Sequence record: PZ386971.1
From: a phage
Length of the DNA stretch: 64,000 bases
Direction: 5' to 3' (one strand)
The notes under the pieces were generated by a model, which had not been told where the DNA came from, searched no databases, and worked only from the letters and a program-made list of their open reading frames with translations. Each line of letters begins with the position of its first letter. Positions within the stretch are counted from its first letter, which is position 1. The translations under genes were made by a program, and so were the position numbers. Below are positions 1-64,000 of the stretch, piece after piece.

Positions 1-592
1 AAGAACGGCTCGCCATATAATCAATAGATCGCAGCACAGGCCAGAGCGGGGTGGCGAACCGCTCTTGAATTCCATACGACGGGTCGATGTCTTCGAACTT
101 GGTGCGCGACTCCAACTGATTGAAGATTGCCTTCGCCATGTCAGAATACGAACCGTCGAGACCGAGGGAGCATCGGATCATGCTGTCCTTATAGGCATCG
201 GTGGTCACCATGTGCAACCAGAATGCTTTCTTGGACGAGCTGTTGGACTCATCAGCTACGCGCCCAACACGCGCTACGCGCAGGGAGAGAGTGGTGTATT
301 CCGAGGCCGCCGGACTCTTGAATGACACCACAACTTCTTCACCACCCAAGATAGGCATTGTGTCAAGAATGTCCCACCCTTCTTTTATCAAGACATTGGC
401 TGTAAGTGATGGAGATGACTTCCCTTCAAGACCCAGATCCTGGAAGACGTTGAACTCCTCAAACAACGCCGTCAGGTCATATGGCGTTGGTGATCCGCCC
501 TGGGGTGTATGAGGGAGTATCGCCATATACTTCAGGTCAAATGTTGTTGACGGTGTTACAATACCGTCTTGGGTCTCTCTGTTTTCGATCAT
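1..592 (-). CDS. hypothetical protein, partial (N-terminal part; gene continues beyond window start)
   Basis: Minus-strand frame open from ATG at 592-590 to position 1 with no stop; ATG overlaps TGA stop of upstream gene (ATGA coupling). Not in ORF track because no stop lies in the window. Confidence 0.45.
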   Translation of the reverse strand, partial: MIENRETQDGIVTPSTTFDLKYMAILPHTPQGGSPTPYDLTALFEEFNVFQDLGLEGKSSPSLTANVLIKEGWDILDTMPILGGEEVVVSFKSPAASEYTTLSLRVARVGRVADESNSSSKKAFWLHMVTTDAYKDSMIRCSLGLDGSYSDMAKAIFNQLESRTKFEDIDPSYGIQERFATPLWPVLRSIDYMASRS

Positions 593-1143
593 TTCGCCAA
601 CTCCTGCTCCAGCTGATTGACAAACGAAGACACATAATCTGGGTCGAGTACTTGGATGTTCCGTTTGGCTTCATTCTTACTGATTGCATCATCATGGTAT
701 GAAACTGCCGTCAGACCATAGTTAGCAATTATGGACGGCTCATCTAGGTCTAGGTTATATGCAAATTTGATAGCACGGGCGTCGGTCACATTGTTGAACT
801 GGTCGACATAATAGGCTGTATCCCACATACCATCGATGCCGTAATCTGCAGTCAGTTCTTCAACAATACGGCGTTCCGGTTTCGGCCAGTCCTTATTGAT
901 GTCCATGATGCCGTTTATCAGACAAGGTATCCAAAACAACTCGAAGGATCCGTAAACGCGTTCTGCGAAAGACCTTGGGGTTTCCCCATCTTGGATCGTA
1001 TACGGCAGGAGAAGTCCTTCGATGTCCTTAATTTTCTGTAAGATCATCACCCGGCGCGTTAAGTTCTGTAACAGCACCTGATCATTCTCTTGGACATCTT
1101 GCAATTGATGCCAAACAAGTGGAAACTTCTCAAAATATTTCAT
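589..1143 (-). CDS. hypothetical protein
   Basis: 184-aa ORF packed 11 nt downstream of the 1155-2123 gene on the same strand. Confidence 0.55.
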   Translation of the reverse strand: MKYFEKFPLVWHQLQDVQENDQVLLQNLTRRVMILQKIKDIEGLLLPYTIQDGETPRSFAERVYGSFELFWIPCLINGIMDINKDWPKPERRIVEELTADYGIDGMWDTAYYVDQFNNVTDARAIKFAYNLDLDEPSIIANYGLTAVSYHDDAISKNEAKRNIQVLDPDYVSSFVNQLEQELAK

Positions 1144-1154
1144 GGCATCCTCTC

Positions 1155-2123
1155 TTAGAAGCTATCGCCTTCGGTTTCAAAGCGCCCTTTGTGTAGAGGC
1201 TCCAGTTCGATGAAGGTCATGTCAACCTGCGTGGACACGATACCATCATCTTTGTGAACCGCGTATGAACTGTCCGGCGTCTCGTTGACGAACATGTTGG
1301 AAAGTACACAAGTGGAGATGCGGTGCAGCCACTGGTTACGCTCCCCATTGACCATGAACGTAATGTCGAATGTTGAAGGATGCAAGTAAAACGCGCTGGA
1401 ATTCTTGTTGTACTTGTACTCTGGGTACATATGCATCTTGAACATGCGGATGATCTCACGGACCATCTTGGCTTCCTTCTGAGATCGCGGCGTGAATTTG
1501 AATGTAAATGGAATCTCACGGTTGCGAACACCCTGGAAGATCATCTCCACATATGGGTTGGTCATGGTGCCTGTGAACAACTCAAGGGTGTCATGAGCGT
1601 TAATGCTCGGCAGGAATGGAATAGCCTCCGACGCAGATTGGATAGCCTTGGTGGCAGCGAATCGCCCCATCTCCTTCCCGACGTTGAGCGCATCACCCAG
1701 TTTAAACTGAGTCATGTCTTGGGCGGCGCGGGAAAGGAACTGTGCCCCCATACCAGCCAGCCCCAGCTCGCTACCGTTCCAGCCAACACCATAGTTGGTT
1801 GTAATGTACTCCGGCATACACAGAACAATAGATTCGTTCGAACGAACGTGACGCGCCCATGCATATTTGGTGATGGAACCAGACTTGGACCCATAGACCA
1901 CAGGAGTATTCCCCAGAGGGTTCTGTATTGGGTTCTCGATAGTCTGAGTAGCCGTGTTGCCATAAGATGAACCGGAGATGCGGTTGATGTTGAATAGGAC
2001 ATAGTGTCCCAAGGTCTTACCCCCAGTAACGTCTAGGGGATAAGACAATTGCTTCTGAGCCTGGGACAATCCCTTCGTGTTCAGAACCTTGATCTTATCG
2101 ATTGTCTTCTTGAAGTCGGCCAT
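1155..2123 (-). CDS. putative late/structural protein (possibly baseplate tail-tube initiator/cap-like; weak)
   Basis: 322-aa ORF; CTAAATAg late-promoter-like motif about 33 nt upstream on the minus strand; size similar to T4 gp54/gp48 but no motif verified. Confidence 0.5.
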   Translation of the reverse strand: MADFKKTIDKIKVLNTKGLSQAQKQLSYPLDVTGGKTLGHYVLFNINRISGSSYGNTATQTIENPIQNPLGNTPVVYGSKSGSITKYAWARHVRSNESIVLCMPEYITTNYGVGWNGSELGLAGMGAQFLSRAAQDMTQFKLGDALNVGKEMGRFAATKAIQSASEAIPFLPSINAHDTLELFTGTMTNPYVEMIFQGVRNREIPFTFKFTPRSQKEAKMVREIIRMFKMHMYPEYKYNKNSSAFYLHPSTFDITFMVNGERNQWLHRISTCVLSNMFVNETPDSSYAVHKDDGIVSTQVDMTFIELEPLHKGRFETEGDSF

Positions 2124-2156
2124 GGTCTCAGCCCTTAAATAGATAGAGTGTTATGG

Positions 2157-2165
2157 CTATTTAGG
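2157..2165 (-). promoter_or_regulatory. candidate late promoter (CTAAATAg) for 1155-2123
   Basis: Minus strand reads cctaaatag, matching the CTAAATAc motif upstream of plus-strand structural genes. Confidence 0.3.
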
Positions 2166-2173
2166 ACTAGATT

Positions 2174-2788
2174 ATGAGCAACTATCTTCAGGGGAAGTAC
2201 ACCCCGGTTAATCCCAAGAAGTATCAGGGGAATGTGAATAACATCATCTTCCGCTCTTCGCTGGAGTTGGTGGCTTTCAAGTTCTGTGATATGAACTCCG
2301 CGATAGTGAAGTGGTCTAGTGAGGAGACCGTAATCCCTTACATTTCCCCAGTCGACGGGCGCACCCATCGTTACTTCATGGACCTCAAGGTCTGGACGCG
2401 CCGTGAAGGGCAAGAGGAACTACAGGTCACCCTCATTGAGATCAAGCCCAAAGACCAGATCAAGCAGCCGAAGAAGACTCCGAACATGAAGGAGTCGACA
2501 TTCAACAATGCGATGCGAACCTGGTTGGTCAATTCTGCCAAGTGGGAGGCCACCCGCGAACTGTGTGCCAAGAAGAACTGGAAGTTCATTATCTGGACCG
2601 AAGAGCATCTTGTTCCAGGTGAAGATCCGGATGTTCGTAAACAGTTTGAGCTGAAGTCGAAAAAGAAACGGGATATGGAGATGCAAGATCGCCGACATGC
2701 CGAACGTGTCAGGGTGCTGAAGGAACAGATGCGGAAGGAGATTAAACCCGCCCCAACGGAGCGGGATGATGGACTTCTATTACCTTAA
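2174..2788 (+). CDS. putative PD-(D/E)XK-type nuclease (lone plus-strand gene in minus-strand block)
   Basis: 204-aa ORF; D...EIK arrangement (MDLKVW...TLIEIKPK) resembles PD-(D/E)XK core; basic Lys/Arg-rich C-terminus. Confidence 0.4.
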   Translation: MSNYLQGKYTPVNPKKYQGNVNNIIFRSSLELVAFKFCDMNSAIVKWSSEETVIPYISPVDGRTHRYFMDLKVWTRREGQEELQVTLIEIKPKDQIKQPKKTPNMKESTFNNAMRTWLVNSAKWEATRELCAKKNWKFIIWTEEHLVPGEDPDVRKQFELKSKKKRDMEMQDRRHAERVRVLKEQMRKEIKPAPTERDDGLLLP

Positions 2789-2793
2789 CTACC

Positions 2794-3006
2794 TTAACTT
2801 CTTTTGTGGCCAGGGGCGTAGCAGGTATGCCTGTCGCGCCCGATTTGCCAGCCGTCTGCTCGCGCCTGTTTGACACAATCACCCCAAGTCTCACCAGTGT
2901 ATTGTTTGAACCCGCACTTGGGGTGATGCTCTTCCCAAGCCCAACTGCATGCCTTGCAATCTGAGCATTCACAATAAAGATCGATGGTGTAACCTGAAAT
3001 GATCAT
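2794..3006 (-). CDS. small Cys-rich putative zinc-binding protein
   Basis: 70 aa with CxC..CxxC plus further Cys/His (CECSDCKAC...HHPKC...HTC). Confidence 0.45.
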   Translation of the reverse strand: MIISGYTIDLYCECSDCKACSWAWEEHHPKCGFKQYTGETWGDCVKQARADGWQIGRDRHTCYAPGHKRS

Positions 3007-3008
3007 AA

Positions 3009-3416
3009 TCAGTCTTCTAGGTGATCGTAGATCTTCTGACGGAACGCATTACCACCAGCACAACCCTTGGCCAGCAGGTGGGTGCCGCCCGTACCGATCA
3101 CGCTGATTGTTGAGAAGCCCAAGATACGGCCTGTGATGGACTGATCAACCTTCACTGTCTCCACCTTACCGATGCGCAACTCATCAGCATCACGACGGAT
3201 GAAACCACGTTTGACGATGACACGCTTATTAGTCACAGCGAATTCAGTTGTCAATACATTTAAAATTGTTGGTATCAGAAATAACAAGCTGAATCCAAAT
3301 GTTGGGATAAACGTTAAAATAACCAGAACGTAAATCCAAAAACCGCTCCACCAGGTCGGGCGGGTGAAGGCAATAACGTGCTCGTCTTTGCCGAGCATAC
3401 GATCTACATAACGCAT
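3009..3416 (-). CDS. membrane protein (bacterial PH-domain-like)
   Basis: 135 aa; two hydrophobic helices followed by a soluble domain. Confidence 0.5.
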   Translation of the reverse strand: MRYVDRMLGKDEHVIAFTRPTWWSGFWIYVLVILTFIPTFGFSLLFLIPTILNVLTTEFAVTNKRVIVKRGFIRRDADELRIGKVETVKVDQSITGRILGFSTISVIGTGGTHLLAKGCAGGNAFRQKIYDHLED

Positions 3417-3426
3417 GATAAATTCC

Positions 3427-3936
3427 TTATTTGTCAGGGTTCACTAAAACAGGGGTGGATACCAGTTCGCCGTTCTTCACAGAATGCTGGACTACAACAA
3501 ACTGATCGACCATGCGATATACTTCAATTCCAGCAGCCAGCATGTCAATAATGCCGTCTATGATACGATATGGTCGGTCATAGAACACTTTAGCGATCTT
3601 GCCACTGTCGATAATACGACGGGTGCACTCTGGGCATGGACTATGAGTGACAAACATCACTAGGCCACAACAGTCTTCAGTGTGCTGGGGGAGTTTGCTC
3701 AGAGCATTCTCCTCGGCGTGGATAACACCCACCGATACCAGTTGACCGTCTACTTCCTTCTCACAGACATTAGGAGCGCCAGGAGCAGTCCCGTTCCAAC
3801 CGATAGACAGGGGCTGGTCAACACGCGGGTCAACGATAACACAGCCGACCTTCAGGCGCTGGGCATAGCTGGACAGGGCGTATGCATGAGCCGAGCGCAT
3901 ATGCGCAAATAACATACGGGGTTTGATAGCCATCAC
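3427..3936 (-). CDS. cd: dCMP deaminase
   Basis: Zinc-binding deaminase motifs HAEENA and PCPEC present in the 169-aa ORF. Confidence 0.85.
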   Translation of the reverse strand: MMAIKPRMLFAHMRSAHAYALSSYAQRLKVGCVIVDPRVDQPLSIGWNGTAPGAPNVCEKEVDGQLVSVGVIHAEENALSKLPQHTEDCCGLVMFVTHSPCPECTRRIIDSGKIAKVFYDRPYRIIDGIIDMLAAGIEVYRMVDQFVVVQHSVKNGELVSTPVLVNPDK

Positions 3937-4247
3937 ATCACCAGTTTCTTTTCAAGGAGGAAGATCATGTCGTCTTGGTCTGCACGACCAAAGATCTGAC
4001 CCATGGCGACCATCTGGTGGACTTCCCTGACAATGATTTCTTTACCAGGAGTAACTTCATCCAGGTCCATGATAGTGCTGACGCGGTCTACCATGCGCGG
4101 CGGGTGATTAATGTAGCGCTGCAGGTACTTCTCGCGAGTGGCAATCAGGTTGTTCAGCTCGGAGATTTCAGACTCTTCTTCTGAGAAGCGCTTTTCCTTC
4201 GCCTGCAGTTCAGCCAGGCGCTCATACATTTCTTTTAATGGGGTCAT
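3933..4247 (-). CDS. hypothetical protein
   Basis: 104-aa ORF; its stop overlaps the start of cd. Confidence 0.5.
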   Translation of the reverse strand: MTPLKEMYERLAELQAKEKRFSEEESEISELNNLIATREKYLQRYINHPPRMVDRVSTIMDLDEVTPGKEIIVREVHQMVAMGQIFGRADQDDMIFLLEKKLVM

Positions 4248-4316
4248 TTCCGGTTCCTCTTAATAAACGAAGGGAAGTATATACTCCCCCTTCTTCAATA
4301 ACCGCTGAATCTTTAT

Positions 4317-4646
4317 TCAGAGATAAGATTTACCGAGTTCGGTCAGGCGATAGAACGTCACCTCAGTGTTCGGCCAGTTCACGTAAGAACCGTCATGAAC
4401 CATTGAGCCAGCTGGTTCGATCAACCCCTTGGCGAGCAGGGAAGCCCCAGTGCGGGGGTTGCCTTTGACGGAGGTGAAACCACCAGCGTTCGGGCATACC
4501 TGGAACGTCCAGACGGTGTTGCCCTTGTCATTGGTCCAGGATTTGGGATGAAAGTACCATTCACCATAACGGTAATGACCTTTCTCAAAGTTCAACATTC
4601 CTAAAAGGACGCAGAGTTGATGTCCTGTGATGCGCGGCTTTTTCAT
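4317..4646 (-). CDS. hypothetical protein
   Basis: Start refined to the MKKPRI methionine, which forms an ATGA overlap with the stop of the upstream gene. Confidence 0.45.
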   Translation of the reverse strand: MKKPRITGHQLCVLLGMLNFEKGHYRYGEWYFHPKSWTNDKGNTVWTFQVCPNAGGFTSVKGNPRTGASLLAKGLIEPAGSMVHDGSYVNWPNTEVTFYRLTELGKSYL

Positions 4647-4960
4647 GACAATACTCCTTTCAGAGCTAAAACGGAAAGCACACCAATAATCAACCATGTC
4701 GGGATAATTGGCTTGCAGTTCATGTGGGTTTCTCCACCTTCGATGTTCGGGCTTCCTTGTATAAGAACGTGTTCACAGGAAGCTCTGAACGTCATTACAC
4801 AGCCCATCAACACAATTGGCCTGATATAATAACCCGTTTTAGTTTGCTTCACGATACATGGAGAGGAGAAGCGCAGATATGGATCCCCTTTCCGGTAGCC
4901 TGTGATTGTGACCTTCTGCACTTCAGAAGGCACTTTTTGGCCAGGAAAATAAATTTTCAT
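4643..4960 (-). CDS. hypothetical protein with C-terminal transmembrane helix
   Basis: 105-aa ORF; hydrophobic C-terminal segment [15 protein letters not shown]. Confidence 0.45.
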
Positions 4961-5517
4961 ATTTCAATCCCCAGATTGGTGTATAACAACTCAGACAGGG
5001 TTACAGGACGCTTGAATTGTTCCCAGCTGCAGTTCAGGTATTCGCGCTCTTCACGCATTTCACCGTGAAGATGGCCATGGATATTATACGCCCAGCGGTC
5101 TAATTGATAAGGAACGTGAGTGGTCAGCACACGACCAACCGGAGTATCACGCTCATACATCGCACCAAAGGAGCTAATCCATCCCTCTTGATACAGCTGC
5201 ATCAACATCTTGAATTTGTCATGGTTGCCTTGCGCCACCCTGATGATAAAGTTCGGTCGCCAGTCATCAGGGACGGGGCGGCGCTTGAACTCATCAATAT
5301 TCCGCTTGGCAACCTCGCGCATCAGGCGAATGAACCCCTCAGCCCCGATGAAGCAGATGTCCCCAGCCAGTTCAAGGACGTCTCGGGACTTCAGCCCCTG
5401 AAAGATACTGTCGATAACTGCAGCATCATGTGCCTCTTGGGTATCGAACCCACGGGGCTTGAAGATCTTCTTGTGTCCGAGGTGAGTGTCGCCCAGATAC
5501 TTTACAATTCCTGCCAT
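4957..5517 (-). CDS. metallophosphoesterase (calcineurin-like phosphatase)
   Basis: Motifs GDTHLG, GNHD and GHLHG; start placed at internal ATG 5517 preceded by GAGGAG and overlapping upstream TAA. Confidence 0.7.
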
Positions 5518-5945
5518 TATGGTCTCCTCAACCATTCTAAAATCGGTACGTTCACAAACCCTTTATGCCAGCGATGGGGTTTATGGCCTCTGTTGTGTTC
5601 GAGCAAACACGTATCCGGTGGGACACTGAAGTGGATGCCTTCGATGTCGTAGTAATGCCCATCAATCAGAGTATACACATGACCTTCGGTCTGACTGTAA
5701 TGGATCTCTGCTTGGGGATACACGTGCTTCAGAAGTAGAGCAACCTGGTAACACTTCCCGTTCTTCCCCACGTACTCGACATCCACCTGTTGTGGAAACA
5801 CATCTTTGATAAGGTTTATCAATCTCGTGATGTCATTTACGACAACCGAACGTTTCATATCACCTCTCCCGAGGATTCGTTGGTGAACCAATGATACTCT
5901 ATCCCGGATATAGAAAAGCCCCTCACGGGGCTTGATCGTCTTCAT
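5517..5945 (-). CDS. hypothetical protein (His-rich)
   Basis: 142-aa ORF in same-strand array. Confidence 0.5.
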
Positions 5946-6225
5946 CAGGGAATATACGCCATCGACCTATTCCATACCACTCACCGATAGAGTTCCATGT
6001 CCTTTCCCCAGGCCAGCCGCCGACCGAGTAGTAATGCGCCACCAGCCGCCAGTAAGGAAGAGAGGCCGTGTTCACGCCGCCGTCGGCCTTTAGGCAGGCC
6101 AAGTACCAATTCGTGAGACTGAACGCCTGAAATAACGGATGAAGGAACATGAAGTACAGGTAGCCCAATATGGCTGTGAATACCCCAGCTGTTACGATCA
6201 CACCGATGACAGTGAATACAATCAT
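5923..6225 (-). CDS. membrane protein
   Basis: 100 aa with N-terminal hydrophobic helices. Confidence 0.45.
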   Translation of the reverse strand: MIVFTVIGVIVTAGVFTAILGYLYFMFLHPLFQAFSLTNWYLACLKADGGVNTASLPYWRLVAHYYSVGGWPGERTWNSIGEWYGIGRWRIFPDEDDQAP

Positions 6226-6854
6226 CCCACAACCTCCAGACCCATCAGATCTTCCATGGTCTTCTGAATACGCAGCCAGTCAAGCGCAGCGTCATAACGA
6301 GGGTCATGATAGACCATACCTTCCAGTTCCCACGCCTTGATACCAGCATACCGATCCTGCTGTCCAACACCCTTCAGCCAACTCACGATGTCGAAGGTGT
6401 GGTGGTAGTCCCAAGGCTCGTTGGAGTCCTGCTTACATGTCACCTCAATGATGTGCTGAGCCTTGCGCAGATCAAACAGGTTGCGATCACACCAGTCGAC
6501 CGAGCGCGGGTCTACCCCAAGACGATGACAACCCTTGCGGATTTCATCGGCCAATTGGAAGATAGAGATGTCATCTTCCTTGGGGTACAGACTGACTGCG
6601 CGAGCCGCATCACACGGGTTACGTTTACCCGCCCCCAACCACCATTCTACCGTCCCAGCGTCCTTCACGCGACCAAGTTCGAGCTGCTCTTTGACATTCA
6701 GCTTAATGAACGTCGTGCGCTCCTCAACCAGCTGCTGAAGAGTATAACGCTTGGTCAGGTCGGCGATGGTGTGCGCCCAAGACAGCATGACTGCATCATC
6801 CCAGCGCCCCAAGGTTTCACTGTCGGCCACAGCCAAAAAATTTGATTTATACAT
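6222..6854 (-). CDS. DEDDh-type 3'-5' exonuclease (DnaQ-like)
   Basis: Exo I motif LAVADSETLG near N-terminus and Exo III-like HDPRYDAALD near C-terminus. Confidence 0.6.
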   Translation of the reverse strand: MYKSNFLAVADSETLGRWDDAVMLSWAHTIADLTKRYTLQQLVEERTTFIKLNVKEQLELGRVKDAGTVEWWLGAGKRNPCDAARAVSLYPKEDDISIFQLADEIRKGCHRLGVDPRSVDWCDRNLFDLRKAQHIIEVTCKQDSNEPWDYHHTFDIVSWLKGVGQQDRYAGIKAWELEGMVYHDPRYDAALDWLRIQKTMEDLMGLEVVG

Positions 6855-7098
6855 GTTTATTCTCCCAACACTTTATTTTGGCTTTTACTGTATAATAATT
6901 TTCATCAATGAACTTTTTGTTGACGCGCTTAATTTCTATCTCTGGGCAAAGTAACCCTATAGTTTCCCTCAAAATCTGGCTCACCCTGGCCTGTGAAATA
7001 CAATAAATTTCTGATACTTCTTTCGAACTAGTTCCAGACATGACAAGTTTTAGAATATTGACCTTTTTATAAAATTCTTGATCAAACGCACATATCAT
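6847..7098 (-). CDS. small sigma-70 region-4-like HTH protein (putative transcription regulator)
   Basis: 83 aa; SKEVSEIYCISQARVSQILRET resembles sigma region 4 helix-turn-helix. Confidence 0.45.
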   Translation of the reverse strand: MICAFDQEFYKKVNILKLVMSGTSSKEVSEIYCISQARVSQILRETIGLLCPEIEIKRVNKKFIDENYYTVKAKIKCWENKHV

Positions 7099-7101
7099 TA
7101 T

Positions 7102-7716
7102 TCACCCCTCCTCGTCGATGATTTCTTGCTCATCTTCGACAATCATGATACCTTCTGCGTCCAGATGAGAAAGTTCCATCAGATCATTATCGAATCCGTC
7201 TCCTTCCCTGATATAGAAGACTGGGACGACACGACGGCGGGTCTCTTCATACACGCTTTCAGAGATTCGATTGATATGGCGTACTACACTGTAGAGGTTC
7301 AGGCCACCAATACCACAGCCGATAGCAGGCAGGCCGACATAGACAGTTTCGTCTTTAGTTGCTTCCACAATTTCATGCACCTGCTCAAACAGGGTCTGAA
7401 CAGAACTGATGACAGACGGCATGCGAGCGTTCGGGCCTGGATAAAACTGAGTGTAGAGGTTCGCGCCCCAAACGCCCTTGCTGTGGTCAAATGCATAGGA
7501 CATACCACCCAGGCGTTGCTCTGGACCACGAGGGTCGTTCGCATCGACTTCGCGCAGCGCTGGGAAGTTGTTGCCGATGTGCAGAGCAATGCCCGCACCC
7601 ATGGTAGACCAGCAGTTGGCACCGTGGGCAAAGATGTCGATCAGATTGAAGCTACAGGCGGCTTTCAGTAGATCGCCGCCATTGATTACATATGTGGTCA
7701 TGCGTACTGTCTCCAT
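7102..7716 (-). CDS. macro-domain protein (ADP-ribose binding/hydrolase-like) with acidic C-terminal tail
   Basis: HGANCWSTMGAGIALHI and GLPAIGCGIGGLN resemble the two conserved macrodomain loops (NAAN...GGGV and P-x-I-x-T-G-x-x-G). Confidence 0.6.
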   Translation of the reverse strand: METVRMTTYVINGGDLLKAACSFNLIDIFAHGANCWSTMGAGIALHIGNNFPALREVDANDPRGPEQRLGGMSYAFDHSKGVWGANLYTQFYPGPNARMPSVISSVQTLFEQVHEIVEATKDETVYVGLPAIGCGIGGLNLYSVVRHINRISESVYEETRRRVVPVFYIREGDGFDNDLMELSHLDAEGIMIVEDEQEIIDEEG

Positions 7717-7940
7717 TCAATAATGCTGTTGTCAACACATGACACCTGGATGATGCCTGTGCGGTGGTGATAATCAGTCATCTGCATGATAAAGTTGTTC
7801 CCATTGCGGATAATGGTGTTGACAACGATACCCTTGGCAGCAAGGCGTATTACAATGGCAGTGCAAAGACGGTCCATGTAACCGGACACAGAACCTGGTT
7901 CGAAGCATCGCTCGAACAGATTTTCAAATTCTGGGCTCAT
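7698..7940 (-). CDS. hypothetical protein
   Basis: 80-aa ORF in same-strand array. Confidence 0.4.
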   Translation of the reverse strand: MSPEFENLFERCFEPGSVSGYMDRLCTAIVIRLAAKGIVVNTIIRNGNNFIMQMTDYHHRTGIIQVSCVDNSIIEWRQYA

Positions 7941-7990
7941 TTGATGTTACCAAACAAGAGGTCGAGGCGGTAATAATACCGCCTTTTTCT

Positions 7991-8401
7991 TCAATAGAGG
8001 TCTTCGGAAAAGAGTTCGCGGAATGGGGTTGTCTTCAGGCGCACCTGATTGATCTGTCCAGCTTCACGGGCTACGATGCATGCCTCTTCACGAGTAAGGA
8101 AGTTGCCCTGGTTGTCGATGAATCCCTGTTCGCGGGTATGGGTGGATTTAATGACGCCTGCCTCTTTCAGGATCTTGAGCTGGTTGTTCATGAATCGGCT
8201 GTGGTGACGGTCAGCAACGACGATTACATCACCATATTTGTTGGCGGCAGCGACCACACGACGCTCCCAGGCACCTTCGGCAGGAAGTTCACGAGTGTAC
8301 AGGGGAATCATCGTATCACCGATGTCATCCCCCTTCACCTGTGAGAACAACTTGCCTTCAGTTCCCGTTGGGAGTTCACGAAAATATCCCAGTAATTTCA
8401 T
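7991..8401 (-). CDS. hypothetical protein
   Basis: 136-aa ORF. Confidence 0.5.
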   Translation of the reverse strand: MKLLGYFRELPTGTEGKLFSQVKGDDIGDTMIPLYTRELPAEGAWERRVVAAANKYGDVIVVADRHHSRFMNNQLKILKEAGVIKSTHTREQGFIDNQGNFLTREEACIVAREAGQINQVRLKTTPFRELFSEDLY

Positions 8402-8452
8402 AATCTATTCAATCCAAATTTCAGGTTCAGAGATGTCGACCATATCCACTGT

Positions 8453-8683
8453 CTAGTTCTTCAGATCATGGAAACAGTCGCCGAGGAATTGTATTTTGCC
8501 GTCGGTCAGGAATAGATGGCAAAATGATGCTGGATCAGTTGCATTCACCAGCAGGCTCGGTGTGAACGTAGGCTCAATAACATTGTTGTTCCACGACCAC
8601 ATCGGACCTTGGGTTTCGCCCTTAATGTGATATAGATGAAGCATATCACACCCAGGACAATGAAAATACAAGGAATCATCCAT
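8453..8683 (-). CDS. small Cys/His-containing hypothetical protein
   Basis: 76 aa with CPGC and further Cys/His. Confidence 0.4.
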   Translation of the reverse strand: MDDSLYFHCPGCDMLHLYHIKGETQGPMWSWNNNVIEPTFTPSLLVNATDPASFCHLFLTDGKIQFLGDCFHDLKN

Positions 8684-8718
8684 AGACAGAAGTTTAGGGC
8701 TCAGAAGCTATGTTATGA

Positions 8719-9006
8719 TCAACCATCTACAGTGGCTTCAGGATCGTAGGGGCGCAGTTCACCAACCAGTTTCGGAAAGAGTGCAATCCCGAACAGGTTG
8801 AAAGAACGCATAGTGCCGACCATTGCAACATCTTCCCCTTCCTCGATATCTTTCAGGGCGCACATTGGGTAATATTCATCGACCTCTGGGTCTTCCGTCT
8901 CACCATAGAGACCAAACGCTACCTCTTCTTTGATAAAGCGAGGAACCAAGATATCAAATAGGATAATGATGAATACCATAGGTGCTGCAGAACGGAGATA
9001 GAACAT
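8719..9006 (-). CDS. hypothetical protein
   Basis: 95-aa ORF. Confidence 0.4.
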   Translation of the reverse strand: MFYLRSAAPMVFIIILFDILVPRFIKEEVAFGLYGETEDPEVDEYYPMCALKDIEEGEDVAMVGTMRSFNLFGIALFPKLVGELRPYDPEATVDG

Positions 9007-9047
9007 AGCACAACCCTCCAGGTGAGGAGGGGCGAACCCCTCCGATG

Positions 9048-10379
9048 TTATAGGCCAAGAGCCTTTTCAAGGTCATCAAGGTCTTCAGTGTAAAGATCGA
9101 TGTCCTCTTTCTTACTTAATTCCTTGTGCTGTGCTTCAAGGTTCTCAATCTGCTTGAGTAGGCGCTCACGGGCATCCAGAGTAATAGACGACAGAGGCAT
9201 CTTGAACAACTCGTCAAGATCACCACCAAAGTCCGGGTAGTCCTGCATGAACAGAGACTTCAGCACGTCAATCTTTTGGCGGAGATCAACACGCGTCGCC
9301 CATTCAATGAACACCGCCCGGTCACCCAGCTTGCGGATCCTGTCTGCCATGTCCTTCAACAGATACTGGCGACGGTCTTCATACCGTGACAGGCGATAAT
9401 TGAAGAACGGCAGCAACATGTCCCGCCAACCAGAATAACGATGAATGACCCCGTCTTCATCCCAGGCCGTCCAAACAGGCTTGTTGGCTGAATACAACTT
9501 GAACATCTGCTCAACCTGATTATCATCCAGCTTGGACAGTTCGCCGCGCTTAAACACAACCGTGATATCCCAGCCATCTTCCGTCGTGTCGTTGGCGTAC
9601 TCGGTGAGGATACCTGCCTTGTACAGAGGCAGCAACACCTTGGTCTCATAGGTCTTGGCAAACCAACCCACTGGGACTTCGGTGATATGCAGGGTCGTGG
9701 CATTGACGCGACGGAAGATGCCGCGACTGTATGCTCTTCCTTCCTCAGTATAGCCTGTCTCTCCTTTGAAGCCGTTCCAGTACGGTTTTAAGTCTTTCGG
9801 GTCTTCGCCACGGAGAAGCGCTCTCAGGGCATTCAGCACGGACTTAACGCAATGACACGGGGTGTCGGTGGAATATCCGGTGCCGATACCATTGATCCCA
9901 TTCACCAGGAACATGGGTAGGATGGGCAGAAAGAACTTCGGCTCCAGTCTTTCTTCACCAAGGTAGTTGTATTCCAAAATACCCTCATCCTCCTTGCGGA
10001 AGATCTTGCGGATAACGTCAGATACAGCGACGGATATGTATCGGGCAGATGAAGCATCACGCCCCATGATAGAACCAAACTGGCCATCGCGGTCAAAGTA
10101 CGGGATGTTGTTCGTGCCTGGGAACCCCTGAGCCATGTTCACGATAGTGCCGCTCATGTTCTCACCACCAGACTTGTAGTTGGTGCGAGCGGCGGCGAAC
10201 ATACCAAGGCGGTCAACAATCTCCTCCTTGTTGTACTCAAGAGCAGCGAAAAGGATCTTGCGCTGGCTTGGCTTGAGGCTGTCGATCAGCTGAGGGATTT
10301 GACGGATGCTGTTGACCACAGAAAACTGCTTATGGTCAGTGTTGACAAAGTCCGTTACAGTAATGCTCTTAGCAACCAT
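9048..10379 (-). CDS. DNA topoisomerase II medium subunit (GyrA-like; T4 gp52-like)
   Basis: YKSGGENMSGTIVNMAQ resembles GyrA active-site region; start set at ATG 10379, 1 nt after the large-subunit stop, giving 443 aa. Confidence 0.75.
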   Translation of the reverse strand: MVAKSITVTDFVNTDHKQFSVVNSIRQIPQLIDSLKPSQRKILFAALEYNKEEIVDRLGMFAAARTNYKSGGENMSGTIVNMAQGFPGTNNIPYFDRDGQFGSIMGRDASSARYISVAVSDVIRKIFRKEDEGILEYNYLGEERLEPKFFLPILPMFLVNGINGIGTGYSTDTPCHCVKSVLNALRALLRGEDPKDLKPYWNGFKGETGYTEEGRAYSRGIFRRVNATTLHITEVPVGWFAKTYETKVLLPLYKAGILTEYANDTTEDGWDITVVFKRGELSKLDDNQVEQMFKLYSANKPVWTAWDEDGVIHRYSGWRDMLLPFFNYRLSRYEDRRQYLLKDMADRIRKLGDRAVFIEWATRVDLRQKIDVLKSLFMQDYPDFGGDLDELFKMPLSSITLDARERLLKQIENLEAQHKELSKKEDIDLYTEDLDDLEKALGL

Positions 10380-10380
10380 C

Positions 10381-12291
10381 TTATTCATCCTCAGTTTCAA
10401 ACAGGCAAACATCGCTAAACCAGGTTTTACGGTAATCGGCAGCCTCATCACCGAAGCCATTCTTCAGTGACTGTTGGTAGCCATCGTCCAGCGTGACCGT
10501 CGTAGTATACGCATCTAGGTTGTTTAGAATACGTTTGAAGTCTTCAGTGCTGTTACCACCAAGACCTTTCAGATATTTCTTCTTCGTGATCTTCTTGGCA
10601 TCAGGCGTCTTCAGGAACTCCTCATACTCGGCGTTGTTCATGAACTCATGCATCACCTTACCACACCACACACGCATGTAAGGGGTGCGCAGGAGCTTCA
10701 GCCTGCCCTGACGGACATACTCCGGCCAGTAGGTGCAATACAGGGTGATCAACAACCCACGGATGTGGATGCCGTCATCGTCCGCATCGGTAGCCACAAC
10801 AGTCTGTGGGTAACGGGTGATATCAAGGGGCTGGCCTGGCACTGCGCCGCCATGGATCGTACACAGGTTCTTGAACTCTTCATTGTTCATCACCTTTGAG
10901 CGCGGGGCGTTCAGGCAGTTGATGAACTTACCACGAAGCGGGAACAACCCGATCTTCTTGGTGTCGCGGGCGTTCAGGATAGGATTGGAGGCACTATCAC
11001 CCTCTGTCAGCAACAGGGAGCATCCGCTGCGGTCACCACGGGCGGTCGCCGGGTAATACTTCTCAATCTCACGATAATCCCGCTTGCTGATGTCCTTCTT
11101 GGCCTTTTCAAACTCAGCATCATCCTGCTCATTGCGCAGGGAAGCCAGTTCTTTGCTCAGACCAGCTGTAACGAACTCAAGCGCCTTGCGGATCAGTTTA
11201 TCACTGGGCTTGTACGACGTACCGAACTGGCTGACAGGAGTGGTCATGCGCTCCTTGGTCTGGCTGTCAAAGCGCGGGTTGTTGATGTCGGCAGCGATGA
11301 ACAAGGACATGTGGTTCTTGATCATTGCTGGCTTCAGTTCGGTCTTGAACTTCTTCACCAGCTGGGGACGAATCGCTGCCACGATCTGGTCAGCAACATA
11401 ATCAACGTGAGGACCACCGATGTGGGTGGCAATAGAGTTCACGTATGATGCGTGCATGAACGTACCGGATGAAGGGGCTACAGCAACAGACCAATCCCCG
11501 GTTTCGTCAACAGCCGAACCAGCATGGAAGTAATCAACGAAGTGGCCAAAGCGGTCAATCCGGATTTGCTTCCCGTTGAGAACAATCTTCAGGCGCGGGT
11601 TACACGCAGCCACTTCAAACGCGCGGCGATAGATCATCAGCAGGTTGTTCTGGTCAAGTCCTTTGACGCCCAGACGAGCATAGTCAGGGATCCAGGCGAT
11701 GGATGTGCCAGGACTGTTCACGTTGCTGATGACTGGGTTAGATTTCTTGCTCATGTTGTCTTCAAACGTCTGAGTATAAGACTTCTTGCCGTCATTAGTC
11801 GTGACGCGGAACCATTTGGAGAACACGTTGACGAGGGACGCCCCTTCGCCATTCTGACCACCGGACTTCTGGTTGTTGTACTCTTCGTCTTCGTCGTTGA
11901 AGTTCGATCCCGCATATAGAGAGCCGAACAACATTTCAGGAAGCCACTCGTTGGTGACGCCATGCTTGACCACAGGGATACCCCCGTTGTCAGCAACGAT
12001 GATTTGACCGTTCATCGGGGAAACTGTGACGGTGATTTCCGTCAGGGATTTGCCCTCAGGGGTCTTGCTGTGGTCAACACAGTTGGTGATGATTTCATCA
12101 AACTGTTTGATCAGCGCGGGGGAGTACTCAAAGTTGTCACGGAAGATGACTTTGTCCTTAGTTGGGTCATACACCCACACCGTCCCCACAGACGAACGAA
12201 TACTGCCCAGATGACGCTCTGGGCGGAGTAGGATATGCTCAACGTGAGTGAGCTTCTTGTACTTGCGTTCAATATCAATTTTGTTGGACAT
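10381..12291 (-). CDS. DNA topoisomerase II large subunit (GyrB-like ATPase + TOPRIM; T4 gp39/gp60-like, contiguous)
   Basis: 636-aa ORF; N-terminus KLTHVEHILLRPERHLGS resembles GyrB start; single uninterrupted frame. Confidence 0.8.
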   Translation of the reverse strand: MSNKIDIERKYKKLTHVEHILLRPERHLGSIRSSVGTVWVYDPTKDKVIFRDNFEYSPALIKQFDEIITNCVDHSKTPEGKSLTEITVTVSPMNGQIIVADNGGIPVVKHGVTNEWLPEMLFGSLYAGSNFNDEDEEYNNQKSGGQNGEGASLVNVFSKWFRVTTNDGKKSYTQTFEDNMSKKSNPVISNVNSPGTSIAWIPDYARLGVKGLDQNNLLMIYRRAFEVAACNPRLKIVLNGKQIRIDRFGHFVDYFHAGSAVDETGDWSVAVAPSSGTFMHASYVNSIATHIGGPHVDYVADQIVAAIRPQLVKKFKTELKPAMIKNHMSLFIAADINNPRFDSQTKERMTTPVSQFGTSYKPSDKLIRKALEFVTAGLSKELASLRNEQDDAEFEKAKKDISKRDYREIEKYYPATARGDRSGCSLLLTEGDSASNPILNARDTKKIGLFPLRGKFINCLNAPRSKVMNNEEFKNLCTIHGGAVPGQPLDITRYPQTVVATDADDDGIHIRGLLITLYCTYWPEYVRQGRLKLLRTPYMRVWCGKVMHEFMNNAEYEEFLKTPDAKKITKKKYLKGLGGNSTEDFKRILNNLDAYTTTVTLDDGYQQSLKNGFGDEAADYRKTWFSDVCLFETEDE

Positions 12292-12340
12292 CGGCCTATC
12301 CCGTCAATGGTAAACACACAAGATTATGTATGGGGTCGGC

Positions 12341-12922
12341 TTATAGACCAAATTTGCTACGCCACTTTTCAACCTTGTGTTCAATAGCGTGCTCCACTTT
12401 AATGCGAGTGGCCATCAAAGAGGATCCATGGATCGCCCCTTCCCCACACCCCATGCGCGCAACATGCTTGATTAGGTCATTGACGAGTTGATCCAATCTG
12501 TCTTGACTGCGATAAGGCTGGTTGCACAACCGGATAATCCGGCCATGATAATGATGGATAAGATTCAGATGCTTTTGAGGATCACGATCAATCAGACGGA
12601 ACCAGTCTTCTTCCAACAGATTAGAAGAAATATCGTTCACTGTCGCCATGTGGTTGATGACAGAGTCGATCATTTCGGCCTTGTTCATAGAGCCGCGCAT
12701 TTGGACGTCGTCATAATCCATGACGTACAGAAGGTCAATAGCAGAGATAATGACATCAGCAACTTCGCCATTCAACGGCTCAGAAGATACTATGCCATGA
12801 AACACATCAGACAGTTCACAGATCTCTTCACCTAGTTTGTTCAGAACAAACACAGGCGAGCGGTCTGGGGTATGAGCAGTGCAGTCATAAGAAGCGTCGA
12901 CGATAGTGTGTAGAAATTTCAT
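12341..12922 (-). CDS. hypothetical protein
   Basis: 193-aa ORF. Confidence 0.5.
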   Translation of the reverse strand: MKFLHTIVDASYDCTAHTPDRSPVFVLNKLGEEICELSDVFHGIVSSEPLNGEVADVIISAIDLLYVMDYDDVQMRGSMNKAEMIDSVINHMATVNDISSNLLEEDWFRLIDRDPQKHLNLIHHYHGRIIRLCNQPYRSQDRLDQLVNDLIKHVARMGCGEGAIHGSSLMATRIKVEHAIEHKVEKWRSKFGL

Positions 12923-13422
12923 TTCAAAGTTCCTTGTATGCGGAGACGATTAATGTGGGCAATGATATAGTCCATAGAGTTTTGAAAACTGTATTTCCCG
13001 TTCTGAACGTATGCATGGATCAGGGGTAGGCGACTGTACGCCAATCTGATCTTCAGACGTTCAGGCATTGTCTGGAGTTTCATACTAGTTGCAAATAGGA
13101 TATCGCGCTTGAATTCTTCGGTAGACGGGTCCAGGACAATGACGCGGGAAGCCGCCAATCCCTGTCCATATTGCTTGGCCTCATAACCGTCGAGCAGGCG
13201 CAGGTTGTCATCCCTATACTTCAGCCAATACCAGTACCCCTCCATGGAGTTAAACACACCATGTTCATGGGTAGTCATTGGATGATGGGTAAAATGCGAG
13301 AGGAAGCGCCCGAGTTCCGTCTGGCTCCGGCTGTAGATGTTGAAGTGATTCTTACCCTCTGTTGCAGGGGTCATCTTGTTCTGTGGAACGCTCATTAACA
13401 GCATCATGATGTAGTTTCTCAA
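12919..13422 (-). CDS. NADAR-like (YbiA-like N-glycosidase/ADP-ribose-processing) protein, tentative
   Basis: FNIYSRS...GRFLSHF...FNSMEGYWYWLKY resembles the YbiA/NADAR pattern FYS.S..G.FSNF...SEHYFQA.KF (recalled from memory). Confidence 0.4.
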   Translation of the reverse strand: MRNYIMMLLMSVPQNKMTPATEGKNHFNIYSRSQTELGRFLSHFTHHPMTTHEHGVFNSMEGYWYWLKYRDDNLRLLDGYEAKQYGQGLAASRVIVLDPSTEEFKRDILFATSMKLQTMPERLKIRLAYSRLPLIHAYVQNGKYSFQNSMDYIIAHINRLRIQGTLK

Positions 13423-13449
13423 ATCAAAGTATTGCTGTGTGTAGTCAGT

Positions 13450-13647
13450 TTATTTCTTCACACACCCCAAATAGGAGCAGAGTAAACCGACAACAGAAAA
13501 TATAATGGCAAGAAGGTAACGAGTCACCTGCATTTGTGGTGTTGTAAGCAGGCCGATAACGCTTTCGAGCGCCAGGAACAAACACACCCCAGCGATTACA
13601 CCGAATTTGAACGAATTACGTTCTCTGTTAATTCTGAACTTGTACAT
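13450..13647 (-). CDS. small membrane protein
   Basis: 65 aa, two hydrophobic helices. Confidence 0.4.
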   Translation of the reverse strand: MYKFRINRERNSFKFGVIAGVCLFLALESVIGLLTTPQMQVTRYLLAIIFSVVGLLCSYLGCVKK

Positions 13648-13696
13648 TGCGCACCTCCTGTTAGGGAAATAGGGGAGTTTCCTCCCCTATAACTAT

Positions 13697-14242
13697 CTAG
13701 CCCAGAAACACTACTAAAGTCAAATTAGTGAGGGCGCTGCGGCCTTCCCGCAGCATTTCATGCGCAGATGCAAGGCGCTTGGGGTCATGCAACGTATCAG
13801 AGAACACGATGATGTTTGCTTTATCGATGCCCGTGCCCATGTAATGGGAGATGGTTGTCGTGTGCTGTTTCTTGTCTACATCGGGCAATGATACATCCGC
13901 GCCTGCTCGGGAGCGGAAGAAAGAATCGCGTTCACTAACGCTATGGAAGACACCCATGATGTTGAGGTTGTTCTCTGTCTGGAAATCATAGGACAGAATC
14001 TTCTTCAGCGCGGCGGTGTGCCCAGTCTGGCGCAGCATGCGATAGTACAGTATGTTTCCAGAACAGGTGGGGTCCGTCACACCTCCCCTCGATTGGCGAT
14101 CTTTCTGGATTTCATACGCATCCAGGATAAGTTGTTGGACCATTTCAATATGGGCAGTCAGGGAGATTTCGACTTTACGTTTGACCATGGATTTCATTTG
14201 GTGTATCCTCAGATAGGTTCCGCTCATGGGGAACGGTTCCAT
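13697..14242 (-). CDS. hypothetical protein
   Basis: 181-aa ORF. Confidence 0.5.
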   Translation of the reverse strand: MEPFPMSGTYLRIHQMKSMVKRKVEISLTAHIEMVQQLILDAYEIQKDRQSRGGVTDPTCSGNILYYRMLRQTGHTAALKKILSYDFQTENNLNIMGVFHSVSERDSFFRSRAGADVSLPDVDKKQHTTTISHYMGTGIDKANIIVFSDTLHDPKRLASAHEMLREGRSALTNLTLVVFLG

Positions 14243-14264
14243 TATACACCAAATGCTGGAAATG

Positions 14265-14290
14265 AAAAAGAGGCCGGAGCCTCTTTTGTT
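14265..14290. terminator. intrinsic terminator hairpin (bidirectional)
   Basis: gaggc-cgga-gcctc stem-loop flanked by A-run upstream and TTTTGTT downstream. Confidence 0.5.
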
Positions 14291-14315
14291 AACCCATGAT
14301 CATCGCGTTCATGGC

Positions 14316-14573
14316 TCATTCCTCTTCATATTTGCCTGTCCTGAAGTTCCACTTTCGCGCATTCTTCAGGTCGAGGTCTTTGAAGATGTTTCCAAAGATC
14401 TTTTGGAAGGAGGTCTGCTCTTGTTCTTCCTCAAGATCCTTGGGCTTCTTGACAGGCTCTTTCACCATACCGCCTTCGGGTTTCCCCACATCGGCGGTCG
14501 TGGTTCCAGGGGCTGCTGAGTCTTCAAGGAAGTCCTGGAAGCCTTTCATGATTAGACCGCAGCCATTTCGCAA
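14316..14573 (-). CDS. hypothetical acidic protein
   Basis: 85-aa ORF followed by terminator. Confidence 0.4.
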   Translation of the reverse strand: MRNGCGLIMKGFQDFLEDSAAPGTTTADVGKPEGGMVKEPVKKPKDLEEEQEQTSFQKIFGNIFKDLDLKNARKWNFRTGKYEEE

Positions 14574-15373
14574 CGAGTAGAGGTCACAGAGTGGCCGTCA
14601 GCGTCTTCAACAACACACCAGTACTCACCCTCGTTTTCGGCAGCAACTGCAGTGATAACCAGGCTCGCAGTTGCAGCAGTGGGGTTAGTGCCAGCATCGA
14701 TCACCTCACCTTCACCACCAGGGACATCAGAGAAGTACCAAGTATGTGTGTATGGGGTAGTGCCGCCTGTAGCAGCGATGGTGAAGGTTGCGGATTCACC
14801 TGTTGTTACATCCTGAGAAGCAGCCAGATCGGTAGACAGAGACAGAGCGCCAGCCACTGTGATGACGGTAGAGTCAGTGTGGTCACCTTCGATGGTTACA
14901 CCGTAAACAGTCACTGAACCCGGTGCCAGCAGCTTGAATTTACCACCACCGATGTGCACAGCTTTGGTCAGATCGCCAGAGTACCAGTTGACACCCTGGT
15001 AGGTCGCGTTCTCCGGAGCGACGACCGCCTTCAGTTCAACAACCTGACCGACTTCACCATTAGCAGTTTCAGGGGTGATGGTCAGGCCAGTGGTCAGCAC
15101 AGCGCTTGGGTCGTGGATTTCATAAGACAGCTGGAAGCCAACGGGCTTGGTTGGATCCACTTTGGTGACGCCATCGGCCTGCAAATTGCTCTTGGTCAGC
15201 AGTGCATCCAGACCTTTACACTCAGTCAGGATCTCGTCTGGGTCTTGGTTAAGACTGGTCTTTTCCCAACCACGAGCAGTACCTGTTACAGTGTGAAGAC
15301 GCTCAGTTTCCGGTTTGTTGCGAACAACTTCCGGTGCTACTAATACAGTGATCGTTGGCATGGTTTCCTCCAC
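14552..15373 (-). CDS. Ig-like domain protein (Big_2-like plus I-set-like domain)
   Basis: VAPENATYQGVNWYSGD...VTVYGVTIEGD resembles Big_2; C-terminal GEYWCVVEDADGHS resembles an Ig-fold core. Confidence 0.6.
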   Translation of the reverse strand: MEETMPTITVLVAPEVVRNKPETERLHTVTGTARGWEKTSLNQDPDEILTECKGLDALLTKSNLQADGVTKVDPTKPVGFQLSYEIHDPSAVLTTGLTITPETANGEVGQVVELKAVVAPENATYQGVNWYSGDLTKAVHIGGGKFKLLAPGSVTVYGVTIEGDHTDSTVITVAGALSLSTDLAASQDVTTGESATFTIAATGGTTPYTHTWYFSDVPGGEGEVIDAGTNPTAATASLVITAVAAENEGEYWCVVEDADGHSVTSTRCEMAAV

Positions 15374-15732
15374 TCATCCAAATCGTTGTTCAGAGCCATC
15401 ATCAGCTCATTATCTGGTTCGTATGAACCGGAACATAAATCATCGCGCCATACGCCTAATGTCAACAAAGCAGCCTTGAGGCGTGGCAACTGGGGCTTAT
15501 CCACCTTCAAAACGAGCATACGGCAAGCGGCCTCTGTTTCGAACGTATTGAAGACAGTAATCAATTGATTGAGAATCAACCGAGGACTCTTACCAGGGAC
15601 AAATCTCTTCAATGATTGATTAATTAGCGAAATCCGCTGAATGTCTACCAGCAGTTCATCCCACGAGACAGAATCTACAATATAATGCCTCAGTGCATAA
15701 TCCATCAAGTTGCTTTCGTCAACGATAGGCAT
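15340..15732 (-). CDS. hypothetical protein
   Basis: 130-aa ORF. Confidence 0.45.
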   Translation of the reverse strand: MPIVDESNLMDYALRHYIVDSVSWDELLVDIQRISLINQSLKRFVPGKSPRLILNQLITVFNTFETEAACRMLVLKVDKPQLPRLKAALLTLGVWRDDLCSGSYEPDNELMMALNNDLDEWRKPCQRSLY

Positions 15733-15762
15733 ATTGAATAAGTTCAGCTGTTGTACATCGGC

Positions 15763-16191
15763 TTATTTAATCTGCAATTTTTCGATCAGCTTCGCAATCA
15801 GCTGAATGCGTTCTTCTTCTTCTGTGATACCCAGCGGCGCAGCCAACAACTTGAGATCATCTTCACCCAGCAGGTTCAGAGTCTCGACTGTGATGTTGGT
15901 TTCAATCACAGCCCCGGTTTCAAACGGCTTGCCGAACTTGTCGCGACCATAACGCTTGAGGGTCGCAGCCAGCCCTGGAAGCTCCTGGAGGAGTTCCTTC
16001 GTGCCGTCTTGGTATTCGCACACCCAACCGTACCCGCCAGCGTAGACGACGCCTCCGTCTCCCCCTGGAGGGATGTTATCGATGGCGCGTTGTAGGTAGG
16101 TAGGCAACACACCTTCCTCCTTCGCCTGGATGTCATCGACTGGGGCTTCAGTTTTAATTTCAACTTTCTTGACTTCAGGTTTCTTCGCCAT
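15763..16191 (-). CDS. hypothetical protein
   Basis: 142-aa ORF. Confidence 0.45.
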   Translation of the reverse strand: MAKKPEVKKVEIKTEAPVDDIQAKEEGVLPTYLQRAIDNIPPGGDGGVVYAGGYGWVCEYQDGTKELLQELPGLAATLKRYGRDKFGKPFETGAVIETNITVETLNLLGEDDLKLLAAPLGITEEEERIQLIAKLIEKLQIK

Positions 16192-16373
16192 GTTTGGTTC
16201 TCCTATAGACTGTTACGTATTTACCACAGCAATTGCAGCAGTATACGTGCATCGCGTATCCTTCGTCTGTGAAGTCGCAACCACCACAGCGACAGAACAA
16301 TTTCACGAACTGTTGGTCATGAACTTCACGGGGAGGGAATTGTTTGTGGGAGTATTCCCTGGTCTCGCCTTCG

Positions 16374-16400
16374 AACTGAAAAGGAGGCCGGAGCCTCCTT
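16374..16400 (-). terminator. intrinsic terminator downstream of rIIB-like gene
   Basis: aaggaggc-cgga-gcctcctt hairpin; minus strand continues with TTTT. Confidence 0.5.
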
Positions 16401-16416
16401 GGTGGATGGGGTTTGG

Positions 16417-17982
16417 TTACTTGTACAGGCCTGTCACGTCAATGGACTTGTGCTGGCGGTTGTACTCGGCGGTGTAATCATCCAACACCAGGTATTCACA
16501 GCAGCGGATTTTGCTTGAACCAAAATCATCGGTGACCGACACGATGTCACGCGGGTTCAGCTTACAGCGAACGACACGCTGTCCCACAGAACCGAAACAC
16601 TCCTTCAGGTAGGCCAGGGAGCACACATGCAGACCATATGAACACAGTTCGGAGTTGTTGTCGTTCACGAATGAGCGAGCCATGCGCACGATAGTGCCTG
16701 GGGCGTTGCTGATCGTGTTGCTATGCTTGTCCATGTAGTTGCCGCGCACCGATTTGTAGAGGATGATGTCACCATCTTCGTCAATTTCGATGTCAGAGTA
16801 CGCCATGAACTCGTAGATGCGCCCAGACTGAACCAGAGAAGCTGACGGGTTCTGGAACATTTTGTCCATAAACTTCGCCATGCGGTCCAGGTTGTGGAAG
16901 TCACCCTTCAGCATCAGCGCCAGTACACGCTTGGCGATGGATGTGCCTGTGATGTCATGACCGGACCAGCGGACACGGTTGTCAGACACGTCTACCAGAC
17001 CAGCAGCGTACTTCGCGATGGCTTCACGAGGACGCATCAGCGAGTATGCCAGCTTCACGTCTTTGTCTTTGATCGCCTGTACGATGCGGTCATAGGCCGG
17101 GTGTGAAGTGGTGATCGTTTCCGGCTTGCCGTCAATCGCGATAACAACGCTGTCAGGCAGAATCAGGATCTGGTGTTCGTTCAGGAACACGTCCAGGTCT
17201 TTCGCGCCGAAGTCCTGCTTGGTCTTCTTATCATCAGCCACTTCTTCAACGTCTTTGACAGCGACGGCGAATTCTACAGAAGACAGAGCCAGACGCAGGG
17301 TGCGACCGAGGATGCCATCAAAGTAACCAACACGGCGACGGGCATCCAAGGATCCACGGATAGGATAGGTTTCCCCGTCAACCACAACGCTGATTTCAAC
17401 GTTGCTCGGAACTTTGTCCGCACCTTCTGACAGTGCCACAGAAATTTCTGCCATCTCGCCGATAGCTTCAACATCGAAAGCGCAACTATCACCTTCCACA
17501 GGAGTCAATTCAGACTTTTCAAAGAAAGCCCCTTTGAAATTGCCGTCGTTAGTGAGACACAGATACTTGTTGTGGTTCGGCAGATATGCCCCAACATACC
17601 ATTCTGTGCCATCTTTGTCTTTGGCCGTGCCGCCCGGTTGGACCTCGAATACTTCTTGTTCTTCCGGCTTGATAGGAGAGATCACAGTTACCTTGTTTTT
17701 CTCCTCGGTAATCCGGACCAACAGAGCGCGAGCAATGGTCTTGGCGGACACACCGTACACCTTGGCCAAGAATGCATTGCTGACATTACCTGCCGCCGAA
17801 TCCCTTTGGATATTGGCGATCTGATCTGTTGTCAGGGATTTCAGCGAAGTAGGGTCAACACCAATTTCCGTGTCGGAAACACGTTGTACAGTCGAGCGGG
17901 GTATGCCCAACAGAGTAGCAATTGCGCTCTGGCTTTTGCCTTCCTTCAAATACTTCAGGATCTTTTCGTCAATCTTGTTCAT
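16417..17982 (-). CDS. rIIB-like protein (N-terminal HTH)
   Basis: Directly downstream of the rIIA-like gene; N-terminal HTH-like segments; start set at MNKIDEK methionine, 32 nt after the rIIA stop. Confidence 0.5.
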   Translation of the reverse strand: MNKIDEKILKYLKEGKSQSAIATLLGIPRSTVQRVSDTEIGVDPTSLKSLTTDQIANIQRDSAAGNVSNAFLAKVYGVSAKTIARALLVRITEEKNKVTVISPIKPEEQEVFEVQPGGTAKDKDGTEWYVGAYLPNHNKYLCLTNDGNFKGAFFEKSELTPVEGDSCAFDVEAIGEMAEISVALSEGADKVPSNVEISVVVDGETYPIRGSLDARRRVGYFDGILGRTLRLALSSVEFAVAVKDVEEVADDKKTKQDFGAKDLDVFLNEHQILILPDSVVIAIDGKPETITTSHPAYDRIVQAIKDKDVKLAYSLMRPREAIAKYAAGLVDVSDNRVRWSGHDITGTSIAKRVLALMLKGDFHNLDRMAKFMDKMFQNPSASLVQSGRIYEFMAYSDIEIDEDGDIILYKSVRGNYMDKHSNTISNAPGTIVRMARSFVNDNNSELCSYGLHVCSLAYLKECFGSVGQRVVRCKLNPRDIVSVTDDFGSSKIRCCEYLVLDDYTAEYNRQHKSIDVTGLYK

Positions 17983-18013
17983 CTTGTAGTTCCCACGTTG
18001 GTTAACAGGACTA

Positions 18014-20770
18014 TTATGCCCTGATAATGGAATTTGAAATAACGTCCAAGTAATCCGAAGATTTTTCAATCGGGTTCAGGGCGCTTGGTTTGTAATTCTC
18101 TTTCAAGAACCGGACAACACGATGACGCTCGATGGTCAATCGGTTTTCCCGCCTTGCTTTCAATGACGGAGTCCTCGATATATCAAACGGTGTAAATCCA
18201 TGAAACCGCAACACATCCGAAGCGCATTCAAAGATCTGTAGCATCTGATGTTCTGAACGGAAGATCTTTTCGTCACGCTCGTTGGCGTACAAATTCACGT
18301 TAAGAGAATGTATTGTGTCCTGGAAATGGCTAAATCGACGCTTGTCATTGATTGAAACCGGGGCTTTCGCCAGGCTTTGGTAATGACGTACAGTCTGCTC
18401 ATCCAAGATATCGTCCACAACTTTCATTAACTTGTTGTAACGGCTGACCAATTTGCCATAACGATCGTCTTCAACATCACCAAACGCCTGATGAACCAGA
18501 TGGCTCCCGTATTTTAATCGATCCGCCCCAAGGCGCATGCGGCGGTATGATTCCAGTATGCGCTTGGCGCTATCGCGCTCCATCATAGGCTTCACGTTTT
18601 CCAACATGATCTTCAGGATTTCATCGATCGGTATGAAGACCTCTGGGAACTTCTTCATCATTGGCACGGATTTACGACGAGCCAAGAAGATTCGGTTGTG
18701 AACGTTCAACATATCGCTGATGTACACTGGCTTGCCTTCATCGTCGACACTGACTGCGTGCTCATACAGAGATTTACGAATACCCCGCGCCGCCGCAGTC
18801 GTCAACGTTCTGTCCATCACCTGATGGATACACGCATGGCCAGACACCTCAATATAGACGATGCGCTCGCCCTTGTTGATGATATCTGAGATCTGGTCGC
18901 CCGTTAGTTCTTCATACTGGTATATGTCGAAGTTGCTGCGCGTGAACGGAAACAGGCCGGGGTCTTTGGTGACCGGGGGCGTGACATACGACAGTTCGTT
19001 CATGAACTTGACTTCAGCAGGCTCCAACACCGCACTCAGCCAATCGACGAACTTGTCGGCGAAGCACAGATAATCAACCGTCGTTTCTTCTTTACCAATC
19101 CAAGTTTCAAAGAAATCATAGAGAGCCTGAGAATTCTTGAACGCAGGGTTGTCCTTAGATTGGTTGCGCTTGGTGACATAGGATGTGTTCGGTTTGGCCA
19201 CGATGACTATCGTCCCTGTATCTTTCAGCTGCTTGATCTTCAGGTTACGAGCACGAACACTATCTTCGATCACCACAGTAACATGCTGGCCGCGATCAAT
19301 CCACTTCTGGATTTCTGAAATGGTCAAATTACTGGACTCACCCCAGTCATAGAAGATCTCCATAGAGAACGGTGATGACAGCTCATTGAACGGCGCGGTA
19401 TGGTCATAATCGCGATCAATCTCAACAGGCAGCGGGTAACGGTAATATGAATCATGAAAGCGCTTGTCGGCCGGGTATTCCTTTTCAACCATCTTGCGGA
19501 ACCCACTGCCGAACATTTCACTCAGTTTTACCTTCTCCATATACAGGGCAAGAGGACCACGCTTACACGCCAGCTCCAGGTCACGCATCTTTTCTGTCAA
19601 GATTGCATTGGCGGTGCCCTTAAACTCCTCAGAGAGCGTCTCACGCGTGAATTCGTCATATGAAAGGTCTTCACGCGACGGTGGTACGTTCAGCGATCCA
19701 AGTTCGAAGAACGTATAGGACGATGGAAACTTGCTCATGATGGAAGCAGTGTCCGGGTCCAGCTGGTCCAGGTCAATCGGGTACGACACGCCACCCATTA
19801 CAGCATAATGGGTGTTCCCCTGGCCTTTCGGCTGGATGTACGTGTTGTTGACCTTGAAATCATAACTGATATCTTCCCAGCTGAAGCGGTATGAAGCGTT
19901 CTCAACAATTGGACGTTGTTCAGGGCGCATAACACGACCAAGACGGACCAGTTCATCGGAGAATGCAGAGAAACGAGCGTTCTTCACCGGGATCTTCACC
20001 GTCATACCGTTGAACTCATCGGTGTCTTCCGGTTTAGGATCACGGGTTTCAAGATCTTTGGTGATCAGATCAACAGTCGGGATGCGCTTGGCATTCAGGT
20101 ACATCAGGAAGCGATGGAGTTTACCGTCCATGCGGCTTTCCACAGTGAACGAATCCGATACCGCAAATGGTGATTTGGAGCCAAGACCGAATGCCCCAAT
20201 CTGATCATCATCTTCTTCCTTCGTACTGTGGAAGAGAGTGGTATACAACCCAGGCGTACGAATGATTTCACCATCTTCGCGACGGAACACTAGACCACCA
20301 TTATAGAACGCAGGCACGCCGATGACCTCAGCTGAGTCAGGGATCTCGTCTTCCTTGACCACCATGTTGCCTTCCAGCAGCACTTCATCTTCCTGCGCTG
20401 GGATAGGCTCGCCAATGATCTTCTCGAGTGGTAGACCGATGCCGTAATCACGGATTTCCAGCCATGGCTCAAAGTCATCAGGCAGATGCACAACAACCTG
20501 CTTACCCTTCGGTGCAAGGTATTTGCTATGGCGGGCAGGAGGCGGAGTGAGAGGCGCGTAGTGGGATGCTACCATACGGTGCATACGATCACGCATGCCA
20601 TGGGAGTCGATGGCGTTACAGACGGTTTCGCGCAGGGCTGCAGCCTCTTTGTAACGATACAATGATGAGAACAGAGTCTCAAACATCTTATCGTTCATCT
20701 TCACGTTGAACGCCTGCCCCTGAATGGAAGACGACGAGCGGATAAAGTGCTCGGACTTGCGCATTTTCAT
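18014..20770 (-). CDS. rIIA-like protein (GHKL/Bergerat ATPase domain)
   Basis: GHKL-type motifs ETVCNAIDSHG and GAFGLGSKSPF in N-terminal third of a 918-aa ORF. Confidence 0.6.
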   Translation of the reverse strand: MKMRKSEHFIRSSSSIQGQAFNVKMNDKMFETLFSSLYRYKEAAALRETVCNAIDSHGMRDRMHRMVASHYAPLTPPPARHSKYLAPKGKQVVVHLPDDFEPWLEIRDYGIGLPLEKIIGEPIPAQEDEVLLEGNMVVKEDEIPDSAEVIGVPAFYNGGLVFRREDGEIIRTPGLYTTLFHSTKEEDDDQIGAFGLGSKSPFAVSDSFTVESRMDGKLHRFLMYLNAKRIPTVDLITKDLETRDPKPEDTDEFNGMTVKIPVKNARFSAFSDELVRLGRVMRPEQRPIVENASYRFSWEDISYDFKVNNTYIQPKGQGNTHYAVMGGVSYPIDLDQLDPDTASIMSKFPSSYTFFELGSLNVPPSREDLSYDEFTRETLSEEFKGTANAILTEKMRDLELACKRGPLALYMEKVKLSEMFGSGFRKMVEKEYPADKRFHDSYYRYPLPVEIDRDYDHTAPFNELSSPFSMEIFYDWGESSNLTISEIQKWIDRGQHVTVVIEDSVRARNLKIKQLKDTGTIVIVAKPNTSYVTKRNQSKDNPAFKNSQALYDFFETWIGKEETTVDYLCFADKFVDWLSAVLEPAEVKFMNELSYVTPPVTKDPGLFPFTRSNFDIYQYEELTGDQISDIINKGERIVYIEVSGHACIHQVMDRTLTTAAARGIRKSLYEHAVSVDDEGKPVYISDMLNVHNRIFLARRKSVPMMKKFPEVFIPIDEILKIMLENVKPMMERDSAKRILESYRRMRLGADRLKYGSHLVHQAFGDVEDDRYGKLVSRYNKLMKVVDDILDEQTVRHYQSLAKAPVSINDKRRFSHFQDTIHSLNVNLYANERDEKIFRSEHQMLQIFECASDVLRFHGFTPFDISRTPSLKARRENRLTIERHRVVRFLKENYKPSALNPIEKSSDYLDVISNSIIRA

Positions 20771-20844
20771 AGTATAGAAATCCTATCAAGTCAAAGGGAA
20801 ACATATTGGTTGAGTGGGTATAATACGGTGGGCGTCTTCAATTG

Positions 20845-20872
20845 AAAAAGCCCTCGGCTGAGGGCTTTGTTC
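20845..20872. terminator. intrinsic terminator hairpin (bidirectional)
   Basis: agccctc-ggct-gagggct hairpin with A-run upstream and TTTGTT downstream. Confidence 0.5.
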
Positions 20873-20875
20873 AGA

Positions 20876-21223
20876 TCAATCTTCGGTGGCAAATCGCGCC
20901 TGGAAGTCGAATGTTGGGCGCTGGGCACCAGGTTCCAACTTCTCTTCCAGATAGCCGATGATGGTGCGGGTGACCGACACAGGCTCTTTGCGTGGGTTGA
21001 CTGGAGTAGCCAGCGCGATGATAGAGGACTGCTGCTCTTCTACACGCGTGTATTCCACATTGAAGTGATAGCGAGAACCAAAGGCCGCCACTTCGACTTC
21101 AACGATTTGTAGATCTTTCAGGTCAGTGCTGCTCAGGGTTCCCACGTTCAACTGTGAGCGCAGGTGCTCAACAATGTTGGAGTACACATACTGTGGGGTG
21201 ATCAGCTGTTCAATAGAACTCAT
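20876..21223 (-). CDS. hypothetical protein
   Basis: 115-aa ORF. Confidence 0.45.
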   Translation of the reverse strand: MSSIEQLITPQYVYSNIVEHLRSQLNVGTLSSTDLKDLQIVEVEVAAFGSRYHFNVEYTRVEEQQSSIIALATPVNPRKEPVSVTRTIIGYLEEKLEPGAQRPTFDFQARFATED

Positions 21224-21364
21224 AACATATCCTCTACTTTTTGGGTTCGGTTTTACTTAATCGAGCGACCTCTGCTCGAAGGAAGATTATCTCGTCGGTC
21301 ATCAAACATCACCCATGATCTGGCCAACTTTGGATTGCCTACAGAAAGATCCTTCAGGCGCTCC

Positions 21365-21565
21365 TCACTTACGTTTGCGCTTGTTCTTTCCATAGGTCTT
21401 CGCCTTCTTCTTGCGGGTTACAGATGGACGACCATGTCCCGGTTCGCCGGGTGTGCCACCCTGAGTGTAACGACGCCCCCACATATCATCACCACGATGC
21501 GCGGCGACGATTTCCATTTCTGACAGCGCTAGCATAGCAGCAACAGCCGCAGATGATTTCTTCAT
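21365..21565 (-). CDS. small protein with hydrophobic N-terminal leader and Lys/Arg-rich tail
   Basis: 66 aa; N-terminal MKKSSAAVAAMLALSE; C-terminal RKKKAKTYGKNKRKRK. Confidence 0.4.
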   Translation of the reverse strand: MKKSSAAVAAMLALSEMEIVAAHRGDDMWGRRYTQGGTPGEPGHGRPSVTRKKKAKTYGKNKRKRK

Positions 21566-22017
21566 TTCGTTTCCCCCTTGGCAGCATAGGACAGTGCCTG
21601 AACAATCATTACAGCCAGATCGATCGGCGAGTAGGTGCTGTTCAGATCTTCTCGAACACTCTGCTCGATTTCTTCATCAGACTGGACCACAGGACAGTTC
21701 TTCCCCTGGCGACGGCGTTCTGTGTTGATCATATCACGCAGGAGCAGATCGGTGAAGGAGTACTCGTCAAAGTTCTCCAGGTATTTCTGAATCCCAGTGG
21801 ATACAGGGGTTGGCTCCGGTTCCTGTTCCCCAGGATCTTTCAGGGCAGCAACAGTGGCATCAATATCCCACAGAGGGTTCAGCAGTAACAGAAGATTAAC
21901 TGTTTCTCCTGACTCTGAAGTCGGGTTCTTTCCCAGCACCTTGTACAGATTCTTCAGGGTGCTGTCGAAGGTCAGAACGGTCTGCGCCAGTTCTTCATAA
22001 GTTGGTTTGGTAGTCAT
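21562..22017 (-). CDS. hypothetical protein
   Basis: 151-aa ORF. Confidence 0.45.
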   Translation of the reverse strand: MTTKPTYEELAQTVLTFDSTLKNLYKVLGKNPTSESGETVNLLLLLNPLWDIDATVAALKDPGEQEPEPTPVSTGIQKYLENFDEYSFTDLLLRDMINTERRRQGKNCPVVQSDEEIEQSVREDLNSTYSPIDLAVMIVQALSYAAKGETK

Positions 22018-22080
22018 CAGCGTTTGCTCCGGCGTTTGTTCTTCATCTTTCTTGGCTTGTCTGTCATGTTCCTGTCCACG

Positions 22081-22116
22081 AAAAAGGGATAGAGCAATAA
22101 TACCCTATCCCCTTTT
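22081..22116. terminator. intrinsic terminator hairpin
   Basis: gggatag...ctatccc stem flanked by AAAA and CTTTTATT. Confidence 0.4.
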
Positions 22117-22128
22117 ATTGAAGAACGA

Positions 22129-22542
22129 TTAGTCTTCAGATTCTACTTTGCCGCCTCGTAGATCCCGAACTGGTTTACCGTCCGGTGCCATCACATAAAT
22201 GGTGTTGATTGTCTCAAACCAAGACAGCTGGTCAACACCCTCGGTGTATGGAGTCACCGGAACAGAAGTCTTGACCTCTTTGCCTTTCGTGTTCGGATGT
22301 TCAACCACATCCAAGAACGCACATTTCCCGCTCGGAAGGATAACACCATCAGTAAACAGCACGATCTTCTTGCGAGGGTTGCTGGCCTCACCCAGGCACA
22401 CCACCAGATGATGGATCATCTCGGGGCGGTCAATCAACAAGTCGTCTTTGATAATCCCTTGCTTGATAGCAGAGATCACCACTTCATCCAACAGAGCCTG
22501 CTGTTGGTCCAGTGTCAGGGATTCAGTGAGTTTCACGCTCAT
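22129..22542 (-). CDS. hypothetical protein
   Basis: 137-aa ORF. Confidence 0.45.
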   Translation of the reverse strand: MSVKLTESLTLDQQQALLDEVVISAIKQGIIKDDLLIDRPEMIHHLVVCLGEASNPRKKIVLFTDGVILPSGKCAFLDVVEHPNTKGKEVKTSVPVTPYTEGVDQLSWFETINTIYVMAPDGKPVRDLRGGKVESED

Positions 22543-22546
22543 GACA

Positions 22547-23116
22547 TCAGCCTTTGAAGTTAATCGGTTTCTGAATACCAGCGTCGAACGCGGCCTGGGT
22601 ACGGGTATCGCTCACCACCTGGCAAGTCTTGTCAAGGTCGATGCGCGGGTAGCCGAACATGCCAGCAATCAACGAACCAGGGAACTGAGCCAGCTTGGTT
22701 TCGTATATTGTGCAGATATCCAGCTTCTTGGTCTGGCTGATGCGGAATTCATCACGCCCAGAACTGATCACCACCTGGATCTCTTTGTACAGGCTGGAAT
22801 CGAACTGAATATTCTGCTCCTGGATCCACTGCATGACGGCCTTGGAACCATCAGCGCCATAACGCCCTTCGAACGTGCCTTTGATCACTTCCTTCAGACC
22901 GTCTTTATACATGTCAGGAATCTGCGCCGTCTCCTGAACTTTGAGCGTGTAGTTGCTCAGGTAGTTCTCGGAGTCTTTGTTGAACTTCCTAACCTGCTGC
23001 TCAGTGCGGTTGAAGTCGTTGAAGTAGCTGATGACTGTACCGATGCCGAGAATCACTACACCCAGCAAAGCCAAACCAATTATCCAACCTGTTGCAATAC
23101 CCTTAGATTGAGACAT
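22547..23116 (-). CDS. LemA-family membrane protein
   Basis: N-terminal TM helix then soluble domain ending in FPGSLIAGMFGY, resembling the conserved LemA C-terminal motif. Confidence 0.5.
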   Translation of the reverse strand: MSQSKGIATGWIIGLALLGVVILGIGTVISYFNDFNRTEQQVRKFNKDSENYLSNYTLKVQETAQIPDMYKDGLKEVIKGTFEGRYGADGSKAVMQWIQEQNIQFDSSLYKEIQVVISSGRDEFRISQTKKLDICTIYETKLAQFPGSLIAGMFGYPRIDLDKTCQVVSDTRTQAAFDAGIQKPINFKG

Positions 23117-23134
23117 TCTTACTTCCTCTTTTGA

Positions 23135-24247
23135 TTAAAAATTAAACGGATAACGACGACCACCATTGTACTCCATTCGCTGCAATATGAAAATTGCGGT
23201 GAATGGTAAGCAACCCAGCAGAACAATAACCACAACTTCCCAGGTCTTGAGTTCCCGCCACTTCAGGTACTCCATTTCCTTCATCTCAACGCGGTTGTAG
23301 CCTTTGGTGATGTTAGCGACAACATCAGCCATGACACCGACGCCCATGTCGTGGCCTGTGAGAGTCATGCCATTGCGAGAGTGTAGTTCACGGTTATACA
23401 TACCATCAGCGAACGAAGTGCTCTTACCCCAGTTGATCTTCAGATCTTTGCTGATGTCGGTCACGACGATAACGTCGTTCTTTTTACCACCATCCCAAGC
23501 ATAGACCAAGCCCTGGAAGTATTCAACTGGCTGACCGGATGTCACAACCCAGACGATATTGACCTGACGTGAAGCACCTAATGTTTTCAGAGTATTGTTC
23601 AGATAGTCGTTCCAGTATGTGGTCGGTAACGCCAGGCCGGACACATTCAACACACGAGTGACACGATAGTAGTCATAGACCTCAGGGTACTTGGGAATCT
23701 TGTCTTTGAAGCGCTCAGCAAACTGCTGGTCCGAGCGAGAGAACAGAGAGTCCTTGTTACCCAGCACATAGTTCATGTAGGAATGCTCACGGGCTGCGGG
23801 TTCGCCGATCTGAACCTGCGCCCAGCGCGGCGGTTGACCAAGACCACGGCGATCAATACGGTCAATCGTCAGATTACCGACAGTAGTCAACACATCCCAG
23901 TCCACGTCATATGAATGCTCATAACATGTACTGCAATGGCGAGTGCGGGTACAGGACTTGCTACTGCCGGAGCCAGAGCACGATGTGGTGTAGTAGCAGT
24001 TGCATTCATATGAATGCTCACAGCTCACCTTATTCCGCTCCTTTGCAGTGACGTACCCGTTCAGGATCTCAACATCCCCTGAACTGCCAAGGGAGAACGC
24101 AGCATAAGCCCCCGCCTGAATCAGACAGGATAGCACCACTACAATCGCGGTCGCTATCAGAGTCTCTTTCGGCTCATGGGTCTTGCGGTGGTAGGCCACA
24201 AACAGGATAGCCAGTACCAATGGCACACCAAACAGGAGGTAGATCAT
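23135..24247 (-). CDS. membrane protein with N- and C-terminal TM helices and Cys-rich extracytoplasmic domain
   Basis: 370 aa; hydrophobic helices at both ends; Cys-rich segment CEHSYECNCYYTTSCSGSGSSKSCTRTRHCSTC; adjacent to LemA-like gene. Confidence 0.5.
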   Translation of the reverse strand: MIYLLFGVPLVLAILFVAYHRKTHEPKETLIATAIVVVLSCLIQAGAYAAFSLGSSGDVEILNGYVTAKERNKVSCEHSYECNCYYTTSCSGSGSSKSCTRTRHCSTCYEHSYDVDWDVLTTVGNLTIDRIDRRGLGQPPRWAQVQIGEPAAREHSYMNYVLGNKDSLFSRSDQQFAERFKDKIPKYPEVYDYYRVTRVLNVSGLALPTTYWNDYLNNTLKTLGASRQVNIVWVVTSGQPVEYFQGLVYAWDGGKKNDVIVVTDISKDLKINWGKSTSFADGMYNRELHSRNGMTLTGHDMGVGVMADVVANITKGYNRVEMKEMEYLKWRELKTWEVVVIVLLGCLPFTAIFILQRMEYNGGRRYPFNF

Positions 24248-24630
24248 TTGGATTCACCGACGAGCTGCGCCTTGGTCATCCCAAGGAGTTGATCTTTATG
24301 CTCAGGATTGGCACCGTTCTTTAACAACAAATCCCAACGCTCTTCATGGTACTGTGGGTCCAGTGCTTCATCAAATGTGATGTGGTGGCGGAACATAACA
24401 GTTGCCACTGAATGGACACAATGAGCGGTTGCACGCTTCAGAGTATGCTCTGATGTGATGTGCTTTTGGTATTCAATCCCCATCAAATCCAGTTCTCTGA
24501 AAAGACAAGATAATGACAGGACACCCTGCGAATGCAACGCGACGATAGTGTCTTTCTTAGGGTGCAGCATACCATCTGTTTCTTTCATGAACAGATCATA
24601 CAGATACTGCTTGTATTCAGACTGTGTCAT
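24244..24630 (-). CDS. hypothetical protein
   Basis: 128-aa ORF. Confidence 0.45.
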   Translation of the reverse strand: MTQSEYKQYLYDLFMKETDGMLHPKKDTIVALHSQGVLSLSCLFRELDLMGIEYQKHITSEHTLKRATAHCVHSVATVMFRHHITFDEALDPQYHEERWDLLLKNGANPEHKDQLLGMTKAQLVGESK

Positions 24631-24700
24631 TTAGATTCTCCCATGACGAGTAGAGACATATCTTCAATTCGTTGTATTGCCATGATGTAGATCCTTGCAA

Positions 24701-24743
24701 AAAGAAAGGGGAACGGGCTAATATTAACCCATTCCCCTTTATT
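24701..24743. terminator. intrinsic terminator hairpin
   Basis: ggggaacggg...cccattcccc stem flanked by A-rich and T-rich runs. Confidence 0.4.
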
Positions 24744-24970
24744 GAAGAACGCAATCCGCAGTCAGATTACTTTTTCTTCAGCTCTTCCAGCTTGGCTTCA
24801 ATTTGGTCCAGAATCTCTTTACCTTTCTGGACGATGGCTTCACCATCTTGCGCGTGTTTACGGAAGACCAAAGCACCAGCGATGAAGCCGACAACCGCGC
24901 CAGGAAGCGCATAAACCAGCAGATCTTGTAACATGATAATATCCTCGCTTTATAGGCGAGGATATTTATA

Positions 24971-26206
24971 TCAGCGTTTCAAGAGTGCCATGAGGTTGAC
25001 GCTGCTGGACTTCGGCTTGTCCTCAACCTTGCGCACAGGCATCTTCAGGTTCGTACATACCTCGGATGGCTCCCAGCGCGTACCCTTTTGCAGGTGCCAG
25101 ATATGCAGAGGAACACCAGTCTCAAAGAACACAGGCATCTTCCACTTCTGGACGCCTGGAACGTGCCCTGCAGGAGCCTTTTCGCACAACAGGGTATCTG
25201 GCAGCCAGAGCGAACGGGCTTCCCAGAGCGCTGCGCAGGAGTATTCAGGCCAGACGCGTTCCATGTAGTCTATTTCATCCCAGGTACGCTCTGCGTCCCA
25301 CCCGATGTAACGGGTATTCTTCAGTCGGAAGAATTTCTTCAGCCAACAAGCACCGGAGGTTTCAAAGTTCAGACGGTTGATGAACGTCAGGTGTCCGAAC
25401 TCAGCCACACAATCCTGGAACGCCTGCTCAAGGTCGGCCTCAAGGATGTCACACTCTTCATCCGTGATAGGGCAACCGTTGATCTTTTTCTTCCCGTGTT
25501 TAGTCACCCAATCGTCACGGTTGGACAAGAACGCCGCGCCATTACGGTTGGACTCGCTTCCATCACGATCACGCAGCATGAAGCCAGGGACGTCAATGGT
25601 GTATTCGTTCCCGAAGACCATGTTCAGGGCTTCCAGGAAGTTCCAGGCGCTCAGGCGACCGAAGTATTTCCAGGACATCGCCGTGTCCCACAGCTGGGTG
25701 AATTGTTCTGTCTTATCGATGCACACCAACATCCCACGGAAAGCGTCATATTGAGTACGGCCAGCCAGCCAGTCAATATAGGACTGAACACACGGAATCA
25801 TCTTGGACTTGCGGTAGCGGCAATCGGTATCGAATCGCATGCGATCAAAGTTCAGATTATACCAATCAGAGAAGCGCTGCATCTCTTCCTTAGACTGAGG
25901 CGGCACAGGGAACTCACTGTAGATCGTCCACGGCCCGACGGCGTTATAGCAACAACCCCACAGGAATGCCATCCAGATCTTGCGCTCGACTTTCTGTTCG
26001 AGGCTGATGCCTTCAGTGACTTCGATCGCATAGTCCATCAGACGCATCTGCTGGTTGTGCTCTTCTGTGTAGGACAGCGCCTCCACCCAAGCCTTGAGCA
26101 GGTACATGCGATTCTCAGGCTTGCGATAATCAACAGCCAGGTCAATCGGGTACTTCCATTCAGCCGGAGGTGTATAGCCCGTCGGCATTTTAGATAAATG
26201 ATGCAT
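24971..26206 (-). CDS. putative alpha-glutamyl/putrescinyl-thymine pyrophosphorylase-like protein (function tentative)
   Basis: 411-aa Trp/Tyr-rich ORF with protein-like composition; the antisense ORF is Arg/Leu-rich; function inferred from neighbourhood. Confidence 0.4.
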   Translation of the reverse strand: MHHLSKMPTGYTPPAEWKYPIDLAVDYRKPENRMYLLKAWVEALSYTEEHNQQMRLMDYAIEVTEGISLEQKVERKIWMAFLWGCCYNAVGPWTIYSEFPVPPQSKEEMQRFSDWYNLNFDRMRFDTDCRYRKSKMIPCVQSYIDWLAGRTQYDAFRGMLVCIDKTEQFTQLWDTAMSWKYFGRLSAWNFLEALNMVFGNEYTIDVPGFMLRDRDGSESNRNGAAFLSNRDDWVTKHGKKKINGCPITDEECDILEADLEQAFQDCVAEFGHLTFINRLNFETSGACWLKKFFRLKNTRYIGWDAERTWDEIDYMERVWPEYSCAALWEARSLWLPDTLLCEKAPAGHVPGVQKWKMPVFFETGVPLHIWHLQKGTRWEPSEVCTNLKMPVRKVEDKPKSSSVNLMALLKR

Positions 26207-26567
26207 CTTTCGCTTCCTCTTCAGGAGCCACAGCTTCAGGCTCGGGAGCCAACTGAATGTCTTCTGGTTTCACAAACCCCATCGGACGTTCCCACATATC
26301 GATGAAGCGGCGGTCGGCGGTCACAAACCAAAGACGGGCTGCAGTGTGGGTCTTACCCGAGATGAACATCTGGGCATTCGTCTGGGTACGGAACGGAGCC
26401 GCCTGCAACCACTTACCGAAGTCTTTGGACGACGGATTGGCATTCAGCTGGAACTGAGGGATGACGCAGTTCTTTTCAGGAATAAGGCGCACGGCAGTAA
26501 TGTGCTTGGCGTTTCCGGTGTAGTCAATCGCAACAGCCACAGCATCGCGAGGGATTTGAATTTTCAT
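26190..26567 (-). CDS. hypothetical protein
   Basis: 125-aa ORF. Confidence 0.45.
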   Translation of the reverse strand: MKIQIPRDAVAVAIDYTGNAKHITAVRLIPEKNCVIPQFQLNANPSSKDFGKWLQAAPFRTQTNAQMFISGKTHTAARLWFVTADRRFIDMWERPMGFVKPEDIQLAPEPEAVAPEEEAKDASFI

Positions 26568-26767
26568 TTTGGTTCCTTGAATATTTTATAGCCAGCAGCG
26601 CCGATAGCCATAATCGCGCCGATACAATACAACATGGTCAGGTTCATCTTCTCTGAGGTTGTTAAGTCCAGAGGGGTGAAATGATAGGCTAGGGCAGTAC
26701 ACATTGAAACGGCTGCCATAACCAGACCAATGAACAACAGATAATTAGACAACCGTTTCATGATCAC
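26564..26767 (-). CDS. small membrane protein
   Basis: 67 aa, two hydrophobic helices. Confidence 0.4.
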   Translation of the reverse strand: MIMKRLSNYLLFIGLVMAAVSMCTALAYHFTPLDLTTSEKMNLTMLYCIGAIMAIGAAGYKIFKEPK

Positions 26768-27681
26768 CCCTTCTTCATCAGGTCAAGGAGAGAGCGCGAC
26801 GCTGCCTTCGTTGCTTCTGGCTGGGCGCTCGCCTTGGTTTTAGTTTTGGATGCCTTCTGCGGCTTCTCAGGGACTCTGTGCGCCAAAGGATCCTGGCCGC
26901 CGATTTCACGAGTCATCGGATTGGTTTCACAGTAGGCGTAGAAGTCTTTGGTGTCCATGTTAACTTCACGCAGTTCGGACCGTATCTGATGACAAATCGC
27001 ATTACCCACAACCCACAGCGGGGCGTCGTATGGGAGCACCGCCAACTCGGACTGCTGTTTGGTCGTGAACTCCTGGGTGTTGGTCTCTGGCGCTTTATAC
27101 AGGATATCCTGTCCGCTGTAATCATCAACAGCCACAGTGAAGCCCAGCGCCAGCATTTCGGCCTTCGACTTCTCAAACTCCTTGGAGTAAGATTCGTTGC
27201 GTGACCAGCCGGAGTTCCCTGCTTCTTTACCAGATCGACCACGGATACGAGCATCGTACTGATAGCGGTCGGGGTACGCAAAGTACAGCAGCGCCAATGA
27301 TTCAATCGGATAGTTCTTGAACATCCATTCAGGACGCCATTTGTCCGACAGCATGAGGGGTTCACCCTCACACACCAGAGTGTATCCCTGAACCAACCAG
27401 CACTTGATTAGATCACGAGCAATATCGCCTGAGCCTGTAGCAGCATGGATTGCATCCATTGAAGTCCAGGAAGCCAGGCCGGATTTGTTAGACACGGTGT
27501 ACTGTCCAACGAAGATTAACTTCAGCTCTCCGAACTTCAGGCCAAACGGGCGAGTCTTGTCACCAACGGTGTAGGTCAGTTCGGTAGGCTCCAGCTTCGT
27601 ACGGAGCCATTCGATGAACTGGACCACTCTCGTACCCTTGCCCGTGGCCGAGGTGCCTTTCACTACGATAATTTTTGCCAT
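26764..27681 (-). CDS. P-loop kinase (candidate 5-hydroxymethyl-dU DNA kinase)
   Basis: Walker A GTSATGKGT at N-terminus; 305 aa. Confidence 0.55.
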   Translation of the reverse strand: MAKIIVVKGTSATGKGTRVVQFIEWLRTKLEPTELTYTVGDKTRPFGLKFGELKLIFVGQYTVSNKSGLASWTSMDAIHAATGSGDIARDLIKCWLVQGYTLVCEGEPLMLSDKWRPEWMFKNYPIESLALLYFAYPDRYQYDARIRGRSGKEAGNSGWSRNESYSKEFEKSKAEMLALGFTVAVDDYSGQDILYKAPETNTQEFTTKQQSELAVLPYDAPLWVVGNAICHQIRSELREVNMDTKDFYAYCETNPMTREIGGQDPLAHRVPEKPQKASKTKTKASAQPEATKAASRSLLDLMKKG

Positions 27682-27986
27682 TACACAGCATCCTCAATAC
27701 GCCAGCTCACGCCGCCCAGCCAAGGTGCCCAGAACACAGCAACCTGCGGACGACCGTTTTCTTCAAACTTAACTTTATACTGGTCGTCGAAGTTATAGAA
27801 GATTTCATCCGATTCAGAGCGCTGGCCGATCTTCACCAGTACATCATGAAGAGCCTTGGCTGCGCCGATAGGAGTTGGAGTCTCCTGCTGACGAATGAAG
27901 TTGTTCACATGGTTAATCACGCCATCCATGTCGCTGTCACCGGAACGCTTGTCTGGGGTTTCCCCGAACTTATTCTGATCTTGCAC
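27681..27986 (-). CDS. hypothetical protein
   Basis: 101-aa ORF. Confidence 0.45.
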   Translation of the reverse strand: MQDQNKFGETPDKRSGDSDMDGVINHVNNFIRQQETPTPIGAAKALHDVLVKIGQRSESDEIFYNFDDQYKVKFEENGRPQVAVFWAPWLGGVSWRIEDAV

Positions 27987-27995
27987 GATGTCCTC

Positions 27996-28775
27996 CTATC
28001 GGACGTATTGATAATGACTAATCAGGCGGTTCACCACTTCGAAGATATTGTGGTTCAGGAAGTCGAAGTGATTCTGGCCTTCTACTGGTTTAATATAAAG
28101 CATGTCTTCCGAATTCGAAAGATCCAGTTTTTCATAATTGCCCTGAGGAACAAAGATGACAAAGATGTTGTTCAGGCCGCACGGCTCGACATACTTCGGA
28201 TTGTCATCAATCAGGACATCGCCAGCCAGCAGATGCTTTTCGTCGGTACTGACAAACCCGTTGAAGATACCAGGGAACTTATCATAGACAAACTGACGCT
28301 TGCTGCGCTCGTGTTCCGGCTCACACTTGGACACTGCGATGAATTCAACATTGTCGAAATCTTCAAGCAAGATCTCCTTCAGATTTACCAGGAACTCGTA
28401 AGCGCCGGGGAGCGGGTTCATCTTGGCGTACAAGTCAGGGCGACGCCACCAGTCCATAGGATCGTTACCGCTTGGCACACGTTGTTTGTGCATCCCCAAT
28501 TGGACTTCATGGTATAGCCACGCCGGATGCGCACGTTCACGCATCAGAATAGCCAGGTCGCCAGCATGGGACATATAACACTCTTTGGTGATCGGCTGGA
28601 ACTGGTATGACTTATGTTCCCCCGTAGCGATAGCAGCGGCGGCGATGTTCTCTTCGTTAAACCACTGCACCCAAGGGGAGAGGCTGTCGACCAACGTCAG
28701 GTCAACATCCACGAGGACGCGATACAGGCCACCGACCTTTGATTTCATATCATAGATACAAACCAGGTTGTTCAT
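27996..28775 (-). CDS. HAD-superfamily hydrolase (nucleotidase-like)
   Basis: HAD motif I DVDLT and C-terminal GDVLIDDN. Confidence 0.5.
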   Translation of the reverse strand: MNNLVCIYDMKSKVGGLYRVLVDVDLTLVDSLSPWVQWFNEENIAAAAIATGEHKSYQFQPITKECYMSHAGDLAILMRERAHPAWLYHEVQLGMHKQRVPSGNDPMDWWRRPDLYAKMNPLPGAYEFLVNLKEILLEDFDNVEFIAVSKCEPEHERSKRQFVYDKFPGIFNGFVSTDEKHLLAGDVLIDDNPKYVEPCGLNNIFVIFVPQGNYEKLDLSNSEDMLYIKPVEGQNHFDFLNHNIFEVVNRLISHYQYVR

Positions 28776-29122
28776 TTGTCTTCCTCAACTTTATCGTAGC
28801 CTGTAGCAACACACTGTTCTTCGGTACAATCTGCATACAGAACGACGGAGGCCTGCTTCACGTAGGTGATGCAGTGGTAAGTTTCGTCTTCCTGGATGGA
28901 ATCGTCATAGTTGCAGACAGTTTGGAGCGGACCCGGAGTAGTGTTGTCCAGTGCTGCATGCGCCTTGATGGTGTCTTCCATCTTGGACACGGCCTGCTCA
29001 TTGGTGAACGTCGGCGTGTCAAGGTCTACAGTAGAAGCAACGTCCAGAAGGGTGGAACACGCAGTGGTAGAGAAAGCCAGAGCACACACCAGAAGAATCT
29101 TATTGAGTTTCATTTCAATCAC
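28772..29122 (-). CDS. putative lipoprotein (signal peptide with Cys lipobox-like site)
   Basis: N-terminal KILLVCALAFSTTAC followed by polar acidic domain with four further Cys. Confidence 0.45.
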   Translation of the reverse strand: MIEMKLNKILLVCALAFSTTACSTLLDVASTVDLDTPTFTNEQAVSKMEDTIKAHAALDNTTPGPLQTVCNYDDSIQEDETYHCITYVKQASVVLYADCTEEQCVATGYDKVEEDK

Positions 29123-29175
29123 CTGTTTGTCAAAGGGTTAACAGGGGGAATTATATCCCCCTTTGGTTTATTGAA

Positions 29176-32175
29176 TCAACCTTTCTTCTTTTGCATCATG
29201 GCAAGAAGGTTCACACGGCGCTTGTGCGACCAGCCGACCACGTCAAGGATGGACTGAATCGGGTCAATGAAGGACTTCTCAAAGGCCGCCTGATAATCCA
29301 CCCATTTGCCCAGACCAAGCTCCTCAGGGAAGAACTCAGGATATGCGAAGTAATTCTGGCCGAATGGGTTGCCTGGCTTCAACAACACCATCTGTACCTT
29401 ATCACCCGACTCGATCATCGGTAGACCCAGATCTTCGTTCTTCTCAACCAGACGGTTGTAGCCCACACACGCCTTGGCAGCAAAATGAGCACCAGAGATG
29501 AACGATCCGTCAGCAGCCACACACTTCTCTATGTCGGACACGCCGGAAGCCTTGGCGATATCGTCTACAGAGAGTTTCATGTACTCCTCTTTGTACTGGG
29601 AGATGAGCGCCTGTACTTCCTCTTCAGTGCCGAGTAGGATCTTCTCATAGCACTTGACAAGACGCTCACGACACCATTCCGGCGTGGTGGACTTGCGGGC
29701 TTCCAGACCTTTGAACTTGATCTTCGGCTTCTCGTACTTGATACCCTCACTGTCGTACACGGCCATGGCATACATCTTCTTGGCTCGCCAGACAGCGGCT
29801 GACGCAATGACCTCACGCTCCCATACCATGCGCTGTTCAAATCCGTTCATGGTGTTACACAGAAGCTGTGCCCACTCATTGGTCTTCGGCTGGTAGTTGT
29901 CTTTGATCCATTGGTCGATATTATCAACCATAGCATGATGGTCAGTAACATCAGGCCACAACTGCTTGACAAGACGCTCAATGCAGATGTAGTTGGAGTC
30001 GGTATCACCTGCGATGACGAAGTCCTGGCCTGTTGTACCACACAGCTTGTTCAGATAGTCATCAGTGTAACGCTTGTTCCACTTGTTGATCAGCTGACCG
30101 GATGTGGTGATGGCTTCGGCAATGTTGAGGTTGAAGTACTCTTTGAACCAGACGTTCGAGATAGCGCCATAACCTGCGTTCATCAAGATCTTCAGACCTT
30201 GCTGTAGGGTGTCTTGAGCAACGCCCAGATCTTCCCACTTCTTCATCACTTCGGTCAGTGCATCAAGATCAATGTTCTTGTGCTCTTCATACCACTCTGG
30301 GTCATAGTAGCGAGACTTCATGGCAGACTCAAGATGGAAGTCGCCCTTCGACATCTCTTTACACCAGCCAGCCCACTGCTCATACTTCAGACCCTTGGCC
30401 TTCTCTACTTTACGGTCGCTGTAGATACCACGCATGATTTCAGACAGGAACGACATCTTCTCGTTGCTGAAGAATTGAACGTTCGGCGTGAACGACACGT
30501 TGTAGCGGCGCAGGGTTTCAAAGTGGAACTCACCCAGGGCAACCAACTCATCAACAACCTGCAGGCGTTCGTCAACCGCACGCAACAGCTTGTCGTGAAG
30601 GGCTTTCATCAACCGACGTTTGTGCATCGGCGTTGCCATGTTATTCATCTGAGCAGCCAGCTCTTCACACATAGCCTCAATAATCTCGCGGCGCTGGTGT
30701 TTGTCGCCAACGATAGTCTCTGGACCGAGGTTGTACTGCTGAATGATGTGAGGATACAGGGAATTCAAATCTTCCGAGAAGACCCAGAAGTAGATTCCTG
30801 GTGTCACATCCATGACGTATGCACCCTCAAAGTCGGTCGGACCATCGTATACACGCTGGATCTTAGGCACTATCCCCTTCTCGTACAGGCGATAGTAGCA
30901 CATGGCCAGCCACGGAGCCACAGTGCCCAGACCGTCTTCATAGTTGGACTTGGTGCGGTAGGCCAGGACGAACATCAGCTGGAGCAGGCGCAGCTTCTGT
31001 TCAAGTCGCCATACCAGCTTAACGTCTTTGATACCATATCGGGTGTGTTTGCAGTAGTCGTTGAAGTACAGATCAAAGAGCGACTTGCTCTCACTGTAGT
31101 CCATCTTCTTCTCACCCAGCTCACAATACGCAATCCAGTCAAGAGAGTAGCGTTCACGGGTGGTGTACGTGTGTTTCTTGTAGATCTGCATATAATCGAG
31201 CATAGGACAGCCCACGAACTGATACGTCGTGATATCGCCCTTCTTATCGCGAATGATACGCTTCTTAATGATACCCCAAGGACTGAGGCGCGACGTTTCA
31301 GCCTCACCCAGAACCTGATTCATGCGCTCAACAAGATACGGGCTATCGAACGTTTCAATGTTCCAGCCTGTCCAGCCGTCGAACTGACGCTCCGACCAGA
31401 AGTCAAGGAAAGATCGCAGCAGATCTTGTTCGGTGGTGAACTCCTGATAAACAACCTCAAGGCCGCCGATCTCTTTGTCTTCGGTGTCGTATGCGAATTT
31501 GTTACGATCTTTGGCACAGGGCACACCCCAGACCATGAACTTATTGGTCGCCATATCCTGAAGCTGGATCAGGGTAATGGGGAACGCCGCATTCATGTCT
31601 TGGGTGATCTTGCCGTTGCTGTCAATGATAGGGAACTGATCAGTGACGTTGTTGCTGATGAAAGAACCAGGGAAGTGCTCACGGACAAAGTCATGGTTGG
31701 CCAGCACTTGTTTATGGAAGCGGCGAATGCGCGCCTCATTCCCTTTGAACGTCTGCTGCTCAATAGTTGGGTGAGGGAATGGACCTTTGGTCATCTTTCC
31801 GTCTTTCCACCCGGCGGAGAATACTTCGATATCGAGGTTAGCAATATGGATGTTGGAGTAATCCGGCTCAATCTTTCCAGGAAAGCTATGGGCGATGAAC
31901 TGGTATGCATAATCGGTCTGCCCATAAATGGCAGCACCCTGGACTTCCTTGTACTCTTCAAGATAGTTGTCAGCGTCACGCATGGAAGGGAACTGCTTGG
32001 CTACCAGGGGTTCATTGAGAAGGCCGACCTTTTCAACATTTGAATAGTCAGCCGTGGGTAAATAGAGAGTGGGTTCGAATTTCTTTTTCAACAGACGGCG
32101 ATTACCCATGTCATCTGCAATTCGAATCAACAGGTCATTGCCCCTGCGGGCAACGTTCGTATAGAAAACGGTCAT
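29176..32175 (-). CDS. DNA polymerase, family B (T4 gp43-like)
   Basis: 999-aa ORF with exonuclease NLDIEV motif and polymerase motif C (IAGDTDS). Confidence 0.9.
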   Translation of the reverse strand: MTVFYTNVARRGNDLLIRIADDMGNRRLLKKKFEPTLYLPTADYSNVEKVGLLNEPLVAKQFPSMRDADNYLEEYKEVQGAAIYGQTDYAYQFIAHSFPGKIEPDYSNIHIANLDIEVFSAGWKDGKMTKGPFPHPTIEQQTFKGNEARIRRFHKQVLANHDFVREHFPGSFISNNVTDQFPIIDSNGKITQDMNAAFPITLIQLQDMATNKFMVWGVPCAKDRNKFAYDTEDKEIGGLEVVYQEFTTEQDLLRSFLDFWSERQFDGWTGWNIETFDSPYLVERMNQVLGEAETSRLSPWGIIKKRIIRDKKGDITTYQFVGCPMLDYMQIYKKHTYTTRERYSLDWIAYCELGEKKMDYSESKSLFDLYFNDYCKHTRYGIKDVKLVWRLEQKLRLLQLMFVLAYRTKSNYEDGLGTVAPWLAMCYYRLYEKGIVPKIQRVYDGPTDFEGAYVMDVTPGIYFWVFSEDLNSLYPHIIQQYNLGPETIVGDKHQRREIIEAMCEELAAQMNNMATPMHKRRLMKALHDKLLRAVDERLQVVDELVALGEFHFETLRRYNVSFTPNVQFFSNEKMSFLSEIMRGIYSDRKVEKAKGLKYEQWAGWCKEMSKGDFHLESAMKSRYYDPEWYEEHKNIDLDALTEVMKKWEDLGVAQDTLQQGLKILMNAGYGAISNVWFKEYFNLNIAEAITTSGQLINKWNKRYTDDYLNKLCGTTGQDFVIAGDTDSNYICIERLVKQLWPDVTDHHAMVDNIDQWIKDNYQPKTNEWAQLLCNTMNGFEQRMVWEREVIASAAVWRAKKMYAMAVYDSEGIKYEKPKIKFKGLEARKSTTPEWCRERLVKCYEKILLGTEEEVQALISQYKEEYMKLSVDDIAKASGVSDIEKCVAADGSFISGAHFAAKACVGYNRLVEKNEDLGLPMIESGDKVQMVLLKPGNPFGQNYFAYPEFFPEELGLGKWVDYQAAFEKSFIDPIQSILDVVGWSHKRRVNLLAMMQKKKG

Positions 32176-32254
32176 GTAATTCTCCAGGTTATCCGTGCCG
32201 TTAGCACGTGGGCATATTTAACCATAGAGCCATTCATTGACCAAGGAGTTTATT

Positions 32255-32827
32255 ATGGCAATCCCCCTCGTTGGTATGATCCCAGGGGCGCTCAAGCAAC
32301 TCTGGAACCTCGGGACTGATTTGATCCAATATAAGCGGGAAGTTGTACAGGCCAAACACGACGTCAAGCTGGAGGCCATCAAGTCCTCCTCAGATTGGGA
32401 GCTGTCTAAGATTACCGAAGTCGGCGGGTCTTGGAAAGACGAATTCTGGACTATCGTGTTGGCCATACCCGCCATCCTCGTCATGACTGCTCCGGTTGTG
32501 GAACTGATTCTGTTCCCTGGTGAGTATCATAAAGGGGATTTCATCAAAGCAGTAATCGGTGGCCTTCAGGCACTAGATACCGCACCTGAATGGTATACCT
32601 ATTCGTTATTGACAGCAATTAGTGCATCATTCGGTATCAAAGGCTACAATCACTACAAAAGCAACAGGCGAAAAGCCCAAGCTATGGATGCTCTCAAGCA
32701 ATTTGGGGTTCGGGTCGTACAGAAAGATCCCACTGTTGTTACTCAGTCGGGTGCTCCCGATCTTGAGTCTGCTCCCCCAGCTGGGTCTACTGCGACCTCT
32801 GGTGCGTGGCCTGATCTGAAGAAATAA
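32255..32827 (+). CDS. membrane protein
   Basis: Start set at ATG 32255 behind AAGGAG; two or three hydrophobic helices. Confidence 0.5.
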   Translation: MAIPLVGMIPGALKQLWNLGTDLIQYKREVVQAKHDVKLEAIKSSSDWELSKITEVGGSWKDEFWTIVLAIPAILVMTAPVVELILFPGEYHKGDFIKAVIGGLQALDTAPEWYTYSLLTAISASFGIKGYNHYKSNRRKAQAMDALKQFGVRVVQKDPTVVTQSGAPDLESAPPAGSTATSGAWPDLKK

Positions 32828-32869
32828 GTTCAAGGGGAGGAAACTCCCCTTTCTTTTGGTGTTTAGGGA

Positions 32870-33082
32870 ATGAATGTGGTAAACAAGAGATTGCTCGTCA
32901 CCCAAGGCGGGGCGACGATAGTGCGCGGAAGGATCTATGAACAAATACAGCTGGGTGATCACAAGACGCGCCTGACTGTTAAGGCTCCAGATGGTGGTTG
33001 GCCGACAAAGGTAATTGTCCCTGACGGTCTCATAGAACGAGGGTCGGCGGTGTATAAAGGAGCAGAGTTCAAAATTTATTAA
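32870..33082 (+). CDS. small hypothetical protein
   Basis: 70-aa ORF. Confidence 0.35.
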   Translation: MNVVNKRLLVTQGGATIVRGRIYEQIQLGDHKTRLTVKAPDGGWPTKVIVPDGLIERGSAVYKGAEFKIY

Positions 33083-33177
33083 AATATTTATTGAATAAAG
33101 TTTACTTCTTCAATAACTGGCGTATACTTCTAATTGTAGTACGAACAAACAACAATCTGAAGAGAAGGAAATACATC

Positions 33178-33735
33178 ATGGCAATCGAAATTATCGCTCA
33201 ATCCAAATCTGGTAAAACTGTAATGTACGGCACTGAAGAAGGCCGCGCAATCACCACTCTGGGCACAATTGACGGTTCCAACCCAGTGAAAGGCGGTCGC
33301 TACCTGGTTGAATACGGTTCACACCTACTGATGGTAAGCAAAGTCGATGGTCGTGAAATCATGATTCCCCGCAAAGAGTACTTCGACTCGCGCATTGAAG
33401 CCATGAACTTCTTCCTTTTCCAGGAACGTCACGAACTGTTCGTTGAAGCGAAAGACGCAGGCCTGGACGATGCGACTGCCGAACTGATCGCTGAAGGTAA
33501 AATGACTCTTGAGGCTGCTCTGGGTGACATGGATTGCGATGCTGAAGCCCATTACATCGAATATTCCGCTTATCAGAATGAATGCGAAGACGATCCTGAA
33601 GATGACGGCTTCGACCCTGACCTTCACGGTGGCGAGGATGACAACACTCCTTCCCTGGAAGTGATCATGGCAGGCGGTCAGGCCGCTTGGGAGTGGCAGA
33701 ACGAAAAGAACGCCTGGCTGGATTCCCACCTTTAA
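33178..33735 (+). CDS. hypothetical acidic protein
   Basis: Start at ATG 33178 behind GAAGGA; followed by terminator. Confidence 0.5.
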   Translation: MAIEIIAQSKSGKTVMYGTEEGRAITTLGTIDGSNPVKGGRYLVEYGSHLLMVSKVDGREIMIPRKEYFDSRIEAMNFFLFQERHELFVEAKDAGLDDATAELIAEGKMTLEAALGDMDCDAEAHYIEYSAYQNECEDDPEDDGFDPDLHGGEDDNTPSLEVIMAGGQAAWEWQNEKNAWLDSHL

Positions 33736-33748
33736 TGTGAAGAAATAA

Positions 33749-33778
33749 AGAAAGGGGCTTAACGCCCCTTTTCTTATT
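33749..33778. terminator. bidirectional intrinsic terminator between convergent genes
   Basis: ggggc-ttaac-gcccc hairpin with AAA upstream and TTTTCTTATT downstream. Confidence 0.55.
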
Positions 33779-34232
33779 CTTCCCAGAAGTCTTCGTCGTC
33801 CCCGACAGCAGCCAGTTCCGTGTCCAGTTCTTCATCGGTAAACGGTGGCAGCACCCCGTTCTGAATCAGATAATCCATCTCATCATCTTCCAGCTGCAGG
33901 TCGGTGGCAATATACAGCGCTCCGCTGCCCTCTTCGTCCGTCTCGATACTGTACGAAGTGTATGGCACCCCATTCACTGTAATGATGATAGACGTTGGAT
34001 CCTTGGGATCTACGTGCGCCTCGAACGGCACACCATCAATCGGTGCATCTTCTAGGAAGGTAGCAAGTGCTACGGCGGCGCGGACAACATCAGTGCCTTC
34101 AACGCCCGCATAGATCTCTTCCGCGCCTGTCTCTTCACGATCAAACAGCTCAATCGTGATACCGTCTTGAACACCAGTCCATACAGGGATGTCATTGGTG
34201 TATTCTGATTCAAACAATTTGGAGGTTGGCAT
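33774..34232 (-). CDS. hypothetical highly acidic protein
   Basis: 152-aa ORF rich in D/E. Confidence 0.45.
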   Translation of the reverse strand: MPTSKLFESEYTNDIPVWTGVQDGITIELFDREETGAEEIYAGVEGTDVVRAAVALATFLEDAPIDGVPFEAHVDPKDPTSIIITVNGVPYTSYSIETDEEGSGALYIATDLQLEDDEMDYLIQNGVLPPFTDEELDTELAAVGDDEDFWEE

Positions 34233-34376
34233 GTTGGGTTCCTCAGTGGGTTAGCCATATGGGGTATTTAGGCTTCCCGCTTGGCGAGGTCTGGTTTGTA
34301 CAGGACGCCTCTCGGAAATATTGGAGGAAGGTTTTCATAGATACCCCACACGGATTGTATGGGGTATTCAGGAGGG

Positions 34377-35591
34377 TCAGGAAGGGGTGAATTCGTTTAC
34401 AGGAACTGTTTCAGGGATAGCCAGCTCAGGGCATGCTGCCTTCATCGGCTCGATGTATGGCTTGCTACCCACAATCCAGAACAGAGTGTTCTCATTGAGC
34501 AACTCGGGCTTGTGTTGCTGAACCCAGGTCATGACCTTGCCTTCATAGCGAGGATGCAACTCAATATCACCCCACTGATATTCCATCAGGTCATTATAAC
34601 GAACCCAATTAGTGGTATGAAGATCCCAATGGTGTACCTCAAAGCGAGGAAGCACGACCTCTGGCTCTTCCTTCTGCCTGATACCACTTAGGAGGCCAGC
34701 CAGCGAAACGCTCTTAGAGGCATGCTGAAGCTCCTTCTTGCCGTGTACATAGTCTGGGTTGTCGTGATAGCGACGGGTAAAGTCGACAATGTGCGGTAGA
34801 TTGGCATGTTTGCCGATGATGCGCAGACGACTCTCGATAAAGTCCAGGCGGTTCGGACCGATGCCAATCAGATACACACGCTTCAGATTAGGCTTCGGAT
34901 GCATTGCCAGCCCGGTCAGGATGCTTGTGCAAGAGTTGCACGATCCGGCTGGGATGATCAGGTCAGTAATGTGATCAGGAATGTTGGCAACCTGCTCGCC
35001 ACCCAACATATGGAACCCAGCAATGCGCTCAGGGGAGTGGGCTGTATGGTCGAGGGTGATACCATACTCCAGATAATACGCCTTTGGATTCTGTTGTTCG
35101 ATCAACTTCTTACAGCGCGGCTGGATGGTGCTGTTGTAACCCGAGCCGACGAAGTTGAACTCACTACCAAACCAGGCTGACATTGCCACCATTTCATGGT
35201 TCATACAGGTGGTGGGTTTGGTCGCGCCGAGCACAGTAGTTGTCTTGCCGCCGAAGTGCCGAGAGACTGCCGTCGCCATAGGGGACTGCGGACTACCAAC
35301 GACAGTACCATGGATGATGTCAGGGGAGCCTCCGGTCATGAGGTGCTCAACCATCAACCAGATGGCCTGGCGGAGTTTGCTGCCGTTGATGCCCTGCTGG
35401 CCATTTGCATAATTGGACAGCGGCGCAAAATAATCTTCACGCTTGAACCAGACCTGCTGGTTGGTTTCGGGGTTGACGACAAGTTCGCACGGGGTGTGCT
35501 TGTAGAGATAATCTTCCCAATGGACCAGGTTGCGGTCGAGGGAAAGGATATCGAAGATGGTCTTGTTCATTCTATTTTCTCCTGTAGACAT
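34377..35591 (-). CDS. putative PLP-dependent enzyme (fold-type II-like)
   Basis: QGINGSKLRQA resembles the Lys-containing PLP-binding motif of Trp-synthase-beta-like enzymes; Gly-rich loop HGTVVGSPQSP. Confidence 0.45.
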   Translation of the reverse strand: MSTGENRMNKTIFDILSLDRNLVHWEDYLYKHTPCELVVNPETNQQVWFKREDYFAPLSNYANGQQGINGSKLRQAIWLMVEHLMTGGSPDIIHGTVVGSPQSPMATAVSRHFGGKTTTVLGATKPTTCMNHEMVAMSAWFGSEFNFVGSGYNSTIQPRCKKLIEQQNPKAYYLEYGITLDHTAHSPERIAGFHMLGGEQVANIPDHITDLIIPAGSCNSCTSILTGLAMHPKPNLKRVYLIGIGPNRLDFIESRLRIIGKHANLPHIVDFTRRYHDNPDYVHGKKELQHASKSVSLAGLLSGIRQKEEPEVVLPRFEVHHWDLHTTNWVRYNDLMEYQWGDIELHPRYEGKVMTWVQQHKPELLNENTLFWIVGSKPYIEPMKAACPELAIPETVPVNEFTPS

Positions 35592-35640
35592 TGGCTTATC
35601 ATAGTGTATCTACAGGAGTATAGAAAAGGAGAATCTCGGA

Positions 35641-36285
35641 TTACTTCTTGAACAGACGAAGGAACTTCATCATGTTATCCATGAAAGTTGGCTTCTTGGC
35701 CTTTTGTTTTACTGGAGCACCCTGATCATTCAGAACACGACTGGCCGGAGGAGTTGGATTCAAAGATTTAATTGCCTGATTCAAATCGGAATTATCCACG
35801 ACACCCACTTCTTCACCGACCGTAACGCATGGTTTGATTAGAACGGATTTCTTAGACTGCTCATACTGATGAGCGATATCCAGATATTTCTTGCGCTCTG
35901 CGTAGAAATCAACAGACTTGACCTTGCGACGACGCCAATTGGCGCTTTCTTCGCCATAGAAATCATATCCGTTTCTGATCAGCCAGTGTACGGCTTGTTC
36001 AAAAGAACCGAAGACCATAAGTGGAGCACCCTGGCCTTTCTCAGATTGTTCCAGGCTACCATAACCCATCAATACAACCTGGCCTTTGATACTCAAATCA
36101 AACGTCATACCAAGGTTCGGGATGTTTTTATCGCGGCGGAAGAACCCGCCATCACGGTAGACGTAAACAGGCGACAGGAACTCATTCAGAGTACGCTTGA
36201 CACCCTTGTATCGGAAGAGTCTGACAATTGGAGGGGTGTCACGGGAAATCACTTCGTTCAATTCCCAGATAGAAACATTACGCAT
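35641..36285 (-). CDS. hypothetical basic protein
   Basis: 214-aa ORF. Confidence 0.45.
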   Translation of the reverse strand: MRNVSIWELNEVISRDTPPIVRLFRYKGVKRTLNEFLSPVYVYRDGGFFRRDKNIPNLGMTFDLSIKGQVVLMGYGSLEQSEKGQGAPLMVFGSFEQAVHWLIRNGYDFYGEESANWRRRKVKSVDFYAERKKYLDIAHQYEQSKKSVLIKPCVTVGEEVGVVDNSDLNQAIKSLNPTPPASRVLNDQGAPVKQKAKKPTFMDNMMKFLRLFKK

Positions 36286-36407
36286 CGGTGTATCCTCAAA
36301 TCTATGACAGGGGGTTAACGGTTAAATTTTAAACCCCCTTTGTATCATTGAACAAACTATGATAAAGGAGGACATGCTTGGGTCGATAAGAAGATAATAA
36401 GACAGGG

Positions 36408-36437
36408 ATAAAAAGAAAGCCGGATAGGATATCCGGC
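36408..36437 (-). terminator. intrinsic terminator ending the tRNA cluster transcript
   Basis: Perfect 8-bp stem gccggata/tatccggc, 3-nt loop, then TTTCTTTTT on the minus strand. Confidence 0.6.
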
Positions 36438-36655
36438 TATACCACATCGATGGGTTGGGTTGAAAGACTACACGCTTACACTGGTACTACCCTATGGGAG
36501 AGCGCGTCAGGAGTCGAACCTGAAGTCGTCGACGTAGAGAAAGCTATTTGCATTTCACTATCCTCGCCGCGATTTTCTTAACTTCCTAAACACCCCGATT
36601 ACGAGAGAGTCGACATGCACATCTTCTAACTCTTCAGGAAGTCACGCCCGTAATT

Positions 36656-36744
36656 TGGCGGAAGGTGAAGGATTCGAACCTTCGGGGGCTAAAAGCCCCA
36701 CTCGATTAGCAGTCGAGTCCCTTAAACCTCTCGGGCAACCTTCC
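36656..36744 (-). tRNA. tRNA-Ser (anticodon GCU), class II with long variable arm
   Basis: Hand-folded cloverleaf: acceptor GGAAGGT/ACCTTCC, anticodon loop CTGCTAA, T-arm GAAGG-TTCGAAT-CCTTC, encoded CCA. Confidence 0.75.
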
Positions 36745-36964
36745 AATTTGGACGGGCTTCACACCCGATTGAGCATTTGATCTGCTGTAGCCCAACTCCC
36801 CGCGCTTCTCAGCGCCGATTGGTTAACTGGCGACCAGTGCCTTCTGGTTCGATCTCCTGGAACTTTACAGGCTTTGCGCCCGACCATTTCTGGAAGTTGG
36901 GGCATCGTTTCCGATGTGGAGTCACCCCATTTTATACACAGCTGGCTGCAACGCTTACTGTGTT

Positions 36965-37048
36965 TGGTGTGAGTGGATGGATTCGAACCACCGCGCTGTT
37001 ACGGGGAGATTTACAGTCTCCTGCATTCGACCGCTCTGCCACACTCAC
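36965..37048 (-). tRNA. tRNA-Tyr (anticodon GUA), class II
   Basis: Acceptor GTGAGTG/CACTCAC, anticodon loop CTGTAAA, T-loop GGTTCGAATCC, long variable arm, CCA encoded. Confidence 0.7.
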
Positions 37049-37305
37049 ATTTGGTCTGCCGCTGCGTGCTGGGCCACGCTCGAGGACATCGGCCATCCTT
37101 CCTCAGCTAATCCACGCAGCGGTAGATTTGTATCAGAGTGTCCGGTGTAGCAACCCGTGAGGTGCGCACTACTGTAGCCTCTACACTCTGAATTTGGTGG
37201 GCGTTACTATCGTCGTCTTCGGATTCCGTTCGGCTATTGGACAGAGGCTTGGAGCTTGTCGGTCGCGTACTTTATGCCTATTCACTTTCGTTCACACCCA
37301 TTGTC

Positions 37306-37381
37306 TGGCGACGATGGCAGGACTTGAACCTGCGACATACGGTTTAACAGACCGCCGTTCTACCGACTGAACTACATCGTC
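37306..37381 (-). tRNA. tRNA-Asn (anticodon GUU)
   Basis: 76 nt; acceptor GACGATG/CATCGTC, anticodon loop CTGTTAA, T-arm GCAGG-TTCAAGT-CCTGC, CCA encoded. Confidence 0.75.
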
Positions 37382-37552
37382 TTGCAAATCACTATACCAT
37401 ATAAAGTTTATTGAACAAACATTTATTTTACAACAAACTGTATTGGCGGGGTCTGAGGCTTTTCACCTCACCTGCTGGGTTTGGCCGCCCAGCCGTTCTC
37501 TATGAGGATTCACTGTCCGGACAGCTATCCATTAAACTATCGCCCCTCAATA

Positions 37553-37629
37553 TGGTGATCCTGATTGGGTTTGAACCAATGACCAATGAATTATGAGTTC
37601 ACTGCTCTAACCGACTGAGCTACAGGACC
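37553..37629 (-). tRNA. tRNA with CAU anticodon (elongator Met or Ile-lysidine type)
   Basis: 77 nt; acceptor GGTCCTG/CAGGATC with G1-C72 pair, anticodon loop CTCATAA, T-arm ATTGG-TTCAAAC-CCAAT, CCA encoded. Confidence 0.7.
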
Positions 37630-39450
37630 AAATTATTGTGTGACCAACCAAGGACTGTCAACCCTTTATCCCGTTTGTGCATGATCAGTTCATACAGGCC
37701 TCTTTGTGCTGCCTCACGGCATGCGCTTCTGTTGGTCATTGGCTTACACTGTGGCCTCACAACAGGCGTTTATTTTTCCAGGGCTTTCCACTTACAAGTC
37801 TTAACCAGACCGGGATACGGGCTTGTAAGATCGGGTTGGACACAACTTTGAGGACACTGACGACGTATACGAGTCACCCATAACAGATATTCGGATGCCA
37901 GTGTCCTCAAAGTTGCAACCAATGTCGCAACTCGCAGCTTCCATACAGAAGCAACTTGTCCTCTAACGCTCGGACCAAACGAGGCTGGCTGGTTGATTCA
38001 GAGCCGCTGGTTGCTCCAGCAAGCATGGGTTGATAGCCCGGCAACATAGAATCACCCAAAGATGAAGAACATTCATGACTCACATCACACCACGAATGGC
38101 CTGAAAGAGAATCGAACTCTTTAAATACTCTTCATTTTGTGAACTTGAGAATACTACGCCTGTCTCGGGTTTCCCCTTAGTTCGGCCTCCCAGTCCTCGC
38201 CGCGCCGGGTAGCTAACCCTGATGGCTCGTCTGCTACTGAGTTCTTCTTGGTGCCCACCAGTGTCCGGAATGTGTAGACATCGCAATCTGCAAGGCATGG
38301 TCTATTTCACCCAATGCTCTCTCAAGTTCACAAATCGAAGTGCCCTGACTCAACAGTATGGCCCAATATGCTGTTATCGTCCACCGGATTGGCCGCCCAA
38401 TTTGTAGATCAACCTTTGGGTTTAAGATAAATTGTCAAGGCACTTCGATTTGTGTGCCCTTCACCTGCCAGGGATCAGGGCTGATGGCAAGACTTCGCTC
38501 ACATCTTTCAAGATACTCGTGAGAATATCCTCAAAGATGTGGAGCCGTTTTAGGGAGTCGAACCCAAATGCTCGGCCAGCGCTGACCTTACATCCCATCT
38601 GACTTAGGCAACCCACCTCTGCTTACTCAGGAGCTTATCCCCTTTGGACAGTCAGATATAACGGCATTGTCGACGGGAGCTTATTAATCACACCCTCCCG
38701 TCTATTGTTAGTGCGCCGAATTTGTTGATGAGGAATCGGAAGACCTCACTGACTTATAGGCTATTACGCCGCCATCAGAACTTCGGAATCATTAGCAGTT
38801 ATTTGCTTGGTCAGTTTCTAAAACCCGCAAAGTCACGCACAACGAAAACGAAAACCTGTTTGAGTCCTAAACGTACCTGTCTTGGTCTCACAACACTATG
38901 AGTGGCCAGGACTCAAACAGCTTGCCGTTCAGTGGGTTAACTATACTTTGTAACCCGTTATTGATAAAACCTTTTATTTTTGTTGGCGAGGGCGTCACCA
39001 TCGATTTACCGGAACTTACGCATCCGGCCTCGCCTGTTGGTGCTCCTTCGAATCCGGGAAGATTAGTAGGAACTATGAATCAAGTTAATTCGACCAACAG
39101 GAACCTTGTTGCCCTTTGACGCAACATTATGAACCCTCTGTGAAGACTCATAATGTTGTCGGCGTGATGGAGATTAGCGCCCCCGACCTCCCCTTATACG
39201 TTGGTGTCGACTTGCCAACAGGGTGCTCTCTGATTCTGAGCTAATCACGCTACAACAGGGAGTTTCGTTCTCCGACGGTCAGTGCGTCCACCGACACCAG
39301 CGAGGTTGATATTACGCCTCTATTCGTCACGGTGCCCTGAGACTGGGCTTTCCTGGTTTCGGGTTCCAACCCTACTCCCACCGCGCTATTCGCCTCGTGT
39401 TTAATACTTTACTACAGCCCAACTAATTTGAAAAGTCCTCTCCTCTTTGA
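37630..39450. other. ORF-poor, hairpin-rich region with tRNA-like fragments (possible ncRNAs or degenerate tRNAs)
   Basis: About 1.8 kb with only short overlapping ORFs; 12-16 bp perfect inverted repeats at 37848/37899, 38329/38440, 38868/38905; T-loop-like GGGTTCGACTCCC at 38552-38566. Confidence 0.3.
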
Positions 39451-39451
39451 G

Positions 39452-39598
39452 CTACACTGCCCACAGCAGTGCGGACGAACCTGAACTCAAAACCGGATGC
39501 GCCGAAGTGGGCGTCTGTTTACCGGACTGATCGGGTCGACCCAGGAGAGAGCAGGTAATCCCGATCAGAAGGATGAGGAGTAACATCATGTAAAACAT
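39452..39598 (-). CDS. small hydrophobic peptide (48 aa; signal-peptide or TM-like)
   Basis: ATG at 39598 preceded by GGGAGGG; N-terminus MFYMMLLLILLIGITC; below the ORF-track length cutoff. Confidence 0.35.
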   Translation of the reverse strand: MFYMMLLLILLIGITCSLLGRPDQSGKQTPTSAHPVLSSGSSALLWAV

Positions 39599-39655
39599 AG
39601 TGTTCCCTCCCTTCCATGCAAATAACTTTACTGCAATTATTTATTGAATAAAGCG

Positions 39656-40225
39656 TTATTTTAACACTTCTAACTTCACAACACGACGCAGAAGGTAAAC
39701 ATATTCGCCAGCAGCTTCATGCGTCATATAATGGGTAGAAGGTGTGGAATGAGTGTTCTGGGTTTCTTTTAATCCAACGCGTTCAGCCCAACCATTAATA
39801 GAGTTTCCATAGAAACCGATAATCGCGCCAAAATAAATGCGCCCGCTTTCTGGCTCTAAAACGTAGTTGACAGTGAAGCAAATGTCCGAACGAATAGACT
39901 CCAGTTTCATACCAACACGACCTTCAGAGAATTCGTTACGAACATATAAATGACGGAAACGATTACGCCGCGCTTGTGATGATTCTTCCATTTCTTGTCG
40001 AAGCGAAGAAGTTATGTCAATATTAAATGAAAATGTTGGATTTCGTAAATCAGAACGGGCCAACTCTAAGGCAGATTCAATAACGCGACGGAAATTGATA
40101 CTTTTACCTGTCAGGCGTTTCACTTCTTCGGTGATTGTTCCAAAAGGGATTTTCGTGGCGCGTTCCCCTTCGTATTTTGCTAACAAAGGAATAATGTGTT
40201 TCATAATTGCTGTGTTAATGTGCAT
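39656..40225 (-). CDS. hypothetical protein
   Basis: 189-aa ORF, last minus-strand gene before the divergent region. Confidence 0.5.
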   Translation of the reverse strand: MHINTAIMKHIIPLLAKYEGERATKIPFGTITEEVKRLTGKSINFRRVIESALELARSDLRNPTFSFNIDITSSLRQEMEESSQARRNRFRHLYVRNEFSEGRVGMKLESIRSDICFTVNYVLEPESGRIYFGAIIGFYGNSINGWAERVGLKETQNTHSTPSTHYMTHEAAGEYVYLLRRVVKLEVLK

Positions 40226-40543
40226 TCCGGAGCCTCACTCGATTGATTAAATGTCTCCGTTATTATATTGGGAGTATGTTTATTGAATATAAACACAGGA
40301 ATGACCAACAAAATAGGAGCGCGGTTTATTAATAGGTAAAAACTACTTTTCTACAACATCAAGAAACTGTATCCTAACGCAGTGCCCTTCGAGTTGTGAG
40401 TGTCAACGAACAACGAGAAGCAGCCTCCATGGCTGTGGAATGGTGCTGCCCGCATAGGGCGGTGTTACGAGCGAGGGCGTCAGCCCCCTCGCGAGTTATA
40501 TTCGAATAAATTAAACGCGCGCGAGAGTTTTGATTCCCGTTGG

Positions 40544-40552
40544 CTAAATATC
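40544..40552 (+). promoter_or_regulatory. candidate late promoter (CTAAATAtc)
   Basis: Motif about 40 nt upstream of the gp6-like start. Confidence 0.35.
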
Positions 40553-40590
40553 TTCAACACCATATTCAAACTCAGGTGATGGAGATTATC

Positions 40591-42369
40591 ATGGCCACGC
40601 AAACAGTCCCTTCACTCGATGTCAGGGCTTTCGAGTATCTTATCAAGAAGCGCATGAAAGCTGATCCAACTTTCAAGGATTATGACTTTGAAGGTTCTGG
40701 TCTCAGTGCAATCGTGCGTATCTTGGCCTCGGATGCCAACTCTATCGGGTTCATGCAGAACATGCTGAATGGCGAAAGCCATCTTCACTCTGCTCAACAG
40801 CGTTCTAATGTCGGTCTTGCGGCCGGGTTCTTGTCGTACACCCCTCACAACTACCAGGCGGCGTACCTGTACGCAAACGTCACAGTCACTCCATATGACG
40901 CCAGCACGGCTCCGGACACGATTATAATGGATCGCCGCGCGATGTTCATTGGGGCGAAGGATGGCAAATCCTACAACTTCACGGTTGACCAACCTGTGAG
41001 TGCCTCTCTTGTAGACGGCTCTTACAAGTTCGAGAACATCAAACTCGTACAGGGCAACTGGCTATACAAGTCCTATGACGTGGAAGGCAGCGCGATCTCT
41101 ACCTATGTGATCCCATCTTCTTCCGTGGACATCGACCATATGGTGGTGCAGGTGCAGGAATCTGAGACATCTGACGTGCGGTCTACCTTCTCACGATATG
41201 TCAGCCCGTTCGATTTGAGCCAGTATGCGCAACTCTACTTCGTTGAGCTGGGGTTGGACGGGATGTATACGTTCGAATTCGGTGATGGGTATATCTGTAA
41301 GCGAGTAGAAGACGGGAACGTCGTGTACCTCCAGTATCTGGAGACAGCTGGTGCGGACGGCAATGACATCACTGCCTTGTCCTCCGCGTCTTCCATCGGG
41401 GGATTCAACCTTGTAGATGTTGAGCTGGTGTCAGAACGTTCTTCCGGTGGTGCGGACCCGGAGAGCATTGAGGACATCAAGCGCCTTGCTCCGCTGGCTT
41501 ATCAGGCTGAGGGTGCGGCGGTAGCTGAAGTCGATTATGCTGTGTTGACCGAGCGTCTGTTCTCCAACGTCTCCCGCGCCAAAGCATATGGCGGAGACAC
41601 GCTCTCTCCGCCCGACTCCGGATACGTTTACATTGCTGTGGTGCCTTCTGTTGGTGAGACGCTCTCGGACGCCGAGAAGGCAGATATCGTGGCGAAGTTG
41701 GACAAGTACAATGTGGGCACGATCACACCCAAGATTGTCGACGCTGAACTGACTTATGTTGATGTCACCACCCGCGTGTTCTGGGATCCGACTTCCACGA
41801 CTTACACCGAAGAGCAGTTGAAGACAGTCGTGAAGAACGGTGTTGTCAACTGGGGCTTGGGGAACCTAGAAGGATTCGACGAACTGTTCGATAAAGAGCA
41901 GTTGCAGTCGGCCATCACCGACATGGACAGATCGATAGTGTCAAACATCACTTCTGTGAAGTATAAGCGCCATTTCAAGCCAGACTATGGGGTACTGGAC
42001 AGCTTCACATTCGATTATGGGCGCTCGATTGCGTCTGGTTCTGTGCGTATCAGTGGGTTTAAGCCGCTTCCGGCCGAGGTCGAATTCACTTACTACATAC
42101 GCGACGTCAGTGGTGTCCTGAATATGTACAAGGTGAGTACAACAGACACGACCAAGGAATATCTGGTACAAGCTGTTGGAATGGTTGATTATGTGACTGG
42201 CGTTGTTGAACTCCAGCGTATCATAGTATCCAACTACAACACTGAGGGTGTGACAATAATTGTGTCTCCAGACGGTCTTGACCAGAACATACAGGCCACA
42301 CAGAATCAGGTGCTCCGCATCGGTGCTGTAACTGTGGAGCCGGAGGTGCGTTATGTCCAAAGATCTTAA
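40591..42369 (+). CDS. baseplate wedge protein (T4 gp6-like)
   Basis: Start at ATG 40591 behind GGAGA; N-terminal DYDFEGSGLSAIVRIL matches a conserved gp6 N-terminal motif as recalled. Confidence 0.55.
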   Translation: MATQTVPSLDVRAFEYLIKKRMKADPTFKDYDFEGSGLSAIVRILASDANSIGFMQNMLNGESHLHSAQQRSNVGLAAGFLSYTPHNYQAAYLYANVTVTPYDASTAPDTIIMDRRAMFIGAKDGKSYNFTVDQPVSASLVDGSYKFENIKLVQGNWLYKSYDVEGSAISTYVIPSSSVDIDHMVVQVQESETSDVRSTFSRYVSPFDLSQYAQLYFVELGLDGMYTFEFGDGYICKRVEDGNVVYLQYLETAGADGNDITALSSASSIGGFNLVDVELVSERSSGGADPESIEDIKRLAPLAYQAEGAAVAEVDYAVLTERLFSNVSRAKAYGGDTLSPPDSGYVYIAVVPSVGETLSDAEKADIVAKLDKYNVGTITPKIVDAELTYVDVTTRVFWDPTSTTYTEEQLKTVVKNGVVNWGLGNLEGFDELFDKEQLQSAITDMDRSIVSNITSVKYKRHFKPDYGVLDSFTFDYGRSIASGSVRISGFKPLPAEVEFTYYIRDVSGVLNMYKVSTTDTTKEYLVQAVGMVDYVTGVVELQRIIVSNYNTEGVTIIVSPDGLDQNIQATQNQVLRIGAVTVEPEVRYVQRS

Positions 42370-43207
42370 TAACGGACACAATGGGGTGAAATATGAAACC
42401 CCATTGTTTTACCAGAATGAATTCCCAGTATTCATCGAGTTTATGGATACGTTCTTCAACTGGTTGTATCGCCAGCAGGGATTCACCGAAGAGGAGATCT
42501 TGGCGTATCTGGCAGACACTGGTGGCTGGGTGAACCCAAATACGGATCAGTCTCCTATTGAGCAGTTGATTGACATCAAGAAGCGCAAGACGCCAGGTAC
42601 TGAGGCCAAAGACTTCTTGGAAGACAAGTTCCTGACGCGCACGTTTGAGAACATGATGGCGCTAGACTTCGAAGATTTGCTGGACGTGGACGGTCGGCCA
42701 TTAATCTCAATGGAAGACAAGAACGAACGCATCGACGATTGGTATGCTGATTTTGGATTCCAGAGAACGGTTGATAAGTCCTTCCTGGAGTTCGGGAAGT
42801 TTGTGCCAGTTGGTTCGGACAGTTTGGTGACTTCAGACGGAGACACTCTCTCTGTGTATGTCGAGGGAACTGAACGCCGGACACTGGACCATGTACGCTG
42901 GTTGAAGTTACTTAAACACATTTATCGCATTCGCGGGACGAAGAAAGCGATTGAATTGTTCTTCTGGATTTACTTTGGTTGCCCAGTGAGTGTGTATTAT
43001 CCCAAGGAAGAAATTGGTGGCCTGGATGACAACTTTGAATGTGACGGCGCGACAGGAATGCGTGACGATTACTACTATGATGAATTCACGTATGTGATAA
43101 GAGTTCCTGGCAACGTATCTGATTTTGAAGGTGTGTTTGATCGCGTCTTCCGTCAGCATTTCCATCCTGCTGGGTTTACTGTATTCCTAGAAAGTTCAAG
43201 GAGTTAA
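42353..43207 (+). CDS. putative baseplate-associated structural protein
   Basis: 284-aa ORF overlapping the gp6-like gene end and abutting the tail-fiber gene. Confidence 0.45.
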   Translation: MSKDLNNGHNGVKYETPLFYQNEFPVFIEFMDTFFNWLYRQQGFTEEEILAYLADTGGWVNPNTDQSPIEQLIDIKKRKTPGTEAKDFLEDKFLTRTFENMMALDFEDLLDVDGRPLISMEDKNERIDDWYADFGFQRTVDKSFLEFGKFVPVGSDSLVTSDGDTLSVYVEGTERRTLDHVRWLKLLKHIYRIRGTKKAIELFFWIYFGCPVSVYYPKEEIGGLDDNFECDGATGMRDDYYYDEFTYVIRVPGNVSDFEGVFDRVFRQHFHPAGFTVFLESSRS

Positions 43208-43209
43208 AA

Positions 43210-44400
43210 ATGGCCGATTTTCTGAGTCGATACACAGGTCAGCAGATTGATGCAATCCTTTCTTCTGTTGACGATAAAATAAGCAAGACTGATGTTGTCA
43301 ACGATTTCGCTGTTGATGATCCGTTGTTCCCTCCTTCAGCTCATTTGACATACGAGCTGAAGCGTTCTGTGGATAAAATCTACGACACACTGGAAAACAA
43401 AGTGATCCGCACCGACGGTGGTGAACAAACGATCAACGGGAACAAGACCTTTGCTGCGTTATTGACAGCCAACGGCGGCCTGACTGTTCCGGCTGGGAAG
43501 AAACTGTCTATCGCGGATGAGCCTATAGTAGCGACAGATGGTGTTAACCTGAGCATGTTGAGAAAGCATGGTGTCAGTGAAGACACTACCCCGCCTGGTT
43601 CTGGTTTGGCTGGGGAGTTGTTGACATCCGGATATTACAAATTCAATTTGGATTTCACCAGATTGTCTGCGTATACCGGATCAACGTTGCCGACTTCAAT
43701 TCCAGTACAAACAGATTCTGGAGCGCGTTATTGGACAATGACTGCATTTTTTGATGCGTTGTTCGCAGACAACCGATTTAATGGATATGTGACAACGACA
43801 GCGTATGACGCAGATATGCTGAGTCTAGAGTCCCAGATTAATAACATCAACACATCGTTGAACGGGAAAGTCAACACATCGACTTACAACACTAAGATGG
43901 CGTCGTTGGATTTGAGTATCTCCAATATCAATACGTCTCTGGGTAATAAAGTCGAGGTCAGCACGTACAACACGAAGATGACATCTCTGGATAACAGCAT
44001 CAGTTCTCTTTCCAGTGATAAAGTTAATGTATCAACGTATAATGCCAAGATGACCTCTGTCGACAATAGTTTAGGGAACGCCGTTTATCGTACCAAAACG
44101 AATTTGTCTTCTTACACGGTTTCGGCTTCTGGGACGACGGCTCTTCCAGATTTTGATTTGGTGAACCTTTGTCAAATACTGGTGACCGCGCAATGGGGAA
44201 CAGGTAACGTTGTTGATACATATCGAGTAACCATAACTCGCGACGGAACTATCAAATCGGAGTTGTTGGTTCAGAAAAGTACGAGCGGTACAGTGACGTT
44301 CACAGGGGCTGTGGTGGGTGGTAAATTGAGAATTTCCGTTGTTAATGCGAATACAACAACTGCTTGTTCGGTCGATTATTCTATTGTAGCTTCTTTCTAA
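43210..44400 (+). CDS. tail fiber protein with internal tandem repeats
   Basis: N-terminal fiber-like segment (VIRTDGGEQTINGNKTF); three tandem ~21-aa repeats (NINTSLxxKVxxSTYNTKMxSLD). Confidence 0.6.
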   Translation: MADFLSRYTGQQIDAILSSVDDKISKTDVVNDFAVDDPLFPPSAHLTYELKRSVDKIYDTLENKVIRTDGGEQTINGNKTFAALLTANGGLTVPAGKKLSIADEPIVATDGVNLSMLRKHGVSEDTTPPGSGLAGELLTSGYYKFNLDFTRLSAYTGSTLPTSIPVQTDSGARYWTMTAFFDALFADNRFNGYVTTTAYDADMLSLESQINNINTSLNGKVNTSTYNTKMASLDLSISNINTSLGNKVEVSTYNTKMTSLDNSISSLSSDKVNVSTYNAKMTSVDNSLGNAVYRTKTNLSSYTVSASGTTALPDFDLVNLCQILVTAQWGTGNVVDTYRVTITRDGTIKSELLVQKSTSGTVTFTGAVVGGKLRISVVNANTTTACSVDYSIVASF

Positions 44401-44408
44401 AGTGAAAA

Positions 44409-44417
44409 CTAAATACC
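44409..44417 (+). promoter_or_regulatory. candidate late promoter (CTAAATAcc) with downstream leader hairpin
   Basis: Motif followed by perfect inverted repeat tacccta...taggggta just upstream of ATG 44453. Confidence 0.4.
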
Positions 44418-44452
44418 CCTAGATGAAACGAACACATTTAGGGGTATTTGAA

Positions 44453-47400
44453 ATGGCTAATAAACCAACACAGCCTGTTTTCCCTCTCGGTCTGGTGGCT
44501 GAAGAGCAGTCTACTTTGGCTGGTGTCGTCAACAAGGGTACGATTGAGCATGGACCAGATGCTGTCCTGACTTTACCCGAGGGTAATGCCAGCGCAGGAC
44601 TCCCGTCTTCCGTTCGCTACAATGCCGACTCCGACGAATTTGAGGGCTTCTATGAAAATGGTGGATGGTTGCCGCTGGGTGGCGGTGGTATCCGCTGGGA
44701 AGTCCTTCCGCATGCCTCTACGGTAATGCTCACTGAAGGGCGAGGCTATCTCATTAATAATACCACAGGGGCATCTACAGTGGTTCTCCCTTCCCCTACG
44801 CGTATTGGGGATTCCGTTACTATTTGTGATGCTTATGGGAAATTTGCCACTTACCCATTGACCGTGTCTCCTTCTGGAAATAATTTGTATGGCTCCACTG
44901 AAGACATGGCTATAACAACTGATAACGTATCAGCAACGTTCACTTGGTCTGGGCCTGAACAAGGTTGGATTATTACATCCGGCGTCGGTCTTGGCCAAGG
45001 CCGTGTCTACAGTCGTGAAATCTTTACAAAAATTTTGGCGTCTGAAACAAGTACTGTCACTCTCAATACTCCACCAACAATCGTGGACGTGTATGCTGAC
45101 GGAAAACGCCTTGCGGAATCCAAATATTCACTAGATGGGAATGTAATCACTTTCAGTCCTTCTTTGCCAGCCAGCACAGAACTTCAGGTGATTGAATATA
45201 CTCCTATTCAATTGGGTAATGGCGGTGGTTCTAGTTCTTCTACGATTACTTGGGTCTATAATGGGGGTTCAGCGATTGGCGGTGAAACCGAAATCACGTT
45301 GGACGTCGTTGTTGATGATGTTCCGGCCATTGATATAAACGGAAGTCGTCAGTATAAAAATCTGGGATTCACATTCGATCCATTAACCAGTAAAATCACT
45401 CTGGCGCAAGAACTGGAACCAGAAGATGAAGTTGTTGTAATTATCAATGGAACACCAAACATCTATAATCAAATTGATCATACTTTGCGGGAAGTGGCTC
45501 GTGTAACCAATGTTAAAGATACAGAGGTCGTTTATTTTAGTGTTGGTGCTGTGCTAAGCGGGTATAAAGTTATCTATGATAAAGTAACACAGAGATCATA
45601 TTTTATTCCAGAGCTACCGACTGGAACCACGGCAGTCAGCCTTAGTTCTTCGGCTGTACTTGTGCATTCTGCTGGTAGTGTTGATCTGGGCGCATTAGCC
45701 GTATCTCGTGAGGAGTATGTGACCTTACCTGGTTCATTCGATACAGGTGTAACTGTTAATACCAAGAATGAGTTGGTTGTGAGTAACGATATTAAATATC
45801 GTTGGGATGGTTCTGTACCCAAAGTAGTCCCTCCAGAATCTACCCCATTGGGTACAGGAGGTGTTGGTCCAGGGGCATGGCTTGTAGTTGGTGTTGTTGG
45901 ATTAGAGCAACGTTTAGCCTCCTGGAAAGGTTCTTCTCTTATTGATTCCGGTAGTCTGTCTCTTTACAAAAAGAGCGGTGTATTCGGTGATGGTGGGAAT
46001 GTATCCGATAAATATCAGGTTGTTCTACATTCAGATGGGTTCTGGTACAAGTACAATGGGACACTACCTGTTAGTTATGGTGCTGCCCCAGACTCTTCTT
46101 GGACTAACGTTGGTAAGCTAACAGGGTTTAATGAACACTCACCTGAGAATTTTGGTGCAATCCCCAATGACCCTAGTTTTGACTGTTTACCTGCTATAAA
46201 ACTAGCTATAGCCACAGGTACATTAAATCTGAATGGGAATTCTACCTACCACGTAACGGATGAGGTTGTTATACCTTCTTACTTACGTGGGAATCTAAAC
46301 GGGGCAACAATTAAAGCAATTGGCTCCGTATGGCCTACGTTAAAAGCTGTTGTACGCGTTAGTAAATTTCCTGTCGGTACAGCAACAGTGGATGTGGCTA
46401 ATACAGAGAATCAAGTGCGAGGATTACGCTTAATCGGTAGCTTAAACGTAGACTGTGCAGATATTGCATCATATGGTTTTTATGCACGTCTTCTGTGTGC
46501 AGAATCTGAGATGGGTAGCATCTATGCATATAATGCTAATAGATATGGCATTGTAATGTTTGCTTGCTGGTATTTTCAAATGGGCACTCTCCATGCAAAC
46601 AACTGTGCAAGGGGTATGGCATTAGGTTATTCAACAGAAGGTGAGCAAGGGGATACCTATGTGAATGCTACACACTTCCCTCACATTAGTGCATGGGGTA
46701 CTGATAAGTCTACGGGACTAGGTTATGACCCAATCACGGATGATGCGAGTAAATATACAATAGGTGCTGGTATTATCTTAGGTCGTGGTTTGTCTACCAG
46801 TGTTGGTGTGATTTGCTCTGAGAATACGGCAGGTGCTGGGGTAGTAACAATGGACCCTGCTGCGTGGGACATTGGGGTCATGTACTGTGAGGGTAATAGT
46901 AAAGACTTTACTCAAGAGGGTGAACCCAAGGTGTCATTGCTGTCATCCAAGGCCAACAGTGAAAGTCATACGCTTACCATCTCCACACTCCACCTTTCCG
47001 CAGGTTGTGGCATTTTAACCAGAAGCAATCAAGAGCGTGTGCTAATCAGAAGTCTATATCGCTTTGATAACGCAAAAACCTTCCACTCTTACTGCACAGC
47101 AGACACAGTAGAGGTTGGTAGCAGCAACTACTATGTACTTAACGGGCATAATTACAATGCACCTGCTGCACTTATTAAGGAACCGCTCAATGTAGACTTT
47201 GTGCGTTCAGGGTTGACTTTAAGTGAGTGGACATCTACAGTTATCGGTCATTTTGCTGGTAGTACAGCAGAACAACAGCTTTATGTTAAGCTCCCAGCAA
47301 GTCCCAGCGGCCTAGATTTACAGATAGATAGTGAGGATGGGACGGAATATATCACTGTAACTGGTACAGATTTTAAAGTCTCTCTAACTAAGAAAAGATT

Positions 47401-47506
47401 GCCTAGTAAACTGTATGAGATAAGGATTGGTGGGGTGTCTACAGTAGCTGTTACCGATTGTTCTATTCTAGTCAGAAGTAAAAAAGGTGATTGGTATTAC
47501 TGGTAG
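44453..47506 (+). CDS. tailspike protein A (N-terminal anchor region, shared ~130-aa module, beta-helix-like C-terminal part)
   Basis: Start set at MANKPTQ downstream of promoter and leader hairpin; shared module at about aa 375-510. Confidence 0.65.
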   Translation: MANKPTQPVFPLGLVAEEQSTLAGVVNKGTIEHGPDAVLTLPEGNASAGLPSSVRYNADSDEFEGFYENGGWLPLGGGGIRWEVLPHASTVMLTEGRGYLINNTTGASTVVLPSPTRIGDSVTICDAYGKFATYPLTVSPSGNNLYGSTEDMAITTDNVSATFTWSGPEQGWIITSGVGLGQGRVYSREIFTKILASETSTVTLNTPPTIVDVYADGKRLAESKYSLDGNVITFSPSLPASTELQVIEYTPIQLGNGGGSSSSTITWVYNGGSAIGGETEITLDVVVDDVPAIDINGSRQYKNLGFTFDPLTSKITLAQELEPEDEVVVIINGTPNIYNQIDHTLREVARVTNVKDTEVVYFSVGAVLSGYKVIYDKVTQRSYFIPELPTGTTAVSLSSSAVLVHSAGSVDLGALAVSREEYVTLPGSFDTGVTVNTKNELVVSNDIKYRWDGSVPKVVPPESTPLGTGGVGPGAWLVVGVVGLEQRLASWKGSSLIDSGSLSLYKKSGVFGDGGNVSDKYQVVLHSDGFWYKYNGTLPVSYGAAPDSSWTNVGKLTGFNEHSPENFGAIPNDPSFDCLPAIKLAIATGTLNLNGNSTYHVTDEVVIPSYLRGNLNGATIKAIGSVWPTLKAVVRVSKFPVGTATVDVANTENQVRGLRLIGSLNVDCADIASYGFYARLLCAESEMGSIYAYNANRYGIVMFACWYFQMGTLHANNCARGMALGYSTEGEQGDTYVNATHFPHISAWGTDKSTGLGYDPITDDASKYTIGAGIILGRGLSTSVGVICSENTAGAGVVTMDPAAWDIGVMYCEGNSKDFTQEGEPKVSLLSSKANSESHTLTISTLHLSAGCGILTRSNQERVLIRSLYRFDNAKTFHSYCTADTVEVGSSNYYVLNGHNYNAPAALIKEPLNVDFVRSGLTLSEWTSTVIGHFAGSTAEQQLYVKLPASPSGLDLQIDSEDGTEYITVTGTDFKVSLTKKRLPSKLYEIRIGGVSTVAVTDCSILVRSKKGDWYYW

Positions 47507-47513
47507 TATAATA

Positions 47514-47542
47514 AAAAGCCCCCAATTTTGGGGGCTTTTATT
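47514..47542 (+). terminator. intrinsic terminator after tailspike A
   Basis: gccccc-aatttt-gggggc hairpin then TTTTATT. Confidence 0.6.
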
Positions 47543-47570
47543 ATATAGAGTTTACTGTTTTCATTACCCT
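47536..47570. repeat. conserved ~35-bp element downstream of tailspike terminators (copy 1)
   Basis: ttttatatagagtttactgttttcattaccct; near-identical copy at 55206-55240. Confidence 0.5.
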
Positions 47571-47762
47571 GATTGATAATGCTGTTGGCTCTCTCGGGTT
47601 GTCATCAAACGGGTATAAGAACTTTATAGGTGATATCAATGATGGGTCAGCGTATTTTTATTTCGCCAACATAGATGGATCAAGAATATCGGGGTCGTCT
47701 GTTTATGATGGGTGGGGTGATGTTGGTATACATTTTGAAATGTGTCTGGAATAGGAGTGTCA

Positions 47763-47857
47763 AACCCCGCTTTGGCGGGGTTCTTATTATACCTTTGTTC
47801 ATAAATTTGATTAGTTCAGACTAAATACTCCATATTGGTCATCCTTTATGGGGTATT
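47763..47857. repeat. repeated cassette-boundary module (hairpin + late promoter + leader hairpin), copy 1
   Basis: About 95 bp, roughly 85% identical by eye to 50741-50832, immediately upstream of tailspike B. Confidence 0.6.
47821..47829 (+). promoter_or_regulatory. candidate late promoter (CTAAATAct)
   Basis: Within repeated module, 32 nt upstream of ATG 47861. Confidence 0.4.
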
Positions 47858-47860
47858 ATC

Positions 47861-50290
47861 ATGATTTCTCAATTCAATCAACCACGCGGCTCCACTTCCA
47901 TAGAAGTTAACAAACAATCTATCGCTCGAAATTTCGGTGTCAAAGAAGACGAAGTCGTTTATTTCACTGCTGGTATTGATCTCAGTGGATTTAAAGTAAT
48001 TTATAATGAGTCTACCCAACGGGCTTATTCTCTTCCTTCAGGTATTGTTTCAGGAACGACTGCGATAAGTCTGGATAAAAGAGCTATCCTCACTCATTCA
48101 GCGGGTTCTGTTGATCTTGGGGAATTAGCAGTAAGCCGCGAAGAATACGTAACCTTACCTGGTTCATTTGATACTGGTGTAACTGTTAATACTAAGAATG
48201 AATTAGTTGTCTTTACCGATGGTAAGTATCGCTGGGATGGGGCACTGCCTAAAGAAGTGCCTGCTGGTTCAACCCCTACATCAACCGGTGGTGTTGGAAC
48301 AGGTGCATGGGTTAGTGTTGGTGATGCGAGTTTGAGGTCAATAGCTCAATACAGAGCCAATACCATTGAAGATTTAAAATCATTGCCATTTGCGGTTGGA
48401 GATATTGTTAATGTCGCTGGGTATTATGATGTTTTTGATGGGGCACAGCATTACCGAGTGATTAGTGGTACAGATGATGGAACAGGGGTTCAGCTCAATA
48501 ATGGTTTGTGGGCAAATATTATCATTAATGGCGATGCTTGTGTAGATTGGTTTGGCGCTAAAGGTGATGGTGTTGCAGATGACTGGTGGGCAATCAATAA
48601 AGCTATTAACGCCTCGCTCTCTACCGATTATCAGGGTGGTTGGTGGGAGACGTCAAGTAGAAACCCTAAATTTAAAGTTAGACTTAGTAGACGCTCTTAC
48701 AGAATCACTAAACAGATTTTACTACCCCCTTACATAGAGTTTTATGGTATGGGTTCGCGCTGGTATTTTTCGGGTGATAATAATTCTCGCTTAATCCCTG
48801 ATTTTGATAATCCGTTGCAATTCGCTGTGAAATCTGCTAGCTATATTGTTGAAACCGGTGAACTAGCACCTGAGGGGTGGTATTCTGGGGTGGTTTGGGT
48901 TGACCCAAAAAAACTAACGACTTGTCATGGTATTAAAACTTATGGATATAGCATCGAACCAACAAAACAAATTTTAGGCGGTATAAGACTGATAGCGAGT
49001 CCAATTTCTCATGTATACGATATATTCATAACAAATGTTGATTTTGGAGTTTTACTGAATTGTTCATGGGTGAGTAAGGTTGACGTTAAAACTCATCATA
49101 ATAAATGCGGGGTTATGTCTAGTCATGATGGTAATAACACTCACGTGGATGGTTATTTTACAGGGACAGAAATCAAACCGCTTGATGGTAATCCTTACCT
49201 CAACCCAATAGAGTCTTTAGACTCTACAACAGGGCTCCAAGACCAATCTATATCTGACCCAGACAGTAAAATAGGTGTGATTTTTTATTGGTCACAGGGG
49301 TCAACAAGTACGAATATGACGTGTGAGGGTAACACTATTTCGTTGGCTGTGGCTAAGGGTGGTGCTGATGTAAGGTGTTTATACTCAGAACGTAATTCAG
49401 ATTGTACATTTACTGGGTACAGTTCACTAGTTACAATTGGTGAAATAACTGGCATTGGTGACGGTGGAACTTTTGAGCTTGGTGTAAATAATACTATTTC
49501 GTTAGACAAAGACACTCAGTATGGTGTCGCTAAACGATTTAAGTACGTGAGCGAGTGGGGTAATAAGCTGTTTATGCCCTCTAGCTGGAAAGAATACACC
49601 AAAGGTTGTTTAGTTGAAGGGTTTGATTATAGCGAAATTTTTGTAGATGCGATAAATGGAGATGACACCAATGTTGGCTCCAGTCTTCACCCTGTGAAAA
49701 CTTTGGAGAGAGCTCTAACGCTTGTGAATTCAGTGTATACTACATCTGACTTGCTAAGCTCAGTGCCGAGGGATAGAGTAATAAAGTTAGTAGGCTCAGC
49801 AACATACTACCCAGACGGACAGCATAGGTTCGTGGGCGGCTCGTTAAAAATTACAAAAGCTGATAACTCACGACCGACTGTTAATTTATCAAAACCAATC
49901 CGATTTAACGACACATCCCTAGTATTTGAGGAAGTAAATTTAGTGCGACCAACAGATGACCACGGGAATAATGAGAATGGCGCAATTTTCCTTGAGGATG
50001 GGTGTAATGAAGTCAGATTGAAAAACTGCGATCTAAGTCTACAAAAATTCAGCTTCTTATATCCTACTTGGGGCTTTGCTGGAATATGTACCTTGGTGTT
50101 AAACGGGGTTAGTGTTACTGGTGATTCAACAACAAGAATGATACAAACAGCTGATGGATATCATGATTTGCACTTGTTTAATGTAATTAGCTACGAGACA
50201 ACTTACACTGGAGGAATAGAGTCAAGACCAGATAAAGGCTATGATATACCAGCAGATAGACGTGGTCATATATTGGGTGTATCAATATAA
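47861..50290 (+). CDS. tailspike protein B (shared N-terminal module + pectate-lyase-like beta-helix)
   Basis: Shared module at aa 20-150; WFGAKGDGVADDWWAINKAI resembles the beta-helix depolymerase entry motif. Confidence 0.65.
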   Translation: MISQFNQPRGSTSIEVNKQSIARNFGVKEDEVVYFTAGIDLSGFKVIYNESTQRAYSLPSGIVSGTTAISLDKRAILTHSAGSVDLGELAVSREEYVTLPGSFDTGVTVNTKNELVVFTDGKYRWDGALPKEVPAGSTPTSTGGVGTGAWVSVGDASLRSIAQYRANTIEDLKSLPFAVGDIVNVAGYYDVFDGAQHYRVISGTDDGTGVQLNNGLWANIIINGDACVDWFGAKGDGVADDWWAINKAINASLSTDYQGGWWETSSRNPKFKVRLSRRSYRITKQILLPPYIEFYGMGSRWYFSGDNNSRLIPDFDNPLQFAVKSASYIVETGELAPEGWYSGVVWVDPKKLTTCHGIKTYGYSIEPTKQILGGIRLIASPISHVYDIFITNVDFGVLLNCSWVSKVDVKTHHNKCGVMSSHDGNNTHVDGYFTGTEIKPLDGNPYLNPIESLDSTTGLQDQSISDPDSKIGVIFYWSQGSTSTNMTCEGNTISLAVAKGGADVRCLYSERNSDCTFTGYSSLVTIGEITGIGDGGTFELGVNNTISLDKDTQYGVAKRFKYVSEWGNKLFMPSSWKEYTKGCLVEGFDYSEIFVDAINGDDTNVGSSLHPVKTLERALTLVNSVYTTSDLLSSVPRDRVIKLVGSATYYPDGQHRFVGGSLKITKADNSRPTVNLSKPIRFNDTSLVFEEVNLVRPTDDHGNNENGAIFLEDGCNEVRLKNCDLSLQKFSFLYPTWGFAGICTLVLNGVSVTGDSTTRMIQTADGYHDLHLFNVISYETTYTGGIESRPDKGYDIPADRRGHILGVSI

Positions 50291-50740
50291 ATAATTGATA
50301 TTATGCTTCATGGTGATTGTGGGTGATTCACCCACGATTACTTTTAGGTACTACAGTTGATAATTCAGATTGATACATTGGATTGGCAGGTGCGTGTAAT
50401 ACTGCACTTGAATTTTGATACATAAATCCGGCACCCTCCCTCACCCTCAACGCGCCCAATTGCCCCCATAGGAGGCTCATTACCTCCTTGTGGGCTTTGT
50501 TGTTTTTGTGGCTGCTGTTGCTGACTACATTCTATGTATGGATGTATCTCATCATACTAAGCATTATCTAAGAGCCATCCTATGATACGACCCCATTGGG
50601 ATTCCTAACTTCACAACTACGGTAATATTATGAATTAATCAGGTGAACTGCTCCTAGTCAGACTGGAGGAACGATTGAAGACTCTGTTTGATAATCAGGC
50701 AAGGGATAGATAGGATCGTGGTTTTGGAGAGTAAAATCAA

Positions 50741-50832
50741 AACCCCTCTTCGGCGGGTTCTTGTTATACCTTTGTTCATAAATTTATTAGTTCAGACTAA
50801 ATACCCCATATTGGCAAATCCTCTATGGGGTA
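50741..50832. repeat. repeated cassette-boundary module, copy 2
   Basis: Near-duplicate of 47763-47857 immediately upstream of tailspike C. Confidence 0.6.
50797..50805 (+). promoter_or_regulatory. candidate late promoter (CTAAATAcc)
   Basis: Followed by leader hairpin taccccata...tatggggta and ATG 50841. Confidence 0.4.
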
Positions 50833-50840
50833 TCTTCAAA

Positions 50841-53177
50841 ATGACCAGAAACGTCGAGAGCATCTTTGGAGCGGTCGTAACAGCTCCGCACCAGATTCCA
50901 TACACTTACACAGCAACGGGTGGAGAGAAGTTTATCTCCCTCCCTTTCTACCCTGTCACTGGTATAGTCACAATCAACGGTGGCATGCAAGTTCCGTTAG
51001 ACAACTTTGAAATCGATGGAAATACGTTGAATCTCGGACGCGCATTATCCAAAGGTGACGTTGTGTTCTGTCTGTTTGATAAGATTCTGTCTCCAGAAGA
51101 TTATAAAACCGGGGTTCGAATCTATAAGTTTCAGGCTATAGGAGGTGAAACCGAGTTCACTCCTGATTACACATATTATGGAGTCCAATCTCTTTATATC
51201 GGTGGTGAGTACAAAACACCCGAAATTGAATATTCCTATGACAGCACGACAGGGAAAGTGTCTTTACAAACTGCGCTGACTGCAGGCGTTTGGGTAGTCG
51301 CTGAAATGTCTGTTAAACAACCGAATATCAGTCCGTTGTTTGACCGAAGTATTCAAGAAATCGCCCGTTCAACTAATGTAAAAGATTCTGAAGTAATCCT
51401 TAGTACGGATACTTCTCAGGTACTTAATGGTAAGAAAATTATTTACTCTGTTAATGAGCAGAAGTCTTATGGTTTACCGGTATTACCTACTAACGTTTAT
51501 ATTCAGTCTGTTGTTAACGGGAAGCTCACATACAATCCTGGTTCTGTGGTTGTAGATTTACTCTCTGTACCAAGTGAAGCACTTGAAGCAGTTAATTTAA
51601 TTAAAACCAATTTACTTAGTGAATCGGGTGCATCTTTGGTTGGGTATACAAAACCCTATACTGGTGCAGTTAAACGTCTTGCTTCTGATTACTTTAATCA
51701 GGAGATTAACGTTGATGACTTTGGTGCATACGGTGATGCATATCTTCTTAACGGCACTGTAAACCCAAATCGCCATGATGACTCTGCTGCATTCCAGAAG
51801 GCATTGATTGCTGCTTATCGAATTGGTGGTGCTAAGGTTGTAGCTACTCCTTGGAAGAGTTATTACATTGCCAACAAGGTATATGTACTAGCTTCCGAGT
51901 CCGGTTCCGATATTGAAGCACCAGTTTTCCCTAAACGTCGTATCCAGTTAATTGATTTACAGGGTGCTACCATTGTTGGACAGGATGATACATCTAACAC
52001 CAGTAATGTGTTTATGGAGACAGGCTATATTACTAGTACTGGTTCTGTAGCTTCCGTATTTGGTAAAGGTGAGGAAGAGTATTTAACCATTGGTACATGT
52101 GTGCGAAATGCTACGCTGGTAAATTTCTACCAAGGCTTCCGTTTCCGTGACCATGTTTTTGGTTGTGAACTTACCGATATTGTAGGACAAGATGTGCAGC
52201 AGCTTCTTTATACTCGTCGCTGTTTCTACTCGCTGTACCGTAACTTACAATGCAATGGTAGTTTTACTACTGGCTTGCATCGTTATGACATTGGGGATGA
52301 AGTGAATATTCAGCCTCTGATTTCGGTCCATACTGGCGAGTGTGACGTAGGTATTAAGTTCACTGGGGCAGTTGAAGCACTGACTCTCTTTAACTGTGGT
52401 ATTGAAAGTTTCCGCACACATGGAGTATGGATTGCTGGTGCTTACAATATTAAGTTCGATTCTTGTTACTTTGAATCGAATCACCCTAATGTGTACGGTT
52501 GTATCGCTACCAGTGCTAATAACATTACATTGGATAATAACTGGATTTATGGTTCATCTTTTAAGATGTTCGGTGGGTTTGATGACAACACTAATGTCAG
52601 AATGCACCCTAATAACCGTATAGGGGGTGGAGCAGTTTGGTGGGATCTTAATGAAGGCTCCCCTTATAACTTATCTGACTTACACTTCCCTACTGACATA
52701 AAAGCTGGTGGTAATACCTTACCCGTAGTTAGTGCCAAGGAAGCTAGTACTGTAAACCAGACTATTACTTTCTATGACCCTAATTTAGGTTTGTCCTCAA
52801 TAGTTGGTAAAGCAGAGCAAACTAACCGTTTCCACCCACAACGAGTAAATGGTCAGATGAGCATCGGTAGTACTGCATCTTATACAGTTGGTGCATCTAC
52901 AACCACTGAAGTAGTTGGAAATGATACCCGAGTTAAGTGGACTACCCAAATAAGATATTCTGATACACAGTTACTGTATGTAGCACTTAAGGTAGATAAC
53001 AACTTAGGAACCTGGTTCTGGTTAGGCCATGTTGTAGGTGATACAGCTAAAGCCTTACTTACCAGTGATGAAAACAAACCCCCTGTAGTTACTAATGAAA
53101 ATGGTTATGTAACTATAACCAGTCCACTACTTGCTACCCCTATTGCAATTCATGGTGGTGAGATTCGTATACTGTAA
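50841..53177 (+). CDS. tailspike protein C (divergent copy of shared module + beta-helix-like domain)
   Basis: Start set at ATG 50841 downstream of promoter (track ORF began at 50688); DDFGAYGDAY...SAAFQKALIAA motif. Confidence 0.6.
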   Translation: MTRNVESIFGAVVTAPHQIPYTYTATGGEKFISLPFYPVTGIVTINGGMQVPLDNFEIDGNTLNLGRALSKGDVVFCLFDKILSPEDYKTGVRIYKFQAIGGETEFTPDYTYYGVQSLYIGGEYKTPEIEYSYDSTTGKVSLQTALTAGVWVVAEMSVKQPNISPLFDRSIQEIARSTNVKDSEVILSTDTSQVLNGKKIIYSVNEQKSYGLPVLPTNVYIQSVVNGKLTYNPGSVVVDLLSVPSEALEAVNLIKTNLLSESGASLVGYTKPYTGAVKRLASDYFNQEINVDDFGAYGDAYLLNGTVNPNRHDDSAAFQKALIAAYRIGGAKVVATPWKSYYIANKVYVLASESGSDIEAPVFPKRRIQLIDLQGATIVGQDDTSNTSNVFMETGYITSTGSVASVFGKGEEEYLTIGTCVRNATLVNFYQGFRFRDHVFGCELTDIVGQDVQQLLYTRRCFYSLYRNLQCNGSFTTGLHRYDIGDEVNIQPLISVHTGECDVGIKFTGAVEALTLFNCGIESFRTHGVWIAGAYNIKFDSCYFESNHPNVYGCIATSANNITLDNNWIYGSSFKMFGGFDDNTNVRMHPNNRIGGGAVWWDLNEGSPYNLSDLHFPTDIKAGGNTLPVVSAKEASTVNQTITFYDPNLGLSSIVGKAEQTNRFHPQRVNGQMSIGSTASYTVGASTTTEVVGNDTRVKWTTQIRYSDTQLLYVALKVDNNLGTWFWLGHVVGDTAKALLTSDENKPPVVTNENGYVTITSPLLATPIAIHGGEIRIL

Positions 53178-53228
53178 TTACACAGCCCCCTTAACTGGGG
53201 GCTACCATAGAAAAACAATGAGGTTTAT

Positions 53229-55145
53229 ATGAACGAAATGTTCTCACAAGGTGGTAAAGGCTCCACTGGTATTCTTACCAATAAACAAGCCATTGCTCGT
53301 AAGTTTGGTGTTAAGCAGAACGAAGTAGTTTACTTTTCTGTAGGAGTAGACTTGGGTGGATACAAAGTCATTTATGATAAGGCTACTCAACGTGCTTACT
53401 CACTACCTGCAAATATTGCCCCAGGTACTATTGCTACTAGTCTTAGTGCTAATGCTGTACTTGTTCATTCAGCTGGTTCTGTAGATCTTGGGGAATTAGC
53501 CGTATCTCGTGAAGAATACGTTACATTGTCTAGGTCGTTTGACACTGGTGCTACACTTAATGTTAAAAATGAATTGCTTACCCATACAACAGGTAAGTAT
53601 CGCTGGGATGGCGAGTTACCTAAAACCGTTTCTTCTGGCTCAACTCCTGAAAGTGCTGGTGGTACTGGGTTAGGCAAATGGGTTAGTGTTGGTGATGCAG
53701 CCTTGAGAATCAATCTTGCATCTGATGATGGCGCTGGTCTGGTCGGATTTAAGTCACCTCTGGCCAACTCCATTAAGCGAACACTACATGATAAAAATAA
53801 AGACCTGGTGTCAGTCAAGGACTTCGGGGCTGTTGGCGACGGTGTGACCGATGATACCGCCGCGTTTCAGGCAGCAATAGATTCGAAAAAGAGTTTATAC
53901 ATACCGGATGGTATTTATCTTATAAGCTCTACTTTAATCATAACTGCCACTGATAGTCTATGTATTGTTGGTAATAGTTTTGGACATGTTAATGACCAAA
54001 CAACAGGTTCAGTAATTAAGTTTACCGGGTTAGCGTCACCCGCCATTCGGGTTCAAGGTGGTGCGATAGGAGCTAAGATTTCTGGACTTTTTCTGGATAT
54101 CCAGGATTCATCATCTGATGGCTTTGATTTCGGTGGGGCTTGGTATTTAAAACTTCAAGATTGCGTTGTCAGAAACGCTCGATATGGGGTCTATTTACAT
54201 TACGATAGCCCAGACTATTTTTCCGGAGTAGCTGAACTAACTTCATGCTATTTCGCTAAATGTGCAAATGGTGTAAAAACGTCAAAGGTAGATATCAACG
54301 TAGTTAAAGTTGATAATTGTACTTTCTTTGATGGTGTTAACGGTGTTCTTATCGGAGACTCAGGTACTGCAAGTAGTGTACGAAATTTCATAGTCAGAGA
54401 CTCTCTATTTGAAGCAAACACGGGCTATGACGTAGGTGTTGTCGCCGGGGGTGCACAGCAGTTACTGGTAGATGGTAACTACTTTGAAGAGAATACTGCT
54501 TCTTCTTTAGCCAGGGTATATGTTACAGATGATAGTCACTCACCGCGTTCTTCTTCTGTTTCAATAACCAACAACACGTTTAGCAAAGATACGACAGGCG
54601 ATCTTATTTTCCTGTCTGGTATTTCCGGTGTTCTTGTTAAACAAAACTGGTCAGCATTTGGGGGTATAGGTTTTGTAAGGGCTATTAATATCGACAATTA
54701 TGAGATAGATAGATGCTCTACCGTATCTGGAGCAACAGCCTGTAATGTTGTTATAGATAACGTCTTACAAGTACCTGACACTTCTGTTAATAAGATTTAT
54801 ATTAACAAGGCCCAAGAATACGCGTTTATCGGGACTTCCGTCGTAAAAAGGTCGAGTGCATGTACACGGGCAATGATCAATTTTAATGGAATTTCGGGGT
54901 CGTCAGTGTATGCGGATGGAGCAACTGTAACTAAAACCGGGACCGGTAAATATACCGTCAACCTATCTAATACTATGCCCTCCTCTGCTTATGCTGTTTT
55001 ATGCAGTGTTGGCAATACCACTAGCGGAGGGAAATTAGTAATTAATGTCGTAAGTACATCCCCTGACTCTTTTAACTTAGAAGTTTTTGACCTTTCTGGA
55101 TCGTATCAAGATTCAGGATACATATCTGCCGCAGTTGTTATGTAA
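53229..55145 (+). CDS. tailspike protein D (shared N-terminal module + pectate-lyase-like beta-helix)
   Basis: Shared module at aa 20-150; VKDFGAVGDGVTDDTAAFQAAIDS beta-helix entry motif. Confidence 0.65.
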   Translation: MNEMFSQGGKGSTGILTNKQAIARKFGVKQNEVVYFSVGVDLGGYKVIYDKATQRAYSLPANIAPGTIATSLSANAVLVHSAGSVDLGELAVSREEYVTLSRSFDTGATLNVKNELLTHTTGKYRWDGELPKTVSSGSTPESAGGTGLGKWVSVGDAALRINLASDDGAGLVGFKSPLANSIKRTLHDKNKDLVSVKDFGAVGDGVTDDTAAFQAAIDSKKSLYIPDGIYLISSTLIITATDSLCIVGNSFGHVNDQTTGSVIKFTGLASPAIRVQGGAIGAKISGLFLDIQDSSSDGFDFGGAWYLKLQDCVVRNARYGVYLHYDSPDYFSGVAELTSCYFAKCANGVKTSKVDINVVKVDNCTFFDGVNGVLIGDSGTASSVRNFIVRDSLFEANTGYDVGVVAGGAQQLLVDGNYFEENTASSLARVYVTDDSHSPRSSSVSITNNTFSKDTTGDLIFLSGISGVLVKQNWSAFGGIGFVRAINIDNYEIDRCSTVSGATACNVVIDNVLQVPDTSVNKIYINKAQEYAFIGTSVVKRSSACTRAMINFNGISGSSVYADGATVTKTGTGKYTVNLSNTMPSSAYAVLCSVGNTTSGGKLVINVVSTSPDSFNLEVFDLSGSYQDSGYISAAVVM

Positions 55146-55160
55146 GTAATAATCACTTAA

Positions 55161-55195
55161 AAACAACCCCACTTCTATGGGGTTGTTTTTACTTA
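55161..55195 (+). terminator. intrinsic terminator after tailspike D
   Basis: aaacaacccc...ggggttgttt 10-bp stem then TTTTTAC. Confidence 0.6.
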
Positions 55196-55205
55196 TTAAT
55201 AATAC

Positions 55206-55240
55206 TTTTTATATAGAGTTTACTGTTTGCATTACCCTAA
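55206..55240. repeat. conserved ~35-bp element downstream of tailspike terminators (copy 2)
   Basis: tttatatagagtttactgtttgcattaccct, matching 47536-47570. Confidence 0.5.
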
Positions 55241-55404
55241 TCGATACAGCAGTTAAGGTAATAGTCTGACCTGATATATTAAACATACCTAATTGAATAC
55301 CATCTACCATGAATGGCAGAGGTCTCGAATCCATGACCATAACCACAGAAAGATAATCAAAGCCCCTTCGGGCTTATTTCTTTCTATTCCTCGGTTGGTT
55401 GTAT

Positions 55405-55413
55405 ACTAAATAT
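55405..55413 (+). promoter_or_regulatory. candidate late promoter (CTAAATAtc)
   Basis: About 34 nt upstream of ATG 55447. Confidence 0.35.
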
Positions 55414-55446
55414 CTCTATAATGGCACCTATCGATGGAGCATCAAA

Positions 55447-58400
55447 ATGCAAGAAATGAACCTCAACCGCCGCCCATATTGGGATGACTGGAATCCAGAG
55501 AAGCGTTTTTCGCGCATCCTATTCCGTCCGGCACCTATCAAAGTTCAGACGCGTGAACTGAACCAGATGCAGACCATCTTCCAGGATCAACTGGAGAAAC
55601 TTGGCAACCATCTGTTCAAAGACGGTTCAATGGTTATCCCCGGCGGCCTAACGATCACCAACACTGCTGTGTCCATGAAGTTCACTCTGGCTGGTGGTAG
55701 TGAGTTCACTGATCTGGAAGGTATCTCCGAACTCTATGTTCTGGGCAAGGACAACAATGCGAAAGCACGCGTCCTGTCCTTGGAACGTTATCCAGCTGAG
55801 CCGGATACAATGTATGCCATCTTAGAGATGACTGAGAGTGGTAGTTCAGACGGTTTCGAAGCTGGCGACAATCTATATTTCAACACCTATGACGTGAACG
55901 ATAACTTCATCCGTGTCGGCTATGGTGTGGCCGATACTGTTGGTGGTTCGATTGTCGCTCGCATGACAAAGGGTGTTTATTTCGTTCGTGGTATGTTCCT
56001 GGATGTTGAACCAACCACTTTGATCGTAGACAACGCATCGAACTCTACATCTCACCGCATTGGATTCAAAGTTACAGAAACAATCGTGACCGAAGCAGAA
56101 GATGAAAGTCTGTTCTCCAATGCTCAGGGTACTCCGAACTCTAAAGCCCCTGGTGCGCATCGCCTGCGCGTCGACCTCGTGTTGTCTCGCTACGGTTATG
56201 ATGAAGAAGTGGCCGACTTCGTCGAACTAGCGAAGGTGAAAGACGGTCGCATTCAGTCCATGGTCACCCAGTCAACGTACAACATCCTCGAAGACGCCAT
56301 GGCTCAGCGTACCTATGAGACCAACGGGGATTACAACGTCTCTACTCACCAGATCGACCTGCGCGAACATCTGAAAGAGAACAACAACGGCGGCGTTTAC
56401 ACTCCGGCTGAAGGTGGAGATGAAAGCAAATTCGTGGCGGTTATGAAGCCAGGCATTTCCTACGTTCGTGGTCGTCGTATCGAAAACCTCGGCGAAGAGC
56501 TGGTCACAATTGACAAAGCCCGTGACACTGATACCCTGAACAACAACCCTGTGGCTGTTTCGACTGGTAACTATCTGGTGTCCAAGAACTCCAAAGGGGT
56601 TCCGGTTGTCTCCCGCACAATCCGCTACAAGTTCCTGAACGCATCCAGCGATGTACAGGCCACTGCCCTGCTGATTTCGGCAGAGCGCTCCGGTACTGAA
56701 TTCCGTCTGTATATGCGTGACCTGGTTGTGACTGGGGACATGGGCACGGTGACCAAAGTCGCTTATGAAGAAAGTGGTACAACGATGTTCTCTTGCGAAC
56801 TGGAGTCCAATCAGTTCAGCCAGAGTTCAGCAATTGACCTGATCTTCCCTCTGCCTGTATTTGGTGTGAAGACTCTAGCACCTACAGGCACCATCGACAT
56901 CAACTACACTGTCCTACGGTCAAACAAGATCACGTTGAACGCCGCTGGTGCAGGCTCAATCTCCGCTCCTCTGGGTTACAGCTTCAGCCCTGAGTTTTCA
57001 CTGTACTCCGCAGCGAAGGCAGATGGCACTGCAGCTCAGTTTGATATCTCTTCGGGACTGTCCCTGGCTGGTACTCCGGTTGGTTCAGCACTGCAGATTT
57101 CCCTGGGCGCGGGGTACGCCAACCAGTCTATCAACCTGTTGGCATTGATGGTCCGCACCACAGCGACGATCAAGACCAAGACTGTTACCGAAGTCACCGA
57201 GACTGTGACGTTTACTACGGCAGCCAGCGTACAACTTGGGAACCACGACGGATACAAGCTGGTCAGTGTGAAGAACGCAAATGGTGCTGACGTCACCTCG
57301 AACTTCACTCTGGACGGCGGTCAACGCGATGCGGCGTACTACCGTTCTAACCTCGTATCGTCTACTGGAGCCATCTCAGGCGTGTTCACAGTGGTGTACC
57401 AGTACTTCGCTCACAGCTCTGGTGATTTCTTCACAGCGGACTCCTATTCGTCCATCAACTACCCAGACATCCCGAACTATGTTTCATCCAGTTCTGGTAC
57501 TGTGTATGGGTTGGCCGACAGCCTGGACTTCCGTCCCAAGATAACCAACGGAGCGTCTGACACGGACATGGTTCGCCCGAACACCGCGATCATCCTAGAT
57601 GCAGAGTACTATCTGCCTCGTATTGATGCCGTGTATCTGGCAGACAACGGCGTGTTCAACGTTGCTCGCGGTGTGAGTTCCAACAACCTGGCTTCCCCTG
57701 CGATCCCAGACAACGGCATGCGCCTGTATGAATTGATGATCCCACCATACACGGCCAACATCGACGACATCCAGATTCGTACTATCGACAACCGCCGCTA
57801 CACGATGCGCGATATCGGTAAACTGGAGACCCGTATCTCCAATGTCGAATATTACACCTCACTGTCTCAGCTGGAATCCTCGGCGATGTCACAACAGGTG
57901 TTCGATCCAATTACTGGTAACCCGCGCTTCAAGAACGGTATCGCAGCAGACCCGTTCAAAGACTTCCGTCTGATCGACGATTTGTCTGCAGACTGGGTGG
58001 GTTCAATCGACACTGACAATGGTCGCCTACGCCCGTTTGTTCAGCAGAACGCGATTGACCTGACGCCAGTCGGTTGGAACAACGTTCAGGATGGCATGGT
58101 TGTATGCAACTACACCCGTGAGATCTCTGTCCGCCAGGACTATGCAACCACGACCATCAACGTGAACCCGTATGCGGTGTTCAACTGGGAAGGCTTCTTG
58201 AAGCTGAACCCGACTACTGATTACTGGTTTGAGAACTACTATGTCACCCCACGTGTGATCAACGAAACGATCAACACCCGTGGTGCGATCAAAGAAGGTT
58301 CTGTGTATGGCACATGGCGTACTGTGTCTGTGTCTGAGCGTGTGTGGGAACCGCATGGTGCAGGTGGTGTATGGTGGGGCTATCGCTACCGCACGACTGT

Positions 58401-60285
58401 GTCTACCCGTGACGTCACCACGTACACGTACACCGACAAGACGACCACTACCCTGACTGGCGAGCAGATCGTTGAAACGCAGGTAATCCCATACATGCGC
58501 AAAACGAATATCAACTTCGAAGCCACAGGTCTACGTCCGTTCACTCGTGTGTATCCGTTCTTCTCTGGACGTGATGTGAGCGCGTACTGTACCCCAAACG
58601 GTGGTGTACTGGGTGGTGCGTTGAACACTGATGCCAACGGCAACATCAAAGGTGTGTTTGCGGTTCCTCAGAACGAGACTATCAAGTTTAACACGGGCGA
58701 CAACGTCTTCCGTCTGACTGACAGTCCTGTGGATAGCAAGTCTGCTGATGATACCCTGACCAATGCCGAGGCTGTTCATAAGTCCTTCGGCAAGAAACAG
58801 GGCATCCAGAAGACTTATGTCAACACTCGCGTCCTGGGATACACTGCGACCAAGTCTACGGAAAACAAAACAGAGACGGTTGAAGTCGCGAAGTGGAAAG
58901 ATCCTATCGCCCAGTCCTTCATGGTTGCCACCAATATCGGCGGCGAATACATCGAAGGTATTGAAGTGTTCTTCTCTACCAAGTCCCGTGATATCCCGAT
59001 CACTCTGGAAATCCGTGAGATGAGCAATGGTCTGCCAGCGACGACTGTCGTCACTCGTAAGACTCTGAATCCATCAGAAGTTTCCATCTCCACAGACTCT
59101 TCTGTGCCGACGATGTTCAAGTTTGATTATCCTGTGTATCTGCAGGCGCAGACTGAGTTCGCGATTGTTCTCTTGGCCAACACTCAGGACTACAACGCAT
59201 ACATCGCAGAGATGGGTAAGAAGAACTTGCTGACCAACGAGTTCATTGCCAAACAGCCGTACACTGGCGTGTTCTTCACATCTTCAAATGGTACGACCTG
59301 GACTCCAAACCAGACTGCCGATATGAAGTTCCGTGTGTATCGCTGTAACTTCTCCGCTGGTTCAAACATCGTGACCTTCGATGCTAAAGTCGGTCCGAAG
59401 ATCCGCCCTCTGGGTCTGAACACCGTGAAATGTGTCAACGGTTCTTCAACTGTTACTGTGTACGCTCCGGGGCATGGCCTGACTGCGGGTGAAAGTGTTA
59501 CTCTGTCTGGGTTGACGGGTGGTTGCGGTTTCACTCCTGAGCAACTGAACGCTCAACACACTGTGACTGATGCGACGTTCACGACGTTCAAATTCGTTCT
59601 GAGTTCCAACGCCGACTCCGACGGTCAGATTGGTGGTGAAGCGGCTTCTTTCCTAGGCAACTACTTGGTAGACATGTTCTACGCAAGCGTCACCAATTCA
59701 GCCCTAGAAGGATCTGTATTGAAACTGGAATACCGCTATCGCGATGCGACCTCCAACTCATTCTCTGATTGGGTTGAGTTCGAATCCGACACGGACGTGT
59801 CTCTGGAGACAGAAGGTATCTATCGTCAGGTGGGCGACTTCCAGGTTCGTGCAACCATGACTCGCAACGAGAGTAATGTCTACACGGCTCCAATGATCGA
59901 CGGTGATGATTTCACTATCATCTTCAACACCTACGGTGTGGATCCGTTTGAAGATGTGTTCAGCTATGTGACCAAGGATATCGGATTCGATAACCCTTGC
60001 ACCACTCTGAAGCAATACTTCGGCGCGATGCTACCTTCTCAGTCTTCAATGACTGTGCAGGTTAAACTGCTGCGCGCAGGCCAGGAGATGGATAATGTGG
60101 CATGGGAAACTGTGGCACCGACATCCCCTCTGGTCAATGACGGTTCTACATTCTTCGAATATGAGTATGACAAGACTGTAGACAGCACCAATCCTTTCGT
60201 TGGCCTGAAGATCCGCCTGCTGGTCAGAGGCAACCGCATAGCACCGCCGTCATTCAAAGATTTCCGTTTGATTGCTCTGGCATAA
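55447..60285 (+). CDS. large virion structural protein (about 1612 aa)
   Basis: Long uninterrupted frame; start set at MQEMNLNRR downstream of candidate late promoter; Thr/Ser/Gly-rich fibrous composition. Confidence 0.55.
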   Translation: MQEMNLNRRPYWDDWNPEKRFSRILFRPAPIKVQTRELNQMQTIFQDQLEKLGNHLFKDGSMVIPGGLTITNTAVSMKFTLAGGSEFTDLEGISELYVLGKDNNAKARVLSLERYPAEPDTMYAILEMTESGSSDGFEAGDNLYFNTYDVNDNFIRVGYGVADTVGGSIVARMTKGVYFVRGMFLDVEPTTLIVDNASNSTSHRIGFKVTETIVTEAEDESLFSNAQGTPNSKAPGAHRLRVDLVLSRYGYDEEVADFVELAKVKDGRIQSMVTQSTYNILEDAMAQRTYETNGDYNVSTHQIDLREHLKENNNGGVYTPAEGGDESKFVAVMKPGISYVRGRRIENLGEELVTIDKARDTDTLNNNPVAVSTGNYLVSKNSKGVPVVSRTIRYKFLNASSDVQATALLISAERSGTEFRLYMRDLVVTGDMGTVTKVAYEESGTTMFSCELESNQFSQSSAIDLIFPLPVFGVKTLAPTGTIDINYTVLRSNKITLNAAGAGSISAPLGYSFSPEFSLYSAAKADGTAAQFDISSGLSLAGTPVGSALQISLGAGYANQSINLLALMVRTTATIKTKTVTEVTETVTFTTAASVQLGNHDGYKLVSVKNANGADVTSNFTLDGGQRDAAYYRSNLVSSTGAISGVFTVVYQYFAHSSGDFFTADSYSSINYPDIPNYVSSSSGTVYGLADSLDFRPKITNGASDTDMVRPNTAIILDAEYYLPRIDAVYLADNGVFNVARGVSSNNLASPAIPDNGMRLYELMIPPYTANIDDIQIRTIDNRRYTMRDIGKLETRISNVEYYTSLSQLESSAMSQQVFDPITGNPRFKNGIAADPFKDFRLIDDLSADWVGSIDTDNGRLRPFVQQNAIDLTPVGWNNVQDGMVVCNYTREISVRQDYATTTINVNPYAVFNWEGFLKLNPTTDYWFENYYVTPRVINETINTRGAIKEGSVYGTWRTVSVSERVWEPHGAGGVWWGYRYRTTVSTRDVTTYTYTDKTTTTLTGEQIVETQVIPYMRKTNINFEATGLRPFTRVYPFFSGRDVSAYCTPNGGVLGGALNTDANGNIKGVFAVPQNETIKFNTGDNVFRLTDSPVDSKSADDTLTNAEAVHKSFGKKQGIQKTYVNTRVLGYTATKSTENKTETVEVAKWKDPIAQSFMVATNIGGEYIEGIEVFFSTKSRDIPITLEIREMSNGLPATTVVTRKTLNPSEVSISTDSSVPTMFKFDYPVYLQAQTEFAIVLLANTQDYNAYIAEMGKKNLLTNEFIAKQPYTGVFFTSSNGTTWTPNQTADMKFRVYRCNFSAGSNIVTFDAKVGPKIRPLGLNTVKCVNGSSTVTVYAPGHGLTAGESVTLSGLTGGCGFTPEQLNAQHTVTDATFTTFKFVLSSNADSDGQIGGEAASFLGNYLVDMFYASVTNSALEGSVLKLEYRYRDATSNSFSDWVEFESDTDVSLETEGIYRQVGDFQVRATMTRNESNVYTAPMIDGDDFTIIFNTYGVDPFEDVFSYVTKDIGFDNPCTTLKQYFGAMLPSQSSMTVQVKLLRAGQEMDNVAWETVAPTSPLVNDGSTFFEYEYDKTVDSTNPFVGLKIRLLVRGNRIAPPSFKDFRLIALA

Positions 60286-60298
60286 GTAGTATTAACAA

Positions 60299-60315
60299 GG
60301 CGGGGTTGCCCCGCC
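60299..60315 (+). terminator. GC-rich hairpin after large structural gene (weak terminator or stability element)
   Basis: ggcgggg-ttg-ccccgcc perfect stem without a strong T-run. Confidence 0.3.
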
Positions 60316-60334
60316 ATTAACAGAGGATATTATC

Positions 60335-60583
60335 ATGCGTGGTGTAAAAGTACAAGGGCATGCATCGATGATGAGAAGTAGCTCTTGCCCTGGGGCTATC
60401 ATCTGCACAGACAATGCTGCCGGTTTGGCAGCATTGAACGCTCGTCGAAATCAGGAAGAAAAGGACAGAACTATTGCAGCGCAGGCAGCGCAAATAGATC
60501 AACTGACAGCGATGGTACAACTCATGGCAGAACACCTCGGGATTGAACTCCCGTCAGGAGGCCAAGATGGCAACCCAAACTGA
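60335..60583 (+). CDS. hypothetical protein
   Basis: 82-aa ORF behind GAGGAT; an antisense ORF also exists here; plus strand chosen from context. Confidence 0.35.
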   Translation: MRGVKVQGHASMMRSSSCPGAIICTDNAAGLAALNARRNQEEKDRTIAAQAAQIDQLTAMVQLMAEHLGIELPSGGQDGNPN

Positions 60584-60905
60584 CACTGTGATCGATGTGA
60601 AAGCGATCCTCACCGGGGTGCTGACGGCGACGATAGTCTCTGTTGGCTCGGTTGTTTGGATGATGGGTAAATTTGAGAATCGCCTTGATGTGGTTGAGCG
60701 TGACTCCAACAAGGTCGACCTAATCCTCACCAAGGTGAACGATATGAATGAGAAGATTGCTGTGTTAAACACAGACGTCAACTACGTTAAGCAGAACGTT
60801 GCTGAGTTGAAACTCAATAGCAACAGTCTATCTGACGACGTTCGCACTTTACGTATCACCGTCGCTGATATCCAGAGCAACAAGGGGAATGGCAATGGCC
60901 GTTAA
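60567..60905 (+). CDS. membrane-anchored coiled-coil protein
   Basis: Start at ATG 60567 behind AGGAGG; single N-terminal TM helix then heptad-like coiled-coil. Confidence 0.5.
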   Translation: MATQTDTVIDVKAILTGVLTATIVSVGSVVWMMGKFENRLDVVERDSNKVDLILTKVNDMNEKIAVLNTDVNYVKQNVAELKLNSNSLSDDVRTLRITVADIQSNKGNGNGR

Positions 60906-61647
60906 TTCTATTGTTGATCGTAAAGGATTTATGAATTACATTCTCAAGAAATTGGGGGCACCTGTAATTCAGATCAACCTTGACCCAACGCAAGTTTCGG
61001 ATGCTGTAGACGATGCTCTACAGAAGTTTTGGGAGTATCATCGTGATGGCAGTCAGGACGCATTCTTTGTTCACCAGGTGACTGAAGAAACTATCACCAA
61101 CGGTTACATCGAATTCCCCAAAGACATCGACGACGTGGTTGAAGTCATCGTTGGCCCTCCGATTGAATCGATCGGTAACTGGGCAACCCCTCAATGGCAG
61201 ATGGCCCAAGCCATGTTGGTACCAAAGGCCGCCCTCGTTTCCATCCGCTTGGTCGACTATGTTTCAATGCAACAGCGTTTGTCTGACATAACCAGTGTGC
61301 TGAACGTGAAGCGCACCTTCGTTTACAAGAAATTCCAGCGCAAACTCTACCCACAATTCGCCCTGATAAAGGACGAGGTGTTGGCGTTCAAATGCTTCCA
61401 GAACATCGACCCAGAGGTTGAGGGTAATGAAGAAGCATGGAATGATATGTGGCTGAAGGCATATGCAACTGCGTTGGTCAAGCGCCGCTGGGCAGAAGTG
61501 CTCAAGAAGGCAAGAGGCATCCGTCTCCCTGGCGGTATCGAGCTGGATGGCGATAGTATGTTCAGTGAGGCTGAAGCGGAGATCGAGCGTTTAGAGGAAG
61601 AATTGCGTACTGGTCAGCAGTACCCTATCGACTTCTACATGGGATAA
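60889..61647 (+). CDS. putative virion neck/structural protein
   Basis: 252-aa ORF in late module; role inferred from T4-like synteny only. Confidence 0.45.
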   Translation: MAMAVNSIVDRKGFMNYILKKLGAPVIQINLDPTQVSDAVDDALQKFWEYHRDGSQDAFFVHQVTEETITNGYIEFPKDIDDVVEVIVGPPIESIGNWATPQWQMAQAMLVPKAALVSIRLVDYVSMQQRLSDITSVLNVKRTFVYKKFQRKLYPQFALIKDEVLAFKCFQNIDPEVEGNEEAWNDMWLKAYATALVKRRWAEVLKKARGIRLPGGIELDGDSMFSEAEAEIERLEEELRTGQQYPIDFYMG

Positions 61648-61650
61648 GGA

Positions 61651-61678
61651 AAGGCGGGATTACCCGCCCTTCTTTTAG
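61651..61678. terminator. bidirectional intrinsic terminator
   Basis: ggcggg-atta-cccgcc hairpin then CTTCTTTTAG. Confidence 0.5.
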
Positions 61679-61887
61679 ATTTTCAAATCCAGGTTTCCGT
61701 TGCCACTACCACGCAGCAGACCGTCTTCTGTCTTGTCTTTGGAGTTCCACCACTCAATGAAGTCTGTGCCATCTACTTCTTTCACCAGACCGACGATGTC
61801 GTAATCACCACCTCCAATCTTGGCGTCTACACAGATGATTCGGACGCGACGACCGCTGCGAACTTCTTTGATGTCTTCCACTTGCAT
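61675..61887 (-). CDS. small hypothetical protein (opposite strand inside late module)
   Basis: 70-aa ORF between plus-strand structural genes. Confidence 0.35.
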   Translation of the reverse strand: MQVEDIKEVRSGRRVRIICVDAKIGGGDYDIVGLVKEVDGTDFIEWWNSKDKTEDGLLRGSGNGNLDLKI

Positions 61888-61916
61888 GAGCTATTCCTCA
61901 AAAGAATAAACTTCGA

Positions 61917-61925
61917 CTAAATACC
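61917..61925 (+). promoter_or_regulatory. candidate late promoter (CTAAATAcc)
   Basis: 22 nt upstream of ATG 61947, followed by imperfect leader inverted repeat. Confidence 0.4.
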
Positions 61926-61946
61926 TTCAAAATTGAGGGTATCGAT

Positions 61947-62597
61947 ATGGCCACTTCTAAATATTTCAACGCCACCAATCACCAAGGCACACAGAAGCTG
62001 ATTGAAGATTTGGTACAGGAAATGATTGAGTTGCGCGGGATAGACATCAAGTATATACCCCGTTCCATCGTTGAAAAATTTCCTATCACCAACGATGCTA
62101 ACCACAGATTCGACCAGGCGTTCGACATCGAAGCATACATGCAGGATTACCAGGGCTTCAACACCCAGATGTGGGAGAAGTTTGGGGGTATCCAATTGCA
62201 AGACGAAGTGACGTTCTCTATCTCGCGCCGCCGATTTGCTGAGGTGATAGGCAACGGTGTTGGGTTTGAACAACAACCTCAGGAAGGTGACCTGATCTAT
62301 CTACCACTGGCGAACAAGATCTTCAAGGTCAACAACCCGAACAACGATGAAGACTTCATGCAATTTGGCAAATGGTATACGTTCTCTCTACCGTGCACGT
62401 TGTTCCAGTACGGCAACGAAAACTTCGATACGGGCGTTCCGGAGATCGACGATATCGACAAACGTCTGTCCATCTTGGACGAAGAGAACGAACCGGACGT
62501 GTACAAGGATTCTTCTCTACAGACCGACAATGCTTTAGCAGATGTTCTTGAGAAGGGACTTGCAACAGACAAGATGAAGATCGACTTTGGAGAATAA
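61947..62597 (+). CDS. putative virion neck/structural protein
   Basis: 216-aa ORF with late promoter motif upstream; role inferred from synteny. Confidence 0.45.
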   Translation: MATSKYFNATNHQGTQKLIEDLVQEMIELRGIDIKYIPRSIVEKFPITNDANHRFDQAFDIEAYMQDYQGFNTQMWEKFGGIQLQDEVTFSISRRRFAEVIGNGVGFEQQPQEGDLIYLPLANKIFKVNNPNNDEDFMQFGKWYTFSLPCTLFQYGNENFDTGVPEIDDIDKRLSILDEENEPDVYKDSSLQTDNALADVLEKGLATDKMKIDFGE

Positions 62598-62599
62598 TC

Positions 62600-63295
62600 A
62601 TGGCCAGACCATTTGAAAATTACTTCTACCATGATTCATTGATGAAATACATCAATCTGTTTGCCACCATTATGTCTGACCTGAAGGTGAACACAGAGCG
62701 TGGACTTATGGAAGTCCCATTACACATGGCCATCGGGAGACGCAATGACCTCAACAGGAACGTGCCGTCCAACATGCTTCCATTTGCGACTTTCTCTTTT
62801 GGTCAGTTTGAAATCAACAAACAGGTGACGAAGACGTACCACAATCGACAATCGACACCAACAGCAGGGGCGAAGCAGCGAATCCCCCTGATTATCGATT
62901 TTGAGTACAATATCCGAACCAAGAAATTGGTTGAGATGTTACAGGTGCTAGAGCAGGTTTATTCGGTATTCACTCCCTCTCTAGACTGTGGTATCAAGGA
63001 CAACGATACACTACAGCAAGACCAGAAGATCAAGATCCAACTGGTTAGCCACCAGATGTCCGATAACTGGGAAGGGGATGCTTCTGATTCACCACACGTC
63101 GACTGCTCCTTCATGTTCCAGCTGAGTGGCTTCATCTACGGGTATGACTATTGGGTGGACAACGGTGGAGGTGGGGATCCTAACGGGATCAAAGAGATAA
63201 TTATCGAAATGTCTAATGATTTGAAAACACCGTGGACGGAACTGCCAGAGTGGTTCCGTGTTGACAAAGACGGTGTACATCATCCTGGAGATTGA
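62600..63295 (+). CDS. putative tail-completion/neck-associated structural protein
   Basis: 231-aa ORF 2 nt after preceding gene; role inferred from synteny. Confidence 0.45.
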   Translation: MARPFENYFYHDSLMKYINLFATIMSDLKVNTERGLMEVPLHMAIGRRNDLNRNVPSNMLPFATFSFGQFEINKQVTKTYHNRQSTPTAGAKQRIPLIIDFEYNIRTKKLVEMLQVLEQVYSVFTPSLDCGIKDNDTLQQDQKIKIQLVSHQMSDNWEGDASDSPHVDCSFMFQLSGFIYGYDYWVDNGGGGDPNGIKEIIIEMSNDLKTPWTELPEWFRVDKDGVHHPGD

Positions 63296-63297
63296 TT

Positions 63298-64000
63298 ATG
63301 AGTGCTATGTCAGAACGCCTATTATCCACCCTCAGTGCTATCCAAGCGCGAGATGAGGTCGCTCAAGAAGTCATGGAGAAGACCTCGCCTGTGGCTGGAA
63401 AAGATTACGATCCGGATACAGGTGAATGGTTGGGTGAAAAGCCTGCGGGGTATGAGTCTGCGGGGTATGAGCCTGTGGTGTTTCCTCCTTCATTGGACCC
63501 AGAAGAGCTGAAGCCCAAGGAGTCTAAGGTTCCAGACTTCGAAGACACTGATGCCACCACCGACTACAAACGCATCCGTGACACGACTTATGCCATGCAG
63601 GAAGCCACGATGTTCATGATGGGACAGGCAGCCAAACTTGCGACGACGACTGAAGCACCCCGTGCCTTCACAGTCTTTAAAGAGTTGGGTGAACTCATGC
63701 GCGGTCTGAACAAAGACCTGATGGAGAACCAGAAAACTATCAAGGCAGTCACGGGCGACAGAGAGCCACCTCCTGGAGATGAAACAACCGTCGAGGTCAC
63801 CACGTCCCCTGATGGCACAACCACGGTCAACGTCGGTAAACAGGCCAGGTCTTCCCGTGATCTACTGAAGACCATCGAAGACGCCCGTAAACGTGCTGAA
63901 GAACGTGCTGCAGCGAAAGCTGCGTCCAAAGGACCTGATCCCGAAGAAGATGTAATCGACGTTCAGGCCGAGCCGCAGCCGAAGGAAGAAGGTGAAGACA
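63298..64000 (+). CDS. hypothetical protein, partial (possibly small-terminase-position gene)
   Basis: ATG 63298 two nt after preceding stop; frame open to window end (234+ codons); absent from ORF track because no stop lies in window. Confidence 0.45.
   Translation, partial: MSAMSERLLSTLSAIQARDEVAQEVMEKTSPVAGKDYDPDTGEWLGEKPAGYESAGYEPVVFPPSLDPEELKPKESKVPDFEDTDATTDYKRIRDTTYAMQEATMFMMGQAAKLATTTEAPRAFTVFKELGELMRGLNKDLMENQKTIKAVTGDREPPPGDETTVEVTTSPDGTTTVNVGKQARSSRDLLKTIEDARKRAEERAAAKAASKGPDPEEDVIDVQAEPQPKEEGED

Follow-up and report, generated by a model that had tools for sequence, protein, structure and literature searches.

The stretch between nt 16417 and 20770 of a phage sequence (record PZ386971.1; 64,000 nt, hereafter the window) raises the question of whether it carries an rIIA-rIIB gene pair, as an earlier note had proposed from the sequence, and what its long rIIB signifies. 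It is occupied by two co-oriented minus-strand genes, specifying proteins of 918 and 521 aa, at the ORF positions given in the earlier note:

nt 18014–20770, minus strand: rIIA gene, 918 aa (ATG at 20770, TAA at 18016–18014; identified by ORF, PHROG 3661 and BLASTP)
nt 16417–17982, minus strand: rIIB gene, 521 aa (ATG at 17982, TAA at 16419–16417; identified by ORF, PHROG 3803 and BLASTP)

Profile searches returned clear similarity to both rII families. RIIA matched PHROG 3661 ('RIIA') over its full length (aa 1–918; 917 profile positions, E = 0), and also PHROG 612, the T4 rIIA family (2.3e-78), while T4 rIIA reciprocally matched PHROG 3661 (2.5e-47). RIIB matched PHROG 3803 ('RIIB') from end to end (2.8e-278; profile positions 1–530 of 530), the match spanning residues 2–522 of the query, which in the PHROG and BLASTP searches was a 522-aa translation with one extra N-terminal residue. 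Pairwise alignments (BLASTP) to the T4 proteins gave E-values of 7e-29 for rIIA (25% identity, aa 17–417) and 5e-47 for rIIB, so low that alignment artefacts are very unlikely. Both proteins are true homologues of T4 rIIA and rIIB.

The window belongs to an Ag3/Limestone-like phage of the Ackermannviridae (its DNA is 98% identical to that of Escherichia phage YX22), and its whole 4354-bp rII region shows 93–98% DNA identity to Ackermannviridae genomes in which both genes are named RIIA/RIIB. This annotation is found in dozens of Ag3/Limestone-like genomes; 'RIIA protein' is the existing annotation in LHE287, Ag3 and others, and a 100%-identical rIIA protein is already public (P0047). The pair is counted among the core genes of the Ackermannviridae (Vi01 gp1/gp2; PMC10892097). 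Its counterparts in Vi01, Shigella phage Ag3 (orf00001/orf00002) and Escherichia phages YX22, LHE287 and 4HA11 have an identical gene set, order, lengths (918/521 aa) and architecture, and differ only by a few percent sequence divergence. The genes are the already-annotated, already known rIIA and rIIB of a Vi01/Ag3-type phage, and the practical value of the assignment is small: it confirms existing annotation.

RIIA lies immediately upstream of rIIB on the same strand, with a 31-nt spacer between its stop codon and the rIIB ATG. Three candidate signals flank the pair:

nt 20820–20848, minus strand: sigma-70-like promoter candidate (TTTTCA-17-TATTAT; consensus scan, 9/12), located 50 nt before the rIIA ATG
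nt 20845–20867, minus strand: terminator-like hairpin with T-run that ends the upstream gene (20876–21223), just before the promoter candidate
nt 16379–16400, minus strand: terminator-like hairpin AAGGAGGC-TCCG-GCCTCCTT with T-run, 17 nt past the rIIB stop codon

The upstream hairpin has a predicted RNA folding energy of -16.4 kcal/mol (z -5.0) and the downstream one of -14.9 kcal/mol (z -4.2), and the promoter scan, with 9 such sites where 6.0 would be expected, did no better than chance and is weak evidence. RIIA-rIIB is a conserved two-gene unit, preceded by a promoter-like site and bounded at each end by a terminator-like hairpin. T4 likewise has rIIA followed by rIIB on a single strand. 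In T4, topoisomerase gene 60 closely precedes rIIA, separated from it only by the small ORF rIIA.1, whereas in the window the topoisomerase II genes are found about 4 kb downstream of rIIB. A natural rIIA-rIIB fusion of 1049 aa occurs in phage RB43, and the window rIIA and rIIB match the two ends of PHROG 609 (1055 positions). The spacer, the flanking hairpins, the RB43 fusion and the shared match to PHROG 609 all support the view that the two proteins act as a pair. Plus-strand ORFs inside the region are no longer than 150 aa and run antisense to conserved coding sequence.

The earlier note had also read GHKL ATPase motifs in the 918-aa protein, and these are well conserved. Two parts of rIIA can be delimited:

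nt 19985–20698, minus strand: N-terminal GHKL (Bergerat-fold) ATPase domain, about aa 25–262 (motifs, profile, AF2 model)
nt 18017–19123, minus strand: C-terminal part, about aa 550–918, not alignable to T4 rIIA

Motif I (ExxxNxxD; E48/N52/D55), motif II (DxGxG; D108-x-G110-x-G112) and motif III (GxxGxG; G192-x-x-G195-x-G197) are invariant or nearly so among 49 homologues, and K199, beside the glycines of motif III, is another invariant position. A profile search of the PDB matched rIIA to the N-domains of TRAP1 and HtpG (Hsp90 family, E 8e-5), and the AF2 model (pLDDT 84.6) returned HtpG/TRAP1 (3e-11) and GyrB/ParE/MutL (1e-5 to 5e-7) in Foldseek. HATPase_c Pfam matches are present in some rIIA homologues, T4 rIIA itself matches HATPase_c_3 (1.6e-4), and the GHKL assignment has been published (PMC7824862). 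The link is visible only by profile and predicted structure: Pfam gave no family for the window rIIA even at E = 1, NCBIfam yielded nothing beyond fragments of sacsin and HtpG below threshold, and PDB searches with the single sequences of rIIA and rIIB gave nothing meaningful. The Pfam miss is probably due to two lineage-specific insertions in the ATPase domain relative to T4 (about aa 57–83 and 123–172, seen as gaps in the BLASTP alignment). RIIA is a GHKL ATPase in which every ATP-binding motif is intact; its predicted fold resembles the ATPases of Hsp90/HtpG, GyrB and MutL and is followed by a lineage-specific C-terminal part.

The GHKL-bearing N-terminal half of T4 rIIA (725 aa) is homologous to that of the window protein at 25% identity. 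Besides the two insertions, the latter differs from T4 rIIA by an unrelated and longer C-terminal part, modelled as an alpha/beta portion followed by a long all-helical region (aa 715–917). The PHROG 612 match stops at aa 549, and BLASTP against T4 rIIA found no significant match past aa 417, in agreement with the 'highly variable C-terminal domain' of rIIA described previously (PMC7824862). Bergerat-fold ATP-binding motifs are shared with Hsp90/HtpG, GyrB/ParE and MutL, which are GHKL ATPases with a second 'transducer' domain, and the predicted rIIA fold overlaps full-length HtpG/TRAP1 past the N-domain. Sequence identity to these enzymes is, however, only 10–17%, their chaperone, topoisomerase or mismatch-repair partner domains are absent from rIIA, and the low TM-scores reflect domain arrangement. 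The resemblance is one of mechanism class, not of family membership.

The adjacent protein, which had been given as 521–550 aa and expected from its position to be rIIB, is rIIB in the 521-aa form. The alternative TTG start at 18069 (550 aa) was rejected, as homologues do not use it; it would also overlap rIIA by 56 nt. The ATG at 17982 is the annotated rIIB start in phage LHE287, and an M-x-x-x-E-K consensus opens all of the rIIB homologues of 521–548 aa. At 521 against 312 aa the protein is, as the earlier note had it, much longer than its T4 counterpart. Calling it enlarged holds relative to T4 but not in the sense of unusual, because 521–548 aa is standard across the Ackermannviridae; the original finding was correct but ordinary, the larger rIIB being the normal form in that family. 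Elsewhere rIIB lengths range from 273 to 644 aa, which makes the T4 protein one of the shorter members of a family with a freely variable middle region. All of the rIIB homologues carry Pfam PF26926 according to precomputed annotation. It is extremely improbable that the long rIIB is spurious, whether through a sequencing or frameshift error that joined two genes or through an ORF extended too far. The mechanical ORF list does include the 550-aa TTG version overlapping rIIA, but the 521-aa frame is uninterrupted and collinear with the entire 530-position PHROG 3803, and AF2 folds the whole chain confidently, insert included (pLDDT 82, pTM 0.74). The same length (521–548 aa) is met again in some 40 protein clusters and in 282 phage records, a conservation that refutes an artefact.

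The extra length of about 210 aa relative to T4 consists of an additional HTH and an insert of about 180 aa, which is the standard Ackermannviridae architecture. RIIB is modular:

nt 17848–17982, minus strand: HTH1, aa 1–45, the extra HTH, absent from T4 rIIB
nt 17719–17847, minus strand: HTH2, aa 46–88, counterpart of the single HTH of T4 rIIB
nt 17170–17718, minus strand: lineage-specific insert, aa 89–271, the stretch that separates the two blocks aligned to T4 by BLASTP
nt 16420–17169, minus strand: conserved C-terminal core, aa 272–521, common to T4 rIIB

Both of the features anticipated for this protein, HTH-like segments at the N-terminus and extra domains, were confirmed. Residues 7–37 match Pfam HTH_38 (6.4e-7) and HTH_23 (9.7e-7), with the PAI subdomain of Sleeping Beauty transposase as the PDB profile match of HTH1 (1.3e-3), and residues 68–88 match HTH_36 (2.7e-4). 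The two modules are homologous to each other (hhalign probability 96%, E 1.2e-9). T4 rIIB has a single HTH (aa 7–50), and BLASTP aligned its aa 3–57 with aa 47–101 of the 522-aa translation (35% identity, E 1e-4).

In place of the linker of about 30 aa in T4, the folded insert comprises a beta module, a helix, a second, five-stranded beta module and a linker, with AF2 pLDDT of about 70–95 in the helix and both beta modules and of about 58–74 in the linker. It is the least conserved and fastest-evolving part of rIIB. A tblastn search with the insert alone gave 282 phage records at coverage of at least 80%, all Ackermannviridae-sized, and phmmer against 1.84 billion representative proteins found no protein type besides rIIB of the Ackermannviridae form. 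The sole other match (P0170, 1850 aa, six stretches) was spurious, the protein being repetitive and the pairwise E-value 0.13. No Pfam or PDB sequence match to the insert was found, nor a PDB fold match at E ≤ 0.001; Foldseek gave weak tandem Tudor/Agenet/KOW/SH3-like matches (best E 5e-3 to 0.1, target TM-scores 0.27–0.40), and in the AF2 model the five-strand topology of beta module 2 alone fits such barrels. When rIIB was searched as four segments, Pfam returned nothing better than noise (PBSX_XtrA, FCD, DUF5736; E 0.037–0.096). A self-BLAST of rIIB detected no internal repeats, and hhalign found no relationship between beta modules 1 and 2 or between either and the start of the core (probability <1%), so that a 'V-x-V-D-G-x-x-Y' resemblance noticed by eye and in BLAST is not evidence of duplication.

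The core aligns with T4 rIIB aa 88–311 (BLASTP, 35% identity, 5e-47), and the motifs C447-S-x-G-L-H452-V-C454 and K-x-R-x-C495-x-Y, which make up a Cys/His cluster, are invariant across divergent rIIBs, T4 included. HTH, core and the CSxGLHVC motif are thus common to the T4 and window proteins, the latter having in addition the second HTH and the insert. BFVD rIIB models align over about 240 columns. A Foldseek search of the PDB with the complete rIIB model found nothing at E ≤ 0.001, which leaves the core without a detected solved structural relative. Other long or divergent rIIBs, such as the N4-like PHROG 2886 (552 positions), PHROG 11221 (543), proteins of Vibrio and Aeromonas phages (411–644 aa) and the RB43 fusion, have in common with the window rIIB the C-terminal core of about 240 aa and usually an N-terminal HTH, but the sequence that they have in addition shows no detectable relationship to the Ackermannviridae insert, and in the N4-like family the core is located mid-protein with a C-terminal extension. 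A variable region between or around the HTH and the core is a general property of the rIIB family.

The best overall explanation, which we consider very probable, is that the locus is the conserved two-gene rIIA-rIIB unit of an Ag3/Limestone-like Ackermannviridae phage, which would serve as a conditionally needed counter-defence module. In the literature, rII is needed under RexAB-type exclusion and dispensable otherwise in T4, T6, MM02, EdH4, SUSP1 and N4. Knock-down of divergent rII pairs (<40% identity; T4, MM02, EdH4, SUSP1 and N4) sensitises phages to lambda RexAB (PMC11879866), and RIIB of T6 sets off a CARD/gasdermin defence system (PMC10312443). No trial of an Ackermannviridae rII pair against any defence system was found in the literature, and function in the window phage is therefore assigned by homology only; an anti-exclusion (Rex-type) role would be carried over from other phages. 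By analogy with T4, T6, N4, SUSP1 and others, rIIA and rIIB would act jointly early in infection and permit growth in cells with RexAB-type abortive-infection systems of resident prophages, while rIIB itself could be what other defence systems detect. RIIB may bind DNA via its HTH pair and rIIA may supply ATP-driven clamping or remodelling, the two together perhaps masking or remodelling the infection signal and so preventing the membrane depolarisation that it would otherwise set off. The insert of rIIB, which evolves fast, might provide a lineage-specific interaction surface.

Two other readings of the pair have some basis. RIIB could be first and foremost a transcription factor by which the phage adjusts its gene expression to host physiology, with rIIA a separate counter-defence ATPase and the Rex phenotype indirect. 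That both HTH modules are genuine and of the transposase/paired-like kind is in keeping with this, and Iyer et al. place the orthologues of T4 rIIB among the specific transcription factors (PMC7824862). We nevertheless regard it as unlikely, since conservation in rIIB is highest in the C-terminal core (mean identity within the family 0.80) and not in the HTHs (about 0.60), the phenotype is common to rIIA and rIIB mutants, with both genes depleted under RexAB, and the two proteins are naturally fused in RB43. RIIB alone, moreover, activates a defence system and is toxic without any phage genome (PMC10312443).

Alternatively, the inner membrane itself could be the site of action, where the pair, a 'membrane integrity protector' or lysis inhibitor in database terms, would block ion leakage without touching DNA. 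The T4 rII proteins are described as membrane-associated and were classically reported in membrane fractions, GenBank and PHROG use the names 'lysis inhibitor' and 'membrane integrity protector', and membrane depolarisation is the mode of action of RexAB. However, no transmembrane helix is predicted in the window rIIA or rIIB and neither has a strongly hydrophobic segment (maximum 19-residue hydropathy 0.93 and 1.42, respectively), and the domains that can be recognised, a GHKL ATPase and HTH modules, are not of a membrane type. Direct action at the membrane seems distinctly improbable to us.

A more specific proposal can be framed, although we consider it a long shot. The part of rIIB specific to the Ackermannviridae (duplicated HTH and two fast-evolving beta modules) might, instead of being a passive linker, be a specificity module that retargets rII, either recognising the hypermodified DNA of the family or engaging or evading a defence other than lambda RexAB; in parallel, the core cluster of C447, H452, C454 and C495 might bind a metal or be catalytic, which would account for the actual activity of rIIB. 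Two by-products, neither of which raises a new question, may help work on the rII mechanism by offering concrete residues and domain boundaries for mutagenesis: the domain layout of the long rIIB (two HTHs, two beta modules and the conserved core) and the invariant Cys/His cluster of the core, shared with T4.

Two large minus-strand ORFs occupy 16417–20770 (ORF listing), as placed by the earlier note, which had read them as an rIIA/rIIB-like pair with an enlarged rIIB. Their coordinates, the parts of rIIB and the flanking signals are as follows.

Features of the rII locus
20867–20848, minus strand: hairpin and T-run just upstream of rIIA, ending the preceding gene (−16.4 kcal/mol, z = −5.0)
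20848–20820, minus strand: promoter-like site TTTTCA-17-TATTAT after this hairpin (a consensus match; by consensus scan, sites of this kind are no more frequent here than by chance)
18014–20770, minus strand: rIIA ORF, 918 aa, ATG start
Start ATG at 17982, minus strand: rIIB ORF, 521 aa
rIIB aa 1–45 and 46–88: helix-turn-helix modules HTH1 and HTH2 (Pfam, PDB profile, hhalign)
rIIB aa 89–271: insert (AlphaFold model)
rIIB from aa 272: conserved core, N-terminal part (third part of the chain)
rIIB up to aa 521: conserved core, highly conserved C-terminal part (invariant motifs)
16400–16381, minus strand: second hairpin and T-run, 17 nt past the rIIB stop (−14.9 kcal/mol, z = −4.2)

A mechanical ORF reading begins rIIB at a TTG at 18069 (550 aa), but homologues and the near-identical phage LHE287 favour the ATG at 17982. 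This is the annotated start in LHE287, rIIB homologues of 521–548 aa all start at one M-x-x-x-E-K consensus, and a 31-nt spacer then separates the rIIA stop from the rIIB ATG, whereas the TTG start would overlap rIIA by 56 nt; rIIB is therefore taken to start at ATG 17982.

Both proteins aligned with their T4 counterparts (reference sequences from NC_000866). BLASTP matched rIIA aa 17–417 to T4 rIIA aa 16–327 (25% identity, E = 7e-29), the rIIB core (aa 280–508) to T4 rIIB aa 88–311 (35% identity, E = 5e-47) and an rIIB HTH segment (aa 47–101) to T4 rIIB aa 3–57 (E = 1e-4). In profile searches, rIIA covered PHROG 3661 ('RIIA') end to end (E = 0) and matched the T4 family, PHROG 612, at 2.3e-78, while rIIB covered PHROG 3803 ('RIIB') end to end at 2.8e-278; reciprocally, T4 rIIA and rIIB matched those same families. 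Given this significant profile similarity, the rIIA/rIIB reading stands.

At the DNA level, the 4354-bp rII region is 98.0% identical to that of Escherichia phage YX22, 97.7% to LHE287, 93% to Shigella phage Ag3 and 89% to Dickeya phage PP35, all of them Ackermannviridae of 150–160 kb. Most of these records name the two genes RIIA and RIIB, and a paper on Vi01-like phages (PMC10892097) counts the pair (Vi01 gp1 and gp2) as core genes of the family. The pair is already known and annotated, and the sole additions made here are a map of the domains in the long rIIB, the confinement of its insert to Ackermannviridae, and a Cys/His cluster in its core. The remaining content of the window also fits this family: it encodes two subunits of topoisomerase II, a family B DNA polymerase and four tRNAs, and has four tailspike genes with a 1628-aa gene downstream of them.

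The domain identities of both proteins are established. The GHKL ATPase motifs previously noticed in rIIA (Bergerat motifs E48/N52/D55, D108-x-G110-x-G112 and G192-x-x-G195-x-G197, the last followed by K199) are invariant or nearly so in 49 homologues, a set reaching down to ~20% identity. A Pfam search of the window protein returned no family match; T4 rIIA matched HATPase_c_3 at E = 1.6e-4, slightly under threshold, and several rIIA homologues carry precomputed HATPase_c matches. At E = 8e-5, the rIIA family profile matched TRAP1 and HtpG in their N-domains, bringing motifs I and II into alignment, and a structure search with the AlphaFold model (pLDDT 84.6) returned full-length HtpG/TRAP1 (3e-11 to 1e-9) as well as GyrB, ParE and MutL (1e-5 to 5e-7). 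Compared with T4 rIIA, the ATPase domain holds two insertions (about aa 57–83 and 123–172) and the last 370 residues are not alignable; in the model, the C-terminal part finishes in a long helical region.

The rIIB model is confident (pLDDT 82, pTM 0.74) and shows a chain of four parts. The N-terminal HTH-like segments recognised earlier are two homologous modules (hhalign probability 96%, E = 1.2e-9), HTH1 matching Pfam HTH_38 and HTH_23 near 1e-6 and, by profile against PDB, the PAI subdomain of Sleeping Beauty transposase (1.3e-3). T4 rIIB has a single HTH (aa 7–50), which aligns with HTH2, and only ~30 residues at the position of the insert. Domain prediction thus bore out the expectation of extra domains: a second HTH, and an insert that runs from a six-stranded beta module through a helix of 16 residues to a second, five-stranded beta module and a linker of lower confidence.

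No sequence relative of the insert was found in Pfam or PDB, no similarity between its two beta modules was detectable by hhalign, and the whole rIIB model had no PDB match at E of 0.001 or better (Foldseek). The best matches were tandem Tudor, Agenet, KOW and SH3-like barrels; with E between 5e-3 and 0.1 and TM-scores that were poor, they suggest at most that the insert may be a small SH3/Tudor-type beta-barrel. By tblastn, the insert is present in 282 phage records, with coverage of at least 80% in all; the matches listed are of 124–164 kb, with Salmonella, Klebsiella, Escherichia, Dickeya, Serratia, Shigella and Erwinia as hosts. A full phmmer search of 1.84 billion representative proteins gave five true matches, all rIIB or rIIB fragments of this long type; a sixth, to a repetitive 1850-aa protein, failed in pairwise comparison. 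The insert is the fastest-evolving part of rIIB within the family, with a mean identity to the window protein of 0.30–0.45, against near 0.60 for the HTH modules and 0.80 for the C-terminal core.

The description of rIIB as enlarged holds against T4 but not as a family oddity, since viral rIIB predicted structures matching the model span 273–644 aa, with ~240 aligned columns, the core, in common. Profiles of other rIIB families in PHROG run to 543 and 552 positions. In general, an HTH and a conserved core flank a middle region that varies; T4 rIIB lies near the short end of the range, and the form in Ackermannviridae represents one stable variant.

Within the core (16420–17169), the motifs C447-S-x-G-L-H452-V-C454 and K491-x-R493-x-C495-x-Y497 are invariant and common to T4 and to distant metagenomic or divergent rIIBs. 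Three cysteines and one histidine in these motifs (aa 447–497) form an invariant cluster, possibly a metal-binding or catalytic site, of which no description was found in the literature searched. Model confidence drops exactly at aa 446–448 in this region (447–449 in the model, which is numbered one higher than the true residues).

Phage RB43 carries a natural rIIA–rIIB fusion of 1049 aa (BFVD Q56C47), in place of the separate genes seen here. Such a fusion accounts for PHROG 609 (1055 positions, labelled RIIB), whose opposite ends are matched by window rIIA and window rIIB, and both observations support joint action of the two proteins. T4 can do without rIIA and rIIB on ordinary hosts but requires them where the cells express lambda RexAB, a system that aborts infection through membrane depolarisation. 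Knock-down of rII pairs less than 40% identical (T4, MM02, EdH4, SUSP1, N4) sensitises all of these phages to RexAB (PMC11879866). RIIB of T6 is toxic by itself and suffices to set off a CARD/gasdermin defence system (PMC10312443), and DNA binding by RexA does not track exclusion (PMC11077077). By homology, the window pair is best read as a putative counter-defence module directed at Rex-type abortive infection; in it, rIIB would bind DNA via its HTH pair and rIIA might provide ATP-dependent clamping or remodelling. No tests of any Ackermannviridae rII pair were apparent in the literature searched. Neither protein has a predicted transmembrane segment, so any membrane association would be peripheral.

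Some 4 kb downstream of rIIB, and co-oriented with it, are the two genes for topoisomerase II subunits (9048–12291; 470 and 636 aa), whereas in T4 topoisomerase gene 60 is just upstream of rIIA, separated from it by the small rIIA.1 ORF alone. Read mechanically, the ORFs of the two subunits overlap by 80 nt, so the 470-aa gene probably starts further downstream. Between them and rIIB is a 273-aa gene (14552–15373) whose counterpart in related phages (Vi01 gp3) is named 'tail fiber protein'; its neighbours are early and DNA-metabolism genes, an odd setting for a virion component, and the sequence of its product resembles tandem Ig-like repeats. Minus-strand tRNA genes (Ser-GCT, Tyr-GTA, Asn-GTT and Met-CAT) cluster at 36656–37629. 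The four consecutive tailspike genes (44423–55145; 1027, 809, 829 and 638 aa) match PHROG tail families in their N-terminal parts only, and the GC content of their region drops to 41–45%, the rest of the window being at ~50%. Such a pattern fits horizontally exchanged receptor-binding modules, as is usual in Ackermannviridae. Directly downstream, the 1628-aa gene (55399–60285, TTG start) matches PHROG 358 and PHROG 877, both families of unknown function, in several stretches.

Follow-up and report, generated by a model that had tools for sequence, protein, structure and literature searches.

Organization of the locus and architecture of the two proteins

The window analyzed here is a 64,000-nucleotide stretch from the genome of a virulent Ackermannviridae phage (sequence record PZ386971.1). 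A preliminary description of this DNA had placed two adjoining minus-strand genes in a lytic phage, and both statements stand: the ORF listing gives a 189-aa LemA-like protein (22547..23116) and a 370-aa partner (23135..24247), both on the minus strand, as are all features described below. That these are real genes is indicated by their deep homolog families (best E-values of 1e-116 for the 189-aa protein and 1e-248 for the 370-aa protein) and by strong PHROG matches for both, to PHROG 1383 for the LemA-like protein and to PHROG 2087 (“unknown function”, E = 1.5e-162) for the partner. They are separated by an 18-nt spacer (23117..23134), in which a GAGGA ribosome-binding site can be read 7 nt 5′ of the LemA-like ATG. 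The pair lies inside a tightly packed block of four genes: the stop codon of the upstream 128-aa gene (24244..24630), which is kept alongside the pair within Ackermannviridae only, overlaps the partner start (ATGA), and the downstream, Ackermannviridae-specific 137-aa gene (22129..22542) starts 4 nt past the LemA-like stop. Just upstream of this block, a strong intrinsic-terminator-like hairpin (24705..24740; 16 pairs and a T-run) probably marks where a new transcription unit begins. Thymidine-hypermodification genes flank the locus on one side and rIIA/rIIB on the other, with the pair positioned ~1.8 kb upstream of rIIA/rIIB in Ackermannviridae.

The LemA-like protein has a single N-terminal transmembrane (TM) helix (23027..23083, aa 12–30; hydropathy 2.58 and an AF2 helix), whose flanking charge bias is ambiguous, followed by a helical domain of ~150 aa, as in LemA. 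AF2 models the protein as entirely helical (pLDDT 85). The region homologous to the helical domain of bacterial LemA (22634..23047, aa 24–161), delimited by hhalign and by a HMMER alignment to 2ETD, includes the motif FPGSLIAGMFGY (22649–22684, aa 145–156) and is succeeded by a C-terminal extension specific to the phage family (22550..22633, aa 162–189), which contains Cys165. This residue covaries with Cys135 across the family, with both present in 61 sequences, neither in 34 and only one in 2 (counts that, like those given below for the partner, ignore kinship). The two cysteines probably form a periplasmic disulfide.

The preliminary description had the partner as a protein with two TM segments, one at each end, around a Cys-rich domain. 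Helices are indeed found at both ends; however, there are three of them rather than two. TM helix 1 (24191..24247, aa 1–19; hydropathy 2.48, AF2 helix 2–20) lacks a positively charged n-region, TM helix 2 (24107..24163, aa 29–47; hydropathy and AF2) is preceded by the basic loop HRKTHEPKE, and the C-terminal TM helix 3 (23180..23236, aa 338–356; AF2 and hydropathy) is followed by a short basic tail ending in GGRRYPFNF. The protein is likewise Cys-rich, but its cysteines are confined to aa 76–108, inside a larger β-rich ectodomain (23648..24085, aa 55–200) that is built of long hairpins (AF2 strands 57–74, 79–91, 98–109 and 114–121) and gives way to a TPM domain (23258..23647, approximately aa 201–330) that the preliminary description had not recognized. 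Within the Cys/His cluster of the ectodomain (23915..24022, aa 76–111), C76, H78, C82, C108 and H111 are nearly invariant and may form a metal site. Two further cysteine pairs covary: C84 and C105 are both present in 101 homologs, both absent from 19 and never found singly, while the corresponding figures for C90 and C99 are 106, 10 and 4. The TPM domain displays a near-invariant W-x-GGKKND motif (23474–23494).

These features offer evidence for the membrane topology, namely covarying Cys pairs combined with the topology of the bacterial counterparts, in addition to the TM helices and their flanking charges. On this basis, the globular domains of both proteins are predicted to face the periplasm; for the TPM domain, the three TM helices, the flanking charges, the covarying Cys pairs and the signal peptides of its bacterial counterparts point to a membrane-tethered, extracytoplasmic location. 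We considered a cytoplasmic zinc ribbon as the main reading of the Cys/His cluster and set it aside because the cysteines are lost strictly in pairs and the bacterial TPM partners bear signal peptides.

Relationship to the bacterial LemA and TPM families

The LemA affinity noted in the preliminary description, which had pointed to a TM helix and FPGSLIAGMFGY, is upheld by profile comparisons. With hhalign, the phage LemA-like profile matches genuine bacterial LemA at 96.9% probability (E = 1.3e-10, 137 columns), and a profile search of PDB sequences recovers the LemA structure 2ETD as its top match (E = 4.9e-4; profile positions 31–159 against chain residues 10–155). The Pfam LemA model (PF04011) matches the 189-aa protein over aa 125–158 only, at 13.8 bits (E = 0.051) against a gathering threshold of 26.2 bits; 9 of 45 relatives also give sub-threshold matches, with a best E-value of 0.0016. 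A Foldseek search of the AF2 model against the PDB returned no significant match: 2ETD ranks seventh with E = 0.93 (not significant; TM 0.32–0.39), albeit with the lowest rmsd among the top matches, and helical bundles discriminate poorly in such searches. Hence, the LemA call rests on the sequence profiles, which identify the 189-aa protein as a remote homolog of LemA.

Like bacterial LemA (PF04011; 2ETD, Thermotoga TM0961), the phage protein is about 190 aa long, with a single N-terminal TM helix and a helical domain. The C-terminal LemA motif (FPxxxxAxxFGF) is present in it as FPGSLIAGMFGY, and the two families share F-P-G-x-[IL]-[IF]-A-x-M-F-G-[YF] in this position against a background of profile-level homology. 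In contrast to its bacterial relatives, the phage protein falls under the Pfam threshold and lacks the invariant ENYPxLKA motif, the region of which corresponds to an 18-residue gap of the phage family in the hhalign alignment. Instead, it possesses its own invariant GRYGxDGSKAxxQWIQEQN block, the Cys pair and the C-terminal extension.

For the partner, the AF2 model (pLDDT 91) carries the assignment: its C-terminal half adopts, as modeled, the α-β-α sandwich of the TPM fold, with ~120 residues aligning to known TPM structures at 2.7–3.1 Å, so that the check for TPM proposed in the preliminary description comes out positive by fold. Sequence-based searches are less telling. Pfam TPM (PF04536; threshold 22.1 bits) gives no match to the 370-aa protein at E ≤ 1, while it matches 11 of 47 relatives, with a best E-value of 1.8e-4 (one of them, P0129, scores 18.1 bits). 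The hhalign comparisons of the partner profile with single bacterial TPM sequences are weak (40% for the Thermotoga protein and nothing for that of Neobacillus), and the TPM call is therefore carried by the fold evidence. DUF2207, also proposed for profile searches in the preliminary description, proved negative: its profile matches neither the 370-aa protein nor any of the 47 relatives. The partner profile run against PDB sequences yielded LolA as its sole result, which we regard as a chance match, and an NCBIfam search added nothing for the pair. Searches of solved structures with the β-rich ectodomain gave no significant match and no credible structural relative.

The TPM family (PF04536) includes TLP18.3, Psb32 and MOLO-1 and is represented by structures such as 3PW9, 5ANP, 7TBR, 2KPT, 2KW7, 8C7I and 9H70. 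Like TLP18.3, Psb32 and MOLO-1, the phage partner is predicted to be membrane-tethered and extracytoplasmic, and the core strand-loop motif aligns. The phage partner differs from the known members in its low identity (11–16%), in the absence of a threshold Pfam call, in its fusion to a novel Cys-rich β domain and in its family-specific W-x-GGKKND motif. Phosphatase activity or metal/nucleotide binding has been reported for some TPM proteins, and even in established members this activity is contested.

In the Thermotoga and Neobacillus genomes the TPM gene directly follows LemA, an arrangement that agrees, for these two genomes, with what the preliminary description said about LemA genes in bacteria lying in membrane operons of two genes. 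The phage LemA-like gene likewise lies beside a gene for a membrane-anchored protein with a predicted TPM fold. This bacterial arrangement leads us to view the phage pair as a variant of the same module, and the two genes very probably represent a diverged, phage-adapted copy of the bacterial LemA–TPM two-gene membrane module. The bacterial LemA-adjacent TPM proteins also resemble the phage partner at their end, which consists of a TM helix and a basic or Gly/Arg-rich tail with an aromatic last residue. Relative to these bacterial proteins, the phage partner is larger, has two N-terminal TM helices in place of the signal peptide and features the extra Cys-rich β domain. Another common neighbor of bacterial LemA is the DUF2207/YciQ type of membrane protein. 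Such proteins share with the partner a large ectodomain between TM segments and a gene adjoining LemA, but the partner is of the TPM type.

Distribution and dispensability of the pair

Of 82 phage loci, 81 have the two genes side by side, bearing out the expectation that they would be co-conserved in related genomes; the pair is thus near-obligate. Exceptions to the pairing are a Lak megaphage with the LemA-like gene alone and a few high-GC bacterial contigs with the partner gene alone. The partner gene mostly comes first, which is the reverse of the bacterial order, with PTm5 and L092 showing the bacterial arrangement. The partner has 376 homologs. Overall, the pair is present in about 490–500 sequenced large phages, and the family comprises 2,128 sequence clusters, with identities of 35–45% between phages that infect Enterobacteria, Vibrio, Acinetobacter, Delftia, Sinorhizobium, Pseudomonas and Tenacibaculum. 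The pair is fixed in every subfamily of the Ackermannviridae and recurs in many unrelated lineages; its carriers include Ackermannviridae employed in phage therapy and biocontrol, giant RaK2-like phages, Erwinia phages that form a nucleus and a subset of isolates of the cholera phage ICP1. At the sensitivity of BLAST, no third gene is co-conserved around the pair outside the Ackermannviridae. Copies in Achromobacter and Variovorax genomes have as neighbors RecA, an MscS-like gene and numerous unassigned ORFs, a context that is ambiguous between a prophage and a chromosomal origin. Literature searches turned up no publication dealing with LemA or TPM proteins of phages.

The pair is accessory and dispensable in the laboratory. 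Among ICP1 genomes it is present in 8 of 82, all from one geographic set of isolates (DRC), and missing from the remaining 74, while in the viable phage Maynard both genes have been deleted at once. We regard the pair as a horizontally mobile fitness module.

Potential functions of the phage LemA–TPM pair

LemA and TPM proteins rank among the most broadly distributed membrane proteins of bacteria without an established function, and large virulent phages of many unrelated lineages have captured and retained a diverged copy of the module that they form. Of the roles raised in the preliminary description (superinfection exclusion, lysis timing and envelope remodeling), envelope remodeling or maintenance fits best. 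We propose that the partner would span the inner membrane three times, with its disulfide-stabilized β domain and its TPM domain in the periplasm, while the LemA-like protein would be anchored by its one N-terminal helix, with its helical domain also periplasmic. Encoded in the tightly packed four-gene block and separated only by the short spacer with its own ribosome-binding site, the two proteins would be made together and might act as one complex. TPM domains have been proposed to help assemble or stabilize membrane-linked complexes, and the complex of the two phage proteins could, in the same vein, act during infection as an accessory at the host inner membrane and in the periplasm, much like a chaperone or scaffold. 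It would thereby preserve envelope and membrane function while a large lytic phage completes its long infection cycle. A specific role in envelope maintenance is possible but tentative, the link to envelope stress being one correlative transcriptome, and the explanation as a whole, a phage LemA–TPM complex for maintaining the envelope and inner membrane, we hold to be somewhat short of an even chance.

Several alternatives find precedent among the membrane accessory genes of T4 (rIIA/rIIB, Imm, Sp, and the holin T with the antiholin RI), which, like the pair, are non-essential, envelope-located and found in large virulent phages. T4 itself lacks the pair, the pair family is far wider across phage lineages, and Pfam, PHROG and structure searches detected no sequence or fold relationship between the two sets. 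T4 Imm and Sp are small membrane proteins, and a periplasm-facing complex might comparably achieve superinfection exclusion by stopping genome entry or cell-wall penetration by later phages. The membrane location and predicted periplasmic domains of both proteins, their non-essential and accessory nature, typical of exclusion genes, and their occurrence in virulent phages that face co-infection are consistent with this. However, known exclusion proteins evolve fast and are restricted to particular lineages, and the conservation of the pair at 35–45% identity across very different hosts points instead to a universal envelope target; furthermore, its homologs are bacterial genes of the housekeeping type, and it shows no similarity to known exclusion proteins in Pfam, PHROGs or PADLOC, making exclusion rather unlikely. 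A counter-defense role, in which the complex would neutralize or mask membrane-associated abortive-infection or defense sensors responding to envelope perturbation by the phage, much as T4 rII acts against Rex, also seems doubtful. The accessory and mobile nature of the genes, their geographically restricted presence in ICP1 (a pattern typical of arms-race genes), their dispensability on laboratory hosts and the proximity of rIIA/rIIB in Ackermannviridae would favor it, but their fixation throughout that family and presence in many unrelated lineages with conserved sequence is unlike most anti-defense genes, which are narrow, and no known anti-defense homology was found. The sole PADLOC match is that of the LemA-like protein to LeoBC, which is weak (E = 8.3e-4, spanning the TM segment and the first helix) and probably compositional; the partner has none.

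The existing annotations suggest two further roles, and the pair is unlikely to be either a virion part or a holin. The r-type genes of T4 are also non-essential, and the T/RI pair works via two periplasmic domains; thus, two proteins with a TM anchor and a large periplasmic domain might tune holin triggering or lysis inhibition. Such a lysis-timing accessory, with which the “host lysis protein” tag of the partner gene in the Vi01 record and the nearby rIIA/rIIB would agree, is nonetheless quite improbable. A partner of 370 aa with a TPM domain and two folded ectodomains is unlike known holins, and Pfam and PHROGs gave no holin or antiholin match for the pair, the single exception being a weak hit within a TM stretch in one relative. 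Outside the Ackermannviridae the pair has no linked lysis gene, and the RPN242 annotation has no lysis cassette in its first 50 kb. The reading is further weakened because ICP1 uses other genes for this purpose, TeaA (gp137) as holin and ArrA as antiholin (PMC7182436), and most of its genomes are without the pair. As for a structural role of the 189-aa protein, PHROG 1383 bears the annotation “virion structural protein”; the same label, found on Vi01_204 and many RefSeq records, may have originated in mass-spectrometric detection in ViI particles. Against this stand the TM anchor, the probable periplasmic disulfide and the bacterial LemA ancestry, the setting of the gene, which is surrounded by DNA-metabolism genes and distant from the structural block, its deletion in viable Maynard and its absence from most ICP1 genomes. 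The protein is also missing from the 39-protein LIMEstone1 virion proteome, from the analyzed bands of Ag3 and from the RAY/Deimos-Minion mass-spectrometry table, so that a virion role is extremely unlikely. That rIIB and DNA ligase were likewise recovered from LIMEstone1 particles indicates that contaminants occur in that particle proteome.

Beyond the maintenance role favored above, a periplasm-facing LemA–TPM complex might oligomerize via its long-hairpin β domain, stabilized by disulfides and metal, into a ring- or channel-like assembly in the inner membrane that takes an active part in gating or sensing what happens at the envelope. It might, for instance, keep foreign DNA from entering or disarm abortive-infection systems that are triggered at the membrane. 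We give this reading little likelihood. If true, it would define an unrecognized and broadly distributed class of phage envelope-control devices and would also reveal the function of the bacterial LemA–TPM modules.

The evidence assembled here does not support the labels “virion structural protein” for the LemA-like protein and “host lysis protein” for the partner, and the latter, otherwise recorded as “hypothetical” or of “unknown function”, carries a predicted TPM domain. The phage pair also offers a practical route to learning the role of the bacterial LemA–TPM module: natural plus/minus pairs exist in ICP1 (the DRC isolates against the others) and among Kuttervirus phages (Maynard against the others), making the function of the module directly testable in tractable systems.

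LemA and TPM domains in a phage gene pair

The source of the window is a virulent phage of the family Ackermannviridae (Aglimvirinae/Agtrevirus type); around the gene pair, a 3-kb region shares 93–97% identity with E. coli phages RPN242 and YX22 and about 90% with Shigella phage Ag3. Both minus-strand ORFs of the preliminary description were recovered as noted there: 23135-24247 codes for a 370-aa protein (PHROG 2087; hereinafter the partner) and 22547-23116 for a 189-aa LemA-like protein (PHROG 1383). Given their large homolog families and strong PHROG matches, we regard both as real genes, excluding chance ORFs, and the long plus-strand ORFs overlapping them are taken to be antisense shadows. 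The pair lies within a tightly packed minus-strand block of four genes: the stop of the 128-aa gene upstream overlaps the start of the partner (ATGA), the partner and the LemA-like gene are 18 nt apart, with a ribosome-binding site (GAGGA) in the spacer, and a 137-aa gene starts 4 nt past the stop of the latter. Just upstream of the block, a very strong intrinsic terminator-like hairpin (24705-24740, minus strand; 16 pairs plus a T-run) separates it from a small TM gene (24767-24934), with no convincing candidate for a sigma-70 promoter after the hairpin.

In the LemA-like protein, aa 12-30 form a single TM helix and aa 145-156 carry the motif FPGSLIAGMFGY. The Pfam LemA model matches it weakly (13.8 bits against a cutoff of 26.2 bits), and it is thus not a called member by Pfam's rule. 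With a profile of 45 relatives, the top PDB sequence match is 2ETD, the solved LemA structure from Thermotoga (E = 4.9e-4, nearly full length), and LemA is the commonest Pfam family among these relatives (9/45). Profile–profile comparison with genuine bacterial LemA proteins gathered with the 2ETD sequence (n = 29 aligned) gave 96.9% probability (E = 1.3e-10, 137 columns), and several phage-type ORFs are matched directly by the bacterial LemA HMM. The previously claimed LemA relationship is borne out by the 2ETD match and the profile–profile comparison, from which we classify the 189-aa protein as a distant LemA homolog. Its AF2 model is all-helical (pLDDT 85), and in Foldseek this model gives no significant match to 2ETD. 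The ENYPxLKA motif, invariant in bacterial LemA, is missing from the phage family, its position falling in an 18-residue gap; the family carries an invariant GRYGxDGSKAxxQWIQEQN block of its own and is extended at the C-terminus. The PADLOC 'LeoBC' dynamin-like defence model shows a weak match to aa 9-112 (TM and first helix; E = 8.3e-4, 16.6 bits), which is probably compositional.

The partner, previously described with two TM helices, has hydrophobic helices at three places (aa 1-19, 29-47 and 338-356). Its confident AF2 model (pLDDT 91) comprises a beta-rich long-hairpin domain (about aa 55-200), for which no credible structural relative was found, followed by an alpha/beta domain. Of the families proposed earlier for checking, DUF2207 matched neither the window protein nor its relatives, and TPM (PF04536, TPM_phosphatase) was recovered by structure: the top-ranked Foldseek hit is the TPM structure 9H70 (probability 0.98), with 2KPT at 0.89. 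Among Pfam families, TPM_phosphatase also ranks first in the relatives (11/47, best E = 1.8e-4), with sub-threshold matches (e.g., 18.1 versus 22.1 bits); the window's 370-aa protein itself has no Pfam TPM match. A core strand-loop motif can be aligned to the Thermotoga TPM protein, and we interpret the modeled alpha/beta fold of the partner as a TPM domain.

The bacterial two-gene LemA operons invoked in the preliminary description were indeed seen in Thermotoga (that of the protein crystallised as 2ETD) and Neobacillus, where the gene right after LemA is a Pfam-called TPM_phosphatase gene, its start overlapping the stop of LemA. In these bacterial TPM proteins a signal peptide precedes the TPM domain, after which come one TM helix and a Gly/Arg-rich tail with an aromatic residue at its end. 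The phage partner shows the same C-terminal order (TPM, TM, ...GGRRYPFNF), but has an added N-terminal region of two TM helices and a Cys-rich beta domain; moreover, the gene order of the phage pair is usually reversed. Based on the shared gene adjacency and C-terminal layout, the phage pair is very probably a diverged LemA–TPM module. In the literature searched, we found no prior description of the partner's TPM identity or of module-level conservation in phages. The name LemA has already been used in a few records (RPN242 gp191 and one UniRef name), whereas the partner is 'hypothetical' or a 'membrane protein' in all records examined.

Distribution, gene order and mobility

The pair is co-conserved: across 82 phage loci (80 IMG/VR contigs, RPN242 and Ag3), the LemA-like ORF comes next after the partner, in the same orientation, in 81; the lone exception is a contig terminating at the partner's stop. 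ICP1, Erwinia phage RAY and Pseudomonas phage HRDY3 have the same arrangement. The bacterial order, with the LemA-like gene first, is found in Tenacibaculum phage PTm5 (3204-4951 of its locus) and in a second comparison locus (L092, 341-1992), and may be ancestral. An annotated phage collection lists the two proteins in 502 and 487 records, and their tallies per host genus are almost the same. Carriers include Ackermannviridae, T4-like Aeromonas phages, T5-like Vibrio phages, ICP1, nucleus-forming Erwinia/Serratia phages, RaK2/GAP32-type giants, PhiW-14, and Acinetobacter and Sinorhizobium phages; among those listed almost all genomes exceed 100 kb, the smallest being 85.7 kb. An exhaustive profile search yielded 2,128 cluster representatives at E<=1e-3 (738 at E<=1e-30), the best 150 of which are nearly all full-length (about 350–390 aa). 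Outside Ackermannviridae, no third co-conserved gene was found around the pair.

Genomes of 185,579 species contained only 21 loci, mostly MAG contigs, with the pairing kept in 15. Three high-GC bacterial contigs (L101, L105 and L106) carry partner homologs with no LemA-type neighbor, indicating that solitary bacterial versions exist. A Kaiserbacteria MAG contig (L097) has both a phage-type pair and, about 2 kb downstream of it, a canonical bacterial-type LemA (8542-9123; E = 5.8e-60 against the bacterial profile). The Lak megaphage Lak-B8, a Prevotella phage, has a clear LemA-like gene (3327-3872 of its locus; E = 8e-47 to the phage profile); with either code 11 or code 15, no TPM-type partner was detectable within 3.5 kb of it. 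The only Gram-positive case seen is the giant Bacillus phage G, whose gp144 (NC_023719.1, 83892-84575) gives a weak tblastn match to the TPM half of the partner (E = 2e-4, 25% identity).

Of 82 ICP1 genomes only 8 have the pair, each from a 2017 DRC isolate, and it thus belongs to this phage's small accessory genome; the genes flanking it are present in all 82 at at least 99% identity. In ICP1 2017_DRC_32 (locus L087, 1800-5912) the pair sits in an eight-gene run without 'previously called GPxx' tags, and the closest DNA relative of the ICP1 copy is from an Aeromonas phage (71%). The viable Kuttervirus Maynard, a Salmonella phage, differs from Vi01 by a clean natural deletion of 1,357 bp (2842-4198 of the Vi01 locus, L110), which removes the partner beyond about aa 115 (the C-terminal two-thirds) together with the whole LemA-like gene, leaving an annotated 131-aa remnant, Maynard_8. 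Thus, the module is an accessory one that moves horizontally and is lost as a whole.

Predicted topology and potential roles

In the partner's beta domain C76, H78, C82, C108 and H111 are almost invariant, and other cysteines covary, in counts that ignore phylogeny: C84/C105 (both in 101, neither in 19, never single) and C90/C99 (106, 10 and 4 single). By the same kind of count, Cys135/Cys165 of the LemA-like family are both present in 61, both absent in 34 and single in 2. Disulfides form in the periplasm, and strictly paired loss of cysteines is their signature. Together with the signal peptides of the bacterial TPM partners and the basic N-terminus ahead of the TM in bacterial LemA, this suggests that both globular domains are on the periplasmic side.

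Characterised TPM domains serve membrane complexes as accessory or assembly factors: those of TLP18.3 and Psb32 act for photosystem II, that of MOLO-1 for an acetylcholine receptor and that of AscF for the CIII–CIV supercomplex. Comparative genomics has proposed a chaperone-like role in assembling membrane-linked complexes over phosphatase activity (PMC11237479), and an envelope-stressed Flavobacterium mutant induces both lemA and a TPM gene; no mechanistic work on bacterial LemA–TPM was found in the literature searched. Since the family is kept across phages of diverse Gram-negative hosts, and only in large virulent ones, we tentatively favor a role in which a periplasm-facing LemA–TPM complex would maintain or remodel inner-membrane and envelope function during long infections.

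Action of the pair in superinfection exclusion appears unlikely, and so, to a similar degree, does one in counter-defence. A part in lysis timing, in line with the 'host lysis protein' tag on the partner gene in the Vi01 record, is still more doubtful; in ICP1 the holin TeaA (gp137) and antiholin ArrA are encoded at other places in the genome by genes unrelated to the pair (PMC7182436). PHROG 1383 and many RefSeq records label the LemA-like protein a 'virion structural protein', but it is absent among 39 LIMEstone1 virion proteins, from the Ag3 bands analysed and from the RAY/Deimos-Minion mass-spectrometry table, and we consider it very unlikely to be a virion component. As compared to these alternatives, envelope maintenance or remodelling remains our preferred, if tentative, reading.

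Other features of the window

Homologs of rIIA (918 aa) and rIIB (550 aa) lie on the same strand about 1.8 kb downstream of the pair (16417-20770, minus strand; PHROG E = 0 and 3.5e-278), a linkage not kept outside Ackermannviridae. Downstream of the block is a conserved Ackermannviridae gene for a 151-aa DUF7181 protein (21562-22017, minus strand; full-length Pfam match, E = 9e-65). Just upstream of the pair, the minus strand codes for an amino-acid:DNA transferase/aGPT-pyrophosphorylase-type protein (24971-26206; Pfam ADDT, E = 7e-60) and, at 26764-27681, for a P-loop nucleotide kinase; ViI-like phages typically have these thymidine-hypermodification genes. Four tRNA genes (Ser-GCT, Tyr-GTA, Asn-GTT and Met-CAT) cluster at 36656-37629 on the minus strand. 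Four consecutive plus-strand tailspike genes (44423-55145; 1027, 809, 829 and 638 aa) have markedly lower GC (0.41–0.45 versus about 0.50) and PHROG matches confined to their N-terminal anchors, suggesting swapped, horizontally acquired receptor-binding domains.

Follow-up and report, generated by a model that had tools for sequence, protein, structure and literature searches.

Does the group of genes around the family-B DNA polymerase in phage sequence record PZ386971.1 encode a pathway that hypermodifies thymidine in DNA and, if so, which base would be made? The original prediction assigned a Walker-A kinase, a Trp-rich protein, a HAD hydrolase and a PLP-type enzyme to such a pathway. We analysed a stretch of 64,000 nucleotides (the window), whose source is an Agtrevirus-like member of the Ackermannviridae. 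Nucleotide identity of the window is 97% to Escherichia phage LHE287 and 92% to Shigella phage Ag3. Families, catalytic residues, identities and gene order come from this analysis, and the chemistry comes from the literature.

The open reading frames between positions 24971 and 35591, including the polymerase, have the coordinates originally listed, and all are on the minus strand. The polymerase gene (29176–32175; 999 aa; PF03104 and PF00136, phrog_262) is uninterrupted and heads a gene chain. It is followed by genes for a DUF7292 protein (28772–29122; 116 aa; PF23964 at 180.9 bits), the HAD protein (27996–28775; 259 aa), a DUF7254 protein (27681–27986; 101 aa; PF23912 at 174.7 bits) and the kinase (26764–27681; 305 aa), then by two small conserved ORFs of 125 and 67 aa (26190–26767; phrog_4163 and phrog_4514) and the gene of the Trp-rich protein (24971–26206; 411 aa). 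From the polymerase to this last gene, intergenic gaps range from -17 to +53 nt, and the start and stop codons of the 125-aa and 67-aa ORFs overlap those of their neighbours. Neither of these ORFs had a Pfam match in the profile search. A conserved 55-aa ORF (24767–24934) comes next, and a terminator-like hairpin on the same strand (24705–24740; 16-bp stem, then a T run) closes the chain. The DUF7292 and DUF7254 proteins and the 125-, 67- and 55-aa ORFs are of unknown function.

At the nucleotide level, the region is 92–97% identical to relatives from Agtrevirus and Limestonevirus (Shigella phage Ag3, Escherichia phages AV101, LHE287 and RPN242, and Salmonella phage SW16-7). The same gene set is listed in the SW16-7 paper (PMC10458263), and in Escherichia phage RPN242 the labels 'aGPT pyrophosphorylase clade 2' and 'P-loop nucleotide kinase 2' are already in use. 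RPN242 and other relatives have insertions of two kinds, one that interrupts the polymerase gene and one, a SegD-like homing endonuclease, beside the kinase gene; the present phage has neither.

The kinase begins with MAKIIVVKGTSATGKGT, and its P-loop (Walker A motif), GTSATGKGT, occupies residues 9–17. In Pfam it matches PF18747 HMUD2 ("5-hmdU DNA kinase 2") at 526 bits (E = 3e-158; cut-off 25 bits), with residues 1–304 covering profile positions 1–298 of 298. By BLASTP it is 85% identical to gp243 of Salmonella phage ViI, for which 5-hmdU DNA kinase activity has been demonstrated in vitro (PMC8989533). At one P-loop position, the Gly of ViI (GTSGTGKGT) is replaced by Ala in this protein. Vibrio phage D493 has a homologue in the same position with 40% identity to the kinase; no DUF7254 counterpart was detectable at the corresponding position of that phage. 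A phmmer search of the kinase against the PDB gave no matches. This protein is the orthologue of gp243 and is predicted to phosphorylate 5-hmdU within DNA in an ATP-dependent manner.

The Trp-rich protein contains 20 Trp residues (4.9%, compared to 1.9–2.4% in its neighbours). The profile search that had been proposed places it in PF18724 ADDT ("amino acid:DNA transferase"), a family previously named aGPT-Pplase2, with a score of 203 bits (cut-off 26.2 bits; E = 7e-60) over profile positions 2–228 of 232. This protein and the kinase both belong to hypermodification families rather than to unrelated ones, and both matches are far beyond chance. BLASTP showed gap-free alignment with the serine:DNA transferase gp247 of ViI at 90% identity, and the homologue in Vibrio phage 1.255.O is 56% identical. 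In a five-sequence alignment, the ViI, Vibrio, mycobacteriophage and PaMx11 homologues all share E282 and C287 with this protein, and the two residues align with E243 and C247 of PaMx11 gp46 (gp46 residues from PMC11472151). Mutation of the catalytic Cys or Glu abolishes activity in M6 gp51 and ViI gp247 (PMC8989533). A three-sequence MAFFT alignment had paired the catalytic Cys of PaMx11 gp46 with C341; this pairing was dropped, as C287 is the counterpart both by the Pfam envelopes and in the five-sequence alignment, to which intermediate sequences had been added. While phmmer found no PDB matches for the transferase, a profile built with PaMx11 gp46 matched PDB 8z2m, as it must because gp46 is part of the profile; it also matched 25qc, an independent entry named 'amino acid:DNA transferase'.

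Differences from gp247 amount to ~10% of residues and are clustered around positions 155–176. The segments around E282 and C287 are identical to those of ViI, as is the segment aligned to the W146/K150 region of PaMx11 gp46. Because identity to gp247 is 90% and the same base is made in the 1.255.O lineage, whose homologue is 56% identical, specificity for L-serine with an O-linkage is probable. The originally proposed pyrophosphorylase-type transfer does not hold, since the substrates of this step have been established as monophosphorylated 5-PmdU and free L-serine, which react via a covalent Cys intermediate.

The PLP-type enzyme (34377–35591, minus strand; 404 aa as annotated) had been proposed as the tailoring step, and the comparison with ViI supports this placement. 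The protein is 91% identical to ViI gp226 across 395 residues (BLASTP), and the aldimine (Schiff-base) lysine is kept: K72, in the motif INGSKLRQ, aligns with K92 of gp226, a residue reported for that enzyme together with PLP-dependent decarboxylase activity in vitro (PMC8989533). The true start is probably the second ATG, at 35570, giving 397 aa (and making the lysine K65), because AGGAG precedes this ATG and residue 8 is where the alignment to the PHROG profile begins. By annotated starts, the N-terminus is ~20–27 residues shorter than that of gp226. Similarity to more distant proteins was low. The score against Pfam PALP was 29.3 bits, below the cut-off of 35, and the best match in a PDB profile search was a weak one to ACC deaminase (E = 0.23), in which the K72 motif aligned with GGNKTRK. 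The other decarboxylase that has been characterised, M6 gp52, showed no significant similarity in BLASTP, and phmmer found no matches in the PDB. Single-sequence AlphaFold2 models of the PLP and HAD proteins were unusable (pLDDT 36 and 33, respectively). Judging from its sequence, the PLP protein is orthologous to gp226 and a predicted O-serinyl-thymidine decarboxylase of the gp226 type, which falls among the fold-type II PLP enzymes.

Taken together, these three genes very probably represent the post-replicative part of a ViI-type thymidine hypermodification pathway, and the virion DNA would contain 5-(2-aminoethoxy)methyl-dU (5-NeOmdU). The ViI pathway runs from 5-hmdU through 5-phosphomethyl-dU and O-serinyl-T to 5-NeOmdU (PMC5889632, PMC8989533). 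In the present phage, the polymerase would insert 5-hydroxymethyl-dU instead of T at replication, presumably by incorporating 5-hmdUTP; the supply would depend on a thymidylate-synthase-like dUMP hydroxymethylase whose gene lies beyond the window. The P-loop kinase would then use ATP to phosphorylate the 5-hydroxymethyl group of bases already in DNA, yielding 5-phosphomethyl-dU. Attack of transferase Cys287 on C6 of the base would expel the phosphate and form an exocyclic methylene. Free L-serine would capture this methylene through its side-chain hydroxyl, and the result would be O-serinyl-thymidine. Finally, the PLP enzyme (34377–35570) would decarboxylate the serine moiety to produce 5-NeOmdU, a base expected to protect the DNA from many restriction enzymes.

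Of the complete ViI-type system, the window carries only a part: homologues of the hydroxymethylase, of the first kinase (gp67) and of gp160 lie outside it. In tBLASTn searches of the window with ViI gp66 (thyA-like), gp67 and gp160 (HMUDK_hel), nothing scored better than E = 0.18. The dUMP hydroxymethylase that had been sought is thus absent from the window; LHE287 carries a thyA-like gene with 77% identity to ViI, along with homologues of gp67 (88%) and gp160 (87%). Because all three are present in this 97%-identical phage, we expect the homologues elsewhere in the genome. The window does contain, away from the polymerase region, a dCMP deaminase gene (3427–3936, minus strand; PF00383 at 59 bits, phrog_174), which is a probable supplier of dUMP for the pre-replicative branch.

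Since the literature searched yielded no nucleoside analysis of any Agtrevirus phage, 5-NeOmdU in this phage is something that we infer. The base has been measured directly in the Kuttervirus phages ViI, CBA120 and CBA6 and in Vibrio phage 1.255.O (PMC5889632), as well as in Taipeivirus phiHS2 (bioRxiv 10.64898/2026.05.19.726188), and this phylogenetic bracketing supports the same product here. Furthermore, Ag3 is among the predicted 5-NeOmdU phages in Table 1 of Lee et al. 2018 (PMC5889632). The same enzyme families could in principle make another final base, if a nucleophile other than serine were used or if the PLP enzyme did not decarboxylate. ADDT substrates do vary (glycine in M6 and PaMx11, putrescine in PhiW-14, serine in ViI; PMC8989533), and both the clustered differences from gp247 at 155–176 and the literature gap for Agtrevirus leave some room for such an outcome. 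We nevertheless consider it very unlikely, given the ViI-identical catalytic and W146/K150-aligned segments and a decarboxylase 91% identical to gp226. The 1.255.O transferase, moreover, sits in the same gene order, and its phage makes the 301-Da base even at just 56% identity (PMC5889632).

With 5-NeOmdU as the preferred product, a sizeable share of the T positions in the phage DNA should carry it, and resistance to many Type II restriction enzymes is therefore expected. ViI DNA resists 71% of the Type II enzymes tested (PMC6449724). The expected resistance bears on the use of Agtrevirus phages in therapy and on their cloning and sequencing.

The HAD hydrolase is present as predicted, with a match to the NT5C family; its inclusion in the pathway remains a matter of inference, as it is outside the five genes used for the ViI reconstitution (PMC5889632). 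Motif I, DVDLT, is at residues 23–27 and LIDDN is at residues 188–192. The Pfam score against PF06941 NT5C is 35.2 bits (cut-off 24.8), and the best PDB matches are 5'(3')-deoxyribonucleotidases. The core HAD motifs are common to this protein and the NT5C family (human mdN/cdN; PDB 3bwv, 1mh9), but the NT5C match is limited to the C-terminal core (residues 106–199) and a long insertion follows motif I. Identity to ViI orf00239 is 76%, and in Vibrio phage D493 a 30%-identical HAD homologue adjoins the polymerase.

The HAD protein is tied to the pathway genes by position only. Its gene shares the overlapping chain with the kinase and transferase genes and is co-transcribed with them, and its place beside the polymerase is conserved across Ackermannviridae, even in the Vibrio members. 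Such linkage would be expected if the hydrolase performed a step in modifying the replicated DNA, for instance with phosphorylated DNA as its substrate, but several observations make this highly improbable. Five ViI lysates without the HAD protein sufficed to make 5-NeOmdU (PMC5889632), each chemical step is accounted for by purified gp243/gp67, gp247 and gp226 (PMC8989533), and the substrates of the NT5C family are free deoxyribonucleoside monophosphates. The distribution of the two families also differs: ADDT-bearing mycobacteriophages and Caulobacter phage Cr30 are among the ADDT matches yet absent from the HAD matches, and the HAD matches exceed the ADDT matches by ~10 Vibrio and 8 Aeromonas phage records. 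A role on the dNTP pool fits better than a direct DNA-modification step; we suggest that the protein may act as a dTMP/dUMP nucleotidase, favouring 5-hmdUTP.

In ViI-type phages, some of the incorporated 5-hmdU becomes 5-NeOmdU (~40% of thymidines in ViI) and the remainder ends as canonical T. The study of the pathway (PMC8989533) names no enzyme for the conversion of 5-hmdU to T and leaves the TS-dinucleotide selectivity unexplained. It is conceivable, if unlikely, that the modified fraction is set, or the conversion to thymine carried out, by one or more unrecognised accessory factors among the HAD protein and the DUF7292, DUF7254, 125-, 67- and 55-aa ORFs. The NCBIfam and PADLOC libraries gave no useful matches.

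The system itself is already known: the enzymes, the order in which they act and their conservation across Ackermannviridae have been published, and our results add no new biology. Their main value is in correcting the annotation of many GenBank records. 'Guanylate kinase' is the label in RefSeq Ag3, MK-13 and ViI and the name of PHROG 4409, and 'threonine dehydratase' is the label in vB_CECAV_050 and for M6 gp52, but there is next to no chance that the genes serve ordinary metabolism (as guanylate kinase, threonine dehydratase and endonuclease) unrelated to DNA modification, as the kinase's sole Pfam match is HMUD2, full length and at 526 bits, with the guanylate-kinase family absent, and the ViI orthologues have been demonstrated to act on DNA (PMC8989533), leaving the metabolic labels as legacy annotation. 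We propose relabelling 'guanylate kinase' as 5-hmdU DNA kinase, 'threonine dehydratase' as O-SerT decarboxylase and the 'hypothetical protein' as serine:DNA transferase.

Among known systems, the Pseudomonas phages M6 (5-NedU) and PaMx11 (5-AcNmdU) follow the same logic, in which a 5-hmdU DNA kinase acts ahead of a transferase of the ADDT family that has the catalytic Glu and Cys. PaMx11 gp46 is a glycinyltransferase with a solved structure (PDB 8z2m). The M6 and PaMx11 transferases are only ~25% identical to the one described here and attach glycine via its amine, in contrast to the attachment of serine via its hydroxyl in the ViI type; the glycine-contacting W146 and K150 of gp46 are not conserved in the present protein. 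Downstream tailoring also differs, as M6 and PaMx11 use a radical SAM isomerase, an FAD lyase and an acetyltransferase. The much closer counterpart is the Kuttervirus ViI, which belongs to the subfamily Cvivirinae, whereas the present phage belongs to Aglimvirinae. ViI has one-to-one orthologues of the kinase, transferase and decarboxylase (gp243, gp247 and gp226, at 85%, 90% and 91%), and it keeps these genes, together with the HAD, DUF7254 and DUF7292 genes and the small ORFs, in the same order around the family-B polymerase. The ViI proteins and those of the present phage share the catalytic Cys, Glu and Lys.

The original prediction described a thymidine-hypermodification gene set flanking a family-B DNA polymerase. 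An ORF scan bore out every listed ORF, all on the minus strand: a Trp-rich protein (24971-26206, 411 aa), a kinase (26764-27681, 305 aa), a HAD protein (27996-28775, 259 aa), the polymerase itself (29176-32175, 999 aa), for which both exonuclease and polymerase domains of family B were matched, and a PLP protein (34377-35591, 404 aa). The kinase has the N-terminus MAKIIVVKGTSATGKGT and thus contains the predicted P-loop, and the Trp-rich protein has 20 Trp residues (4.9%), about twice the fraction of its neighbours. In Pfam searches, the kinase matched "5-hmdU DNA kinase 2" (PF18747, 526 bits) over its full length, and the Trp-rich protein matched "amino acid:DNA transferase" (PF18724, 203 bits), formerly clade 2 of aGPT-Pplase. 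As judged from these profiles, the assignment of these two of the four genes is unambiguous. The HAD protein exceeded the cut-off for NT5C, the 5'(3')-deoxyribonucleotidases (35.2 bits), and the PLP protein fell slightly under the cut-off for PALP (29.3 bits).

We compared the window genes directly with those annotated in Salmonella phage ViI. The transferase is 90% identical to gp247 without gaps, the kinase 85% identical to gp243, the PLP protein 91% identical to gp226 and the HAD protein 76% identical to orf00239. All four are one-to-one orthologues of their ViI counterparts, and the gene order around the polymerase is identical. It should be noted that legacy labels for pathway genes are misleading in ViI (NC_015296), Ag3 (NC_013693), M6 (NC_007809) and PaMx11 (NC_028770). 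Public records carry the kinase 2 orthologue as 'guanylate kinase'; in ViI, M6 and PaMx11 they name the gp67-type kinase 'terminase small subunit', and 'threonine dehydratase' is the label on M6 gp52 and on the PLP gene of vB_CECAV_050.

Lysates containing ViI gp67, gp160, gp226, gp243 and gp247 convert 5-hydroxymethyl-dU (5-hmdU) DNA to 5-(2-aminoethoxy)methyl-dU (5-NeOmdU; Lee et al. 2018, PMC5889632). Purified gp243 and gp67 phosphorylate 5-hmdU in DNA; gp247 then joins free L-serine, via its hydroxyl, to the phosphorylated base by way of an exocyclic methylene, giving O-serinyl-thymidine, which the PLP enzyme gp226 decarboxylates to 5-NeOmdU (Lee et al. 2021, PMC8989533). The "pyrophosphorylase" label is outdated for the Trp-rich protein, an amino acid:DNA transferase whose substrate is a monophosphorylated base.

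A conserved Cys and a nearby Glu are essential in gp247 (PMC8989533). In an alignment of five transferases (the window, ViI, Vibrio phage D493, mycobacteriophage Bane2 and PaMx11 gp46), window residues E282 and C287 are invariant and fall in the same columns as E243 and C247 of PaMx11 gp46, which has been crystallised (PMC11472151). A three-sequence alignment placed the motif wrongly; the five-sequence alignment and the Pfam envelopes agree on E282/C287. For the PLP enzyme, gp226 K92, the lysine proposed for the internal aldimine (PMC8989533), corresponds to K72 of the window protein in the motif INGSKLRQ, which was aligned with GGNKTRK of ACC deaminase in a weak profile match.

The most likely start of the PLP gene is its second ATG, at 35570, because an AGGAG precedes this codon, a ribosome-binding site that favours it, and the PHROG profile begins there. 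The enzyme is annotated as 424 aa in ViI (locus L002 28539-28700) and in Escherichia phage RPN242, compared to a maximum of 404 aa here; the longer form is excluded in this phage by a stop codon that lies in frame upstream of 35591. Directly downstream of the PLP-enzyme region are four minus-strand tRNA genes (36656-37629; Ser-GCT, Tyr-GTA, Asn-GTT and Met-CAT), whereas only Ser and Met are annotated at the equivalent place in RPN242.

Three of the four genes bear out the hypermodification reading. The HAD protein was not needed when 5-NeOmdU formation was reconstituted with ViI proteins (PMC5889632). From polymerase to transferase, genes overlap or are separated by gaps of at most 53 nt, and a 55-aa ORF closes the chain, together with a terminator-like hairpin with a 16-bp stem (24705-24740). 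The HAD gene therefore very probably shares a transcript with the kinase and transferase genes. Vibrio phages have a 30% identical HAD homologue in the same position. Outside the Ackermannviridae, the distribution of the HAD protein does not follow that of the transferase. Since its family acts on free dNMPs, our best guess is that it would be a dTMP/dUMP nucleotidase biasing the pool toward 5-hmdUTP. No function could be assigned to the products of the DUF7292, DUF7254, 125-aa, 67-aa and 55-aa ORFs. No enzyme was assigned to the conversion of remaining 5-hmdU to thymine in PMC8989533; the co-transcribed ORFs of unassigned function or the HAD protein might conceivably contribute to this step or to sequence selectivity, an unlikely reading favoured by nothing but their gene position.

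The 64-kb window has no homologue of ViI gp66 (the dUMP hydroxymethylase, which resembles thymidylate synthase and which the original prediction proposed to look for elsewhere in the genome), gp67 (the first kinase) or gp160 (Pfam HMUDK_hel). However, all three are present in Escherichia phage LHE287, at syntenic positions and 77%, 88% and 87% identical to ViI, respectively, so we expect them beyond the window rather than lost; synteny with LHE287 would put them some 13 kb or more past its left end. The left part of the window encodes, on the minus strand, a dCMP deaminase (3427-3936), phosphoesterase (phrog_547; 4957-5535), phosphatase (phrog_335; 7102-7716) and MazG-like pyrophosphatase (12341-12922). 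The deaminase and pyrophosphatase plausibly service the nucleotide pool, and all four may belong to the pre-replicative branch favouring 5-hmdUTP over dTTP.

Over the 10.6-kb region, nucleotide identity is 97% to LHE287, 96% to phage AV101, 91-92% to Shigella phages Ag3 and MK-13 and Salmonella phage SKML-39, and 80-90% to approximately 280 further Ackermannviridae records. The closest classified relatives belong to the subfamily Aglimvirinae (Ackermannviridae), indicating an Agtrevirus-like phage. In several close relatives (RPN242, A221, ZQ1, PC3 and PH4) the polymerase is annotated as split, with insertions labelled homing endonuclease or hypothetical protein, whereas here it is uninterrupted. 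Similarly, the SegD-like homing endonuclease between kinase 2 and DUF7254 in RPN242, also annotated in this region of AV101, is absent here (26764-27986).

Elsewhere, a plus-strand block of low GC (44423-55145; 41-45% versus approximately 50%) coincides with four long ORFs in the tail-spike cluster (1027, 809, 829 and 638 aa). By megablast, about 35% of 44000-56500 is the most that any one phage record matches. The remainder, presumably receptor-binding modules, appears from these matches to have been exchanged and to have nothing closely related to it in the phage collection.

Measurements of 5-NeOmdU exist for the Kuttervirus phages ViI, CBA120 and CBA6 and the distantly related Vibrio phage 1.255.O (PMC5889632), and for Taipeivirus phiHS2 (bioRxiv 2026). 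With only 56% identity to that of the window, the transferase of 1.255.O still retains the catalytic Glu and Cys, and the gene order is the same (polymerase, HAD, small ORF, kinase 2, transferase). As the window phage lies well within the lineages with measured 5-NeOmdU, this base is very likely its product too. The system is thus not new, and it has been predicted for the genus before: Lee et al. 2018 (PMC5889632) name Ag3 as one of the ViI-like phages in which they predict 5-NeOmdU, a 2024 review describes the pathway genes as conserved family-wide, the paper on Agtrevirus SW16-7 lists the same gene set, and the annotation of RPN242 already uses the family names.

Follow-up and report, generated by a model that had tools for sequence, protein, structure and literature searches.

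A DUF7292 putative lipoprotein encoded behind the DNA polymerase gene of Ackermannviridae phages and its possible function in the cell envelope

Introduction

Small lipoproteins of the Llp, Cor and Rtp45 type attach, on the periplasmic side, to the outer-membrane protein that serves the phage as terminal receptor. The outer loops of the receptor are thereby shut allosterically, the adsorption of further phages is blocked and the progeny is spared the cell debris. This mechanism has been established for T5 Llp acting on FhuA (PMC9586334) and for Rtp45 acting on LptDE (PMC12685063), and structures of both complexes, FhuA-Llp and LptDE-Rtp45, are contained in the PDB (PMC9586334, PMC12685063). 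The llp gene adjoins pb5, the gene for the receptor-binding protein of T5 (PMC9586334). Rtp45, a protein of about 6 kDa, attaches to LptDE where the outer membrane meets the periplasm (PMC12685063).

A second described arrangement is that of phage T4, in which the gene order from the DNA polymerase gene onwards is 43, imm.1, imm, 42 (dCMP hydroxymethylase) and beta-gt. Imm is a proven classical superinfection-immunity protein that is located in the inner membrane and is not a lipoprotein. The product of imm.1 (Pfam DUF5481) has 125 aa and is a predicted lipoprotein (LGLAGC) with four mature cysteines.

Phages of the Ackermannviridae (ViI, CBA120, LIMEstone and others) are widely employed, or have been put forward, as biocontrol agents against Salmonella, E. 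coli O157, Klebsiella and Dickeya. Here, we analyzed a window of 64,000 nucleotides from a phage of this family (sequence record PZ386971.1). An open reading frame beside its DNA polymerase gene had been predicted, from the letters of the sequence, to encode an early-expressed lipoprotein with an acidic, cysteine-containing mature domain, which might block the phage's own receptor in the way of T5 Llp.

Results

Source of the DNA and gene order

The region around the gene shows 97.5% identity to the Escherichia phages PC3, PH4 and A221, about 91% to the Agtrevirus Gloob and about 90% to Dickeya Limestoneviruses, which assigns the window to a myovirus of the Ackermannviridae (Aglimvirinae). Judged by its sequence, the source is a ViI-like phage of this family. 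The open reading frame 28772..29122 lies 53 nt downstream of the gene for the family-B DNA polymerase, polB (Table 1). Further along the minus strand, the DUF7292 gene is followed by the NT5C-like gene, a DUF7254 gene, the gene for the 5-hmdU DNA kinase HMUD2, two small ORFs and the gene for the amino-acid:DNA transferase (ADDT). The stretch from the NT5C-like gene through ADDT comprises the thymidine-hypermodification enzymes of ViI-like phages. The order polB-DUF7292-NT5C-like-DUF7254-HMUD2 was intact in all relatives examined, including metagenomic ones with 33-36% identity, and ADDT came next wherever the fetched region of a relative reached that far. The overlap of the DUF7292 stop codon with the start of the NT5C-like gene is shared by the window and its closest relatives, and a similar overlap is present in most other lineages, which suggests that the two genes are translationally coupled. 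ORFs of tailspike size form a block at 44.4-60.3 kb on the opposite strand, more than 15 kb away from the DUF7292 gene.

Table 1. Coordinates of the DUF7292 gene, its predicted parts and its surroundings in the window
Feature	Position	Strand	Remark
NT5C-like (5' deoxyribonucleotidase) gene	27996..28775	minus	downstream neighbour; its ATG overlaps the lipoprotein stop codon (ATGA)
DUF7292 lipoprotein precursor CDS, 113 aa plus stop codon (28772-28774)	28772..29113	minus	start moved from GTG 29122 to ATG 29113
Predicted acidic globular domain, residues 37-113, helix and four antiparallel strands	28775..29005	minus	invariant C67, C81, C96 and C101
Predicted flexible tether, residues 20-36, STLLDVASTVDLDTPTF	29006..29056	minus	low pLDDT; deleted in the uncultured homologues P0030 and P0031
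Predicted signal peptide, codons 1-19: n-region MKLNK, h-region ILLVCALAF, lipobox STTA-C19	29057..29113	minus	PS51257 pattern
Shine-Dalgarno sequence AGGTGA	29119..29124	minus	5 nt upstream of ATG 29113; encloses GTG 29122
GC-rich hairpin, GGGGGA / TATAAT loop / TCCCCC	29143..29162	minus	right after the polB stop codon
Promoter-like element TTCAATAA-N12-TATAAT	29150..29175	minus	upstream of the DUF7292 gene; box kept in relatives
Family-B DNA polymerase gene (polB), 999 aa	29176..32175	minus	upstream neighbour

Start codon and coding status

The minus-strand ORF exists as it had been described, with 116 aa when read from the GTG, and only its start codon was revised. The real start is almost certainly the ATG, which gives a product of 113 aa, since the GTG sits inside the Shine-Dalgarno sequence, all relatives begin at the equivalent Met and the orthologue in phage PC3 is annotated with 342 nt, matching the ATG start. 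In CBA120 and Det7, the in-frame GTG is absent.

The dN/dS ratio of the mature region was between 0.056 and 0.082 in comparisons with Gloob, LIMEstone1, CBA120 and Det7, and 38 synonymous and 16 non-synonymous substitutions were counted against CBA120 in the minus-strand frame. These values strongly support a real gene under strong purifying selection. An overlapping plus-strand ORF (28739..29257) was considered as the coding frame and discarded, because the substitution pattern matches the minus-strand frame.

Hairpin, promoter-like element and expression

Folding of the spacer between the polymerase and DUF7292 genes, lineage by lineage, revealed a stable GC-rich hairpin after the polymerase stop codon in all seven lineages. 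The stems vary (GGGGGA/TCCCCC, GGGGGC/GCCCCC, AGUGGGG/CCCCACU and GGCUGUA/UACAGCC), and the persistence of the hairpin with differing stem sequences implies selection on the structure. In the window and in close relatives, the hairpin loop carries a -10-like hexamer, and the box TTCAATAA is located 12 nt upstream of it. The arrangement TTCAATAA-N12/13-TAtAaT is repeated at six other minus-strand sites of the window, of which one directly precedes a tRNA gene, and the window contains 12 TTCAATAA boxes in total compared with 2.4 expected by chance. The literature yielded nothing relevant on the TTCAATAA motif. We read the arrangement as a putative family-specific promoter class. From this promoter class and from the coupling to genes whose enzymes are required during replication, we infer pre-late expression of the DUF7292 gene, in the sense of the "early" expression that had been proposed; a search of the literature found no time-course transcriptome of Ackermannviridae.

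Export signal and lipid anchor

The N-terminus of the protein satisfies the PROSITE lipoprotein pattern PS51257, for which the lipobox Cys has to lie within positions 15-35: a positively charged n-region is followed by a hydrophobic h-region and by the lipobox Cys at position 19. This Cys is kept in 38 of 40 family clusters. At position -3 of the lipobox, the window protein has Thr and many relatives have Leu; the window sequence taken alone may be cut by signal peptidase I between TTA and C. Asp at position +2 is the Lol-avoidance signal in Enterobacterales. Position +2 is occupied by Ser in 23 clusters, by Ala in 15 and by Asp in none, so that sorting by Lol to the outer membrane is predicted under the established +2 rule. 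The signal peptide ending in a Cys that had been claimed for this product has thus found support, including a +2 residue of the outer-membrane type, and the four conserved cysteines of the mature part, which would suit disulfides in the periplasm, agree with it.

The two exceptional lineages, both distant and uncultured (P0030 and P0031), have an ordinary cleavable signal of the signal-peptidase-I type and lack anchor and tether. An anchorless form was looked for among isolated phages and none was found. Since an N-terminal export signal is present in every family member and even the exceptions carry cleavable signals, export to the periplasm, and not membrane attachment, is the invariant feature of the family. 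On the strength of the signal sequence and of its conservation in the family, we consider it very likely that the DUF7292 protein of the window is an exported lipoprotein. This basic observation is already known from annotation and is not new: orthologues are named "putative (conserved) lipoprotein" in several GenBank records, and one UniRef member is named "Lipoprotein".

An outer-membrane lipoprotein with conserved Cys residues recalls the o-spanins, and the protein might accordingly be a component of the lysis machinery, either an o-spanin (Rz1-like) or a periplasmic regulator of lysis. The gene context speaks against such a function. A separate spanin pair exists in this phage family (PMC10892097): in phage Marshall, the i-spanin and the Rz-like spanin are encoded at 82.2-83.2 kb and the orthologue Marshall_19 at 11.4 kb, about 70 kb apart. 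The neighbours of the DUF7292 gene are polB and the NT5C-like gene, with no i-spanin or type-II membrane protein gene adjacent, and its inferred co-transcription is with replication and modification genes, not with late genes. The periplasmic domains of o-spanins are typically short and proline-rich, whereas the model described below predicts a compact folded unit. We rejected the o-spanin reading on gene context and regard a role in lysis as very improbable.

Family and distribution

The protein matches the Pfam family DUF7292 (PF23964) with 181.1 bits (cut-off 27) over profile positions 1-110 of 112 and protein residues 1-112, and phrog_3748 (PHROG 3748) with 208 bits. It shares 99% identity with the proteins of PH4 and ZQ1 and 92% with the CBA120 protein. 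The family members CBA120 orf238, Vi01_193, LIMEstone1 ORF183 and Marshall_19 ("putative conserved lipoprotein") occupy the same position behind polB. By these matches, DUF7292 is already catalogued and the gene of the window is an ordinary, uncharacterised member of it. No characterised relative was found in Pfam (beyond the DUF itself), NCBIfam, PADLOC or the PDB sequences, and a literature search for DUF7292, PF23964 or Vi01_193 returned nothing.

When 5.8 billion proteins were searched with a word index, 25 clusters were obtained, none of them less than 59% identical. Six more distant matches, all from the same family, came from a profile scan over 1.84 billion representatives, and a further profile search raised the total to 38 clusters; judged from these searches, the family is very narrow. 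Among isolated phages, the gene was found by tblastn in 278 records, compared with 279 records that contain a polymerase with at least 60% identity, which makes it a core gene of the enterobacterial Ackermannviridae clade with a nearly one-to-one distribution. The genera represented among the listed orthologues are Kuttervirus, Agtrevirus, Limestonevirus, Taipeivirus, Miltonvirus and Nezavisimistyvirus, and the listed hosts of isolated phages with the gene are almost all Enterobacterales. Phages that infect Salmonella, E. coli, Shigella, Dickeya and Enterobacter share about 90% identity in the mature domain, and with such identity across phages of different hosts any target of the protein would itself have to be conserved.

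Mature domain and predicted fold

The mature part comprises 95 aa with 19 Asp and Glu residues versus 5 Lys and Arg residues and has a pI of 4.05. Besides C19, it contains cysteines at positions 67, 81, 96 and 101, and exactly four mature Cys are present in all family members (40 clusters). The acidic mature domain with four further cysteines, as originally described, is therefore confirmed and its Cys count is invariant.

An AlphaFold (AF2) model of the window protein, built on the family alignment, has a pLDDT of about 49 over residues 1-30, where signal peptide and tether region are disordered. The core, with a pLDDT of about 90, consists of a helix (residues 38-55) and four strands (63-70, 78-85, 90-96 and 101-108). 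A second AF2 model, of the anchorless homologue P0030 with 33% identity, showed the same helix and four-strand meander with a pLDDT of about 95. The two models strongly support a predicted fold of one helix packed on a four-strand beta-meander. The strand register places C67 opposite C81 and C96 opposite C101, so that two disulfides, C67-C81 and C96-C101, are likely, each stapling a hairpin. Within the fold, variability is highest in the stapled loops 71-77 and 97-100 (1.9 and 2.2 bits) and lowest in strand 3 (0.6 bits). This pattern is ordinary for loops and gives no sign of an arms race.

Foldseek returned no match below E 0.47 against the PDB and only the family itself against the viral set, and no catalytic family was matched by the window protein in Pfam, family-profile and other sequence searches. 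As modelled, the protein looks more like a binding module than like an enzyme, and the fold points to no target.

The strict synteny with the NT5C-like, DUF7254, HMUD2 and ADDT genes and the putative translational coupling would fit a component of the thymidine-hypermodification pathway, or, in a variant of this explanation, a cytoplasmic Zn-binding protein that is not exported, for which the four invariant cysteines could in principle bind the metal. Against both stands the export signal at the N-terminus of all family members. Moreover, in Vibrio phage D503, whose polymerase is 50% identical, the polymerase gene directly adjoins the NT5C-like gene; DUF7292 is missing and the kinase and downstream genes are kept, so that DUF7292 is no obligatory part of the DNA-modification pathway. 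As for the Zn variant, the spacings CX13C and CX4C on neighbouring strands of the model would suit hairpin-stapling disulfides and not a zinc knuckle. On account of the export signal throughout the family and of the absence of the gene from the Vibrio relative, membership in the hypermodification pathway was rejected, and we hold this explanation, with its variant, to be highly improbable.

The model shares its general topology with cystatin/NTF2-like periplasmic binders such as the colicin M immunity protein Cmi (2xgl), PepSY (YpeB) and VirB8-like proteins. Cystatins are defined by a helix on a five-strand sheet together with the QxVxG and PW inhibitory hairpins. The DUF7292 protein, in contrast, has four strands, QxVxG is absent on inspection of the sequence, and identities to these binders are 3-15%. 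The resemblance is one of general topology in a predicted structure and is no evidence of common descent or shared function.

A cystatin-like or PepSY-like inhibitor topology would nevertheless be in line with a takeover of the host envelope, in which the protein would inhibit a host enzyme or sensor in the periplasm, for example a protease, a muralytic enzyme or an envelope-stress sensor, with no role in exclusion. The envelope would in this way stay stable and productive up to the programmed lysis of the cell. The acidic surface is consistent with such an inhibitor. Strong purifying selection on a gene of the core set is in keeping with a conserved host target, and the isolated carriers nearly all have Enterobacterales as hosts, with the gene lacking in the Vibrio relative. 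On the other side, no specific target can be named, the QxVxG motif of cystatins is missing and the fold scores are generic. We consider such a host-envelope inhibitor unlikely, and it is the main rival to exclusion or immunity.

Discussion

We were able to define the DUF7292 gene as a conserved member of the enterobacterial Ackermannviridae gene set that is placed between replication and DNA-modification genes. The best explanation overall, with a probability of roughly 0.4, is a tethered periplasmic lipoprotein binder that gives envelope immunity or exclusion. A role in exclusion or immunity in any form is put forward tentatively, the odds being somewhat against it. In this explanation, the 113-aa precursor would be exported by Sec, lipid-modified at Cys19 and then cleaved by signal peptidase II, and the acidic domain, some 75 residues long, would be positioned in the periplasm by a flexible tether of about 17 residues. 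Two disulfides would staple hairpins whose loops vary more than any other part of the fold, and the protein might bind or inhibit, without enzymatic activity of its own, a conserved target exposed to the periplasm. The gene would be the first cistron of a pre-late operon behind TTCAATAA-N12-TATAAT, coupled to the NT5C-like gene and leading into the hypermodification genes. The resulting envelope immunity would represent superinfection exclusion in the broad sense, established after phage entry.

Superinfection exclusion in this broad sense is a reasonable guess. A block after adsorption, as by T4 Sp or Imm, seems more likely than a mechanism that masks the receptor, since receptors differ along with the tailspikes. 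Exclusion genes are often accessory, and a slowly evolving core gene is atypical for an exclusion role.

In a more specific form of the proposed immunity function, DUF7292 would be a superinfection-immunity determinant of the Ackermannviridae acting by an undescribed mechanism, in which the disulfide-stapled cystatin-like domain binds a conserved periplasmic step of phage entry; we regard this specific form as doubtful. Its target could be the muralytic enzyme of the incoming tail hub or a host factor for DNA passage. By analogy, the protein would then be a functional counterpart of the T4 imm.1-imm pair in the same slot behind the polymerase gene.

In T4 as in the Ackermannviridae, a gene for a small Cys-rich putative lipoprotein is situated between the polymerase gene and base-modification genes, and the two products have a similar size, four mature cysteines and a lipobox (LAGC in Imm.1). 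They belong, however, to different Pfam families, DUF5481 and DUF7292. Comparison by hhalign gave a probability of 4% for homology of the DUF7292 protein to Imm.1, with the signal peptides alone aligned, and BLASTP gave an E value of 0.007 over 21 residues and no detectable homology. Homology to T4 Imm.1 or Imm was rejected. A neighbouring 67-aa ORF with two transmembrane segments (26564-26767) was considered as a relative of Imm and proved unrelated to it. The parallel to T4 is positional only and serves as a lead, not as evidence.

A better knowledge of this family may be of practical value. Present in essentially all isolated relatives with a polymerase of at least 60% identity (278 of 279 records), DUF7292 could influence phage cocktails through mutual exclusion or through conditioning of the host envelope. 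If it is indeed an exclusion or immunity factor, it would constitute a structurally new family among the few characterised phage lipoproteins and would offer a first handle on T4 imm.1, the unexplained lipoprotein gene beside imm.

The protein shares with Llp, Cor and Rtp45 the features of a phage-encoded small lipoprotein that is anchored in the outer membrane, faces the periplasm, has one or more disulfides and is made before lysis (PMC9586334, PMC12685063), although in the present case outer-membrane targeting, disulfides and pre-late context are predicted. These common features, and a mechanism that is established for Llp and Rtp45, would favour jamming of the terminal receptor as the function of the DUF7292 protein as well. 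Several differences argue against it. With about 10 kDa, the mature protein is larger than Rtp45, and it consists of a tether and a folded alpha+beta domain. It has no sequence or fold similarity to the Llp, Cor and Rtp45 proteins, and the family profile did not match any PDB chain at E<=10. The gene lies beside polB and the NT5C-like gene and is unlinked to receptor-binding genes, the tailspike block being on the other strand. Its product is conserved across phages with different hosts, from five genera, and two lineages have soluble variants without anchor or tether. To our knowledge, no protein has been established as terminal receptor of Ackermannviridae-type phages, which also counts against this mechanism. 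From the original prediction of a small phage lipoprotein like T5 Llp, the lipoprotein part has therefore stood, and the analogy to Llp has failed in sequence, in fold and in gene position; receptor jamming is a quite improbable explanation of the family. Set beside the described systems, the DUF7292 protein is a well defined but ordinary one, structurally distinct within the known class of phage envelope lipoproteins.

DUF7292 signal peptides and anchorless homologues

Among the orthologues of DUF7292, the predicted lipoprotein gene next to the polymerase gene, there are two alternative signal peptides, a short MKLNKILLVCALAFSTTAC type and a long MKLKKDVLFHKIM…SLSAC type. The two have been swapped within genera, as comparison of CBA120 with Det7 and of KpS110 with KWBSE43-6 demonstrates, and the mature domains are identical in the same-genus phages concerned. 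Across genera, the short type shows 0 non-synonymous and 2-5 synonymous changes. Taken together, these sequence comparisons suggest either that there has been mosaic exchange or that the 5' end is unusually constrained. The slot between the polymerase and NT5C-like genes also holds anchorless DUF7292 genes in two uncultured relatives (P0031 and P0030, see table), whose products have a signal-peptidase-I-type signal and are devoid of both the lipobox Cys and the tether; the P0030 gene is flanked by three additional small ORFs.

Other small membrane protein and lipoprotein candidates

In phage T4, imm.1 directly follows the DNA polymerase gene 43 and precedes imm. Its product is annotated as a "hypothetical predicted membrane protein"; it contains a canonical lipobox (LGLAGC), and there are four Cys in the mature part. 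A 67-aa hydrophobic protein is encoded in the DUF7292 operon of the window, with the 5-hmdU kinase gene on one side and a 125-aa ORF on the other. This protein appears to have two membrane-spanning segments, gave no Pfam match and was unrelated to T4 Imm by BLASTP. A 370-aa ORF of the window likewise gave no Pfam match. Starting at the internal GTG 24199, it would have the N-terminus …IATAIVVVLSC, which was flagged by the lipobox pattern. A paper has reported an "SPFH band-7 family lipoprotein" (gp200) for Vi01-like phages, a possible counterpart of this ORF. At another locus, adjoining a tail-tube-like gene, Marshall_69 is a second annotated putative lipoprotein of Kuttervirus genomes.

Coordinates of the features discussed (in the window unless another record is named)
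Feature	Location	Strand	Annotation
TTCAATAA-N12/13-TAtAaT sites	box starts 40287, 39648, 37415, 33095, 29175, 24746, 22122	minus	
Hairpins with -10-like hexamer in loop	29143-29162, 24705-24740, ~22080-22115	minus	
67-aa hydrophobic protein	26564-26767	minus	phrog_4514
370-aa ORF	23135-24247	minus	
P0031, anchorless DUF7292	L003 (uncultured relative) 4286-4630		
P0030, anchorless DUF7292	L004 (uncultured relative) 4790-5068		
T4 imm.1	L014 (AF158101) 26636-27013		Pfam DUF5481
Marshall_69, 216 aa	L018 (phage Marshall) 13593-14243		"putative conserved lipoprotein"

Split polymerase genes and endonuclease genes at the kinase position in relatives

The polymerase gene of the window (29176-32175) is uninterrupted, and its 5-hmdU kinase gene (26764-27681) is without an endonuclease. 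Among the relatives, the polymerase gene is split in PC3 and LIMEstone1, with introns annotated in the latter, and an endonuclease gene occurs at the kinase position in PC3, LIMEstone1 and KpS110, being F-LimXI in the first two.

A repeated promoter-like element and its hairpins

The element TTCAATAA-N12/13-TAtAaT recurs on the minus strand of the window, and a tRNA-Asn lies directly downstream of one site. In the window as a whole the TTCAATAA box was counted 12 times vs 2.4 expected. At three of these sites, a GC-rich terminator-like hairpin carries the -10-like hexamer in its loop. The hairpin in the spacer between the polymerase and DUF7292 genes is present in seven lineages (relatives L003-L013) with differing stem sequences, and such retention through compensatory change argues that its structure is under selection. 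The element looks like a family-specific promoter class. T4 middle promoters have a MotA box at about -30, the same place as that of the TTCAATAA box in the window.
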